Source: Flaccisagitta enflata (taxonomy: Eukaryota). From it: DNA of 64,000 bases. Shown here piece after piece: positions 1 to 64,000 of this stretch. Each line of letters opens with the position of its first letter. Position 1 is the first letter of the stretch. The notes under the pieces are model-generated. The model saw only the letters and a list, made by a program, of their open reading frames with translations, did no database searches and was not told the origin of the DNA. The stretch covers positions 48,670,001 to 48,734,000 of the forward strand of contig OZ231126.1 of assembly GCA_965153355.1 (NCBI GenBank), in the 5' to 3' direction. The position numbers and the translations under genes were made by a program.

Positions 1-2554
1 ACGTGGGCAGCGACCACTATCCTGTTCATGCTGTTCTTCAATTTGACTCACCCAACACTACAAATCCTCTCAAGACAAGAAAACCCGAAAAAATGAATAC
101 TACGAAATGGAATCGAATCTTGAGAGAAGCATCGCCGATACAGAAGGCATCCACGCCAGCTGATCTTGATCTTAATGTAGAGGCCATTACTAATCAAATA
201 AAAAATGCCTTTGAAGAAAGTTGCCCTGAAACTGTAATCCGACGGCGACCTAAATGCAATTTCACACCTGAAATCCAGGCCCGGGTCAAGGAGAAAAGAC
301 ACTTACGACGGCAGAAAAATGATGCCATGGCCAACGGTGATTATATTGCAGTAAGACAAATCATGACTAAAATTAACCGTCTTGGCAATGAGATAAAAAA
401 AATTCAAAAAAATGAAAAGAAGCGAGAATTGGAAAAACATTGTCAGAGCCTCAACACTGAGACAAATCCCAAAAAGTTTTTCAGAACATTTGGCATTTTG
501 GCAAATCCGATCCTCAATGATGAAACTTCAACGTCGACGCAAAGACCAGTGGAGGATGAAAATGGCACAAGAGCAACTTCTGCTAAAGAAAAAGCCAACC
601 TCTTTGCTAGTCGCCTTCAACGCATCCATCAGGAGCCTGACTATGTAGGTTTCGACGCAGGATGGAAAGTATCAGTTGAGAGATATTTAGCTGAAAATGA
701 GAAGATATTCAAAGTTGAAAATGAAAAATCTTATCTCGAAAATGAATCTGGAGATGACTCTGAACTATGTAACCCAGTGAGCGTTGATGAATTTGATAAA
801 AATCTTGCTCGATGCAAGAACAAGTCCGCAGCTGGCCATGACGGTATAAGTTATCATCTTCTCAAGAAGGTACCAGATGAAACGAAAAAAAGCTTATGCC
901 AAGTCTTCTCCGATGCTATTCGACTTGGATACTTCCCAAAACTCTGGAAATCGGCCACTGTCAAAGTCATACCAAAGCCAAACAAAGATACTAAATATGC
1001 TAAAAACTTCAGGCCCATATCACTTCTTTCATGTGTTGGTAAAATACTGGAAAGAATTATTGCCTCAAGACTGTCGTTGCATATGGAGACCAACAAAATG
1101 TTTGCAAATTCTCAAAGTGGCTTTAGACGCAAACACATGACTAGTGAGCAACTGTTAAGATTATTGGAAGCAAGCCATACCGCATTCAAAAAACAGCAAA
1201 CCACCGCAGCTTTGTTTCTTGACGCTGAGGCAGCTTTTGATCGATGCTGGCACAGTGGAATTTGGTTCAAACTGAAGAAAAATCTAAATCTTCCTGATCG
1301 CATTATACGACTACTGAGCTCATTCCTGACCGACAGAACTCTAAAAGTGCTCTATGCAGGATGCTACTCACAATCCGTCACTCTCAACGCTGGGACCCCC
1401 CAAGGTAGTCCTCTGTCTCCACTAATCTACATCATATTTGTCAACGACTATCCTGATGAGATCCAAAACATGAGCAGTGTATCCCAGTTCGCCGACGACA
1501 CAGCGTTGTGGACATCAGCCTATACGGAATCATTCGCCATTCACAAACTGCAGAAATCGCTCAATCTTCTCGAGGCCTGGTGTAGGAAATGGAGAGTGAA
1601 GCTAAATGGCGATAAGTCAAAGTTGCTGCTTATTGCTAGGACCCGCGAAAAAAACTCTGAAAACCACGCGCTCCACCTCTTCAACGATATAATAAGGCCA
1701 GCTCAGAGTGCAAAATTCCTAGGGATTGAAATTGACAGGCTTTTGTCATTCAAGAATCACATTGACTCAATATGCAAACGGGCTAACACGCGACTAAATG
1801 TGCTGAAAGTTCTCTCAAGGAGTGGCACAGATGCAGCTACTCTTATGCGACTATACACTATCTATATACGGCCAATCATTGAGTATGGTAGTATTGCTTT
1901 CCTCGCCGCTCCTAAGTCCCAAATCTCTCGCCTTGAAAGCATTGAAAATGACGCAATTCGTACTTTTCTAAGACTGCCCAGGTATATTCGGAACACTCTA
2001 CTGCATGATTATGTTTCTCTAAGACCGATAACAGAGCGGTTATTTGACCTGAACTTTTCTCTACTTGGCAAAATGGGCAGAGTGAATGTTCATGTAGAAC
2101 AACTGATACAGGATTATAACCCGCCAATTATCAGCTCAAATTCATCTCCTCTGGATCTTATCCTGAGTGGCAGAAAGAATTTGTAACAAATTGTAACTAA
2201 TCTATATGAATTTCTAACGGTAAAATCTAGGCAAAACTGCCAAGACAACTTTTCAATTTTATCTCATTTGACACCGATGAAACTTGTTTCCGTTCATGAT
2301 TACACAACTATTTAATGTTTTTGTTTGCTTGTGTTTTTGTTTTTGGTTTTGGTTTTGGTTTTGGTTTTGGTTTTGGTTTTTGTCTTTGTCTTTGTCTTTG
2401 TTTTTGTTTTTTTGTTTATTTATCTGTATTTAATTGATGCATTTTAAAATTATTTGAACCGGGGGGAAGGGATTTGACTCTTGTTTGAATCCATATCGTC
2501 CCTTTGTACTTGTTATTATTGCTTGTACAATAAACGTCTTTCATTCATTCATTC
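1..2554 (+). mobile_element. LINE 3' portion with 3' UTR, AATAAA and (TTCA)n tail
   Basis: ORF2 stop at 2186, then a T-rich UTR, AATAAA at ~2529 and TTCATTCATTCATTCA running into a satellite unit. Confidence 0.9.
3..2186 (+). CDS. Non-LTR retrotransposon ORF2 (end of APE endonuclease + reverse transcriptase), Jockey/I-group-like; 5' end off-window
   Basis: 727-aa uninterrupted ORF with APE terminal motif GSDHYPV and RT motifs FRPISLLSCVGKILERII, QSGFRRKH, LDAEAAFDRCWH, GTPQGSPLSP, QFADD, KFLGIEID. No RNase H seen. Confidence 0.95.
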   Translation: MGSDHYPVHAVLQFDSPNTTNPLKTRKPEKMNTTKWNRILREASPIQKASTPADLDLNVEAITNQIKNAFEESCPETVIRRRPKCNFTPEIQARVKEKRHLRRQKNDAMANGDYIAVRQIMTKINRLGNEIKKIQKNEKKRELEKHCQSLNTETNPKKFFRTFGILANPILNDETSTSTQRPVEDENGTRATSAKEKANLFASRLQRIHQEPDYVGFDAGWKVSVERYLAENEKIFKVENEKSYLENESGDDSELCNPVSVDEFDKNLARCKNKSAAGHDGISYHLLKKVPDETKKSLCQVFSDAIRLGYFPKLWKSATVKVIPKPNKDTKYAKNFRPISLLSCVGKILERIIASRLSLHMETNKMFANSQSGFRRKHMTSEQLLRLLEASHTAFKKQQTTAALFLDAEAAFDRCWHSGIWFKLKKNLNLPDRIIRLLSSFLTDRTLKVLYAGCYSQSVTLNAGTPQGSPLSPLIYIIFVNDYPDEIQNMSSVSQFADDTALWTSAYTESFAIHKLQKSLNLLEAWCRKWRVKLNGDKSKLLLIARTREKNSENHALHLFNDIIRPAQSAKFLGIEIDRLLSFKNHIDSICKRANTRLNVLKVLSRSGTDAATLMRLYTIYIRPIIEYGSIAFLAAPKSQISRLESIENDAIRTFLRLPRYIRNTLLHDYVSLRPITERLFDLNFSLLGKMGRVNVHVEQLIQDYNPPIISSNSSPLDLILSGRKNL

Positions 2555-3574
2555 AGGGTCATGAAATTTTTTTTGGACATCAACAACAGTCCCTAAAAGG
2601 AATTTTGGCCCTTGGTTCCTACGTCCCTGCATAACATGGCGATGCAAAAGACGATTTTTGAAGTCTTTTTTTTCTTAATTCCGAAGGCGATTTTTGGTAC
2701 TTAGAGTGCTCCGATTTTGATGAAATTTTACATGGAGGTACTTCATAATGTGAAGTATCTCCAGTAAAAATTATGTCCAAATCGGTGAACTTTAAGGGGG
2801 GTAACAACATTCTTTTTCATTTAAAAAATCGCGAAAAACCCAATTTTTTTTCTTAATTTAGGTCATGGAAATCTTTCTAGCAAAAAAATTTGTCATCATG
2901 AATCTTTATTAAGGTCGATAACATGTGCATGCAAAATAATTGGCCGATATTTCAACTTTTTTTTAGGTTACAACTTGAAAAAAGGCCAAAAATTGTCAAA
3001 TTTCGCGTTTTCGGGTCCTATGGTCTCCAAAAAAGTGTTATTTGACACCCAAAAAATGCTCTCAGGGTCATGAAATTTTTTTGGGGCATCAACAACAGTC
3101 ACTTAAAGGAATTTTAGCCCTTGGTTCCTACGTTCCTGCCATAACATGGCGATGGCCCCGGCCAAAAGACGATTTTCGAAGTCATTTTTTTCCATTTTTT
3201 GATTTCCGAAAGCAATTTTTGGTACTTAGAGTGCTCCGATTTTGATGAAATTTTGCATGGAGGTACTTCTTAATGTGAAGTATCTCCAGTAAAAATTTTG
3301 TCCAAATCGGTGAACTTTAAGGGGGGTAACAACAACATTTTTCATTCAAAAAATCGCGAAAAACCCAATTTTTCTTAATTTAGGTACGTGGAAATCTTTC
3401 TAGCAAAAAAATTTTTCATCATGAATCTTTATTAAGGTCTATAATATGTGCATGAAAAATAATAGGCCGATATTTCAACTTTTTTTCAGGTTATAACTTG
3501 AAAAAAAGGCCAAAAATTGTCAAATTTCGCGATTTCGGGTCCTACGGTCTCCAAAAAAGTGTTATTTGACACCC

Positions 3575-4098
3575 AACTAGTCATCCAAGGATCGCACATG
3601 GTCAGCGGTACCCGATGCCCTGCTGGGAGTGATTCAGTGAAGAAGTGGAGTGAGAGCAGGGCAGCGGCCCCAAAGGGCCGATGTCCTGTAGAACACAGGG
3701 GGAATTTCCATACGTCCTGAGGAGGCATATTTCTGGCAATAGATGACTGATTCAGGCCAAAGAAGGCATATTTGAAGGCTGGAGGGCAGAATTGAGGCTT
3801 TGAGAGTGGATTTGAGGTTTGGAGGGCAAATTTGAGCCACAGAGGGCTGATTTGATGCTTGGAGGCCTAACTGAAGGTCTGGAGGGCAGATCTGAGGTCT
3901 GTAGGTCAGATTTGAGGCGGGGGGGAGGGGGGCTGATTTGAAGCCTAGAAGGCTGATTTGAGGCCTGGAGGGCTAAATTTAGGGCTGGGAGGGCAAATTT
4001 GAGGCCTTGATGGCCAACGGGGGGGGGGACGGACGGACGGACGTATGGAAATTCCCCCCTGTGTTCTACAGGACATCGGCCCTTTGGGGCCGCTGCCC
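3575..4098 (-). mobile_element. DINE-1/HINE-like element, family A (subTIR GGGCAGCGGCCCC...CCTGTAGAACACAGGGG, internal 21-bp repeats)
   Basis: Offset inverted repeats at ~3659-3715 and ~4040-4098, a (GGAC)n tract and a GCCCTGC/GCAGGGC hairpin. Inserted in an A-run, with the empty site visible at 3044-3068. Confidence 0.75.
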
Positions 4099-4345
4099 AA
4101 AAAGTGCTCTCAGGGTCATGAATTTTTTTTTGGGCATCAACAACAGCCACTAAAAGGAATTTTAGCCCTTGGTTCATACGTCCCTGCCATAACATGGCAC
4201 TGTCCCCAGCCAAAAGACGATTTTCGAAGTCATTTTTTTCCATTTTTGGATTTTCGAAGACAATTTCGGGTACTTAAAGTGCTCCGATTTTGATGAAATT
4301 TTGCATGGAGGTACTTCATAATGGCAAATATCTTCCAGTAAAAAT

Positions 4346-5064
4346 CTGAACAGTAATTAGGTCATGACGGAATTTTTTGCGAAAAATAAGGAGGTACTAG
4401 ATAAGCGTTAGTAGTGAACAACAGATGTATGAAAAAATATAGCCAGCTCAGTATAATAACTTCTTAAACTGGTTTGAAAAATAACACTTGCCAGTGTTAT
4501 GCACGTTACTACTCAGGCTGGTAGGCTGGTTGGGTGGTAGGCTGGTTTAACGGGATAAATAGTTTGCGTATCACTTTGAGTCCTTCCGTTTAGAGGCTCA
4601 CATCTGAGGATTCAGTACGCCCGTTCAATTTATTTTGTGTTAGCAAAGCCAAAGTTACAAGTTTTTCACTTTTAGGCCGGTTGGCTGGTTGGGTGGTAGG
4701 TCGGTTTGGCCGGTTAGCATGCTCAAATGCATATAAATCATATACATATGTTGAGGCCTTCCATTTAGAGACTCCATACCAAATTTCAGCCAAATCGGTT
4801 GAAAAATGCCAAAGTTATGCACGTTTTTCACTTTTAGGCCGGTAGGCTGGTTGGGCCGGTTGGATTGGTCGGATCACAAAAATCGGATAGGATGTAAAGC
4901 GCCTTACCCTAGCGCAACGGCGAAATATGAGTAAAATCCAGTCGGCATAAAAGTTATCAATTTTTTAAAATCCGTTACGACAACGACAACGACGACGACG
5001 ACGACGACACCCACCCGCCTTGAATTATAGTCCGCGTCGGAATGATATTCCGTCGCGGACAAAA
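4346..5064 (-). mobile_element. HINE-like element, family C (core CATATGTTGAGTCCTTCCATTTAGAGAC, terminal hairpin GTCCGCG...CGCGGAC)
   Basis: Interrupts the satellite at CCAGTAAAAA|TTTTGTCC. Related copies at ~5490-5600, 13890-14385 and 39340-39655. Confidence 0.65.
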
Positions 5065-5984
5065 ATTTTGTCCAAATCGGTGAACTTTAAGGGGGGTAAC
5101 ACAATTTTTTTTCTTTTCAAAATTCGCGAAAAACATGTTTTTTCCATATTTAGGTACCTAAAAAATTTCCGAGGTTCAAAATTTTTTACATACAACTAAG
5201 TTAGGGTCTGATACATGTGTGTGCAAAATTTCATGGCTCTACTCCATGTTTTAGATAGGTTTAAGGGCCAAAAACGGTCAAAAATGGCTAATTTTGGCCA
5301 TTTTGGGCACTTTTTTTGGGGACGTTCGAACTAGCACCTGAAACTGGGTATAATGAACCTGGATCAGTGTTCCCCAAGGTGTTACGCACATTTTAAGACC
5401 CAACTTCATAGGTATCAGGGGACTCGCCCTTTTGACCCCCCTAAACTTTGAGCTACAAACCGAAAGACCGCAGACGGGGTAGACCAGTTTGGCCGTTGAG
5501 CATGCTAAAATCTTAATAAATTACAATCATATGTTGAGTCCTTCCATTTAGAGATTCCATACTGAGTTTCAACCAAATTGGTTGAAAAAATTTGATTTAG
5601 CTGTAACGATTTGCTATTTTCTTTTTGCTCTTTGTTTTTGTGCTACACTTTATTTTGATGTGTGAATACATACGATATAAACAAGCCCGATCGGGCAACT
5701 AAATGCGTCATCTGCGTGATATTTGAATAGGACGGACGGACAGACCCTCTTATAGAGATGCGATGATGTATCTAAAAACGGAACGTTTTACTTCTAGTTA
5801 CTTCTTGTGGATGTTTGTGTGTGATGGGGGTTGGATGCCTCCGTGGGGTGTTCCAGATCAGGGCTATGGTCTCTGATGGGGCTGGCTGTAAAATTGGAGT
5901 TGTGGTATAGTTAGGGAAAGGCCCCGGGCTCCATAGTTGGGCACCCAGAGGCCCCTACGAGTACCACCACCTCTGCGAAGGTTG

Positions 5985-7055
5985 AAAAAATGACCAAAAA
6001 TAACAAAAAATGACAAAAATACTTAGAAATTTAAAAAAATTGATTATTTTGGCAAATTAATCCAATTTTTTTCTCTGGTTCACATAGATGTAACTTATAG
6101 AAGTGGTCTAAGCCGAGAAATGGCCAGTGGATGGGATAGGGGGCTGTTAAGAACCCAAAAATGGCCAAAAAAAGACCTAAAAATGAACTGTTTTAAGCAT
6201 GCTCAAAAATTAATGAAAAATAATGAAAATTTTTCCTCCTCAGGGCAATTTTTCCACTCATATAGGCTGAGTGGAGTGCAAGGGGCTGATAACTGCAAAA
6301 AATTCGACCCTGGAATTAAAAACAGGCCCTGTAGAGGTCGAAATAATGACCAAAAATGACCAAAATTGACAAAAACGCTTCAAAATTTAAAAGAATTGAT
6401 TGATTAGGCAAATCAACCCAATTTTTTTCACTGGTTCATACAGTGGTAAGTTCTTGAAGTGATTTAGACCAATAAATGGCCAGTGGGAGCGTTTGGGGGA
6501 CAATAAGAACCCAAAAATGGCCATAAAAGACCTGAAAATGCTTTTTTTTACACATTTTCAAATCAAATGAAAAATAATAAAATTTTTTCCTCCTAATGGC
6601 AATTTTTCAACTCATATAGGCTAAGTGGAGTGCATGGCGCTGATAACTGCGAAAAATTCAACCCTGGAATTAAAAACAGGCCCCATAGAGGTCGAAATAA
6701 TGACCAAAAATGACCAAAAATGACAAAAACGCTTCAAAATTAAATAAAATTGATTAATTAGGCAAATCAACCCAATTTTTTTTACTGGTTCATACAGTGA
6801 TAAGTTCTAGAAGTGATTTAGACAATTAATTGGCAAGTGGGAGCGTTTGGGGGCCGATAAGAACCCAAAAATGGCCAAAAAAGACCATTTTTTTACACAT
6901 TTTCAAAATCAAATGAAAAATAATGAAATTTTTCCTCCTAATGGCAATTTTTCCACTCATATAGGCTGAGTGGAGTGCAAGGGGCTGATAACTGCAAAAA
7001 ATTCAACCCTGGAATGAAAAACAGGCCCCATAGAGGTCGAAATAATGACCAACAA
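5985..7055. repeat. ~350-bp tandem repeat, 3 copies
   Basis: GAGGTCGAAATAATGACC recurs at ~6335, 6688 and 7033, with a diverged version at ~5980. Internal blocks are shared. Confidence 0.85.
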
Positions 7056-8215
7056 GGCCAACACCTATAAGTCGCCTGCAAGACATAAATAAAGATGACT
7101 TTTACTGACTCAAGATGTCTTAAAATGACTCAAGACAACTTTAAATAACCTAAAAAGACCTAAAATGACTGAAACAACTACTTTGAAAAAAAAAATGATA
7201 TGTATTTTGTTCAAATACTGGCCACTAAAATTAGGAACGTTTTATTGTACTAAACATTGCTATTTTTGCTCTAAAACCTATATGTATTTGAATATTTTCA
7301 TTATTTTTTTGGAGGAATTTTGTAGTATTAGTTAACATTAATACAGTAGTAAACTTAAGATATTTTAGCATGTGTCTAAGAGGCCAAAAAATGACTTTAA
7401 AAGGCTTAAAATTGAGAAAATAAACCAATTTTTTTACTATTCTAAAAAAAAGTACAGGAAACTAAACCACAATATGCAAATAAATTCAAAATACAAATTT
7501 TCTAAAATAGCCAAAATTGGACAAATTCACTAAAAATTGAATCAACATGTATAAATGATCAAAATACACTTCTTTCAAGTAAAATTTACAAAAAACAATG
7601 AAAAAATAAATTAAAAAAAAATAATACTATTTTTTAGATAACAAGGCCAGATAGACGGCTACCCCAGTCACGTGCTCGTGGGCAGGGGCCGTATTTGAGG
7701 TCACTTTCATCATTTGGGCAGGGAGCAGTGACGGGCAGAGTCCCCCTGTGTTCTACAGGGACTGACCAACAGACGGACAGACCAACGGACGGACCAACGG
7801 ACTAATGGACCAATGGACTTTCAGACCAACGGACTAAGCGAGGTGGGGAATCGCGTAGCACATGACTAAAAAAACGTTACTAATTTTATTGGTCAATTTT
7901 TGACCAAAATAAAAGTCATATTCTGATTCTACACCCTTTTAAGCACCTCTGTGCAAAAAATAAAAATTAATTCCTTTTTTTTCTACACCCTTAAAACTGA
8001 GATATTTCAAGTCTGGGGATCTGACCGCTACGACTTACAATATTGATTAAGATTGACATGAAATAGAAATAAATTTTTAGGAAGTTTGGAACGATTGTGA
8101 ATGGGCAAAAAACAAAAGGGTCTTTGCGGCTATCTGCACGTTTGTAGGTCTATCTGTTATTGATGTTGGTGTCATTAGCGTCCCTTCTAAATCCACTTAT
8201 TTCTCTATCTCTCAG

Positions 8216-8366
8216 CACCGTGGGTCGGCGATCAAACCAAAGGTCGCGGTCTGTTCCTCGGGACATTATCCCCGCTGGAATGTCTGAACTCATCGATCGA
8301 GGTCTCACCGGTGGATCAGCAACATTCGGGGAAGCCATTTTCAACCCTAGACCAGCATCAGAAGTG
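8216..8366 (+). CDS. Probable SAPCD2-like internal exon ([16 protein letters not shown]...PASEV)
   Basis: Pyrimidine-rich acceptor TTCTCTATCTCTCAG, donor GTG|GTAAGG, open frame. Confidence 0.55.
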
Positions 8367-9145
8367 GTAAGGAAAAGTGGGAAGTTTGGTGAAGCCATTT
8401 TCAACCCCAATTAGATCATCAGAAGTGGTAAGGAAAAGTGGAAAGTCCGGTGAAGCCATTTCTAGTCGCGTGCACGCGACTCTACAACCTGCTCTGTCGC
8501 CGGTCGGTCGGTTGGTCGGTCGGTCGGTCAGTCACTATTTTTGCGATTTTATTTTTGATCACTGCTCCCGCCATCGCTGTTCACTGACCCAACACGCTTC
8601 TTCTTCGCCCACCCGCACGCTTAATTTCGGTAGCCATGTATCCGGCCTTGTTAACCTTAAGTGTAGATCATCAGTAGTGTTAAAGTAGGAAATTTGAGTC
8701 AATAACGACAGGTGCAGAACAAGTAGATGCATCTCACATAGATTATCAAGCAAATTACTCCGGGATTGAACAAGGCGTCGATACACGGCTACCCCAGTCG
8801 CAGCGGGGTGGGTAGGAGCCATAGTTGAGGTCATGGAACCATTTGGGCAGGAGCAATAAGGCCAAACCCCCATCAACGCCTCGGAAAGTAAAGTGTGACG
8901 GACGGACCGACAAAGTGTAGAGTCGCGTAGCACGCGACTAAAAATGAAGCTTAAGATATCTAGGCAATCAGTTCTACTGAAGTAAATGTCTTCAGCTGAG
9001 TCGTAAGTCTTAATGCCTTTTTTTCTATTCTTTCCGTTAATGCGCGCTTTTCTTAACGACATTTGTTACGATCTAAATCGGTTGAATGTCGTCACCATAA
9101 ATTTCACCACTTACGCATAAAAGCAATTTGATTTTGCCATTTTAT

Positions 9146-9228
<83 letters not shown>

Positions 9229-12200
9229 ACGTGCATACTTTCTTCCACATACTTTCCCATACTTACATCCACGCACACACCCATACTTTCTTCCTCATGC
9301 ACACACACGCACGAAAAAAACAAGCACTCACACACACACATACTTTCTCACACACACACACACTCTCACACACACACGCGCGCGCACCACGCACACACAC
9401 ACACGCGCACGCACGCACACACACACACACACTTTCTTTCCCTCTCCGCCCTCCCCTCACCAGCACTCCTCGCCCGAAGGCAAAAGTCAACCATCTCATT
9501 TCTCTCACGCTCCCACGTTAAAATCTCTTCAATATTCACCGAGTCTGGAGAATCGGCACGGCCATAGGAAAGGCGCGGCTCTGGGTGTGAAAGGCAACAC
9601 CCTCAAGTGAAAGGCACGCAGACAATTGGGTGCTAATGGATGGTGATCAAGAAAAACACGCGCTGATGGGCGTTGAACGCTCAAAACTGACAAAATATGA
9701 CACTATACATCACAATTCAATCGAAATTAGGCGACTAGAATTAACACCCATTGATGTATGGGAGCTTCAAATTCGCCACGTCCCCAATGTAATTCAGAAT
9801 TGAGTAATACCTTTAAAGAACCCTCTTCAAATTAGGTGAAAACATGTGAATCTTAAACAACTTTTAGCACCATTTGAACAAAAATAAATTTGATTTGAAA
9901 GTAGATTTTTATCTCTCTTTGGGAAAGATTCTTCAAACTTCCATGCCCACTAAGAACCATCCAAAACCAATTTTCCCGGGACGTTCAGGATGTGGCGTCC
10001 CATGCCTCCATGACAACAGCGATGCTTGGTTACACTTGCCTAATCTAAATCTTGCCACTATGACTTCTGTTAATGTTCTTACAATTTTAGTGAAGTAGCT
10101 TCACTGTTAGATTGAAGGAATTTCCTTAACATAAAACAGGTAACGGCTATAATAGCCTCTAGTTTTGCCAATTGATGTTTTTTTTCCAAGAGTATTTTTA
10201 TGTAAAAAAACACTATGATTGTCTGAACATTGTAACATTTACAACTGACTTAAAAATCCACTTTCAATATGCCTTCAAACGTGATAAAAGAATTCTTTGT
10301 CTGCTGAAAGAACATTTTCAGTGTGTTTACTCATTTTGATGTCATGCGTTGTATTTTTTTCATATAAAGTTGATGTATCGCCTTGTTGATGCTTGTAAAA
10401 ATAAATGTCGTTAACCATGACTTCAGTCCTCCATCAAAATAGTTGTATTACTTGTAATATGCAGCTGTAGTTATTAAACAACCAAGGCAGTGTTAGAAGT
10501 CAGCTTAAAAAAACATAACCAAACCAGGAATGAGATACAGCTGAGCTTCACTAAAGCGCATGCCAAGGGACTTAAAAAACTATGCTGCCGTAGAAAAAGA
10601 TTGATAAAAATACCTTATAGTGAAGCTGCCTTATTGCCAATATAGAATTAACTACTAAACCTCTCAAGGGACAGCGAGTTGTATGTCTTACTGGGTGCAT
10701 TCTTGAGGTGCTCCACTGTACATTGTGAATTTAGTGTCTGCGAAAGTCTTTCTCGCTGGGACAACTACTAATGACCTGCTTTAACGGCCATGTGTGCGGT
10801 CTGAATCACAGACATAACCTGGTACAGATAATGAAAGCTGTGATTTCCCAAATCAGGAATACAGCTTTGAGGGTCAACAAGAGCAACTCATGTTCCAAAT
10901 GGCAAGGATCGCAGAAGTTAACCAACAATTGGAGGGTCTCATTCAATGCAAAGATAAGGTAAGACATCCGTCTTCAATGAAATGTTTGAAACCAAAGTGA
11001 TGTCTCTTGAAAGTCGCTCTTATGGTCCTAGAGACAAGGCTAGATTCAAACGCCAGATTCAAATTTATCTATGTTAACCCTCTGCTCTTCAGTAGGTCTT
11101 GCTAAACAGCACACTATCGGAGCAAAGCCGGATATGGATTGTATGCCCCCGTCACGGTTGGGCAGGGGCAGTGATACAAAAACGGGTTGAAATTCATGTT
11201 ACGGACTGACAAACCGACATAGCAACATTTTTTGAGTCGCGTGTCTGCGACTAGCTAAGAGATCGTAAAAGTACAATTCAACATCACTCTCACTGATTTC
11301 CTGCCTCTCTGGGCTAAGAAACAGACGAACAATCTCATTGTCACCAAGACCATCGGGTAAAGTGTGGAAAACATACGGAATATATAACTTAGTTTTCGGC
11401 CAACTTGGCAGCCACATACTGGATATATACATATATCAACTAGAATTGTTACAGCCCTGATTAATCAGTGATTATCATTTCTAACGAAAGCCGATTAGCA
11501 ATTGACTAATCACGGGCAGACCGCAGACCACTCAAAAGGTTTCATGAGGGTCGCCGCATCAAGAAATCAAATACGAGGCCCCCGCCATCGGACCCATGCG
11601 GTCTGCCTTGGGGCGCTATCCCTCTACTCATTGCTTAGCTATATCAACCTCATAATTGTGTGTCAGTGCGCAGAAGCTCACAATTAACTGATAAAGAAAC
11701 AGGCCTGTTTATTGTTCTAATCCGGAAATAATCAAAGGGTTTGGAGATGGGGGACAAATTGCAAGGGGGAAAGAAGAGAAAAAGAAAATTTGATGAAAAT
11801 AAAACTTTTGGCAGCATCAAATCATAAAACATGACAAGTAAAACACAATTTAACATTATTTAAACCTAAAACACTGTCTTGTCGCTTTAAATGGGGAAGA
11901 AAACATAGATTTCAGAACGTGACGCAACCCGCCGCTTTTAAGAAAACGGCGGGGGGGCGGGAACTATTCAAAGATCATAGAACTATATACATCCCTGTAA
12001 AGAAACCCAACGAAAAACCGTAAACTGGCTAACTGAGTCGCACTCACGCGAAAAAGTGTTTCATTTATATCGTTTCTGAATTCTCTTCCTTTCATCATCA
12101 GGCATTTCTAGACTCGATGAACCTCGCCGTCAGCACCGCCAGACCATCGGATGATGTCAGGTAATGCTCCATGAAGTCACGAGCCGAAGTGAGGCACTTT

Positions 12201-13140
12201 ACCTCAACTCTGGTGTCTGTAATATTTGTATCCATTTTTGGGCAGCGGCCCCGAAGGAAACGAAGTCCTGTAGAACACGGACTTTTGTTCGTTCATTCCT
12301 TCGTTCGTTCGTGCGTGCATGCATCCCCCCTAGGCCCACTCAAGCCTGAAATTGTCCCTCCCAGGGCTGGAGTCTACCCTCTCAGGCCTAAAATCTGCCC
12401 TCTCAGTCCGTGCATCTGCCCACTCGGGCCTGAAATCTATCCTCTCAGGCCCGAAATCTGTCCTCTCAGGCCCTAAACCTGCCCTCCCAGAAACAAGGCC
12501 TGAGAGGGTAGATTTTAGGCCTAAGAGGGTAGATTTCTGGCCTGAGAGGGCTTGGGGGGGAAAAGACGGACACACGCAATAACAAACAAACAAACGAACC
12601 AAAGTCCCCCTGTGTTCTACAGGACTTTGTCCCTTTCGGGGCTGCTACCCTGCCTCTCATCCCCAATTACAATCATGCAAAGCAGGGCAACGGGTATCGC
12701 TGACCACACATTGCCCTTGGGCGACCTGTTGTGCCTTCTCGCACATCTCTATAAAGTCATGTCCGTCTGTCTATAGGTAAATCTGTGGGTCGGTCACGCA
12801 AACATTGAAATTGCGCAAATGTGAAACGGCTGATTCATTCCATTCATTCATTCATCCATCACGTTTATTCACTATTTCTTATTCAGCGAGGCGCACATAT
12901 TGGCCATAATTTGGCCTTGTTCTTTCTGTCAGTTTGCCCGGAGTGGTGGTGCATCGTTTGAAGAAACAGAACGACGATCTTTTCAAGGATTTGGACCAGA
13001 AATCCAAACGGATTTCTCAACTGGAAAATGAAAAGGCGGTTCTGATTCGGGAATTGTTCGACGCGCGGGCCCAAGCGTCGGCCGATGGCTTCAGCGAACG
13101 CAGAAACAACAACGCCACTGTCGACAAAACATTCATGTGA
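8216..13140 (+). CDS. SAPCD2: Suppressor-APC-domain protein (SAPCD2-like), 3' exons: 8216-8366(?), 10857-10958, 12102-12160, 12933-13140
   Basis: Spliced frame [44 protein letters not shown]...|...[39 protein letters not shown]...DKTFM* resembles the recalled SAPCD2 C-terminus (KSERITQLEQEKSALIKQLFEARA...DSTFI). GT-AG sites and phases are consistent. Confidence 0.8.
8462..8944. mobile_element. Two HINE-like family B elements (8462-8652 +, 8769-8944 -)
   Basis: Terminal hairpin AGTCGCGT(GC/AGC)ACGCGACT, (GGTC)n/(GGAC)n tract, other end GTATCCGGCCTTGTT-like. More copies at ~7640-7872, 33730-33945, 50040-50185, 51535-51715 and 56747-56985. Confidence 0.7.
9149..9435. repeat. (CT)n and degenerate (CA)n microsatellites
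   Basis: Direct inspection. Confidence 0.95.
10857..10958 (+). CDS. SAPCD2: SAPCD2-like exon (second half of Suppressor_APC domain)
   Basis: [25 protein letters not shown] acceptor; AAG|GTAAGA donor. Confidence 0.75.
11700..11997. mobile_element. hAT-type MITE
   Basis: CAGG...CCTG ends with 8-bp TSD TAAAGAAA on both sides. Same family as 52719-53033. Confidence 0.8.
12102..12160 (+). CDS. SAPCD2: SAPCD2-like exon ([19 protein letters not shown])
   Basis: Phase 0 to phase 2, matching both neighbours; CAG|GTAATG donor. Confidence 0.7.
12238..12730 (+). mobile_element. HINE-like family A element in SAPCD2-like intron
   Basis: TTTTGGGCAGCGGCCCC start, internal 21-bp repeats in two opposed blocks, end GGCAACGGGTATCGCTGACCAC...GGGCGACCTGTT. 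Confidence 0.75.
12933..13140 (+). CDS. SAPCD2: SAPCD2-like terminal exon (coiled coil)
   Basis: Acceptor [31 protein letters not shown]...TFM-stop. Confidence 0.85.
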
Positions 13141-13286
13141 TTAAATTCAACAGACCTTTTGCCACTTCGCCGCTGTCCCGATGTACCTCGACCATCCTCG
13201 GTTCCGAACTCGGCCTAATAGGCCCAATAGGTCGATAGGTCCCATAGAGAGACTAAATCCTAGTCTGAAAAAATCTTAAAAGAGTA

Positions 13287-13874
13287 CAGTGGGGTTCGAG
13301 GAATAACAGCCTCAACTGGAGGAAGGTATTTTAGTGTTTTGATTTTATTTGACAAACTTGATATTTGAAATATAAGCTGTTCACTTGATGCTTTTGTCCC
13401 TGAGTTTTCAAGCCGCTAAACCAAAATTATTTTTTTGACTATGATAACAACTAAAATATCGTATATTTTGACAAATATTACCAGGGAACATTGCTCAGAA
13501 TTAGATTTGCCTGTAAGAATATTGCTGTCCTGTAAGAATATTGCTGGTTTAGCTGTTGCTAGGGAGCATCATTTAGCGGTTGCTAGGTGACATGCCTCCT
13601 AGCAACGGCCAAACGAGCAATATTCTCACAGAACATATTGTGGAAAATTGTAGCACCGAATTCTAAGCAATGTTCCTGCAACAATATTTCTGTAATGATA
13701 TTTTAGTAGTTATGACAAGCTCTGAAAAAATAATTTCTCGTTTACAAGAACTAAAAACCTCAAAGACAAAAAAGTATCAAAACAACCTATATTTCAAATA
13801 TCGCTTTGTCAAATCAAATTAAGACACTTAAATACCCTCCTCCAGTTTAGGTTGTTATTCCACGAACCCCACTG
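13287..13874. mobile_element. Tc1/mariner-type foldback MITE
   Basis: TA|CAGTGGGGTTCG...CGAACCCCACTG|TA, long imperfect palindrome. Confidence 0.85.
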
Positions 13875-13897
13875 TATGGGTCCGCGACTGGGGTCAG

Positions 13898-14385
13898 TGT
13901 TGTCAAACGGCGTTGTCAAACGGCGTTGTCAAACGGCGTTGTCAAACGGCGTTGTCAAACGGCGTGGTCAAACGGCGTGGTCAAACGGCGTGGTCAAACG
14001 GCGTGGTCAAACGGCGTTGTCACACTGCGTTGTCACACGGCGTTGTCACACAGCGTTGTCACACGGTTGTCATACGGCGTTGTTATACATATGTTGAGTC
14101 CTTCCATTTAGAGACTACATACCAAGTTTCCACCAAATTGGTTGAAAAATGCCGAAGTTATGCATGTTTTTCACTTTTAGGCTGGTAGACTGGTTGGGCC
14201 GGTTGGGTGGGTCGGATCATAAGATACGCATAGGATATAAAGCGGCTTACTCAGTACAACTTCCCTTTAAATATGAAGCAAATCGGTCAAGGCGTTCAAA
14301 AGTTAGCCCATTTTTAAAAGTATGGACGATGACGACAACGACGACACCCACCCGCGTCGGAATGGTATTCCGTCGCGGACAAAAA
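13898..14385. mobile_element. Family C element carrying a 13-bp tandem array (GTTGTCAAACGGC)n
   Basis: Array 13898-14083 runs directly into the CATATGTTGAGTCC core and ends in CGCGTCGGAATGGTATTCCGTCGCGGAC. Confidence 0.7.
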
Positions 14386-16309
14386 CCATCACCAAAAGGT
14401 TCGATGAAAATATGACTGGATAGAGGGTTTTGGTGGATGGCTGGATGCGCTTGCTTTTTTTTTTTTCTTTATAGATGTGCTAAGGGGAGGGAGGAAGGTA
14501 TCTAATCACAATTTGATGGGACATACAATCATGTAGCTGGAAGTAACGTGGCATGTGATAATTTTTCAAATTTCTAATAGCCATCCTTCATTTCAAAATT
14601 CCCAATTTTTATTTCCGTCCATTTGAAGAGGACTGGTTTGTGTTCTTCCCCTCCCCCTTCAAACCGTCTTTCATTGAGCACTGACGCTGTCATTTATTCT
14701 TAGTTCTACTGTGCCGGTTCACCAATTCGAATACAAAGGGTATCTGTCATCCTATCTGTCTGTCGGTTTACACAGTTTCCGACCCTCACGCTTTTTACTT
14801 TAAATACTGGCCTATTTCAGGCTCTTGTTCATTGCTCATACATTGCTCATACATTGCTCTGTTGTACCGTTGCTTATGTAATCGTGAAAAATTGAGAATA
14901 ATTACTCAGTACTAATTATTAATTAGTAACTGCGTACGTCTCCACATTTAGAAATGGCCCGGACTTAAAGGTATCCGTTGCATACGTAATCTCATCTAGA
15001 AAAGAGAATATATCAATGTTCCTTGTTCAATGCAAAACGCCGCGCAAAATTTTGACAGTTGTCTTAAAACGACAGTCAGTTCAGATATTTAAACAGTGCT
15101 ATATTATCTAGCTTTTATCGCATTTTTTGCACTTAAATAGCGTTCTAACGTAATTGCCTCATGAAATTTTGGTTCTCACAAAAAATAATTAAGCAAGCAG
15201 CTTGATTGAGAAGGGTTTTTACAATCAATAAAGGCGATGGAACCTGCCAACTACCCAATTCTACGCAATTTATAGAGCAATCATTTTAAGTTATCATTAT
15301 CAAATATTTCACCTTGGAATTAGGATTTCATTTTCATTAACTTGATTATGACGCCAATTCTTACGGAGTCTAAAGCATATTCACCTATTTAAGATACAAA
15401 ATTGTAAACCGTTGAAGCACCTTTATAGGATTTGTTGATAGGGGAGTTTGCAAAAGTACAGAATGGAATGTTTCAGTCAAGGTGCAAATTAAGAATTGCT
15501 TAGTCTTCTAGTGTTAATTTAGGAAACGATGATGAAGAGGTCAAGAGGAAAGAAGAAAGTTGCAGTACAAGAATAATCAAGTAGAAAATAATAGAGGAGG
15601 AGCTGAAAGGATGTAGAGCCAATGAGTAGCAGGAAATAACAATGTGACGTTACAGCGTAGGCCAAGTCTGTTCAAGAATTTGTCAAGTGTTCAGTTTGGC
15701 GGGATAAAGCGACTAGATTTGAATCATTTTGGCAGAAGTACGCAATTTTTCTTGTGTCTGGAAATACATTGATCAATCGGAAAACTCCTCAATCCCGGAT
15801 CCCCAGAAGGCGAATACAAGACCGTGCAAAGGTTAAAATATATAGGCCTAGATAGCCCTAGATACTTTAGTGAACTCACGCACGGTTCAGCGGAAGATCA
15901 CAATGAGATGAGAGGGTTTAGTGCGTTTGACAAAGGCGAGGGTGCACAAGTTTGTTCTCTAAGAGGCGTAATCTTATGGCACAAGTTGAAGTGGGAAAAA
16001 CTCACAAAGCGCACCATAGAGAGAAAGACTGGATACAGAGAGATCAAGAAAGAAGAAGGGGGGAGGGGGGGTGGCGCTTTTGAAAGAGGCAGAGTCAAGA
16101 AAGAAAATGAAAATGAAAATCGAAAGAGAGATGAGGCTCGGAGGATAAGAGAAGGGAAAATGAGAAAAGGGGGGGGGGGAGACAAAGTCAAAAATATGTT
16201 ATTCTTTTTAGTTCAATCCTTTTTTGAAAAGTGTTTCCTCAAGTGTCTTTTTAATATAAATAATTTTGTGTGTGAAATCAAAGCTTAGTTTTTTTGTTTT
16301 GTCTATTTT

Positions 16310-16495
16310 TCATCCTACGGCTTTGAGTCCGTTGATGGCTTCTTGAAAGAGGGCGGCTTTGGCTTTGGCGTGTTTGATTTCCAACTCGGCCAACTCGGTG
16401 AGGTTTTTCCGGAACATTTGGACGCGTCGTTGACGAAACTCGGACAATTCCCCTTTACCAACTTGGCTGATAGTCTCGAACTTCTCGCACATCGC
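16310..16495 (-). CDS. SNX6: SNX5/6 exon 10 (terminal)
   Basis: [44 protein letters not shown]...-stop. Confidence 0.95.
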   Translation of the reverse strand, partial: AMCEKFETISQVGKGELSEFRQRRVQMFRKNLTELAELEIKHAKAKAALFQEAINGLKAVG

Positions 16496-19400
16496 CTGTG
16501 AATGGGGGAGGGGGAAAATAAGATTAATGAAGGGGAGTAAACTTGGACAACTCCCCTTTACTAACTTGGCTGATAGTCTCGAACTTCTCGCGCATCGCCT
16601 GTGAATGCGAGGGGGGAGGGAGAAAAAGAATTTATGATGGGAGTACGCTCGGACAACTCCTCTCTAACAACTTGGTGGATCATCTCTAACTTCTTGCACA
16701 TCGCCTGTGACTGCGGAGGGGAGAAAAAACATGAATGATAGGGAGTAAACTTGGACAACTCCCCTTTACCAACATGGCTGATTATCTCAAACGTCGGCGT
16801 CATTGTAGATAGAGATGAAAAGAGGAGAACAGGTGGAAGAGCATTTATGATGGTGAACAGGGTTAAGGAAGAGAAATGAAACACATGCTTGACAGTGAAA
16901 CGAGGATGGCGATGAACGAGGCGAGAACCGGTATTCCATGAGTCAAGGGGCGATTAGGGGGCGGTGGACAGAGAGATCAGAAATTCTCCTTGATAGGTGG
17001 TCAGTCAGGGCCAACGTGGGCCGTTTGGGTGCTTCACATGGCAAAAGTTGTTTATTTCTTCTCGCCCTCTTTACCTAATGTGGAGTGGCTAATTTTAGGA
17101 CCCTTACCATTTTTCTTTTATCAAAAATCGTTCATCTTCCGTTTTTTAGAAATTTGTTTTTGAGGGCCTAATTTGCATAATGCAGTGGGATAAAACAATA
17201 TGCTGATATTGTTTGTATTAGCTTTTACAAATTTCTTTTTTTAAAGAATTACAATTCTGCTTTTTCATAATGTTTTTGCATAGTTTATGTTCTAAGATTT
17301 TAGTTTATTTTTTACAAGCACTACTGCTTTTTTTTAAAAACAAATAATTGTCTTTTGTAACGAAACTATACAGGATTTTGCTGAATTTGGGGAAATCTGT
17401 AGAAACTTAATGGCCAAAACAAAAACGGAAGATGAAGGAATTTTGAAAAAAGAAAAATGGTCATCTTCATGATTTTTGCATCTCCACATTACCTAAGCAG
17501 GGTGAAGGGATACTCCCAACTTTTTCTATGCGAAGCACGCAAGTGGGCCGTGGGGCGCAGTCCTTTGTTTTTATGAAATTCGGCTTTCATACCCTAAGCA
17601 GTATGGTCAACTTTTTTCGCGAAAGGAAATGAGAAACCAGGGCGATGACGCATGTCAAAACACTTAACTCAAGTGTCGGACATGGTCAGACCGAAGGACT
17701 GATGAATGGACAAAGCCTCTTTCAGAGGCGCCGCGCCTGTCGGCCGATTATGATATGGCAAGTATTCACGATGAAAACAAAATGAGCAGTGAGGATCAAA
17801 GCGGGTTGAGAATTTCGGCAGAGATAAAAATTCAATAAACTTAGAAAACTAATTCTGATCGACAGAACAACAAACGCGCCAACGGGATGACCTTGGATGG
17901 AGACCGACCAGCCAACGGACGGATCGACCGATGGACGGACGGACCAACAGACGGACTGACCAAAGAACCAACCAACGCACCAACTGGATTACCTATGCTA
18001 TGGATAGAGTGACGAAGGGGCAGACCAACAAACAGGCCGAAAGACCAACGGACGAACAGAGCGGGCTAAGGACTAAAGAGAAAGGAGGGGGGGTGGTAAA
18101 GGAAAATGAAAATGATTTCATCAACCCCGCCTTAAAAGATTACAAGCCCAAAGGCCCCCCAAATCTTTCGTTTACGTTGATGCCCGACCTGTTGGGTGTT
18201 TTCTGCCGCTAAGACGTCTTTGTTCTTGGCTCTGGCTTTGTCCAGATTCTTGTTGGCGTTTTCGTAGTTGGCCAACGATCGCGCTCGTCGGTACAGCAAA
18301 TCGCGCGCGGCAGCCGAATCGCGCATATAATAACGAAGGCTGTTTGGATAAAGAACAAAGGAAACATGTTGAACAAAGTGGGTAAATGGTAGAGTTAATG
18401 AGTGATAAGTTAATGAGCGATGAGTTGAAGAATGAAGAACAAGTTTAAAGTTTTGGCAAATAAGTGCGCCTCACTGGTCAAGAATATGTGTGCGCCTCAC
18501 TGGTCAAGAATATGTAAAGGAAGGGAGTTTGAGAGATAACAGAGACGTTTGCATGACGGACAGACCGACCAACAGAGAGTCAGACATAAGTGTACGATCA
18601 TACGAGGACGCACATAAAAAGGGAAGACGATAGACAATAAGAACAGATGAATGATGAAGATACATATGAACGACCAAAATACATAACGGACACGATGATC
18701 ATGAATTTCAATAACAGGGTGTGCAAAAAATCTCGTACTAGCCATCAAATCTGTAAAAAAGACACCTAGATTTGAGAAAATTCTTTCAAGTTGATGTTTG
18801 AAATTAATGATTACGTTATTTTTCATACTTAAGACGAGAAAAAATGATGAATGGTAGACAGCAGAATATACATTTTTAGACCAACAGGGACGTAAGTAGA
18901 ATTAACCAAAGATTTCTTTTTTTGGTGAAAAAAATTAAATTTGATGTCTAAATTGGATTGAAATATCACTTTTGTTGACTGAAACCCCTCCTAGGTCACA
19001 ATATAGTTTGAGGGAATATAACTGGACCCGTTTTTGGTTGTTGGACCCATTTTTTTTTACCTTATTTTCATTGATTGGACCCATTTTTATTAGTCAGAGG
19101 ACCCATTTTTTAGAGACTTAGAAAATAAAAAACAGGTCCACTGACTGACAAAAACAGGTCCGTTCCCCAAAAAAACAGGTCCGCAATCGATAGGTTATAA
19201 TAAGAATATGCGGTAAAGCCATTTTATAGAAAGCAAGTTTCCTCATCACTGTACTGGTCTCACTATGCAGTGGTGAGTTATTCTCATGTATGATATTGAA
19301 AAGAGCTCCTTTTTTTTCCACCAAGAGGACCCGTTCTGACTATAATAAATAGTGCTGTGAATGACCTGTTTTTTTAGTCAGATATCCCATTTTCATGGAC

Positions 19401-22400
19401 CCGTTTTTTGCAATTTTATGGGACCCACATTGTAACTTTGTAGTATAATTGTGGCCAGGGGGGAATTTTCTTCTTCACTTCCATCTAAGTATTTTGGAGG
19501 AGAGGACTTGTGGAGGAGAGGAATTTTCAAGGAAATGAATTTTTTTTGAGAATTGAGAAGAGGAATTTTGGAGGAGGAATTTTGGAAAGGAGGAATTTTG
19601 AGGAGAGGAACTTTTTAGAGGAAGAGGTATTTTGGAGGAGAGGAATTTTGGAGGAGAGGAATTTTTCAGTTACTGAAAAATGGCATATTTACCAAAGTAA
19701 ATAAGTAAGAACTTGGTAACTTACTATCGGCATAGCAACTTTTACCAATAATTGAATAAAGTAAAGCAAAAAATAAAGTAATTTACCCCAATGGAAGTAA
19801 CCGAGTAAAAGAGTAAGAAAGTAAGAAAGCAAGAAAGCCAATCATGGAGGAGGTAAAAAGTAAGAAAGTAAGAGCTGAGCCGGACTTCCCAATAGGCTTA
19901 AGAGGCTTAAGCCTAGGGCCCCGCGGTGAGGGGGGCCCCGCGGTAGGGCCCCCAACTTGGAAAAAAGAAAGAAAGGAAGGAAGAAAGAAAGAAAAAAAGA
20001 AAGAAAGAAAGAGAGAGAAAAAATGACAGAAAGACAAAGGGATAAAAAAAACACAGAAAGAAGAAAGTTATAGAATAAGAGAGTAAATATAAACAAGGCC
20101 GGATACACGGCTACCCCAGTCTCATATGGGTGAGCAGGGGCCATATTTAAGGTCAATGGAGCATTTGGGCAGGAGCAGCTACACACTCGACAGATCCACA
20201 AAGTTGAATAAGAGGCTGAAAGAAATCTAGCAAAAGAAATCTACTTAAATTTGGCATTAACTGAAGTTAAAAAGGCTTAGGTAAAACAGAAAATCATGAC
20301 CTTTCCGTCATTGAATGTTTTTGCGCATAAAAAACTTCTTCGCCGAAACAGCAAAAAAATCAAGTGTGGCTAGGCAAAAAAAAACATAAATGCCAAAAAA
20401 GTGTGATGAACAAACTGACAGAGCTCCATTGTTACAGATAAAATATTGATGTATCAAAAAAATTGATTCATATTTTTTTCCAATCATTAGAAAATTTTTG
20501 TTTTTAGAATTGTATCATGACAATTAGAATTGCTGATCATTAAGTTGCAAACCATATCATGTTATCTGTCAGATTTTCTCCAGAATTAAGTATATTCAAT
20601 CTTTTTAAAAAACTATTACATTATGAGATGTTAAGAACAAAATAAAATAAAGACTAATGTTCTTCTAAATAGGCTTTTGGTATTCAAATGCCTCGCCAGC
20701 TCAATATGTATGATATCAGAGGAAGAAGAGAGCAGCATGGTGGAAAAGCCAAGAGAATGGTTTGGCAGGGGCTGCCTGGTGGGGGGGGGCTGGGGGCCCC
20801 GCGGTAGCAGTCAAGCCTAGGGCCCCGCGGTGGCTAAGTCCGGCTCAGAGTAAGAGAGTAACAGAGTAAGAGAGTAAGAAAATAAGAAGGTAAATTATTG
20901 AAAGTAAGCAAGTAAATTGTGGGTCATTTACTGGAATTACAGTAAAGTAACAAAAGAGAAAGAGTAAGAGAAAAATCCGCCTTGGCCATGGGAGTTACAT
21001 TGTGGGACCCGTTTTTCACGCTCATAGGACCCATAAAGTGAACCCATTTTTGAATCAGGGGACCCGTTTTTACGGGTCCCTAATGTAAAAACAGGTCCTA
21101 CAACCAAAAAATCGGACCCGTTTTTATCTATTGAGAAAGCAAGTTTAAACTAGGTTGTGTAGGTGACCCAACTAACTGCCCTTGATATATTCATTCTCAA
21201 ACAATCCATCCAGGGGCCAATAAAGTTGCAAAAACCTTCATTTTTAAATAAACACCACTCTGCAAATAAAATCATGTCAAAATCTGATTTCCCAATTTTT
21301 CTTAAGTACATGTCATGGTTATGTATGTAAATTGTAGCAGCTGTTCTTAGTTTCTACTTTTAGCATGACTAACTGAGATACTTTGGTTCATATTTTAGCT
21401 TATAAATTCCCACAACAATTGTGGTTTTCAAGTTAAAGACCAAGTACGAAATTTTTTGCTCATCCTGTTAAACGCGCATCACGCACTCACGTGTCGGAAA
21501 GCTTGAGGTCTTCGTCCGAGGCCACCCGGCCTTCCGATTTTCTGGCAGGAGGAAAAGGACAATAGACGCAAAAGCGTTAGATGGTCAGCGGTACCCGTGC
21601 CCTGCCCTAATAGGTTGTGCTTGAAGTTCGAAGGGGAAGCAGGGCAGCGGCCCTGAAGGGGTTTACGACTTATCCATTCACACACATGGGAAATCTTCTC
21701 CTTCTTACTCCTCCTCCTCCTCCTCCTCCTCCTCCTCCTCCTCCTCCGTCCGCCTCCCCCCAGCTTCGAGGCCCAAATTCTAGTCCCAAGACCCAGCTCC
21801 CAGCCCCGTCCCAAATCCTATCCAAAAGGCCCAAATCCTATCCAAAAGGCCCAAATCCCAGCCTTGAGACCCAAATCTCATCCCGCTGCCCAAAAACAAG
21901 TGACGCGGGATCACGATATCGTTGCGGACGGGCGGGCAGAGGCGTCGGACCCCAATACACACCCCAATGCCATCCCCACCGACCCCACATACATACACAA
22001 ACACAAACATACAAAAGGACAACATACAAAATTCGAAAAGTGTAATTGTTCGACTCATTTCAAACAGTCCTGCCATTTTTCTTCAATATACCAATTTTTA
22101 ATCGCGGACACGCGATTTCAAAACTAGCCGGGTTGGTAAGTTGGTCTAACCGTCAGTCCACACGTCACAAAATGGTTGTAGATATTCCGCTCCTGGCGAC
22201 CCTGCCGCGACCGGGGGGGGGTGTATACAGCTTTGATTTTCAATAAACCATTTTACTACGATACATATGAAATCAACTCCTGACCCAATGACTCACCTCG
22301 CCCTTTCGAGGATTTCGCTGAATTTGACGATGAACTTTTCCAAAGCTGGGTTTTCGATGCTGGATAACGACTGCAGATTGATGGAGATTTGAATCAAGGA

Positions 22401-25400
22401 ATTGGCCATGGCTGCGAGGGAGGAATAACACAAGGGGAATAAAAGAGATGGTTTCAGCAAAGATTATCGGTCGACAGTTGCACAACCGCGACAAAACGAG
22501 CATGTCTCAAACACAAAAGCTCGGGCATACACACATGTTAAGCCTAAGGCTCTCGCACACGCACACGCGCACACAAACAAGAGGGGAACCACGCACGCGT
22601 ACACGCATGTGCATTTCATTAGCTGTACATCCTTTTTTTCGCCTACCCACATGCTTAGAGGCAAATTTATAGGATGTCATAAGCGTCGGACAGTCTTCAA
22701 CGTATTTGCTAGGTTATATATGTAACGGCATGAAAAGCATCTATCCCCCATCCTTTGCGGGTAACAAACCGGCGACGTACCTTTCGTGGTTTTGGTCATT
22801 TTATCTGCCAATTCCGTCGATGCCGCGATTTTCTTGTGATACTCCACGAGGAAGAGTTTGTCCTGTTGTTAAATTGGAAGATACAGCAGATACAGATAAA
22901 ACTTTGAAACGCTTTGAGCGGTTGAATCCCTTCTATCTCACTAGATCTTTAGGTGCGTCAACGTCTCATCAACCGGTCGAGTCCGTCTGCAGGTTGGTTG
23001 GTTGGTTGGTGGGTTGGTTGGTCGGTCACAAAAATGTTTGCCAATCATTACTGCAATGGACATTCTATACTGGAATCAATGGATATTTAGCAGCATGCGA
23101 AGGTCGAGTGGACGGACGGTTGGTCGCTCGGTCTTTGTTTTTGACCTTCAGAAAACTTGGTGCTGTATTTTGCGCGGTTGAACTGGTTAACAAGCAACTT
23201 GCTGGGTCTCGAGAGCTGTGGAAGGTGGATTTTACCTGTTCGAATTGTTCGTCTATGTCCTTTTGACCCGCCAGAAGGAGTTCGTCGGCCGATTTGGTGA
23301 CTTTGTTGAAAAATCCGCCCACGATTTCTTTCTTGTTCTTTCCGCGAACGTTCAAGTCCTCGTTGTACTCTGAAGTGGGCGAAACGTAGATAAATTTCAT
23401 TTATACAGATGTAGATTATAGATAATAGTTGGGGTGAGTTCATGCCCATTATCTCGACTTCAAGTTAATCGTGCTTACAATGTGAACATACATTCATAAC
23501 TTTCCACCGACCCACAAGGGAATGAGTGGAGTACGTGAGTGAGCCCGCTAACAAAGCAAGCATAGGGGAAAAGAGCGCTACTTAGTAAGTGAGGGGAGTG
23601 AGCGATGCGAGAGAACGAACAAAGCGAGCGACCGAGTGGTCCGTAAACAACGCGATTGACAAGAGTAGAAGCATGCCTATAATAGCACCATTCGTCATAC
23701 CGAGGAAAACTCTGAAGTTGTGATCGTTTCTCATCGTGGGATGGCCGGCGATCCGTTGCAAGAACACTTCATGCATCGCGACCGTCTTCTTGAAGGTGGC
23801 GAGATATTCCCTGAATGGCAAAGAGGAGAAAGTTTTTAAATGTAAATCATAGTAGAAATGTTAAAAGAATTGTGTGAATTCGACTCGTTTGACCATAAAA
23901 ATCGTCGAAGTTTGCCCTTGGCTCAATTGAGACCATATGATTGCTTCGGAAAATCATCGTCAATCGTCATCATCATCATCAGCATCATTGTCGTCTTATC
24001 ATCATCATCATCATCATCACCATCATCATTATCGACATCATTGTCGTCTTATCATCAATGCAATCATCATCGTTAACATCATCATCGTCATCATCATCGT
24101 CAATCATCATCGTTGTCACCTTCATCATCATCATATAGTCAATCATCATCATCATCATAAGTCATCATCAAAATCGTCAGTCATTATCATCATCGTCCTC
24201 TTCATCATCATGATTATCGTCAATCATTACCATCATCGTCAATCATTACCATCATCGTCAATCATTACCATCATTATTCATCATATTCACCATTACCATC
24301 ATTATTCATCATATTCACCATTACCATCATTCATCATCATTACCATCATTCATAATCATTACCATCATTCATCATCATCATCATTATCATTATCGTCAAT
24401 CTCATCATCGATATCAGCATCGTTATTGTCATCAACGTCGTCGTCGGCATGGTCATCTTCATGGTCATCACCAACATCGTCGTCATCGTCATCACCAACA
24501 TCGTCATCGTCATCACCATCATATTCGTCATCGTTGTCGTCTTCATCATCATCATTGTCATGATTATCGTCATCTACATCATTATCGTCATCTTCATAGT
24601 CAGCCATCATCATCGTCATCCAACTCATCATCATCCTCATCATCATCATCATCATCAACATCCTCATCCCCATTCACCGTGCTGCCTAGCTGTGATACGT
24701 AGGAAAAAATGACACAGCATAGCGACCTATTCTGGAGTGTTATATACACCTAGAGGGATGTCCCCATGCGTGAGACCAAAAATTCTGTTTGGATTTTGAC
24801 GAGAAAACGCCGTTAAAAGCCATAAAATGCCGTAAAATGAGCATTTTTCAACATTTTTTGTGTGTAAAGAGCTAAAGAATTGCCAATCTAGACAGAAAAT
24901 GGCCAAACATTAATGATATTGCACTGATACACGATCACGCAAAAATTTGGGTCATGCCAAAATCAACTGGTATCATTTTTTGCCGTTAAATGCCGTCAAG
25001 ATGGCATCTTAAAGCATTTTTGGGTGTTCCTCACTCGTAGGTCACAACAGTAACTTGAAAACTGCCAGAAAAAGTGCATTAGAGCCTAGAACAAACGAAT
25101 TACAAAGTTTCTCAACAGTGTTGCAATATTGTCCCGTCAAAGTACAGTGGATCACCGCTACAGCGCACCCGCTAATGAGGCATGCCCGCCTATAAGGCAT
25201 CTAGCTTACAGTCCCTTGAAAGATTTTTTAGTTATTTCTGTGTCGGCAATAAGGCAGCTTCACAATGCATAATTTGGCCCAGCCCCTTGGCATGCGCTCT
25301 AGTGGTCAACTGTACCCAAAATGCTGCAAGATAGCATTTGTGGCATTTTTTTCGGGCAGAGCTTAGGCCTATGCAACTCCTCTGCTTGTGTTGTATTTAC

Positions 25401-25460
25401 GTGCGTTCCAGTGCGTGTGCGTGTGCATGTGTGTGTGTGTGTGTGTGCACTAGTGCGCAT

Positions 25461-25498
<38 letters not shown>

Positions 25499-25551
25499 GT
25501 GTGTGTTTTTACGTGTGTTAGTGTGCATATGTGTGTGCATGTTACGCGCGT

Positions 25552-25614
<63 letters not shown>

Positions 25615-25929
25615 GAGATTTGCTCGTGAACATGCGGTGGGAGCAATGCAAGAACGAGCCTCGGAAATTGGAATGCTTCATTTTGATTGAGAGTTCCGTA
25701 CTACTATCAAACACGACTTGTTTCTAATTCTGGTTTTGAAACTTAGTTAACTCAGCAAAGTATTATATTGCATAAGTAGCTAAACACAGACAGACAGACA
25801 CACACAGACACACACACAGACACACACACAGACACACACACAGACACACACACACACACACACACACACACAAGCACGCACGCGAGCACGCATGCGCACA
25901 TGTACAGGCACACACACACAGAAACACAT

Positions 25930-25986
<57 letters not shown>

Positions 25987-26930
25987 AACACACACATAGA
26001 GATGATATTGACCTAACTGTCTCAATTACTACCCTGAAAAATATCAGATATTCCATTTTTACGGCATTTTCTGGCCTTCCAACATCATTTTTACGACTTT
26101 AAATTGTTCTGAATCGCTTAAAATATCTAGATGAATGTATTTTAGCGCCAACTCATTATGGTTTTACTGATTTCTGACCAGCAGAGCAGTTGCACAAGTG
26201 ATAATGCTGTAAAAAAAGCTTAAAATGCCATTTTAATGGCATTTGACGACTTTTTACGGGATTTTGATGAGGCCAAATTGCAACGCTGTGTTGAGAAACT
26301 TTGATACATGTTTGTCTTAGCACCTGATACCCTTTTTCTGGCATTTTTGAAGCTACTGTCCTGCAATAAAAGAGAGTAACTTCTAAAAAATGCTTGAAAA
26401 TGCCAGTTTGATGGCATTTGACAGCTTTCTTAAAATGCTATCAAATGATGGCTGCTTGGCCTGAATTTTTGCGTGATTGTGTCTCAGTGCTATATCAATA
26501 TTGTTTGACCATTTCCTGACTAGCTTGGCTCCTTTCTAGTTCAATATACTAAAAAAATGGTGAAAAATGCCCATTTTACGGCATTTTATGGCTTTTAACG
26601 GCGTTTTCTCGTAAAAATCTAAACAGAATTTTTGGTCTCACACATGGGGACATCTGTCTAGTTGTATATAACACTCCAGAATAGGTAGCTATGCTGTGTC
26701 ATTTTTTCCTACCTATCACAGCTAGGCAGCACGGTGCATTATTTTCATCCAGTCTTAATCATCACTTACGCTTCCAGTTCTGATTTCATTTTGTTGAATT
26801 CCTCCTTCGTCATCGTGTTTTCGCCTAAATAGGACAGACATAACTCATAAGAAGTCAAGTGGGGAAAAAGAATTAATAAATGATGCGATGTTACACACAC
26901 AAAAATATACACACGTGCACAAGTACACAA

Positions 26931-26989
<59 letters not shown>

Positions 26990-27106
26990 GTGATAGTATT
27001 AGAAGAGAGAGATATGATATTAATAATACATAAAAGATACAAGAAAAAAATACACACAAAAAAAAAAAAAAAAAGAGAGAGAGAGAGAGAGAGAAAGAGA
27101 AAGAGA

Positions 27107-27194
<88 letters not shown>

Positions 27195-27593
27195 AGAGAG
27201 AGAGAGATGCAGAGAGAAGAGAGAGAAACAGACGTGCAAAGGGAGTGAAAGACAGTCAGACGGAGTCAAAGGAAAAGAAACAGCAATCACAATATATTCC
27301 AAAATTCATTGGCCAAAACCCCGCATATTCGATTTTTTTTCTCAACAGCAAATCGGCAATTGCCTTAATCGGCATTTCATTCTAATTTCTACATAAGAGT
27401 CATAACATACCTTCTCCTAACTTCTGCAGCTTTTCTCGTGAGGCGTCAAAGTCTGGTCTAGGGGGCGCCGGCGGGATTAAGAAGGCGCCGTATTCTTCGT
27501 TCTCCACGAAACAATCGTGAAGCCAAATGAATTCCTCGTGTTGACGAACCACAGAAAACTCGCGCTGCTGAAACACGCTCAACGTCGTCTGGA

Positions 27594-27676
<83 letters not shown>

Positions 27677-27710
27677 TATAAAGTTATGCAGGAGGTGAGT
27701 AGAGAGAGGA

Positions 27711-27745
<35 letters not shown>

Positions 27746-28776
27746 GACGAACAGACAGAGAAGAGGAGACAAAGACAAATAGACAGAGATAAACAGAAAC
27801 AGACAGACATACAGGGACAAACAGACAGATAGACAGACAGACAGACAAAGAGAATCAAACAGACAGAGACGCGAGTAATAATACATCGGGCAAAGGAGGG
27901 AAGAAAGAATGAAAAGAAGGATGGAAAAAGATGGTGGAAAAAATGAGAGCAATTTTATCAAGAATACAAAATCTTTAAGCAATAGCCCAAACTGCGAACG
28001 CCTGATTTATATTCTCGATCGAAGTGACGGCGAATCTACAGCAAATAGAAATAGAAATAGAAATAGAAATAGAAATACATCCGTCACAATATGGGAAAAC
28101 TTGGCGATGGGGTGTGTGGTTGCTGTGGGTAGGGAAGAGGAGGTGGTGGGTAGAGAAGAGGAGGAGGAGGAGAAGGAGGGGGCAAATTGCCGGGAATGAA
28201 AAGTCGGTTTCTCAATGAAGTAAAAAAAGAAAAAAAGGTGTCCGAGGCGAAAAACGGCCTTGACAACAACGACAGTCCAATTTGCATTTGGACCGTCTCT
28301 CAGCGGCCGATTCACCACAAAATTTGCATTTAGATTAAAAATAAATCTCGAAAAGTACAGCCGGGGAAAAAAAGAGACCACTTCCGTTCAGAAAGGAGAG
28401 GGAGCTGGGCTTGAGCTTGACGCGAGGGGATAGGGTCACGGGATAGGGCCACGCTCTCCGTCCGGGGAACTCTTTCCGGCCAATTTGAGTGCGCGCCATC
28501 TCGGATTCACTGACTTCAACCGTGTAAAAAAGAAAACTTTTGCGGTAGTTATAGTACTAGGTACTGTAAGGACGGGAGGGGGACGGTGGATTTCGTAATA
28601 TACTATAGCTTCCTTCTTTTAAAAACATTGCTGTTCCTTTAAATAGAAATATTATAAATCCCGAGGGACATGTTAAAGAAGGACAAGGATGATAATCTTT
28701 TTCTGTTTCTGTCTTTTTCGCGATTTATTATTCTCTTTCTTTTTTCTTCTTATTATCTGTAAGAGTTAAATATTTT

Positions 28777-28821
<45 letters not shown>

Positions 28822-31229
28822 CAACATATACGCTTCATTTTATAAGAACATGGATTTTTAAAGTCAGCCTCGGCGTTCTTATTTTCAACCCCTTTTTGAG
28901 GCTCAAGTGTTCTTAACATGTTCTTATTTTTGAATTAAATAATCACCTTGATTATATATCTATATTATTATAAAAGTTTGTTTTTTAAGAAATTGTAAAA
29001 AAAAAAAAACATTTTTATTAAATAAAAAGAAATGTAAGATTTATATTTAATAAATAATGAATTATCATTTTAAAAAGCATTATCAAAATATCCATCATTC
29101 AGGGTTTTTTATCTAATTTTACTACTTTTTTAAAAACTTATATTTTCATTTTCAAATCTGAGGCTCAGCAGGTTCTTAAAATGTTCTTATTTTTTGGCCT
29201 AATCTGAGGCTGATGTTCTTATAAACAGTGTTCTTATAAAAAGAAAAGCGTGTACAGACATTTCACATCAGAGAAAAGAAACACTACGTTACACAAAATC
29301 ATTCAGAGCAAACATCGAAGAATGAGAGAAGAATAATTGAATGAATTACATAAATAAATGAAAAACATAAATAAATGAATGAAATGGGTAATTTCAGGAG
29401 AAACCAACCAAATCATAAAACCCTCAAATCATAGATTTTGCTCTTTTTTGGTGTACAGGTGTACCCTGGGGAGTTATTTAAAAATCTCGAATCTTTTCGT
29501 TTTACGACCAATATCTTAGATTTTACGGGCGTTTGAAATTTTTGGAATTTTGAGAATTTTAGGTATTTTGCTAGGGTTTAAATGGTCATAACAACAATTG
29601 TATACATAGGAATGAGGTGATCTTGGTATCAATCTACAAGTTTTAGCCTAGAGAATGTTACAGAACAAATATTATTGAAAATATTTGATGGTTTTTTTGC
29701 TTATAAAATATTTAAATTTCTAGGTAGGTACGATGAAACAGAAAAATACTTCATTTGGAAAAGATTTCTGATGTTTTTATTATATTCAAAATGATTTATG
29801 TTTTTTTCAAAGATAGAACAAGGGTCAAAGTGAAGTCTTTTGAATCCTGGCTCCTGATTGGCTCTTTGGATCTATCGCTGACCAATCAGGAGCTAGGATT
29901 CAAAGGGCTTCACTTTGACCTATTATTTCTGTATCTTTGAAGAAAAACGCCATTCTAATTTTTTTTGGATATGAATCTAAAAACATAAGAGAATCTTTTC
30001 CAAATATTTTTTCACCAAATTTCATCGTACTAGGTACCTAGGGGTACCCAAAATGGCCCCGCATAAGCAAAAAAACCATCAAGTAGATATTTTTCCAATA
30101 AAATTTTTGTTCTGTAACATTCTCTAGGCTAAAACTTGTAGATTGATACCCAGATCACCTCATTCCTAAGTATACAATTGAAGTTATGACCATTTAAACC
30201 CTTGCAAAATACCCAAAATTCCAAAAATTTCAAACGCCTGTAAAATCTAAGATATTGGTCGTAGAACAAAAAGATTCGGGATTTTTAAATAACTCCCCAG
30301 GGCACACCTGTAGACCAAAAATGAGCAAAATCTATGATTTGAGGGTTTTATGATTTGGTTGGTTTCTCCTGAAATTACCCAAATACATAAATGAATAAAT
30401 GAATGAATGAATGAATGAATGAATGAGTGAATGAATGGAAAAATTGAATGGAAGGATGATTTCACTGTTCACATGAATAAATAAAGAGCTCATAGAATGA
30501 ATAAAGAACATAATGAATTAGTTAAACTTGGTACAGACAGGACCCTAATAAGAAGTGAGGAGGGACCCAAAGGTTTAGCAGCCCCCCCTACAGCTCACAT
30601 GGCTCAAGTAATTTTCTCACTTCTAATGGCGGTTGACACCTGAGGTGGATATAATTGGCGCCACCGTGGCGATTTTTGAATTTCCATTTAGAACACCTCT
30701 AGATTTATATGAATTGCCCAAATTTGCCCCCCCCCCAAAAAAAATAATGAACATTTTTTTCCATAAATTATGAAAATTTAGGGGTGTTCTAGATGGAAAT
30801 TCAAAAAACGCCACGGTGGCGCTAATTGTATCCACCTAAGGTGTCAACCGCTACTGGAAGTGAGAAAATTGCTTGAGCCATGTAAGCTGTAGGGGGGGCT
30901 GCTAAACATTTGGGTCCCTCCTCACCTCTTATTAGGGTCCTGTCTGTAAATTAAATAATTGAATAAATTACAGAATAACAGTTCTAAATAGTCAACATAT
31001 GAGCAATATCAATCATGATTATAATTACCTTGGTGTGAACTGTGAACTTGACTTTGTCCCGCTCCGAAAGCGCATCCGAGATGTCGACCATCAAGTCGGA
31101 GGTGTTGAGATCGACCGTGTCTCCGCGACCGCTTTTGTTGTTATTTGTCGACGTCGACGTCGTGGACGCGGGAGTCGACGAAGAGTCTTCGGCCAGTAAG
31201 TTTGGCCCATCGTCAAAACCGTCCATCAT
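16310..31229 (-). CDS. SNX6: Sorting nexin 5/6 (PX-BAR), complete, 10 coding exons, 420 aa
   Basis: Exons 31229-31029, 27588-27411, 26824-26770, 23810-23701, 23369-23236, 22862-22781, 22411-22297, 21541-21491, 18339-18189, 16495-16310. They total 1263 nt, all GT-AG, with matching phases. Motifs [109 protein letters not shown]. Confidence 0.97.
18189..18339 (-). CDS. SNX6: SNX5/6 exon 9
   Basis: [42 protein letters not shown]. Confidence 0.95.
18714..21468. mobile_element. Tc1/mariner-type non-autonomous element hosting nested insertions
   Basis: TA|ACAGGGTGTGCAAAAAATCTCGTACT ... AGTACGAAATTTTTTGCTCATCCTGT|TA. Confidence 0.65.
19875..20848. mobile_element. hAT-type MITE
   Basis: TIR CTGAGCCGGACTT/AAGTCCGGCTCAG, 8-bp TSD AGTAAGAG, subterminal GGGCCCCGCGG motifs. 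Confidence 0.85.
21491..21541 (-). CDS. SNX6: SNX5/6 exon 8
   Basis: [17 protein letters not shown]. Confidence 0.92.
22297..22411 (-). CDS. SNX6: SNX5/6 exon 7
   Basis: [39 protein letters not shown] (hand translated). Confidence 0.88.
22781..22862 (-). CDS. SNX6: SNX5/6 exon 6
   Basis: [27 protein letters not shown] (hand translated). Confidence 0.9.
23236..23369 (-). CDS. SNX6: SNX5/6 exon 5
   Basis: [15 protein letters not shown]...[20 protein letters not shown]. Confidence 0.93.
23701..23810 (-). CDS. SNX6: SNX5/6 exon 4
   Basis: [36 protein letters not shown]. Confidence 0.95.
23950..24670. repeat. Degenerate (CAT)n microsatellite
   Basis: Direct inspection; intronic. Confidence 0.95.
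24675..26736. mobile_element. Non-autonomous Chapaev-like DNA transposon (CAC...GTG ends, 4-bp TSD)
   Basis: CATT|CACCGTGCTGCCTAGCTGTGATA ... TATCACAGCTAGGCAGCACGGTG|CATT, with TIRs of several hundred bp. Confidence 0.8.
25145..25312. mobile_element. Short TA-flanked MITE family (CAGTGGA...AACTG)
   Basis: Shared core GCGCACCCGCTAA..AGGCATGCCCGC also at ~37870-37932 (reverse) and 40560-40720. Diverged relatives at ~10540-10720 and 47882-48057. Confidence 0.65.
26770..26824 (-). CDS. SNX6: SNX5/6 exon 3
   Basis: [19 protein letters not shown]. Confidence 0.93.
26935..27745. repeat. (GA)n microsatellites flanking SNX exons 2-3
   Basis: Direct inspection. The tract at 27596-27672 forms the polypyrimidine tract of exon 2. 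Confidence 0.9.
27411..27588 (-). CDS. SNX6: SNX5/6 exon 2
   Basis: [25 protein letters not shown]...QKLGE. Confidence 0.95.
28829..29252. mobile_element. TA-flanked MITE
   Basis: TACGCTTCATTTTATAAGAAC ... GTTCTTATAAAAAGAAAAGCGTG|TA. Confidence 0.6.
29386..30380. mobile_element. Foldback MITE, Sola-like (4-bp AWWT TSD)
   Basis: AAAT|GGGTAATTTCAGGAGAAACC ... GGTTTCTCCTGAAATTACCC|AAAT; almost the whole element is palindromic. Confidence 0.75.
30534..30946. mobile_element. Tc1/mariner-type foldback MITE
   Basis: TA|CAGACAGGACCCTAATAAGA ... TCTTATTAGGGTCCTGTCTG|TA. Confidence 0.85.
31029..31229 (-). CDS. SNX6: SNX5/6 exon 1
   Basis: [12 protein letters not shown]...[15 protein letters not shown]. 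Confidence 0.93.
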
Positions 31230-31594
31230 TTTTTAAAACTGGTCTTTTGATTTCTTGTTAATTGTTGAGCTCGAGTTTCACAAATGCACGCGAGACGGAG
31301 CCCGTGAATATCTACCAGGTGGAAACTTGCTGAGTGCTAACACCAAGTGGTCCACAATATAATTACTATTTCCAGTATTCGTGATTGTACTTGTTTCTTT
31401 CCCCGCTTCAATTACGTATTACCACGGCAGTATGCAATATCCTCGCCCTTTCATGCAAGGCGACTCAACGTGGAATTGCTGGTTGGGTATATGATCAAAC
31501 AGAAACAATTTAAAGATCAGACTAACAATACGAAAGAGACCAAAAAAGTGAAGGGAAAAGAAACATACCAACCTAATAGAGGACTAACCTAAAA

Positions 31595-32500
31595 GAGGAA
31601 AAGAGGAAGACTGGGAGGAGAAGAAGACTGGGAGAAAAAGAAGAAGACTGGGAGAAAAAGAAGAAGACTGGGAGAAAAAGAAGAAGACTGGGAGAAAAAG
31701 AAGAAGACAGGAGAGAAAAAGAAGAAGACTGGGAGAAAAAGAAGAAGACTGGGAGAAAAAGAAGAAGACTGGGAGAAAAAGAAGAAGACTGGGAGAAAAA
31801 GAAGAAGACTGGGAGAAAAAGAAGAAGACTGGGAGAAAAAGAAGAAGACTGGGAGGAAAAGAATAAGACCGGGAAGAAGAAAACAAGGAGGAAAAGAAGA
31901 AGACTGGGAGAAAAAGAAGAAGACTGGGAGAAAAAGAAGAAGACTGGGAGAAAAAGAAGAAGACTGGGAGAAAAAGAAGACTGGGAGAAAAAGAAGAAGA
32001 CAGGGAGAAGAAGACAGGGAGAAGAAGACTGGGAGAAGAAGAAGACTGGGAGAAAAAGAAGAAGGCAGGGAGGAAAAGAAGAAGACAGGGAGGTAAAGAA
32101 GAATACAAGGAGGTAAAGAAGAAGACAGGGAGGTAAAGAAGAAAACAGGGAGGAAAAGAAGAAGACAGGGAGGAAAAGAAGACAGGGAGGAAAAGAAGAC
32201 GGAGGAAAAGAAGAAGACTAGGAGGAAAAGAAGAAGACTGGTGGGGAAAGAAGAAGACTGGGGGGGAAAGAAGGAGACGGAAAAAGAAGAATGGAAGGAA
32301 AAGAAAAAGACAGAAAAAAGAGGAATTCAAAGAGGAAAAGAAGAAGACAAAGAGGAAAAGAAGAAGACAAAGAGGAAAAGAAGAAGACAAAGAGGAAAAG
32401 AAGAAGACAAAGAGGAAAAGAAGACAAAGAGGAAAAGAAAAAGACTAGGAAATAAAGAAGTAGCTTAAGAGGAAAATTAGAAGACTGAGAGGAAAATTAG
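31595..32500. repeat. Purine-rich 20-bp minisatellite (GAAGAAGACTGGGAGAAAAA)n
   Basis: Direct inspection; unit drifts to GAAGAAGACAAAGAGGAAAA towards the 3' end. Confidence 0.95.
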
Positions 32501-32937
32501 AAAACTAAGATTAAGACAGAGTGTCAACTGGATTTCAGTTGCATGTTGCTCCCTTCTCGTCCCGTAATAAAATTCTTGGGCCCAAATCCCCCGGTCTCGA
32601 AGCCCAAATCCCAGCCTTGAGGCTAAATCCCAGCCTTGGGCCCAAATCCCAGCCTTGGTCCGTCAGCCTTGAGGCTCAAATCCCAGCCTTGAGGCCTAAA
32701 TCCGAGCCTTGAGGCCCAAATCCCCGACTAGAGGCCCAAATCACAACCCGGAGGCCCATATCCCAGCCTTGAGGCCCAAATTTCAGTCTCGAGGTTCAAA
32801 TCCCAGCCAAGAGGCCCAGATCCCATAGGAGGAGAAGGAGAAAATTCCCCATATGTGTGAAAGCATAGGTAATCGACTCCTTTGGGGCCGCTGGCCTGTT
32901 TCCCCTTCAACTACAAGCACAACCTACTTAGGCAGGG

Positions 32938-33009
<72 letters not shown>

Positions 33010-33196
33010 AGCATTATCGACCACCGAACGTATGGGTGTATGGACTTACGGACCGAAAAAAATTGCAAATCGAGAAACAAGCCCACACTAAAGTATGTGG
33101 CAGAGCGGAAAAAGTAAAAATGTCTATGAGCAGACAGCATGAAGGGACAAAGAACCGTGAAGTTGAATGGTAGCTAAACTGTTTCTCTTCTCAGGT

Positions 33197-33590
33197 TCAG
33201 CAGTGGCCCTGAAGGGGACGAAGTCCTGTAGAACACAGGGGCACTTTCATTTGTCCGTTCGTCTGTCCGTGCGCCCCCCCCTGTTCCGCAGGCCTGAAAT
33301 TCACCTTCAGGCTTTGAATCTACCTCTCTCAGGCCTGAACTCTGCCCTCCCAGGCCTGAAATCTGCTCTCTCATCTTCATGGCCTGAGAGGGCAGATTTC
33401 AGGCCTGAGAGGGCAGATTTCAGGCCTCAGAGGGCCAGGGGGGACGGATGGACAAAATTGAAAGTCCTGTGTTCTTACAGGAGCTTGTCCTCTTCGGGAC
33501 CGCTGCCCGCTCCTCATTCCGATTTACAACCATGCAAAAATATGGCAACGGGTATCGCTGACCACGTATTGCCCTTGGGCGACCTGTTTT
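33197..33590 (+). mobile_element. HINE-like family A element
   Basis: Same subTIRs and end GGCAACGGGTATCGCTGACCAC...GGGCGACCTGTT. Relatives with CCCAAATCCCAGCC repeats at 21558-21890, 32560-32940, 34631-34930 and 54250-54690. Confidence 0.7.
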
Positions 33591-33962
33591 TTTAGAACAA
33601 AAATATATGTAAGAGAGAGGTTCCAATTGCCGTTTTCTGAATAAATGAAAAGCAACTTTCCTTCAAGGATTTTTGTTTTGCTCGAGCAATTGATACAAAA
33701 TTTTAATCGATCATTAATCAATGGGTCTTTTTTGTTGCGTGCTACGCGACTCTACAACCCGCTTTGTTGGTTCGTCGGTCGGTCTGTCTGTCCATCGGTA
33801 TGTCCATCGGTCCATCCCACTTTACCTTTTTTTTTGTTTTTACTGTCATTGGCTACACTACTCCTGCCCAAATGTTTGAGTGACCTCAAATACAGCCCCT
33901 GCCCACCCGCACGCGACTTGGGTAGCCGTGTATCCGGCCTTGTTTTCTTTTTTTCTTTCTTA

Positions 33963-34033
<71 letters not shown>

Positions 34034-34178
34034 TTTTCTTTCTTTCTTTCCTTTTTCTTTCTTTCTTTCTTTCATTCTCCGACGGTTTTCTTCCTTTCGT
34101 TCTCCTACGGTTTTCTCTTTCATTTCCCGACGGAGGCTCCATAAAACAAGACTACCCAATATTAACATTTTATTGTGT

Positions 34179-34268
<90 letters not shown>

Positions 34269-35137
34269 AGTTTCCTTCACTTACTGAAAATTCATCAGCC
34301 TATACGGAGAGCAGACAAGGGTGAGTTTATTTCCTAATGAATCGCAATTGGAGGTTAAGTATCATTCCACTTATGCACGAACAGAGGTTAGGCATCAATC
34401 CACTGAATCACGAATACCAATTTCACTGAAGCACGAAGTCGTGCTTCAGTGAAATTAGTCTTGACAGGCCAAATTTTGAGATTTTCTTTCGTGATTCAGT
34501 GAATAGGCCTGGCAGAGCTGTTGCATGACTTTAAAATGTGCTTTCAATGAAGATCAACTGTGATTGGTTGTGCTTTTTAGTCGCGTGCTACGCGAATCTA
34601 CACCCCACTTTGTCGGTCGGTCAATCCCCTTTTGGGCAGCGGCCCGAAGGGTTTGATGACCGATGTTTTCACTTCTGCAGAAGTCTCTTCTTCGTAACAC
34701 CCCCCCCCCATGAAGCCCAAATCCCAGCCTCGAGGCCCAAATCCTAGCCTCGAGGCCCAAATCCCGGTCTTGAGGTCCAATTGCCAACCATGAGGCCCAA
34801 ATCCCAGGGATTTTGGCCTCAAAACTGTGATTTGGGCCTCGAGGCTGGGATTTGAGCCTCGTGGGGGGGGGGCATAGAGGAGGTCATCGACCCCTTCGGG
34901 GCCGTTGCCATCTAACGCTTTTGCGACTATTTACTTTTTCGGCGTTTTCTGAGTGCAGTAACAAATGTAATATTGAATGTACCTTCAGTCGAGCTTCACT
35001 ACTGCAGCCGGAGACCCTTGAAAAGCTCAATTCTGAGCTTTTGCTTTTTTTGCGTTTTTTTCTTAATCTCCTATGACCATACATCCTCATTGAGTGGGCT
35101 AATTTTTTTTTCTGAGAGAATGTTTGGGCAACAGCTA

Positions 35138-36976
35138 CAGTACTTTCCGAGCAAACCCGGTTAAAACTGGAGGATTAATTTTTGTTACTTTAAATTCATT
35201 TCCCAAACTTCATTTTTTGCATCAAAGTTAATTAAAAGATACTTAATTCCTTGAACATATTTGGCTGTCAAAAAAAATAACTCGTGAAATCAAAGTGCAT
35301 GAAGACATCAATATTGAGTGTTCTAACCCAAACTATTGGATTCGTCAGAAAATTTTACTTATCTTAGATTACAAGAACAGCTCAGTCAGACAATTATTTT
35401 GGATTTTATGGCCATTTAAAGTTTTTAAGGACAATTGTCCTAAATTATTTTAAGACAATTGTCCTTAAAAACTTTAAATGGCTGTAAAATCTAACATCTC
35501 AGACAAACGACTTCCAGAGAGAGACAGCCTAGATTTCGACACTAGTTGTCTTTACATCGGTCTTCCCGAGTTTTTTTTTTTCTTTTCTGATTTATTAATG
35601 TATCTTAATCAAGGCAAAAAGTTCTACGAATGCTTTCGTTTAATGATTCATTTAATGGTTGCCTCAAATCCATGTATTACGGAAATGTGTGAATCTGCAT
35701 CATCTTCTGAACATCATTCGCAGGTTATTTTGGCATGACATTTGTCTTTTTTGCGGAATAGTGACACCCCTAGCCCTCTGAGCGCCATAAAAAGCTCTTG
35801 AATGACTTCACTGCCACCCGCATTCCTGATTCTTGACCAGGAACGTACGCCAAACATTAGGTCGCCCAGAATAACTCATTTTGTTAAAAAGTACTAATCC
35901 CTGCGGCTTTTTTTGAAGATTATACACGATTGAATAAGAATTCAGCAGCAAAAAATTTTTTTGAAATTTTTTATGGCAGAAGTATTAGGCCAAAGGTGAT
36001 ATAAGGTCAAAATTTCAAAAAGAGAATTTTATAAATCTGATTGCAGATTCATAATCCTTGCAAAAAACTGTCAAAAGAAAGTGCTCTTCTTTTATTGATA
36101 TTCCTTCAGGAACATAGTCAAAATAAAGGTCAAAGATCTAGATCGGGTCAAAATTGCTCTTTTGTTTAGAATTGGCCTTATTTAGATCTTTGACCTCAAT
36201 TTTGACAATCTTCCCGAAGGAATATCAAAAAAAGAAGAGCACTTTCTTTTGACAGTTTTTTGCAAGGATCATGAATCTGCAATCAGATTTGCAAAATTCT
36301 CATTTTGAAATTTTGACCTTATATCACCTTTGACCTAACACTTCCGCCATAGAAAAATTTCAAAAAAATTTTTTTCTGCTGAATTCTTATTCTTTGGTGT
36401 ATTTTCTTTGAGAAAAGCTGCAGGGATGAGTATTTTTCAGTAAAATGAGTTTTTCTGGGAGGTCTACCAAACATCCAATGAAAGAGTTGGCGCAGGATAA
36501 TGAAAACGGCGGATCGTTAAAAAGGTCGTTAGGAGGCCAGGAACTAAATGTTTGAATCAAATTCTAACAATCAGAGTGATATCTGAATGTATTTCTTGAG
36601 AAAATCTATGTTTTATCACATTCTGAAAAATAAATCGGAACACGGTATGAGCAAAAAATCGCCTATGACATTTTTTTTTCGCCAACTTAAAAAGGCAAGA
36701 CACTTTTGTGAGATGAAATAGTTATCTGACTGAGCTGTTCTTGTAATCTAGGATAGGTAAAATTTTCTGCCAAATCCAATGGTCTGGGTTAGAACACTCA
36801 ATATTGATGTCTTCATGCACTTTGATTTCACGAGTTATTTTTTTTGACAGCCAAATATGTTCAAGGAATTAAGTATCTTTTAATTAAGTTATGTACAAAA
36901 ATGAAGTTTGGGAAATAAAATTATAGTAACAAAAATTAATCCTCCAGTTTTAGCCGGGTTTGCTCGGAAGGTACTG
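35138..36976. mobile_element. Tc1/mariner-type element nested in 35005-37762
   Basis: TA|CAGTACTTTCCGAGCAAACCCGG ... CCGGGTTTGCTCGGAAGGTACTG|TA. The empty site ACAGCTATGTGG is readable in the opposite arm (~37625-37645). Confidence 0.85.
35862..36465. mobile_element. Innermost foldback element
   Basis: CCCAGAATAACTCATTTTG ... TAAAATGAGTTTTTCTGGG; palindrome centre ~36160. Confidence 0.75.
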
Positions 36977-37992
36977 TATGTGGTAGAGAAAAATTGGGGT
37001 GAAGGTATGGATTTTTATCCTTTTTTTGGTTTGGAGAAAAATTGAGAGGTGGAAATCGCGAACTTGGCCTGGTACCTTTCGATTTTTTTCATTTTTTACT
37101 CAGGGATAGATTTTGGGGCAAGGAATTCATTTAGTTTGTAAAATCTCCTACAAGTCTTCAAGAAATAGGCCAAAATAAATAAGTTGATAAAGAAAAGCTC
37201 AGAATTAAGCTTTTTGAGCTTTTGGCTGGATAACCAACTCAAAAAGCTCATTTCTGAGCTTTTCAAAAGCTCAAAGTTGAGCTTTTCAAGACTGACTGTC
37301 GCTCTAAGTCATTAAAGACTCTGTCTTGAAAAGCTCAACTTTGAGCTTTTAAAAAGCTCAGAAATGAGCTTTTTGAGTTGGTTATCCAGCAAAAAGCTCA
37401 AAAAGCTTAATTCTGAGCTTTTCTTTATTAATTTATTTTTTTTGGCTTATATCTTGAAGACTTGTAAAGAATTTGACAATCTAAATGAATTCCTCGCCCC
37501 GAAATCTATCCATGAGTGAAAAATGAAAAAAATCAAAGGGTGCCATGTTCGCGATTTTCACCTCTCAATTTTTCTCCAATCGAAAAAAGTGATAAAAATC
37601 CATACCTACTCCCCAATTTTTCTCCACCACATAGCTGTTGCCCAAACATTCTCTCAGAAAAAAAATTAGCCCACTCAATGAGGATATATAGTCGTGGGAA
37701 ATTAAGAAAAAAACGCGAAAAAGCAAAAGCTCAGAATTGAGCTTTTCAAGGGTCTCCGGCTGTACTGAGCACGTCAAATTGTCAAGGATTACGCAGTTAA
37801 AATGAAGCTTTGTTTTGAATTATCACAAATGTAGAACTGAAATTCTCTTTTGGGGCAGTAAGTTGTATGCTTTATAATGTATATGCGGGCATGCCTTGAT
37901 ATTTAGCGGGTGCGCTCTAGCGGCGCTACACTGTGTTTGACATAAAACGATACCTTTCATTAAATTCGGTCGTTGCATTTTATCCTCGCCAG

Positions 37993-38221
37993 GTTTATTC
38001 ATTCGATGAACCGCGGCCCGAATAACTTTTCGTTGGCGGTGAATCATTTGGCCGATAAAACTCAAGGCGAGATCAAGCTGATGCTAGGCTTAAAGAAGAC
38101 TCCGGGATTTCACGGGGGTCGCATGTACCAGATGCCCGTAAAATCCGAGTCAGGAGCCGTCAAAGGCAAGAAAAACGTCCCCGATCAGTGGGATTGGAGA
38201 ATTGAAGGTGCCGTTACACAG
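37993..38221 (+). CDS. Cysteine proteinase exon (propeptide end + mature N-terminus)
   Basis: [22 protein letters not shown]...[15 protein letters not shown]. Confidence 0.92.
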
Positions 38222-41041
38222 GTGGGAAGAGCTTTTGTCGAACGCACATCTTGTGCTCCTTACCTCAACGTTTTGGTCCTCATTCCGGATTAAGCATTGC
38301 GTTACTGCTTCTCCCCCAAAAGGCAATCGCTACTATCATCACATTTCCCTGTAATCTTTTATTCATTTCGCCGATACAATCATCCTATTTAACATCCCTT
38401 TGTTTCGATTCTCATTTCTTTCTAGGTGAAAGACCAGGCCGTTTGCGGTTCTTGTTGGTCCTTTGGGACGACTGGGACCATCGAAGGCCGCATCTTTTTG
38501 GCGACAGGAATGCGGGTCCGGTTGTCGCAACAGTCGCTCGTCGATTGCTCGTGGGGTCAAGGCAACGACGGATGCGATGGTGGAGAGGACTTTAGGTGAG
38601 ACCGAATCTAAAACCTGGTCCACTACTTCATGTTTTGAATTTTCCTGCTGAAAATTGAGGCCATTTCTCTGTCCAGACCTGCCCTCTAAGACTTGGTTAT
38701 TGTTTGACTTAGGGCCTACAAGCACATTCAGGCGCACGGTATTCCCTTGGAGCGCGATTATGGTCGCTATCTGGGAATCAACGGCGTCTGTAAGCAGAAT
38801 TTTACCGAAAAGTATTTCCTGCAAGATTGGGTTAACATTCCCTCTGGAGATTTAGCGGCCCTCAAAGTGGCGCTTTTCGAGGAGGGCCCGATCTCCGTCG
38901 GTATCGACGCCTCACATCCAAGCTTTGCTTTCTACAATCAAGGGGTAAGCTTTGACACCGAGTTTGACTGCTTCATAGCTGCGGATTTTGGCTACCGAAA
39001 TTATCTGCCAAGAAGCATGTAGAAGCCGGGTCACAGTATCGTTGCGGACGGGTGGGCGGAGGCATCCAACCCCCATCACACACAAACATCCACAAGAAGT
39101 AACTAAAAGTAAAACGTTCCGTTTTTAGATACATCATCGCATCCTTTAAGAGGGTCTGTCCGTCCGTCCGTCTGTCCGTCGGTGCGTCCGTCGGTCCATT
39201 ACGCCTCTTCTAATATCACGCAGATGACGCATCTAGTTGCCCGATCGGGCTTGTTAATATCGTATGTATTCACACATCAAAATAAAGTGTAGCACAAAAA
39301 CAAAGAGCAAAAAGAAAATAGCAAATCGTTACAGCTAAATCAAATTTTTTCAACCAATTTGGTTGAAACTTAGTATGGAATTTCTAAATGGAAGGACTCA
39401 ACATATGATTGTAATTCATTAAGATTTTAGCATGCTCAACGGCCAAACTGGCCTACCACCTATCCAGCCAACCTCTTAAAAGTGAAAATTTTACATAACT
39501 TTGATATTTTTCAACTGATTTGGTGTAAACTTTGTATATTGTCAACACCATTTGACAATGCCGTTTGACAACGGCATTTGACAACGCCATTTGACAATGC
39601 CATTTGACAACGGCGTTTAACAACGCCATTTAACAACGCCGTTTAACAATGCCAAATCCACTCTCATAGCTATATCATCAATATGATTTTGATGGTGATT
39701 AAAACCTACTTTAGTCACTTGTTAGTCTCAACTCTGAAGGGTATATGATAGTGTTCAGCGGATTTGGTCTGTTTAAAGGAATTTAATTTGAGAATCTCGG
39801 TTGTGCGCTGACCGCCCCTATCAGCTTGATTCAGTGGCATGGTGGACTTCGACTTCAAGGTATTGCATCATCCACTTCAAGGTATGGCATCATCCACTTC
39901 AAGGTATGGCATCATCCACTTCAAGGTATGGTATCATTGACCTCAAGGTATGGCATCATCGCCTTCAAGGGTTCCTGGTTCATCATCATGGCTTTCCAGG
40001 TTTGCTATCATGGATTTTGGGTTTGTCTTCATGGACTTTGGTGTGCCACCATGGACTTTAAGGTTTGTCTTCGTAGACTAAAAGGTATGCCATCAGAGAC
40101 TTCAAGGTATGCCATCAGGGACTTCAAGGTATTTCATCAGAGACATCAAGCTAAGCCATCATAGATTTCAAGGTATGCCATCATGGTTATGCGTCGTGTA
40201 TCTTCTCTAGTCGCGTTTGCGCGACGAAAAAGCTTCAATAATTACAGTCCCATGGCCCAAGCCGTGGGACTGTAATTTTGAAACTTTTCCACTTATCAAC
40301 TTGATCATCACGGACCAATGGACTGACGGCTAGACAAAGCCTCTTATAGAGTTGCGTGTCCGCAACTGAAAACGCATTTTTGATCCTGATGTTGACGGAG
40401 GAATTAATTTTATATCCCTTTTGGCCAGGTTTACTATGAACCGAAGTGCGGAAGCTCTGAATTTGACCTAGATCATGCCGGTAGGTGAAGGACTTCGGGG
40501 AGAAAATATGTTTTCCCTGCTGGTGTGATGCGATTTGTGAACAAATTCCGGGTGTATAAAAGTTGAGCACCGCTAGAGCGCACTCTCTATCAAGGCATGC
40601 CCGCCTACAAGGCATATAACTTGCTGTCCCCTAAGAGATGTTGTTTTTTCAATGTCTGCAATAAAGCTGCTTCGCTATAAAGAATAAATTGGCCCAGTCC
40701 CTTGGAATGCGCTCTAGTAAAACTCAAATGTATTTGAGTTGTGGTGTTTGGCTCATGACATATTGGAGCGGGGGTATGGTTAAGGGTGTTGAAAAAAAGA
40801 ATAAAAACGATGCCGAATTTCCAGTTCTGAAATCTTCATTGTATTTGATCGGATTTCGTTATACCCCAATTTTTATTCAGTTTTGGCTGTGGGTTACGGC
40901 GAGCTTCACGGCGAAAAATACTGGTTAGTAAAGAACTCTTGGTCCACTTATTGGGGAAACGACGGGTACGTCCTCATGAGCCAAAAAGACAACAATTGCG
41001 GAGTAGCTACCGCCGCTACCTACGTTCTTTTGAAGAAGTGA
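37993..41041 (+). CDS. Papain-family (C1A) cysteine proteinase, 26/29-kDa proteinase / cathepsin-L-like; last five exons only
   Basis: Exons 37993-38221, 38426-38595, 38713-38944, 40429-40480, 40881-41041 with consistent phases. Motifs [34 protein letters not shown] (catalytic Cys), [31 protein letters not shown] (His), [25 protein letters not shown] (Asn). Confidence 0.95.
38426..38595 (+). CDS. Cysteine proteinase exon (catalytic Cys)
   Basis: [14 protein letters not shown]...GCDGGEDFR. Confidence 0.95.
38713..38944 (+). CDS. Cysteine proteinase exon
   Basis: [21 protein letters not shown]...[20 protein letters not shown]. Confidence 0.93.
39835..40190. repeat. 21-bp minisatellite (CATCCACTTCAAGGTATGGCAT-like)
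   Basis: CTTCAAGGTATG recurs at ~21-bp spacing. Confidence 0.8.
40429..40480 (+). CDS. Cysteine proteinase exon (catalytic His)
   Basis: [17 protein letters not shown]. Confidence 0.92.
40881..41041 (+). CDS. Cysteine proteinase terminal exon
   Basis: [26 protein letters not shown]...YVLLKK-stop. Confidence 0.95.
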
Positions 41042-41741
41042 GTTTCTCAATTCTCACGATATGGCAGACCGCTCACAACCAAAATTTCGTTTTATCTTGC
41101 TCAGTTGATTTTGTTCTCCTGCATATGTATGTTCCGTGGTTGACGACCATCGCTGTCATTATTCTTCGATACCAATTTTTCAAGTTTCCTTACCTCTCGT
41201 GTATTATGGATACAGTTAATGTATCAGTTAATGCAAACAAAATTTAAAGTTAGTTTGTTCTCTGAGGATGAGATTGTGATGAGTACAGTCCTAAGGTTCA
41301 TGAGGCGCATTGGTATCTCGGGGGGCCAATTTGAAGCTTGAGAGCAGAGTATCTAGGTGTACTCTCTTGAAAAAAAGTAAACGTACCTCAAGAAGCTTTG
41401 ATTGCTTTTTGGATATATAAACGTTATCGTCTATTCTAAAATAGCTTGAACAATCATTAAATGATTTGAAATTAAATGGTATTCCTATTTTTAAATAAAT
41501 GCATAAATGCTGATAGGCGAAATTTTGTTTCCAAGATAGTAAGTAGTCAAATTTCCTTTCCCCCCACCCTGGACCCTTTTTGGGCAGCGGCCTCAAAGGG
41601 TTGATGTCCTGTAAAGCACAAGCTGGTTGAACCCTTAAATATTCGCCTTCTACTTTATGATTTGGTCTGGATTCAGCTTTGTCAGGCCTAAGATTAGATC
41701 TTAAAGGCCTCGAAATCATCTCTCACAGCCATAAGCGTATG

Positions 41742-42068
41742 CAGGGTGGCAGAAAATTCTATAGGTCCAAGGCACAAATTTTTGCAGCGCTATAAGTCCG
41801 ACTCTTAAAGATCAATAATTATTATGAAAACATGAAATTACTAGTTTTCTGCATTTTTCTTTTCAATTCATGGAAACTAAGAGTTCCCACAACAAAAGTA
41901 AAAGTGATCAAAACTAATACCCTATTTATCCTTTTGATTTTTCCATTTTCCGCTTACTTTTGTCTTCTTTTCCCCAATTTTTTTCCATTATCAAATCTAT
42001 AAGTCCGACTTTTGTGCTATAGTTCCGAGGCACATTGTGCCAGTTGTGCCCCTATTTCTGCCACCCTG
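41742..42068. mobile_element. hAT-type MITE
   Basis: TIR CAGGGTGGCAGAAA with 8-bp TSD AGCGTATG. Confidence 0.9.
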
Positions 42069-43392
42069 AGCGTATGGCGTGGAAACCGAAAGGGCTGTCG
42101 GCAACCAGTTTTAAGTCCATCAGAGCTTCAAGCCCAACAGGTTTTGTTACTTATTCATTCTTTTCTAAACACAGCGTCACCATACATAGACAAAGACAGC
42201 TTTGAGTGCCCTGAGCCGCGACTGATGCAGAAGTGTCATATACCACTTGGGGAACGCCAATCACCCGCTGGGAATTTTTTTCGAAGGCAAAAAAATGATT
42301 TTTCCTTGTTAGTATGCAACTCCTCTTTTGATAAGATGTTGGCTTAATTCACTTGCCTTTTTTCAGAATGAAACTCAATTTGTTCAGCAACCCCTTGACC
42401 GATTTAGTTGAAATTTTACATGAATAAACGTCTTAAAAAATGCTGTCAAACAAGTCCAATCCCAGAATTGGGGCTTTACTAGAAGATGATTTATGATTTT
42501 CTAAAGATATAAAAAATGTAACGATTTAAGCTAGAAGCTTTTGTATTCATTCTTCTCATCAAAGTGATATTAAAAGAAAATTTGCTTTAGATAACATGAA
42601 TTGAATAAACACAGCTACCAAATTCATGTGGGTGGGCAGGGGCAGTGATAAGAAAGGCTAACCCAAGCATTTGGGCCGGAGCAGTAACACAAGAACCGCC
42701 CAAAAGGCCAAAAAAGCTAACACAGACTTACAGACCAACGGACCAACTGACCTCTCACGCATGCAATAAGGCTGGATACACGGTTACCCTAGTTGTGTCC
42801 AGGTGGGCAGGTGCAGTGCTGGAGAAGGTCACTAGAGCATCTGGGCAGGAGCTGTATGCTCAAAAAACTCAAAAACGATGAAAAAGTAAAAAGGGGACCA
42901 ACCGACCAACCGACCGATGAACTGACATAGCGGGGTGTAGAGTTGTGTAGCACGCGACTGAAAATTGTATTTGTCAGCTTTGAAGTATGCTTTTAACTGC
43001 TTTCCCACGTATCATTTGAGTTTAGTTCCTATTGAGTTGTTTTTAAGGCTAAGTGCTAAGATAAGAAAAAATCTATTACATTACATACTGATATACTTAG
43101 TTCTTTTAAGAACATTCTTACCAAGGCAAGGATTGCTGGAACTGGTCATAAAGCGCATTTCAATTTGATTTTGGGCAATACAGCTTGTTTATTCTACTCA
43201 AATTTTCTGACATCGATCACACAAGTCTAGCACAGCCCCACGCGCACACACATGCACAAACACTGTCACACACAAGGACATGACATTGAACACACATACA
43301 TATGTAAACACAGGCACACACACACACACTCTCAGATATAAAAATGCGACGAAAAGTCAAAGGCAAAGGGGGGGGGTGAACATTACCGCTAC

Positions 43393-43870
43393 TTGACTGC
43401 TTTCAAAGCATTTGATGCAGTAGTCACTTTCTGTTTCGGTTATGGACTGGATCCTTGCTATATGACCTACTTGAAAGATTCTGAGAACGCCTGGTTTAAT
43501 TTGAACATGATTCCAAAATTACATATCTTGCTCAAACATTTACCGGAGGAATTGCAGCAAACAGGTGAACATGCAGAAAATCCTTGCAAGAAACATGTTT
43601 TTTTTGGTTCAATAATGAACATCCTAATATGATGCACCATCCATTGGTTAGACTGTCGGTCTTGCCAGATGCGCCAACTAAGCCAGTGAGTCTAGCCTTG
43701 ATCCTACAAATATGAATTATATAGGGTGACAAACATGGTCTCCACTATATGCCTTGATGCCTGTTTGAGGTGTGATTTTGGAGGAGATGGTGGATGAAAG
43801 TCTTCACGCAGACTTTGATAAACATTATCAAGGTTTCATCATCAAAGATTTGGATGCGTCATCATACCGG
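43393..43870 (+). pseudogene. Degenerate Chapaev/Transib/RAG1-type DDE transposase C-terminal fragments
   Basis: 43393-43565 reads AFKAFDAVVTFCFGYGLDPCY...MIPKLHILLKHLPEELQQTG (HxxxxH zinc motif). 43769-43870, in another frame, reads GVILEEMVDESLHADFDKHYQGFIIKD (catalytic-Glu region). Confidence 0.75.
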
Positions 43871-43984
43871 TGTGTGTGTCCATCTGCTGTGTGTATGTGT
43901 GTGTTTGTGTGTGTGTGTGTGTGTTTTACTAATTGTGTTTTCTGATCTAGTACTGTAAAAAGGTATATTTTCCCCAAATTTCCT

Positions 43985-45100
43985 TTTTGGCCGATGTCCT
44001 GTAGGACACAGGGTTGAATTTCCAGACATCCGTACGTACGTCCGTACGTACGTCCCCCCCCCCGAGGCCCCTCTCAGGCCTCAATCAGCACTCTCAGACC
44101 CCAAATCAGTCCTCTCAGGCCCCAAGTCAGCCCTCTCAGACCCAAAATCACCCCTCTCAGACCCAAAATCAGCCCTTTTAGATCCAAAATTAGCTCACTC
44201 AAGCCCAAAATCAGTCCACTAAGGTACTACATCAGCCTTATCAGGCCCAAAATCAACTATTTCAAGCCTAAAATCAGACCTCTCAAACCTAAAATTGGTC
44301 TCAAATCAGCCCTCAAAATGACCCTCTCAGGTTCAAATCTGCTCTCATCCCTGATCTCATTACTGTTCTCCAATCAATCAACTCAGTCCTTAAATGTGCT
44401 TTCTCAGGACGTCTGGAAATTCACCCGTGTCCTACAGGACATCGGCCCTTTGGGGCCGCTGCCCTGCTCCCACTCAGCTTCTTCAGCTAATCACTCCAAG
44501 CAGGGCATCGGGTACCGCTGACCATGTGCGATCCTTGGATGACTAGTTTTCTCTTTTTTGGGCAGCGGCCCCAAAGGGGGAACACAGGGGACTTTCGTTT
44601 GTCCCTTCGTCCGTTCGTTTGTGCGTTTAAGCGTCCCCCCCCAGGCCCTATCAGGCCTGAAATCTGGCCTCTTAAGCCTGAAATCTGTCCTCTCACGGCT
44701 GAAATCTGCCCTCTCAGGCCTGAAATCTGCCCTTGCAGGCCTTGAATCTGCCCTCTCAGACCTGAAATCTGTCTTCTCAGGTCTGAAATCCGCCCTCTCA
44801 GGTCTGAAATCCACCTTTTCAGGCCCTCTCAGGCCTTACGTCTACCCTCTCAGCCTGAGAGGGCAGATGTCAGGCCTGAGAGGGTAGATTTCAGGCCTGA
44901 GAGGGCAGATTTCAGGCCTGAGAAGGCCTGGGGGAGACAGATGGACAAACAAATGAATGGATGAACGAAAGTCCCCCTGTGTTCTACAGGACTTTGTCCC
45001 CTTAAGGGCCGCTGCCCTGCTTCCCCTCACTCCAATTCACAATCAGGCAAAGCAGGGCAACGGGTATTGCTGACCACATATTGCCCTTGGGCGACCTGTT
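43985..45100 (+). mobile_element. Two head-to-tail HINE-like family A elements (43985-44548, 44556-45100) inside the Chapaev-like element
   Basis: Each has subTIRs, 21-bp repeats and an end at GATGACTAGTT or GCGACCTGTT. Confidence 0.75.
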
Positions 45101-45284
45101 CCCCCTTTGATTTACTTCCCCATCTCCAAACCCTTTGATTTTCCCCCCCCCCCCCATGGGGTGGAACTCAATATTATACAGACCTGGAAAAATTCCAAAT
45201 TTATGAAATGTTTGCCGAATCATATTATGATCAAGCCTGGGCATATGGCCGGGTCAGCATTGCATGTGTGTATGTCTATTTGCT

Positions 45285-45338
<54 letters not shown>

Positions 45339-48300
45339 CACAAAACAGGGTCCGACAAATTTTTTTGCTGCCTACAAGCAATGTTCTCTATCCGATTACT
45401 GCTAAAAAATTTATACGTGTTTTTTTTGTTGTAAAAAAGGAAACTATCAAAAACAAATACTCTCAGGTGAATTTTTTTATCAGGGGGAAGTGGAAAGGAA
45501 AAAATGGAAAATATACCATTTTTTCTGTTTGGGCAGGTAAACCAACTTTCTGGCTGCATGTTTTGCGGGTCTGTTGACCTTAATGGGCTGGGGTTGGGCT
45601 GGGGCAGGGGTGCAAACCCCTAGAGGCAATTTTTTTGCAAAAAATAGATGGGCTCATTTCATTCCAAATTTTCTGAAACGTCTAGATATCAAATCTTCAA
45701 AAAATAATTTTTTTTGGAACAAATCGTCAAAATTTTTTTATAAATTCCAGGTTCAATGGGGTGGGGTGGGGTGGTGAAGATGTAACAAAATCGACCAAAA
45801 AAGTATAGCTCATTTGATTCTAAATTGTATAAAACGTCTAAATTCCATAGTGTAAAAACAACTTTTTTTTTATGGAATTTGACAATTTTTTTTCTTAGTC
45901 TGGAGTTTCTGTCTAATGTCTTAATGTCAGAAACTCCTGATATTCACTCTAAGGCTTATATTCTACTGGTTTTGTCACATGGAATGGCCATTATGGCAAA
46001 GGTGGGAAAATTCATGGATGAGGAAGGTATATTACAAGTCAGAGCTTGATTCTTTTGTACAGTAGGGTAAATATGGGGGTGAGACAAATGTGTGACAATT
46101 ATTTGCTCAAGCGTCTTAATGTCAGAAACTCCTGCAACTGCGTAAACAAAGTCAGAAAAGGAACCTAACTATGTCCAATTATTTTCAGGTGCCTTATGCG
46201 CCCTCACACTACACGATCAAAAAGATTGAAGCAATTTTTAAATGCCGTGTGAATGTATTGGGCATTGATTTGCGCACTTGTCAGGTGTCATAGAAATTTT
46301 GTATTTTTTGGTCAAGACGCAGACAGTTAGAAGTCGCTGTAATAGTTGTTTTGATAGAAACAGTTACAGGTTTTTTGCTAGTGTTACTCAAAAAAAACTT
46401 ATAGGGTAGAATGGGGGCTGAAACTTGATATGTCATGGTGTACAGGAACGGGGAATTTAGGTTTCATTTCACTTTTTGCTTGTGATATGGATTTAGGATC
46501 AAATATTATTAAGATTTCAATCGAGTATTTTTGATATAATCTATAAAGTGTTTTACAAATGTTTTTAAACCCAGAACACTGACTATTGTTGCATGACGAT
46601 CAGGAATAAAAATTAAATATATGAATTCCTTAGAAAAATGATGAACAAAATTTCAAAACGTTGTTAGGTGAAATTATATCATGACCTCAGAAAAGAAAAT
46701 TTTGCATTTCTAAGAACATGGCCCTTTTCTTAGATGTTTTTTAAAAAAGGCCATGTGTTTGGAAATGCAAATTTGTTTATTTCTATGCAATGATATAATT
46801 TCACCTAACAGGAGTGAGATGACAAAGATTAATTTTCTATAAAAAATCTTCTTTTTTCCACCTTTTTTCAATATATTATGTACCTCAAATCTGTATGTCC
46901 GATATTATCTATGCAAAAATTTATTGTTCAACATTAAAAAAATATGTTTTCAATAAAAAAAAATAAAAATAGATAATATAGAAAATATCTAAAAAATTGT
47001 GATGACGCATGAAATTTCTTCTTCCCGTACACTGCGTCATAAGTATTCCATCATTATCGATAAATATTAGACAAATTTGCCTTATCACGCTAAAATCACG
47101 CCTTTTTCGACCAATTTTAAGCATGAATTGAAGGGCAAGATGAGGAAAATTTCATGGAATAGTGCCACATGTGTCCCGGAAATTACCAATAAGATCGTGT
47201 TTTATCATTTTGAACAAAAATATAGCCTCTTGGTACTTACAGCACTGCCTATTTTGTAGTAACAATACCTTAAAAGCTACTTCCGCCTGATTAAAAAAAT
47301 CACCCTCAATATTTTTTAAGCAAATAGACTATCCTGACTTTTTAGTCATGGACACGCAACTTTACACCTTGCCATGTCAGTCCGTAGGTAGATAGGTCGG
47401 TCAGTCCAACCGCCCGTCACATTTTTGAATTCCAAGCTTTTTTTGCATTACTGCTCCTGCCCAACTGTCCGCAACTGGATTGCCATGTTTGGTTTTATGC
47501 CTCTTCTTTGCACCTTTTTTTTTTCCATTACTTTTTCATTTTCATTCCTCTTAACCCTTCTTTTTCCCTCTCTCTTCTGCCTACAAAGTGGCTAGCTGCC
47601 TTGGAGCAATGCTCCTGTGCTACCGCACTTGGTCGTACCTTGATTATCACATATATATGTGTGTTCAATGTCATGTCCATATGTGTGTGTGTGAGTGTTA
47701 GTGCATGTGTGTGTGCCTGGGCCTGTGCAAGACTTGTGTGATCGATGTCAGAAAATTTGAGAAGTTGAAACAAGCTGTATTGCCCAAAATCAAATTGAGA
47801 TGCGTTTTATGACCAGTTCCAGCAATCCTTGCTTTGGTAAGAATATTCTCCAAGGAACTAAGTATATCAGCATGTAACATACAGTGGAACCCCGCAATAA
47901 CAGCCTCGCTTTTAAAGGTTCCCCATTGATAAAGGTCAACATTTTAAAATCCCAAATGATATTTTTTAATGTGATTTCACCTCTCTTAAGTGGTTATCCT
48001 GAGATAAAGGTGATAAATCTTCAGTCCCAATGGGACTGATGAGGCGGGGTCTTACTGTAATAGATTTTTTCTCATCTTAGCAGCTTTCTCATCTTTGTTG
48101 TTTTTGAGCTTTTTGAGCATACAGCTCCTGCCCAGATGCCCTAGTGACCTTCTCCAGCACTGCTCTTGCCCACCTGCACTCAATTAGGGTAGCCCTGTAT
48201 CCAGCCTTGTTAGTTGCATGCGTGAGAGGTCAGTTGGTCCGTCAGTCTGTAGGTCTGTGTTAGCTTTTTTGGCGTTCTTGCATTTTGAGCGGTTTTTGTG

Positions 48301-49386
48301 TTACTGCTCCTGCCCAAATGCTTGGATTAGCCTTTCTTATCACTGCCCCGGCCCACCCGCATGTGACATTGGTAGCTGTGTATATGACCTTGTGTTTCAT
48401 ATCTATGTTATCTAAAACAAATTTTCTTTTAATATCACTTTGATGAGAAGAATAAATACAAAAGCTTCTTGCTTAAACCGTTACATTTTTTAAATCTTTA
48501 GAAAATCATAAATCATCTTCTAGTAAAGCCACAATGCTGGGATTGGACTCGTTTGACAGCATTTTTTAAGAAGTTTATTCATGTAAAATTTCAACTTAAT
48601 CGGTCTAGGGGTTGCTGAACAAATTGAGTTTCATTCTGAAAAAAGGCAATTGAATTAAACCAACATCCTATCAAAAGAGGAGTTGCATATTAACAAGGAA
48701 AAATCTCTTTTTTGCCTTCGAAAAAATTTCCCAGCGGGTGATTGGTGTTCCCCAAGTGGTATAAGACACTTCTGCATCAGTCGCGGCTCAGGGCACTCAA
48801 AGCTGTCTTTTTCTATGTATGGTGACGCTGTGTAAACTTAAATTACATTCGCATGGAACAACTGCGTCCTTATTTTTTAAGAAAAACGCACATTTTCTAT
48901 CAATCTTCCCCTATGTATGCACTTTCTCCTGTTTTTCTTTTTCTCTCATTCTGTTTTTTTCTTTTTTGCCATTTTTTTTTACATGGGCGTAAGTCCGATA
49001 GGGGTGTAAGTTCGACAAAAAGGGACGTCCCTCCCCGAACACCCACGCTCACAGCCCTGAGATCAGCTCTCTCAGCCCCATACTCTGAATTTTTGTCTAA
49101 AACACTAAAACTACGCGCTCTCCAACCGGAAATCATTAGAGATCTGAAATCAGTTTTCACAGCCTTGAGATCAGCTCTCATGCCTGAGGCCTAAGTAAAT
49201 ACCTCTGACTCACTGAGGCCTAAAATCATCACTCTTGAGACAAAATTAGGCCCTCTTCAGGTTCCCCTTCCTCTTCTCTGTACATCAACATCAAGAACGA
49301 GAAGTTCACCAGCTCACTGTCCTTATACGGTTGTTGCTCTACTCTCACTCCATTACTTTGAAACGGCTATTAATCATGGCAATGGG

Positions 49387-50276
49387 CAGGCCTTTTTTTA
49401 GAGCGAACCCGCGAGCCCGTGGCTCTCTATTTTGCTGTCGGGCTCTCTGGTTTCACTGGCTCTGAGCCCGGCTGGCTCTCTCAAAATTGAAATCATGTTT
49501 TGTGCTCAAATGGATTGGAAGATTCTCGTAAGATCATAAGAAGAAAACCCAATTCACAAGTTAAGAGTGACTAAAATGAATTTCTACCATAGTCACCTTG
49601 TCAAATGTAAATTGATCAACAAGTAAAGCATCTCATTTTTTCATGTAAATGCGTATTATATTGATGGTAGAAAAAGTTGGCTTGTGATGGTTTTAGCTTT
49701 CTTTAAAACCGATTTATTTCTTTTATGAGAGAGCTGAAAAATTACCATTGAAAGATGACAGTGTCATGAGGCTCACACATTTTTACAAAAAGGGGCAAAA
49801 TGTTCAGTTTTTCAAGTCGTTTGCACGCTACTCTATAACTCACAATTCTGTTCATCTGTTTGTCTCGTCTGTTGGTCCATTCATTGATAAGTCCATCTGT
49901 TGCTCTATTGGTCGGTGACACTGTTTTTTTGGCATTTACAAGTGATTTTAATGTCGCTTCTCCTGCCCAATTTTCTAGAAAATTTCCTCACTACCCTCCT
50001 GCCCACAAACAATTCAAGTAGCCTTCCATTCAGCATTGTTTTTAGTTGCGGACACGCAACTCTATAAGAAGCTTTATCCGTCCGTCGGTTGGTCCGTTAG
50101 TGAGCACGAGTTGAAAAGTGGGAAAACGCGCATTTCTGCCCCTGCCCACCCATCCGCAACTGATGGCCGTGTATCCGGCCTTGTTTTGCCGGGCTCGCTG
50201 TTTTGCTGTCGGGCTCTGTAAATTTGTGAGGAGAGAGCCCGGTTGGCTCTGCCAAAAAAATAAAAAAAAAGGCCTG
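49387..50276. mobile_element. hAT-type MITE inserted in a HINE end and itself containing HINEs
   Basis: CAGGCCTTTTTTT...AAAAAAAGGCCTG with 8-bp TSD GCAATGGG. Confidence 0.85.
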
Positions 50277-51949
50277 GCAATGGGTGCTGCTGATTAAATG
50301 TGATCCTTGGATGACTAGTTTTTACATGCGCCAACGCACGTCAATAAGAGGCTCTGTCCGTCCATTGGTTGGTCGGTTACGCATTCGCTTGACAATCTAC
50401 TCGGCGCACGTATTGGCCTACTAGGCCTTGTTTCCCACTATGTATGAATTTCATTTTTTCACGCTCATGTTTTTCCACCTAAATGTAGACCATATATTAT
50501 GTTTTTTTTTTCCATTTTTTGACTCAAATCTACCCTCAGGACTTCTGATCAGCCCTCCAGCCTTCAAATCAGCCCTCCAAACCTCAAATCAACCCTCCCG
50601 ACCTCAAATCAAGGCCTAAAATCTGCTCTTGAGGCCGCAAATCTGCCCCCAACCTTACATTCCGCCTTATATGACCAAAATCAGTCATCTGATGACTGTG
50701 ATACAACCCCTCATGTTGTCGGGGAGCATACCCTGATATCCTACAGGACATTGCTGCTTTGGGCCTGCTGCCCCACTCCATAAACGTATGGCGCTGAATC
50801 TCAAAGGGCTTTAGGCTACCAGTTTCAAGTCCGACAGAGCCTCAAGCCCAACAGGGTTTATCATTTATCTAGTTTGCTTCCATCTTATATTTCATTCTTT
50901 TAATGGAAGTGACAGCTTATTTGAAAAGAAACCTTACTCTCTAATTCCTCCCCTAATTAAGCTTTTTTTCTTCTCTTGAAATGCTTTTTCTTTTTTTTTT
51001 CTTTTAGAGTTAGAGAGGGGTAAGTCTAACAAACGGACGTTGGACGACGTCCTTTGCATCCCTTCTCCTACACCAATGCCCCGCTCTCATTCTCTTTATT
51101 TGATCACTTCGAGCGGGGCAGGGGACCATGTGCTATCCTTGGGGGGCATTTTTAGTGAGACTAGTATGTCTTAAAGAAAAATTCCGCTTAGCTTCTATTT
51201 AAGCTGACTCGTCTCTAGCCCTAATGCTGGCTCTATGACCAACCCCAAGCCCATCGGCAACCCCATCCCTAGCCCTAGCTCTCAATTTGCTTAAAAATAC
51301 TTAAAAACAAAAAGACCGCATAGCCTTAATGAAGAATATTTTTCTCTTCCGTGTAACGTAATGAAAAAAAAAACAAAGGGTACAGCAAACTGATGCAGTA
51401 GGCATGAGACGAGACGATAGTGAATGTTTAGAAATCAAACCCTATTGGGAAGCTCCATGTGTCATCCGCGTGATTTAGGAAAAGGCGTGATGGATGGACG
51501 GACCCCCGGACAGCTTGACAGATATTCTTGAATAACAAGGCCGTATACACAGCTACCCAAATCGCGTGCGGGTGGCCAGGGGCCATATTTGAGTTCACTG
51601 GACTATTTTGGCTCTGGGCAGGAGCAATGTGGTAAAAAATAAAGAGTAAAACATGACCGACGGACGGGCGGGCGGACGGACGAAGCGGGGTGTGAAGTCG
51701 CGTAGCACGCGACTAAGAATGTGTTGACGTATCTTAAACACAAAACATAAATGGAACTGCAAATAACGAGTACAATTAGCTCCCGATTAGGCAAGTATGC
51801 GTGTAAATGTGCCTGGCAAGCATGAGTAAGTTTTCTGATAGCACTGGATTCTCTTCCTGGGGTCATCTAAAGGCCAAGCTAGGCAACTTGATGATTTGTT
51901 TAATTGAGTTATGTACAAGAAAGAAAAAGAGAGAGAAAGAAAAGAAGAA

Positions 51950-52076
<127 letters not shown>

Positions 52077-52129
52077 ATATTGAAAGGAAAAGTTTTAGAA
52101 ATGGTATCAATAACCCTCTCAAAATAATA

Positions 52130-53612
52130 TCAACACCAGTGCATCTGTTTAAAGTTGGCCTCATTCTTCAAAGTTGACCCCCAGGCGCCGTAGGAAGATG
52201 CGTTAGAGGGCGACTTCTTGACGCTCGATTTGTCTTTCCATGAGCAGCCCTGAGCAGACCGCTTCATGTTGGTCATCTGCTTGAAGTCATACGACTTAAA
52301 CGGACCAGATAATTCGTCACCTGTTCAAAGATTGTGATTTTATCTTATTTTGACCTAATCTGGTTGTCAGATGGAACCCTGATATTTTTTTTGTTTCGGC
52401 GGTACCTATGTCTGAGCAGGTGGAAACCAGGCCGCATACACGACTAATGAGCAGTCACTTGCGGTTGGGCAGGGCGCTGACACGCTCAAAAATCACTATT
52501 CTGGTCAATTTCGCATCATCCAAAGTAAAAAAAAAACAGTGATGCACAGACCTATCTACAAACGGACTGGCCCTCTCATAAAATCAATGAGCAAGATATT
52601 AGTATTCACGATTAACACCTGTAACACAATTATTGAAAAAACATGATAACGATTGCGTTTAATCAGCTTTTATCTGCTGCGTTTAATCAGCTTTTATCTG
52701 CTTCATACACTGATAGGGCAGAGGTGTATATAATTGAGTCGCTTTTGATTTTTTCCCCCCCTGCCTTTGATTTCCTTCCCCGCGACGCGTTGCGTATTAA
52801 AATCTATGATTTTCTTCTCCATAAAGCTATAAAACAGTGTAGTTAAGGTTTAGATAGTGTTAAATTGTGTTTTACTAACTAGTTTTTATGATTTGGTACT
52901 GTCATAAGTTACTTTTTCCTCAAATTTTCTTTTTTTCTCTTTTTTCCCTCTTTGATTTCCTTCCAAATCTCCAGAACCTTTGATTTCCCCCCCCCCCCCA
53001 CCAGGGGGAGAAAATCAATAATATACAGGCCTGTGATAGGGTCAAATTATAATAAGTAAATACATATGAAGAGTCATTTTATCTTTGATTTTACCAGTTT
53101 TGGTTGTTTGTTACCTCAATTACAAGCACTTACACCTTATAGGATGATGATTGTCCGCGACATATAATTCTTAATCATATTTTATACAAAACCAGCTTGC
53201 CATTATTCAATTTGATTGAAATTCATGACCAAATTGAAGTGCTTTTCAATAGAAATGAAATGCTTTTGAAAATCAGAGGTATTTTTTGATAATTTGAGCG
53301 GTTTTCATTGGGGAGTGGGGACGCTGTCACAATTTTTGGCATTTCTCGACTTAACCTGTATCATTTCAAATGAAATTCATGACCAAAATAAAGCACTTTT
53401 TATGTCTTCGCAAATGATAAAATCCTTTCAAATGTAATTATCTTGGTATAGATATGGTAGCATCAAAACCTTTTTTTTCAATAATTGTGTTACAGGTGTT
53501 TAAGAGATACTTTTCATCTTGCGCGCCTACCGCTGCCGGGGTTGGAGCAGTTTGAGACGGATCTTGTACGTGAGTTGACCCCGGTCTTTTCGTCCACCTT
53601 GGTGCGTCCCAT
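52130..53612 (-). CDS. Candidate orphan small protein (90 aa, two coding exons 53612-53531, 52320-52130)
   Basis: AAGATGG Kozak context, G|GTAGGC donor and CAG acceptor in matching phase 1. Product MGRTKVDEKTGVNSRTRSVSNCSNPGSGDELSGPFKSYDFKQMTNMKRSAQGCSWKDKSSVKKSPSNASSYGAWGSTLKNEANFKQMHWC. The exons are GC-richer islands in AT-rich non-repeat DNA. No homologue recognised. Confidence 0.5.
52719..53033. mobile_element. hAT-type MITE
   Basis: CAG...CTG ends with 8-bp TSD TGATAGGG. Confidence 0.8.
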
Positions 53613-55043
53613 CTTCTTGAATACCGAGTGGAGATTCGTATTTTTGAGAAAGTTATTCGCAACAGCCTCCTGTTTTTGAAATGAGGTCGAGATTCGAAAT
53701 TGCTCTTACTTCGAGTTAAGCATTAGTTGTTATCTAACTGCAAGGATTTGCCTCATTGCTGTGATTGAAGATCTAGTCATTGCCAAAAGAGTTCTAAGAT
53801 GGCAACCAGGACTGAGACGTGAAGACCCCATCAAATCCATAGTTCATTTCTCTGAGGCAATTGCCATTGTGCAATAACCTAAAAATGTGTATCGCACTTG
53901 CCTTATGAGGTAGTTCAATCAAAGATGTAGGTCCGAATGTAGGTCATAAAAAGGAAGTGCCAAATGCGACCAACTCTCGTTTTTCTACCAGAGCTTGGGA
54001 GTCCTGAAAAAAAGGAAAGAATTATATCTGTGATGGTATTTTTAATGAATTCTGATTGTACATGGCCAGCCAAACCTTAACCCTGGCTATTTGGTTAAGT
54101 TATACAGTGGAGTGGTGGCAGTGGTTTTTTGCATCAATCAAGAGGGGGTGGTGGGGGGGGGGGGATGAATGGACAAATGGTTGAAAACAAATCCTCTGTG
54201 TACAAGTTGTACATCTGTGGCCAATTCCCTTTAAGATTACCACCTATTCCTTTTTGGGCAGCGGCCCAAAGGGGTCGATGACCTATACTTTCACATGGGG
54301 AAATTTCTCCCCCTCCTCTTACGTAACCCCCTCCTCTAATCCCAGTCTTGAGGCCTAATTCTGTCTTTAAGCCCAATTCCTCATGGCTGGGATTTGGATC
54401 TTAAGTCTGGGATTTGGGCCTGAAGGCTAGGATTTGGGCCTGAAGGCTGGGATCTGGGCCTCCAGGCTAGGATGTGAGCCTTGAGGCTGGGATTTGGGCG
54501 TCGAGGCTGGTATTTGGGCCTTGAGACTGGAATTTGGGCCTCAAGACAGGGATTTGAGGGGGTGAGGGACAGAGGAGGAGAAATTGCCCGTGTAAAAGCA
54601 TAGGTCCGCTTTCCTGCTCCCCCTTTAACTTCAAGCTCAACCTACTTAGACAGGGCACGGGTACCGCTGACCATCTAACGCTTTGTTTTGGATCAGAATC
54701 GTACATTAATACGAATATCTAAGTGACACAAGTTGCAACTGCATATTCGCATATTGGCACTGACGTGCTTAAAACCCCCAGTTAAGCTCCTAAAACCAAG
54801 ACTTACCGGAAACGGAGTTGTTCAATTTTAGCAATTGGGCCTCGTTTTCTGCAGCGCAAGCAACTTGTTTCATTTGCACCAATCGTGGTTGTTCCAAAGG
54901 AAGAAGAAAAATTTTGACATGAATTTTGTTTGTGGGACGGAGTTATGCTGCAGTATTTCTTTTGCTATGTGTGAAATTTTTCTGTTTGTTGGGTGGTTTT
55001 TTGCATTGAGAAGTGAACTTCTAGTTATCGCGGAAGAAGGTTG

Positions 55044-55080
55044 AACTAAAGAGAGCCCGGGAGCGAGGACGGTTTTTATA
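55044..55080 (-). promoter_or_regulatory. Candidate TATA + Inr core promoter
   Basis: Minus strand TATAAAAA at 55080-55073, TTAGTT about 33 nt downstream, then a donor CCG|GTAAGT at 54807. Confidence 0.5.
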
Positions 55081-55356
55081 CGAGAGGGAACGAGAGTGAA
55101 AGAGAGAGTGAGAGATTAAGAACAAATCGGGGTAAATTTTTGTGAACCAGGGACAATTCAATTTAAAACTAGTGTATTAGTACTTGGTCTGGGTCTTGGT
55201 CTGGACAATTCAAATAAAACTAGTAAAACAGTTCTTGGTTTGGCATCTTGGCAATAATAATCAACAGCGCGCTTGTGCGATGCGAGAAATACCTTTTGAA
55301 AATACGATCTTCAAAGTTTTCTGTAAATTTCTTCATGCGTCTTTTTTTATTACATA

Positions 55357-56184
55357 CGGTAGAACTCGTCTAGACTTGAGATAACGGGGGCAAGCATTGT
55401 AGGAAAACAAATGAAAAAGATTGATATTTTAAACATAGACTATAAAAATGATGCTTTATCACCTATGATAGATGGTTGCCATGGAAGCGCATTTTTATGT
55501 ATTTTTGCTAGAATATCAATATTTTGAGAATTTTTTTGAGGGAACATTGCTTAAAATCAAATTTACTACAACTTTTGGTCATTTTGTAGATGAAGTATCG
55601 CACTTGAGTTTCCCGAAAATTCCCCCAGAGCAAACTTTCAATTGGCGAGTAGATATTAAGCTCTAAAACACCCCTAACCCTAACACTAGCCCTAACCCTA
55701 ACCTGATCCCTAAGACTATCCCTGACCTATCCCTAACCCTAACACTAACCCTACCCCTAACCCTAACCTGTTACCCGCTTTTGAGTGATTGACCGCTAAA
55801 AACAAAAGACAAAAGGATGCGAACTCTCCTACTTCGAGACCCAACTTTCCCACAGTATGTTCTATAAAAATGTTGCTAGTCTAGTGGTTGCTAAGGGTTG
55901 TCAAACATGGATACGCTCCCTAGTAACAGCCAAATTAGCGATATTCTTACTTAATATATTGTGGGAAAATTGTAATTATTTTGATTTTCAGCAATTTTCC
56001 TTAGAACTCTCTCAAAATATTGATATTTTAATGAGAATACATGGAAATGTTTTCCTAAGTCAACCAAGTTTCATGGGGAATAAATTATTCTTTTATTATT
56101 TATAGTCCAATATCAGCTTTCTAGTTTCGTTTGTTTTTCCATAATGCTTGCCCCCGTTATCTTAAGATTAGACGTGATCTACTG
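55357..56184. mobile_element. Tc1/mariner-type MITE containing (CCCTAA)n-like tract
   Basis: TA|CGGTAGAACTCGTCTAGACTTGAGATAACGGGGGCAAGCATT ... AATGCTTGCCCCCGTTATCTTAAGATTAGACGTGATCTACTG|TA. Confidence 0.8.
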
Positions 56185-58564
56185 TATCTAAATATGACGC
56201 ATCTCTTGGCCTTGATCTGAATAGCGTCACAAGAAGGTGAAAGAGATATCAAAATGCAATGTTTGTCATCCAGAGAATGGCTTACAATATGGAACATCAT
56301 TTGGTGCGTTCATTTTACGCTACCCTACGGATAACTTTTTGGTTGGTCACCCATGTTTTTTTGGAGCTTAGGTCGCTTTTACAAGTGTTTTTGCTCCTGC
56401 CGACCCTGTCCCTGCCCGAGTATCTGGCCTGGTTGTCCTCGACGATCGATTTACTATCTATAAAATAAAAATCTACACTTAATGTTTTGATTGATATCTG
56501 TTGAATGACTTAGCTGAATCTAAAAAAAATTGGTGAGGGGATTGTAGCCCTATTGAACCTTGCCGGAGGGTTATGAAACTTGGCAAATATTATATTTTAT
56601 ATACGCATTTCGAAGAAGTAGATAGGTGTCTGTGGTCTACTACCTCTCATTACCCACCCTGCTTTACGTTTCTCACGATCCACACGTTTTTCTCACGGGC
56701 ATGATAATTCTGCTTGTGTTGTGACTTGTGAGAGTAAGGATTAGAAAACAAGGCCGGATACACGGCCAATAAGTAGTCGCTGGCGGGTGGGCAGGGGCAG
56801 TACACCGAGGGGCAGGGGCAGTCAATCAGTGGGCAGGGGCTGTATTTTGGGTGGGCAGGGGCTGTTATGTTCAGAAACCACAAATACGGTCAATTTCGCG
56901 GCATCCGAAATTTCGCGTGACAGACAGACAGACAGACCAAGGGACACACCCTCTTATAGAGTCGCTTAGCCAGCGACTTAAAAAACGGGCAAGCAATTGC
57001 CCTTGCGCTATCATTAACTTCATAATAGTCTTCTTTTGGATACGTCTTAAAATTCCTCATCTTTTAGCATTATAAACCCCTGGCATTCATGACGGCGAAC
57101 GGTGGCTCTACTGGCTCTACCGGAGAATATTAACTGCCAAACGGGGTGAAAAGTTTGCGACAGAATGCCGGTCACGCAGTATTATGAAAGGTACTCTGAT
57201 CGTTTTATTTATTCTTTTGTCAGTACTACTCCTATCAACCTCATTGCTCTGTATGCGATTTTGACCTTCACGGGGTAAGGGGGAATTGGAAGTGGGAAAT
57301 TGAGTATGGGCGCGTGGGCCTAGGGAGCTGCGAGGCACCTCAAGGATCAACCATCAACTTAGCCTAAGTTCGTTTTCCTCGCCTCTTTGCTCATGGCAGC
57401 TCAAGTCCCTTTCTCCACTCCATTCATGTCATCGGACCGAATTATTGGACTGAATGGAAAATGAACGTCTTTCTTTTGTACTTAATAGTATATTTGACAA
57501 TGGCAAAATTGTTTTTTAGTTGATCTGAAAAATGGTAAGTCAAGTAACTCGGGGTCACAATTACGCTGCGGACGGATGGGTAGGCTTGGGTAGGGGCGTC
57601 CAACCCCCATCCACACCCGAACCCTCAACCCTACACACTTACGTGTACAAAACATTCATAAAAAGTATTTTAGACATCCGTTTTTTTCCACTTTTAAACT
57701 CGATCAGCACATACCGACAATCTGATGGACCATCGGACCGACAAACAGACAAAGCCTCTAAAAACTAAAAACATGAAATATAAATTTAATTAAATATAAA
57801 AAAAGTTGTTGCTCAAAAAAAAGTTCCTCCCTATTGAAGTTTTGCATGCAACAAGGCTTCTTCCACCTCTCGCCTCTACCCCCTACCTACATAACTACCT
57901 ACATAGCTATGTACCTACATACCTACACACCCACTTAGAGACGCGAGGACGCATACTATTACAAGAAGTTTCTATGCAAGTTGCACTCCCCGTTAGGTCC
58001 CTTGATGAAAGGAAATGTTTTTCGATTGTAATCGTGGCGTGCTGTCGCCGTTTAATTCTTTGATTGGTGTAGACAAGTGGTGAGGTCATAATTCCAACTC
58101 TCACTGTCCCTTATTGGTTAAAGCGATCGATTTCTTCTGGGTCGAGGGAGAAACCACGAAGCATTCACGTGAGTAAAAAATAAGAAAAAAAAAAACTGAA
58201 ATGGTTTGTGGAGTTAGGATGGATTCGACGATGTTATATTTCAAAAAGCAACCTGCCATTCCTGGGAGCCCAAATGAATGATTGTAGAGATGGAAGATCA
58301 CTACTTTTGGGGCCTTCAATGAAATTTCAAAATTTAACCCCTGAGCTCAGTCATGAAGATGAAATGGAATGGCCTTTGAGGGGGGAGTCTAAGTGACACA
58401 ATTTACATAAAATCTGACCACGCTATGTGAAATGGCGTGAAATTTTGATGTCAACCTGATGATTTGATATCTAAACTCCCAGGCGTTTAGTCACAATCAA
58501 ATTTTACATTTTGTTGGTCCTCGAAGTGTGACAGAATTGATACGCTCGTCGGACGATCCTCGTA

Positions 58565-59328
58565 CAGTATGATTTTTTTCAACTGTAACATTAGATGAGA
58601 ACATTATGCAAAAACTAAAAGAGCTAGCCAAATTCTGAAAGAAGCTCCCAGAAGGTGAGAGTTTGCAGTTGTTTGCTAAGAGATTCGAAAGGTTTTTAAG
58701 AAAGAAAACTGATATCCATCTTACTTTTTCAATTGGGATTGAAATTTTGAAAAATGGAAAAATGGAAAAAGTAGTAAAGATATTGGCTAAACTGTTTCTC
58801 TTCAAATCGCTCTCATTTTCAAACCGTTTGAGCTACAGATGCCAGATTGGTCCCAAATGAAAGCTATTTTGAAGTACTTTTTGGGAAAAGCTCAACAGAC
58901 AGACTTTTTTTGAGTTTTGAATACATTTGGTTAACTGAAAGTCCATTCTGCAAACAATTTATCCCAAAACAACAAAATCGTTCATGTTTGGCAGGATAAC
59001 TCTTTTTAAAAATCGCTGTCTTTGTTTTTCTCCTAAAACCACATCAAAATACCTTTCATTTGAGACCAATCTGGGATCTGTAGCTCAAACCGTTCAGAAA
59101 TGATAGCGATTTCCGAAAAGACAGTCACTACAAACAGCCTTTTTTGGCAGAATCTGCCTTTTGATTTACATGTGTTAATCAGATCAAAATAAAAGAAAAA
59201 GTCCTTGGGATTTTTCATCCAAAATCTGCAAACTCATATCTTCCAAGTGTTTTTTCAGATTGTAGCTAGCCCTTCTACTTTTCGTGCTATGTTCTCATCT
59301 TATGTTACAGTTCAGAAAAATCATACTG
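58565..59328. mobile_element. Tc1/mariner-type foldback MITE
   Basis: TA|CAGTATGATTTTT ... AAAAATCATACTG|TA. Confidence 0.8.
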
Positions 59329-59369
59329 TAGTTATTTTCTTCTTAGCGGAGGTCAAGATTTTGTGGACT

Positions 59370-59936
59370 GTCAACGCCGTTTGACAACGCCGTCTGACAG
59401 CGCCCGTTTGACAACGCCGTCTGACAGCGCCCGTTTGACAACGCCCTGTTGACAACGCCCGTTTGACAACGCCCGTTTGACAACGCCCGTTTGACAACGC
59501 CCGTTTGACAACGCCCGTTTGACAACGCCCATTTGACAACGCCCATTTGACAACGCCCGTTTGACAACGCCCGTTTGACAACGCCCGTTTGACAACGCCC
59601 GTTTGACAACGCCCATTTGACAACGCCCGTTTGACAACGCCCGTTTGACAACGCCTTGACAACGCCCTGACCGTTTGACAACGCCCGTTTGACAACGCGT
59701 TTGACAACGACGCCCGTTGACAACGCCGTTTGACAACGCCCGTTTGACAACGCCCGTTTGACAACGCCCGTTTGACAACGCCCGTTTGACAACGCCCGTT
59801 TGACAACGCCCGTTTGACAACGCCCGTTTGACAACGCCCGTTTGACAACGCCCGTTTGACAACGCCCGTTTGACAACGCCCGTTTGACAACGCCCGTTTA
59901 ACAACGCCCGTTTAACAACGCCCGTTTAACAATGCC
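59370..59936. repeat. 14-bp minisatellite (TTTGACAACGCCCG)n, ~40 copies
   Basis: Direct inspection; related to the 13-bp arrays at 13898 and 39545. Confidence 0.95.
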
Positions 59937-60326
59937 AAACGCAGAATTGAGAGGTTGAAACAAAAACTAACAAAATTTCAAGTAACTTGATTGAAGTAAC
60001 AAGACTGAATTAATAATTTTTCGTAATGAAACCCCTAATTACATTCTTGACTAATAAAAGAATGAGAAATGAAAACTTTTTTTTTTCACTTAGCAGAGAA
60101 AATCAGAGCGAAAATGACTTGATCATTATGAAAATTGGTCTTTGGAGTATATTAGCGGAAATCACCTGTTGTTCAGTTGAACCCCCGCAGTAAAAGGTGG
60201 ATTTCTGTTTTTGCCAATATAATGATTAAAGAATAAAAAGATATAACAGGCCGCTCAAGCGTCATTATGGTCAGCGGTTCCCGATGCCCCATTGATATCA
60301 TTTAGTATGGTAGTGATGAGGTAATG

Positions 60327-63300
60327 CACCCTGCATCAAAATCACCAACAACCAATACAAAATCCCACCAACCACCCAACCCACCCAAAACACCAACACC
60401 CTGCATCAAAATCACTAACGACCAATACAAAATCCCACCAACCACCCAACCCACCCAAAACACCAACACCCTGCATCAAAATCACCAACGACCAATACAA
60501 AATCCCACCAACCACCCAACCCACCCAAAACACCAACACCCTGCATCAAAATCACCAACGACCAATACAAAATCCCACCAACCACCCAACCCACCCAAAA
60601 CACCAACACCCTGCATCAAAATCACCAACGACCAATACAAAATCCCACCAACCACCCAACCCACCCAAAACACCAACACCCTGCATCAAAATCACCAACG
60701 ACCAATACAAAATCCCACCAACCACCCAACCCACCCAAAACACCAACACCCTGCATCAAAATCACCAACGACCAATACAAAATCCCACCAACCACCCAAC
60801 CCACCCAAAACACCAACACCGTGCATCAAAATCACCAACGACCAATACAAAATCCCACCAACCACCCAACCCACCCAAAACACCAACACCGTGCATCAAA
60901 ATCACCAACGACCAATACAAAATCCCACCAACCACCCAACCCACCCAAAACACCAACACCGTGCATCAAAATCACCAACGACCAATACAAAATCCCACCA
61001 ACCACCCAACCCACCCAAAACACCAACACCCTGCATCAAAATCACCAACGACCAATACAAAATCCCACCAACCACCCAACCCACCCAAAACACCAACACC
61101 CTGCATCAAAATCACCAACGACCAATACAAAATCCCACCAACCACCCAACCCACCCAAAACACCAACACCCTGCATCAAAATCACCAACGACCAATACAA
61201 AATCCCACCAACCACCCAACCCACCCAAAACACCAACACCGTGCATCAAAATCACCAACGACCAATACAAAATCCCACCAACCACCCAACCCACCCAAAA
61301 CACCAACACCCTGCATCAAAATCACCAACGACCAATACAAAATCCCACCAACCACCCAACCCACCCAAAACACCAACACCGTGCATCAAAATCACCAACG
61401 ACCAATACAAAATCCCACCAACCACCCAAAACACCAACACCCTGCATCAAAATCACCAACGACCAATACAAAATCCCACCAACCACCCAACCCACCCAAA
61501 ACACCAACACCGTGCATCAAAATCACCAACGACCAATACAAAATCCCACCAACCACCCAACCCACCCAAAACACCAACACCGTGCATCAAAATCACCAAC
61601 GACCAATACAAAATCCCACCAACCACCCAACCCACCCAAAACACCAACACCGTGCATCAAAATCACCAACGACCAATACAAAATCCCACCAACCACCCAA
61701 CCCACCCAAAACACCAACACCGTGCATCAAAATCACCAACGACCAATACAAAATCCCACCAACCACCCAACCCACCCAAAACACCAACACCGTGCATCAA
61801 AATCACCAACGACCAATACAAAATCCCACCAACCACCCAACCCACCCAAAACACCAACACCGTGCATCAAAATCACCAACGACCAATACAAAATCCCACC
61901 AACCACCCAACCCACCTCAAACACCAACACCGTGCATCAAAATCACCAACGACCAATACAAAATCCCACCAACCACCCAACCCACCCAAAACACCAACAC
62001 CCTGCATCAAAATCACCAACACCAATACAAAATCCCACCAACCACCCAACCCACCCAAAACACCAACACCGTGCATCAAAATCACCAACGACCAATACAA
62101 AATCCCACCAACCACCCAACCCACCCAAAACACCAACACCGTGCATCAAAATCACCAACGACCAATACAAAATCCCACCAACCACCCAACCCACCCAAAA
62201 CACCAACACCGTGCATCAAAATCACCAACGACCAATACAAAATCCCACCAACCACCCAACCCACCCAAAACACCAACACCGTGCATCAAAATCACCAACG
62301 ACCAATACAAAATCCCACCAACCACCCAACCCACCCAAAACACCAACACCCTGCATCAAAATCACCAACGACCAATACAAAATCCCACCAACCACCCAAC
62401 CCACCCAAAACACCAACACCGTGCATCAAAATCACCAACGACCAATATAAAATCCCACCAACCACCCAACCCACCCAAAACACCAACACCGTGCATCAAA
62501 ATCACCAACCACCAATACAAAATCCCACCAACCACCCAACCCACCCAAAACACCAACACCGTGCATCAAAATCACCAACGACCAATACAAAATCCCACCA
62601 ACCACCCAACCCACCCAAAACACCAACACCGTGCATCAAAATCACCAACGACCAATACAAAATCCCACCAACCACCCAACCCACCCAAAACACCAACACC
62701 GTGCATCAAAATCACCAACGACCAATACAAAATCCCACCAACCACCCAACCCACCCAAAACACCAACACCGTGCATCAAAATCACCAACGACCAATACAA
62801 AATCCCACCAACCACCCAACCCACCCAAAACACCAACACCGTGCATCAAAATCACCAACGACCAATACAAAATCCCACCAACCACCCAACCCACCCAAAA
62901 CACCAACACCGTGCATCAAAATCACCAACGACCAATACAAAATCCCACCAACCACCCAACCCACCCAAAACACCAACACCGTGCATCAAAATCACCAACG
63001 ACCAATACAAAATCCCACCAACCACCCAACCCACCCAAAACACCAACACCGTGCATCAAAATCACCAACGACCAATACAAAATCCCACCAACCACCCAAC
63101 CCACCCAAAACACCAACACCGTGCATCAAAATCACCAACGACCAATACAAAATCCCACCAACCACCCAACCCACCCAAAACACCAACACCGTGCATCAAA
63201 ATCACCAACGACCAATACAAAATCCCACCAACCACCCAACCCACCCAAAACACCAACACCGTGCATCAAAATCACCAACGACCAATACAAAATCCCACCA

Positions 63301-63737
63301 ACCACCCAACCCACCCAAAACACCAACACCGTGCATCAAAATCACCAACGACCAATACAAAATCCCACCAACCACCCAACCCACCCAAAACACCAACACC
63401 GTGCATCAAAATCACCAATGACCAATACAAAATCCCACCAACCACCCAACCCACCCAAAACACCAACACCGTGCATCAAAATCACCAACGACCAATACAA
63501 AATCCCACCAACCACCCAACCCACCCAAAACACCAACACCGTGCATCAAAATCACCAACGACCAATACAAAATCCCACCAACCACCCAACCCACCCAAAA
63601 CACCAACACCGTGCATCAAAATCACCAACGACCAATACAAAATCCCACCAACCACCCAACCCACCCAAAACACCAACACCGTGCATCAAAATCACCAACG
63701 ACCAATACAAAATCCCACCAACCACCCAACCCACCCA
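60327..63737. repeat. 70-bp tandem satellite, ~49 near-identical copies
   Basis: Unit CACCSTGCATCAAAATCACCAACGACCAATACAAAATCCCACCAACCACCCAACCCACCCAAAACACCAA. Confidence 0.98.
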
Positions 63738-64000
63738 AGCCTTGGTTTTCATCTTCGCTGCTGAACGACGGTCAACGTCCCTCCCACCTCCACGTTTCCA
63801 GTTTTTATAGATTTGCAGCTTTGATCAAAACCCGTTTAGTTCTGATTCTCCCAGTACAGTGCAAATTGTCACTGGCCAGACTATCATGTAATTTCAAAAG
63901 TTTTCTTACTCCTTGGTAAGATGTGTCGTTCTGCCTTTTAGGGTCAAACTTGTTTTTGTATCCAAATCCAGTGAAACTCACTTTTCCTTTGTATAGTCAG

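Follow-up and report, generated by a model that had tools for sequence, protein, structure and literature searches.

A dead transposon of the RAG1/Transib clan, most likely of Chapaev type, in Flaccisagitta enflata

A 64,000-nt stretch of the Flaccisagitta enflata genome (the window) contains a segment whose two ends resemble the heptamer of the V(D)J RSS. Is this segment a single transposon, to which lineage does it belong, and does the resemblance extend beyond the heptamer to a nonamer? We conclude that the segment at 42170-48832 is very probably a dead, non-autonomous cut-and-paste transposon of the EnSpm/Mirage/Chapaev/Transib/RAG1 clan, most likely from a Chapaev-type lineage. The likeness of its heptamer to that of the RSS reflects shared clan ancestry, and we regard the nonamer-like block in this copy as unproven.

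Extent and state of the element

The segment is one element of 6,663 bp with inverted arms of approximately 1.1 kb and CACAGCG termini. The left arm (42170-43305, + strand, about 1.14 kb) pairs with the right arm (47649-48832, – strand, about 1.18 kb counting a 178-nt insertion) except for an unshared stretch at 42877-43080. The outer block (42170-42876 versus 48832-48100) matched at 90.2% over 733 columns and the inner block (43081-43305 versus 47877-47649) at 89.1% over 229 columns, and the outermost 429 nt were 95% complementary. The target-site duplication is TAAA, present directly before the left end (42166-42169) and directly after the right end (48833-48836), and one contig (X1 record 8) starts exactly at 48833. 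Reading the duplication as 3 bp (AAA versus TAA) or as 5 bp introduced a mismatch at this copy. The combination of arms, duplication, and transposase peptides is far beyond chance, and the original prediction held in that this is one transposon bounded by long inverted repeats, with CACAGCG ends and a 4-bp duplication.

Further copies of the element exist and several do not have the insertions found in the window copy. Contigs from four of four runs (X1, X2, X3, and X7) cover the element, and some contig copies were about 1-3% divergent (e.g., 4 differences across 314 nt and 5 across 240 nt). At least three nested insertions in the window copy are missing elsewhere. One (43989-45098), made up of high-copy repeats that carry 21-nt tandem units, is missing from other copies, with the empty-site joint (43988 to 45099) present in 12, 9, 4, and 1 contigs of X1, X2, X3, and X7, respectively; related repeats are found at 3575-4081, 12235-12730, and 33200-33588 of the window. 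Another, of 611 nt (46428-47038) and containing an inverted repeat (46662-46810), is missing from at least one other copy, as X3 record 22 links 46109-46427 straight to 47039-47302. The 178-nt insertion in the right arm (47880-48057) is also missing from other copies, and the joint 47879 to 48058 was found in contigs of X1, X3, and X7.

The coding relic consists of two exon-like pieces that hold the last ~95 residues of a transposase of about 670 aa. Piece 1 (43375-43564, + strand; profile and protein matches) contains the HxxxxH-PE motif IPKLHILLKHLPE; in a search of 1.84 billion proteins it matched 25 at E≤1e-3, and it was matched by tblastn as well. Piece 2 (43770-43870, + strand) contains the catalytic-Glu motif EEMVDESLHADF, and 26 family proteins matched 43772-43870 (best E 1.8e-8). 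A 672-aa protein found with piece 1, P0023, served as the full-length relative: using hhalign, piece 1 (against A1) corresponded to P0023 residues 560-616 (E 2e-10) and piece 2 to residues 628-656 (E 1.1e-5). The peptides PKLHILLKH (+ frame 43342-43632) and ESLHADFDK (+ frame 43769-43945) are present in that order. They had been proposed to mark the HxxxxH (ZnH2-type) motif and the catalytic-Glu region, and these alignments, together with the RAG1/Transib fold of the relatives, support that assignment. Between the pieces is a 205-nt GT...AG interruption (43565-43769, + strand) that may be a phase-1 intron; residues 8-72 and 77-107 of P0018 matched opposite sides of it (tblastn). No spliced read across 43565-43769 was seen, and an RNA-library contig (X7 record 27) enters it unspliced.

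The window copy is dead and non-autonomous, as had been predicted. The relic retains the H-x4-H and Glu motifs, and the Asp residues and CxxC are gone with the deleted part. In a tblastn comparison of 120 family proteins with the window, there were no matches at E<0.01 except in 43342-43630 and 43772-43870. There was also no RAG2-like gene: none of the element's 40 reading frames of 60 aa or longer matched RAG2 or kelch. Because only the last ~95 residues survive, this copy could be mobile only with enzyme from an intact relative. The relative on which the fold was assessed is only 38-42% identical to the relic over about 55-60 residues, the nearest relatives of the relic were short fragments, and our searches found no close full-length or autonomous partner.

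The transposase family and its predicted core

The window copy is an ordinary dead transposon; what makes it useful is that it leads to a large, unannotated family of ~670-aa animal transposases. The family of P0023 has 97 members at E≤1e-3, all of them unnamed or labelled 'hypothetical', 'unnamed', or 'uncharacterized', and none with a family name from its source. The named sources were a flatworm, a wasp, and a beetle, along with many metagenome contigs; the nearest Atlas clusters were mostly cnidarian. No Pfam family was above threshold for the ~670-aa transposases.

The predicted core of the family transposase is clearly RAG1/Transib-like. In an alignment of 40 family sequences, D328, D407, C426, and C429 were invariant (40/40) and H607, H612, E629, and E633 were conserved in at least 90%. 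The four best PDB matches of the family profile, with marginal E-values, were RAG1 (0.022, 0.059, and 0.059) and amphioxus RAG1L (0.067), and in these alignments the D, CxxC, HxxxxH, and E motifs coincided. HzTransib was absent from the profile's PDB matches at E≤10. Fold comparisons used an AlphaFold model of the full-length relative P0023 (pLDDT 84.5), rather than the relic. All Foldseek matches listed to rank 48 were RAG1, BbRAGL, or HzTransib (best 5.5e-12), and the P element was next at 3.4e-2. In VIA, residues 217-672 of the model superimposed on residues 460-996 of mouse RAG1 with a Z of 24.1 (rmsd 3.2 Å, 409 residues), followed by HzTransib (Z 22.7, rmsd 2.9 Å, 367 residues), BbRAGL (20.7), the P element (12.8), and Hermes (8.4).

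The N-terminal domain gave weaker matches, which point to a ZAD-like zinc finger. Among 48,161 chains, which included no solved NZD, the top six matches were all ZAD domains, with low Z scores (4.3-2.6); Foldseek with this domain returned nothing at E≤1e-3. Pfam zf-AD matched 10 of 40 members and RAG1_imp_bd matched 1 of 40, all below the cut-off. A GRP AT-hook-like motif is located in a disordered (low pLDDT) stretch (G in 32/40, R in 27/40, and P in 32/40 proteins). The family enzyme would thus be a protein of ~670 aa whose N-terminus carries a ZAD-like zinc finger, and which has a GRP AT-hook-like motif as well as a DDE core of RAG1/Transib fold with CxxC and HxxxxH zinc motifs. By analogy to RAG1 and Transib, it would cleave DNA at the CAC ends, and re-insertion with a 4-bp stagger would generate the TAAA duplication.

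Lineage of the element

Elements related to that in the window also had CA(C/T) ends and 4-bp duplications. L006 (134-2791) starts with CACAGTT and is flanked by a duplication of CACC, and L025 (8178-10490) starts with CAYGGGT and is flanked by a duplication of GACT. L009 is a second copy of L006, and homology between the two ends at the L006 terminus. These related elements are 2.3-2.7 kb with one gene each. The duplication was 4 bp in all three elements with readable ends (window, L006, and L025). Chapaev proper makes 4-bp duplications in Repbase usage. The CA(C/T) ends and 4-bp duplications of the two related elements fit a Chapaev-type lineage rather than Transib proper or a transposon of RAG1/RAG2 type.

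The features of the window element and its family agree with those of the clan and differ in several respects from its best-known members. Clan features included the CxxC, HxxxxH, and E motifs, the CACAGCG...CGCTGTG ends with TAAA, and the core fold (fold determined on P0023). Termini in the clan are 5'-CA..TG-3' with target duplications of 2-5 bp (PMC12730594), and Chapaev, of the CMC group, is treated as a clade within the Transib superfamily (PMC4411706). Published duplication lengths are 2-4 bp in CMC elements and 2-5 bp across the clan as a whole. Chapaev shares with the window family CAC termini, a short 4-bp duplication, C(2)C and H(3-4)H motifs in a core distantly like that of RAG1/Transib, and possibly an N-terminal zinc-finger domain that begins with a ZAD-like finger, as a 2026 preprint describes for the two-finger, NZD-like Chapa domain. 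In contrast, the window arms are ~1.1 kb and built in part of an abundant repeat. Chapaev3 (e.g., the Anolis families, PMC3014272) has CAC termini and belongs to the same wider group, but has a 3-bp TWA duplication and inverted repeats of 11-19 bp, rather than 4 bp and long repeats. Transib has the same core fold and a CAC heptamer, but its duplications are 5 bp long and it reportedly lacks an NZD/Chapa-like finger at the N-terminus; its 38-bp end has a 23-bp spacer (PMC1131882), whereas the spacer is 13 nt at both window ends. RAG1/RAG1L was the best structural match, with aligned motifs, but sequence identity was ~14%, its duplication is 5 bp and not 4 bp, and the nonamer-binding domain of RAG1 had no aligned counterpart. 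ProtoRAG and TransibSU have an adjacent RAG2-like gene, in contrast to the window element.

We considered whether the family lies outside Chapaev, either as a Transib that has diverged or as some other, still unnamed branch of the clan, with the 4-bp duplication as a lineage quirk. The VIA score of HzTransib ties with that of RAG1, L006 and L025 have Transib-like A-rich 9-mers at 22-23 nt, and a 2026 preprint describes variable duplication length even within Transib, with 3-bp and TA duplications in Transib relatives. In addition, the Chapaev-type name is based on the end and duplication features and the weak N-terminal match. However, the consistent 4-bp duplication argues against Transib, as does the ZAD-like finger, a domain that a 2026 preprint reports for Chapaev but did not detect in Transib, and the PDB matches of the family profile took in RAG1 and RAG1L while HzTransib was missing at E≤10. 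We consider this explanation unlikely.

We think it far less probable still that the segment is not one element, and that two opposite insertions of a 1.1-kb repeat bracket unrelated DNA with an old transposase fragment. This explanation draws on parts of the arms (42568-43101 and 47908-48441) that resemble a repeat far more abundant than the rest of the element. The summed contig depth over 42568-43101 was 0.3-1.4 million, and contig comparison revealed a poly-A loose end after 42964 in the left arm. However, the same four bases flank the outer ends and there is no such sign at the inner ends, contig depth of the interior (~4-8 thousand) is of the same order as that of the arm tips (6-21 thousand; X1 and X2), and CA(C/T) ends together with 4-bp duplications are likewise found in other elements of the enclosed relic's family. 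A single element, most likely of Chapaev type, best accounts for these findings.

The termini and the nonamer-like block

The heptamers of the window element are close to that of the RSS, and the nonamer-like block of this copy alone is not significant. Scored against CACAGTG / ACAAAAACC, the left terminus (42170-42198, + strand) has CACAGCG, a 13-nt spacer, and ACAAAGACA at 42190-42198 (heptamer 6/7, nonamer 7/9), and the right terminus (48804-48832, – strand) has CACAGCG, a 13-nt spacer, and AAAAAGACA at 48812-48804 (6/7 and 6/9). Across the window, 2.2% of positions had a 9-mer matching at least 7/9 at one of six RSS-type spacings, and the same was true of 2-3% of shuffles of the element's arms, so that the block would be found by chance about 2% of the time. 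A V(D)J RSS-type signal combines CAC with A at nonamer positions 5 and 6, at a spacing of 12±1 or 23±1, and pairs a 12-type with a 23-type partner. CAC is present in the window element. With a spacer of 13, position 6 of the nonamer is G at both ends; with a spacer of 12, both position 5 and position 6 are A, but the match over all nine positions is 4-5/9. Compared to the Transib nonamer AAAAAAATC, the ends matched at 5/9 and 6/9 with a spacer of 13 and at 2/9 with spacers of 22-24. The spacing is equal at both ends, so there is no 12/23 asymmetry, and we found no subterminal repeats of the block in the window element. The sequence statements of the original prediction (heptamers, nonamer-like blocks, and TAAA) were correct. 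Its broader proposal, a Chapaev lineage with a heptamer-spacer-nonamer end, stood in part: Chapaev is favored over Transib by the ends and duplications of the two relatives, and the heptamer-spacer-nonamer layout of this copy may be no more than CAC-end ancestry plus a ~2% coincidence, with only 6/9 at the right end.

The relatives, from two families only, hint at two-part, RSS-like ends outside Transib. Compared to AAAAAAATC, an A-rich 9-mer at spacer 22-23 matched at 7/9 and 8/9 at the L006 ends, 8/9 in L009, and 7/9 and 8/9 at the L025 ends, and shuffles gave such matches at 2-9% per end for at least 7/9 and 0.2-1.1% for at least 8/9. We tentatively suggest, as a possibility well short of probable, that Chapaev-type ends have two parts, a CAC heptamer and, at a constant distance of 12/13 or 22/23 nt from it, an A-rich nonamer-like block, both recognized by the transposase. 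The block would be of a '12-type' (13 nt) in the window family and a '23-type' (22-23 nt) in two metagenome families, perhaps read by the GRP AT-hook-like motif, and this RSS-type design, common to Chapaev-type elements, Transib, and RAG, would predate their split. If so, a second abundant lineage with intact genes, beyond Transib and ProtoRAG, would be open to studies of how the RSS layout and nonamer recognition arose.

Consistent with two-part ends are the nonamer matches at both window ends and in the relatives, the low per-end shuffle frequencies, the Transib consensus CACAATG-23-AAAAAAATC (PMC1131882), and the presence of the G-R-P motif in most family proteins. In a limited literature search, we found no nonamer-like blocks described in Chapaev ends. 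Against two-part ends, readable ends come from three families only, which are mutually non-independent, and the consensus and spacings were chosen after the data were seen. The L006 and L025 arms are A-rich (33-40% A), with more A-rich 9-mers at offsets 35-45 and 79-94. The G at position 6 of the window nonamer falls at one of two positions (5 and 6) that are essential according to PMC1131882. Spacing is equal at both ends of each element, hence without 12/23 pairing, the block has no subterminal repetition, and the fold match to RAG1 begins past its nonamer-binding domain. Lastly, a 70-bp satellite in the window contains 35 chance heptamer-plus-nonamer matches that are equally good.

Boundaries, arms and other copies

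The element at 42170-48832 has matching ends, matching flanks and long paired arms. The left terminus, from 42170, reads CACAGCG, 13 nt and then ACAAAGACA, and the right terminus, read inward from 48832, reads CACAGCG, 13 nt and then AAAAAGACA. TAAA is present as a target-site duplication (TSD) at 42166-42169 and 48833-48836; 3-bp and 5-bp readings of the TSD did not fit the flanks. The outer arms (42170-42876 with 48832-48100) pair at 90.2% over 733 columns and the inner arms (43081-43305 with 47877-47649) at 89.1% over 229 columns, with 95% complementarity across the outermost 429 nt. These ends, flanks and arms bear out the original prediction of a single element with CACAGCG ends, terminal inverted repeats of about 1.1 kb and a TAAA TSD. 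The long arms are composite, since parts of both (42568-43101 and 47908-48441) are similar to a far commoner repeat that has its poly-A end at 42964. The end motif AMAAAGACAG does not form subterminal repeats in the element: exact matches were found only at the two termini, and one-mismatch matches within the element at 46146 and 47334.

We compared 41500-49500 with contigs from four runs, two of DNA, one of a marine metagenome and one of a marine RNA library (X1, X2, X3 and X7, X7 being the RNA library), and the element was covered by contigs in all four. The first base of one contig (X1 record 8) is exactly 48833 and that of an RNA-library contig is two before 42169, consistent with the proposed boundaries. 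Some contigs were only about 1-3% divergent from the element (X3 record 18, 4 differences in 314 nt; X1 record 2, 5 in 240; X7 record 25, 6 in 283), indicating that similar copies exist away from this locus. Three segments were missing from other copies and are therefore nested insertions: 43989-45098 (the joint was present in 12, 9, 4 and 1 contigs of X1, X2, X3 and X7, respectively), 47880-48057, and 46428-47038 (absent in X3 record 22). The family's own length is thus closer to 4.8 kb.

The segment at 43989-45098 belongs to a family of very abundant repeats that contain internal tandem units of 21 nt. Two adjacent units are nested within the transposon, and the family has kin at 3575-4081, 12235-12730 and 33200-33588. 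Its summed contig depth over the four runs is in the millions, a figure that is a sum over contigs and not a copy number. There was no Rfam match in 41000-50000, and hence none for this repeat copy.

The transposase relic and the fold of its family

The element retains a short C-terminal remnant of a transposase. Both predicted peptides, PKLHILLKH and ESLHADFDK, were found on the + strand in the expected order, in two pieces (43375-43564 and 43770-43870). Neither the peptides nor two frames from the arms matched any Pfam family, a word-index search of longer proteins with piece 1 and with the fragment P0021 gave no scoring match, and phmmer of both pieces against the PDB gave only two weak, unrelated rows (E 0.54 and 0.93). 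Piece 1 (61 aa), compared exhaustively by phmmer with 1.84 billion representatives, matched 25 proteins at E<=1e-3. The top match is 94% identical, also reads through into the interruption between the pieces, and has two extra residues that correspond to a 6-nt in-frame insertion after 43494 in other copies. With 120 family proteins as tblastn queries against the whole window, significant matches were confined to 43342-43630 and 43772-43870; others (e.g., 58202-58351 and 237-329), none of them better than E 0.02, were treated as noise.

We placed the two pieces on P0023, a full-length relative of 672 aa, using hhalign. Piece 1 aligned with residues 560-616 (E 2e-10) and piece 2 with residues 628-656 (E 1.1e-5), so the element retains only some 95 C-terminal residues out of about 670. 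The copy is dead, as predicted. Tracts of (CA)n lie at the inner arm borders (43239-43330 and 47649-47715) and, speculatively, may have promoted deletion of the first ~560 codons. The 205 nt that separate the pieces (43565-43769) begin with GT, end with AG and are in phase 1, and another family protein, P0018, matches the two pieces contiguously (residues 8-72 and 77-107); for these reasons the segment is best read as a putative intron. No spliced read supporting it was found among the contigs of the four runs, and one RNA-library contig (X7 record 27), from a type of library that can contain DNA, is unspliced over the start of the intron. Of 40 frames inside the element with a length of 60 aa or more, none matched RAG2 or kelch, in agreement with the prediction that no RAG2-like gene is present.

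Two open frames were seen elsewhere in the window. One at 27400-27954 (- strand) has a PX-domain match (E 3.9e-6) and is probably a host-gene exon; the other, a 727-aa frame at 3-2186 (+ strand) that runs past the window start, matches RVT_1 (E 1.9e-39) and is a retroelement copy.

The P0023 family has 97 members at E<=1e-3, mostly of 650-700 aa, that come from metagenome or transcript-sized contigs or are annotated as 'hypothetical' in a flatworm, a wasp and a beetle. These members carry no recorded Pfam family, the exceptions being DUF1280 on a single protein and, on a longer match of 909 aa, two unrelated families. The Atlas clusters nearest to the family are mostly from cnidarians. No family match was confirmed in a scan of viral contigs, and a scan of prokaryote genomes gave a single 33-residue match on a Streptomyces contig that we judged to be chance. 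In a 40-sequence family alignment (A1; proteins P0023-P0117), D328, D407, C426 and C429 are invariant, H607, H612, E629 and E633 reach 90% conservation or more, and the N-terminus has several conserved Cys/His clusters.

The family has the fold of RAG1 and Transib transposases. The A1 profile gave seven rows at E<=10 against all PDB sequences, the best four being RAG1 (0.022, 0.059 and 0.059) and amphioxus RAG1L (0.067), and the rest being tropomyosin (two) and a ZAD domain on the N-terminus (E 0.83). The second Asp, the CxxC, the HxxxxH and the Glu motif were in register with RAG1 and RAG1L. The AlphaFold model of P0023 (mean pLDDT 84.5) had 49 Foldseek matches in the PDB at E<=1e-3 (best 5.5e-12); the rows listed to rank 48 were all RAG1, BbRAGL or HzTransib, and the next kind was the P element (3.4e-2). 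In VIA-align, residues 217-672 of the model superposed on mouse RAG1 460-996 with Z 24.1 (rmsd 3.2 A, 409 residues), compared to 22.7 for HzTransib, 20.7 for BbRAGL, 12.8 for the P element and 8.4 for Hermes. Based on the motif and fold alignments, the relic's HxxxxH is the counterpart of the RAG1 ZnH2 histidines and its Glu that of the RAG1 catalytic Glu, in line with the original prediction for this DDE clan. PMC12730594 names the C(2)C and H(3-4)H motifs as the hallmark shared by EnSpm, Mirage, Chapaev, Transib and RAG1.

Lineage and the termini of relatives

Relatives with readable ends have termini and duplications of the same kind as the element. Scanning metagenome contigs with A1 gave 30 loci. 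Both ends could be read in L006 (element at 134-2791, CACAGTT start, CACC flanks) and L025 (8178-10490, CATGGGT and CACGGGT ends, GACT flanks), so that all three readable elements, including that in the window, have CA(C/T) ends and a 4-bp TSD. The L006 family has a second copy in L009, where homology ends at the L006 terminus. Inverted repeats of at least 107-261 nt in L001, L002, L005 and L007 run into contig ends. L001 carries an intact transposase frame of 663 codons; L006 and L025 are decayed, and their families differ from that of L001. The truncated left arm of L007 starts CAAAAGC and is without an A-run at 22-24 nt, and L007 is outside the end-layout counts; L019 and L026, which have a common right end with no exact terminus fixed and no left partner found, are also outside the counts. 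The remaining loci examined (23 in one pass) had no end pair, and blastn of end sequences against all loci found no additional termini.

Two further features of these loci were noted. In L007, the right inverted repeat (3138-3417) is duplicated in tandem, and the two units match the left arm at 97% and 79%. A GAC(C/A)AAAAATTG block is present as GACCAAAAATTG in L019 (~11630-11661) and GACAAAAAATTG in L026 (~2960-2991), in common with GACCAAAAAA(A)TTG in L025; outside this block the end regions of L019 and L026 align poorly with those of L025.

Chapaev proper makes a 4-bp TSD. Published TSD lengths are 5 bp for Transib, 2-4 bp for CMC, the group that includes Chapaev, and a 3-bp TWA for Chapaev3 (PMC3014272). 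The N-terminal 215 residues of P0023, modelled separately (pLDDT 85.1), gave no Foldseek match at E<=1e-3. Against 48,161 representative chains, only 10 had Z of at least 2, and the top six were all ZAD (Z 4.3-2.6, residues ~8-71). Among below-cut-off Pfam matches, zf-AD was found in 10 of 40 members and RAG1_imp_bd in 1 of 40. According to a 2026 preprint, the 'Chapa' domain of Chapaev is NZD-like, its first finger resembles ZAD, and Transib is without a Chapa domain. Together, the TSD lengths, the ends and the ZAD-like N-terminus favour a Chapaev-type family, an assignment set by these sequence features rather than by reference Chapaev sequences.

We conclude that the element is real, correctly delimited, dead and non-autonomous, and that it is of a family with the RAG1/Transib fold, most likely a Chapaev-type one. 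The copy structure, the TSD, the multiple copies, and the lost enzyme's family and fold are established. Movement of the element would have depended on an intact transposase of the family, acting in trans and binding the CAC ends, with cutting presumably by a RAG1/Transib-type DDE mechanism and integration with a 4-bp stagger; a hairpin on the flanking DNA would be expected by analogy only.

Resemblance of the ends to recombination signals

The Chapaev lineage of the original prediction is thus favoured, but the heptamer-spacer-nonamer end that it proposed is only a hypothesis. At a spacer of 13, the left end matches the V(D)J recombination signal (RSS) at 6/7 and 7/9, reproducing the predicted scores, but the right end matches at 6/7 and 6/9, and a 7/9 nonamer also arises by chance: 2.2% of window positions have a 9-mer with at least 7/9 at one of six spacings (11-13, 22-24), and shuffled arms gave at least 7/9 to the RSS or Transib nonamer in 2-3%. 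Among + strand CAC sites, 36 of 1,134 passed the heptamer and nonamer tests, one being the element and 35 lying in a 70-bp satellite; on the - strand 0 of 791 passed, and therefore the right end fails. The spacing is identical at the element's two ends, and position 6 of the nonamer is G at both; positions 5 and 6 are described as essential in PMC1131882. The nonamer-like block of the element is not by itself evidence for an RSS-like end.

The relatives lend modest cross-family support to the RSS-origin hypothesis. Against the Transib nonamer AAAAAAATC at a spacer of 22-23, the layout published for Transib ends (PMC1131882), the scores were 7/9 and 8/9 for L006, 8/9 for L009, and 7/9 and 8/9 for L025, with per-end nulls of 2-9% (at least 7/9) and 0.2-1.1% (at least 8/9), under criteria picked post hoc with the data already seen. 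The readable ends come from three families, which are kin by descent, and the relatives' arms are A-rich, with more A-rich 9-mers elsewhere along them.

Most family proteins have a G-R-P motif, with R or P before it, in a disordered stretch that links zinc fingers (~122-125 of P0023; G in 32, R in 27 and P in 32 of the 40 A1 sequences). We take this motif to resemble the AT-hook-like motif of the RAG1 nonamer-binding domain, and it is a possible candidate for the reader of the A-rich block; the RAG1 nonamer-binding domain precedes the range aligned with the P0023 model. No published link between Chapaev ends and a nonamer was found in the part of the literature covered. The hypothesis merits testing in species with whole genomes.

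The satellite (60327-63738; 48.9 copies, 98% matches, extreme C/A strand bias) passes the heptamer and nonamer test in every unit, a warning about chance RSS-like matches. Two other tandem repeats were seen in the window: an interstitial telomere-like (CCCTAA)n at 55672-55768 (~16 units, 71% matches) and a 14-bp repeat at 59372-59936 (~40 copies, 90% matches), on whose translation Pfam matches to PTN_MK_C and DAN were spurious.
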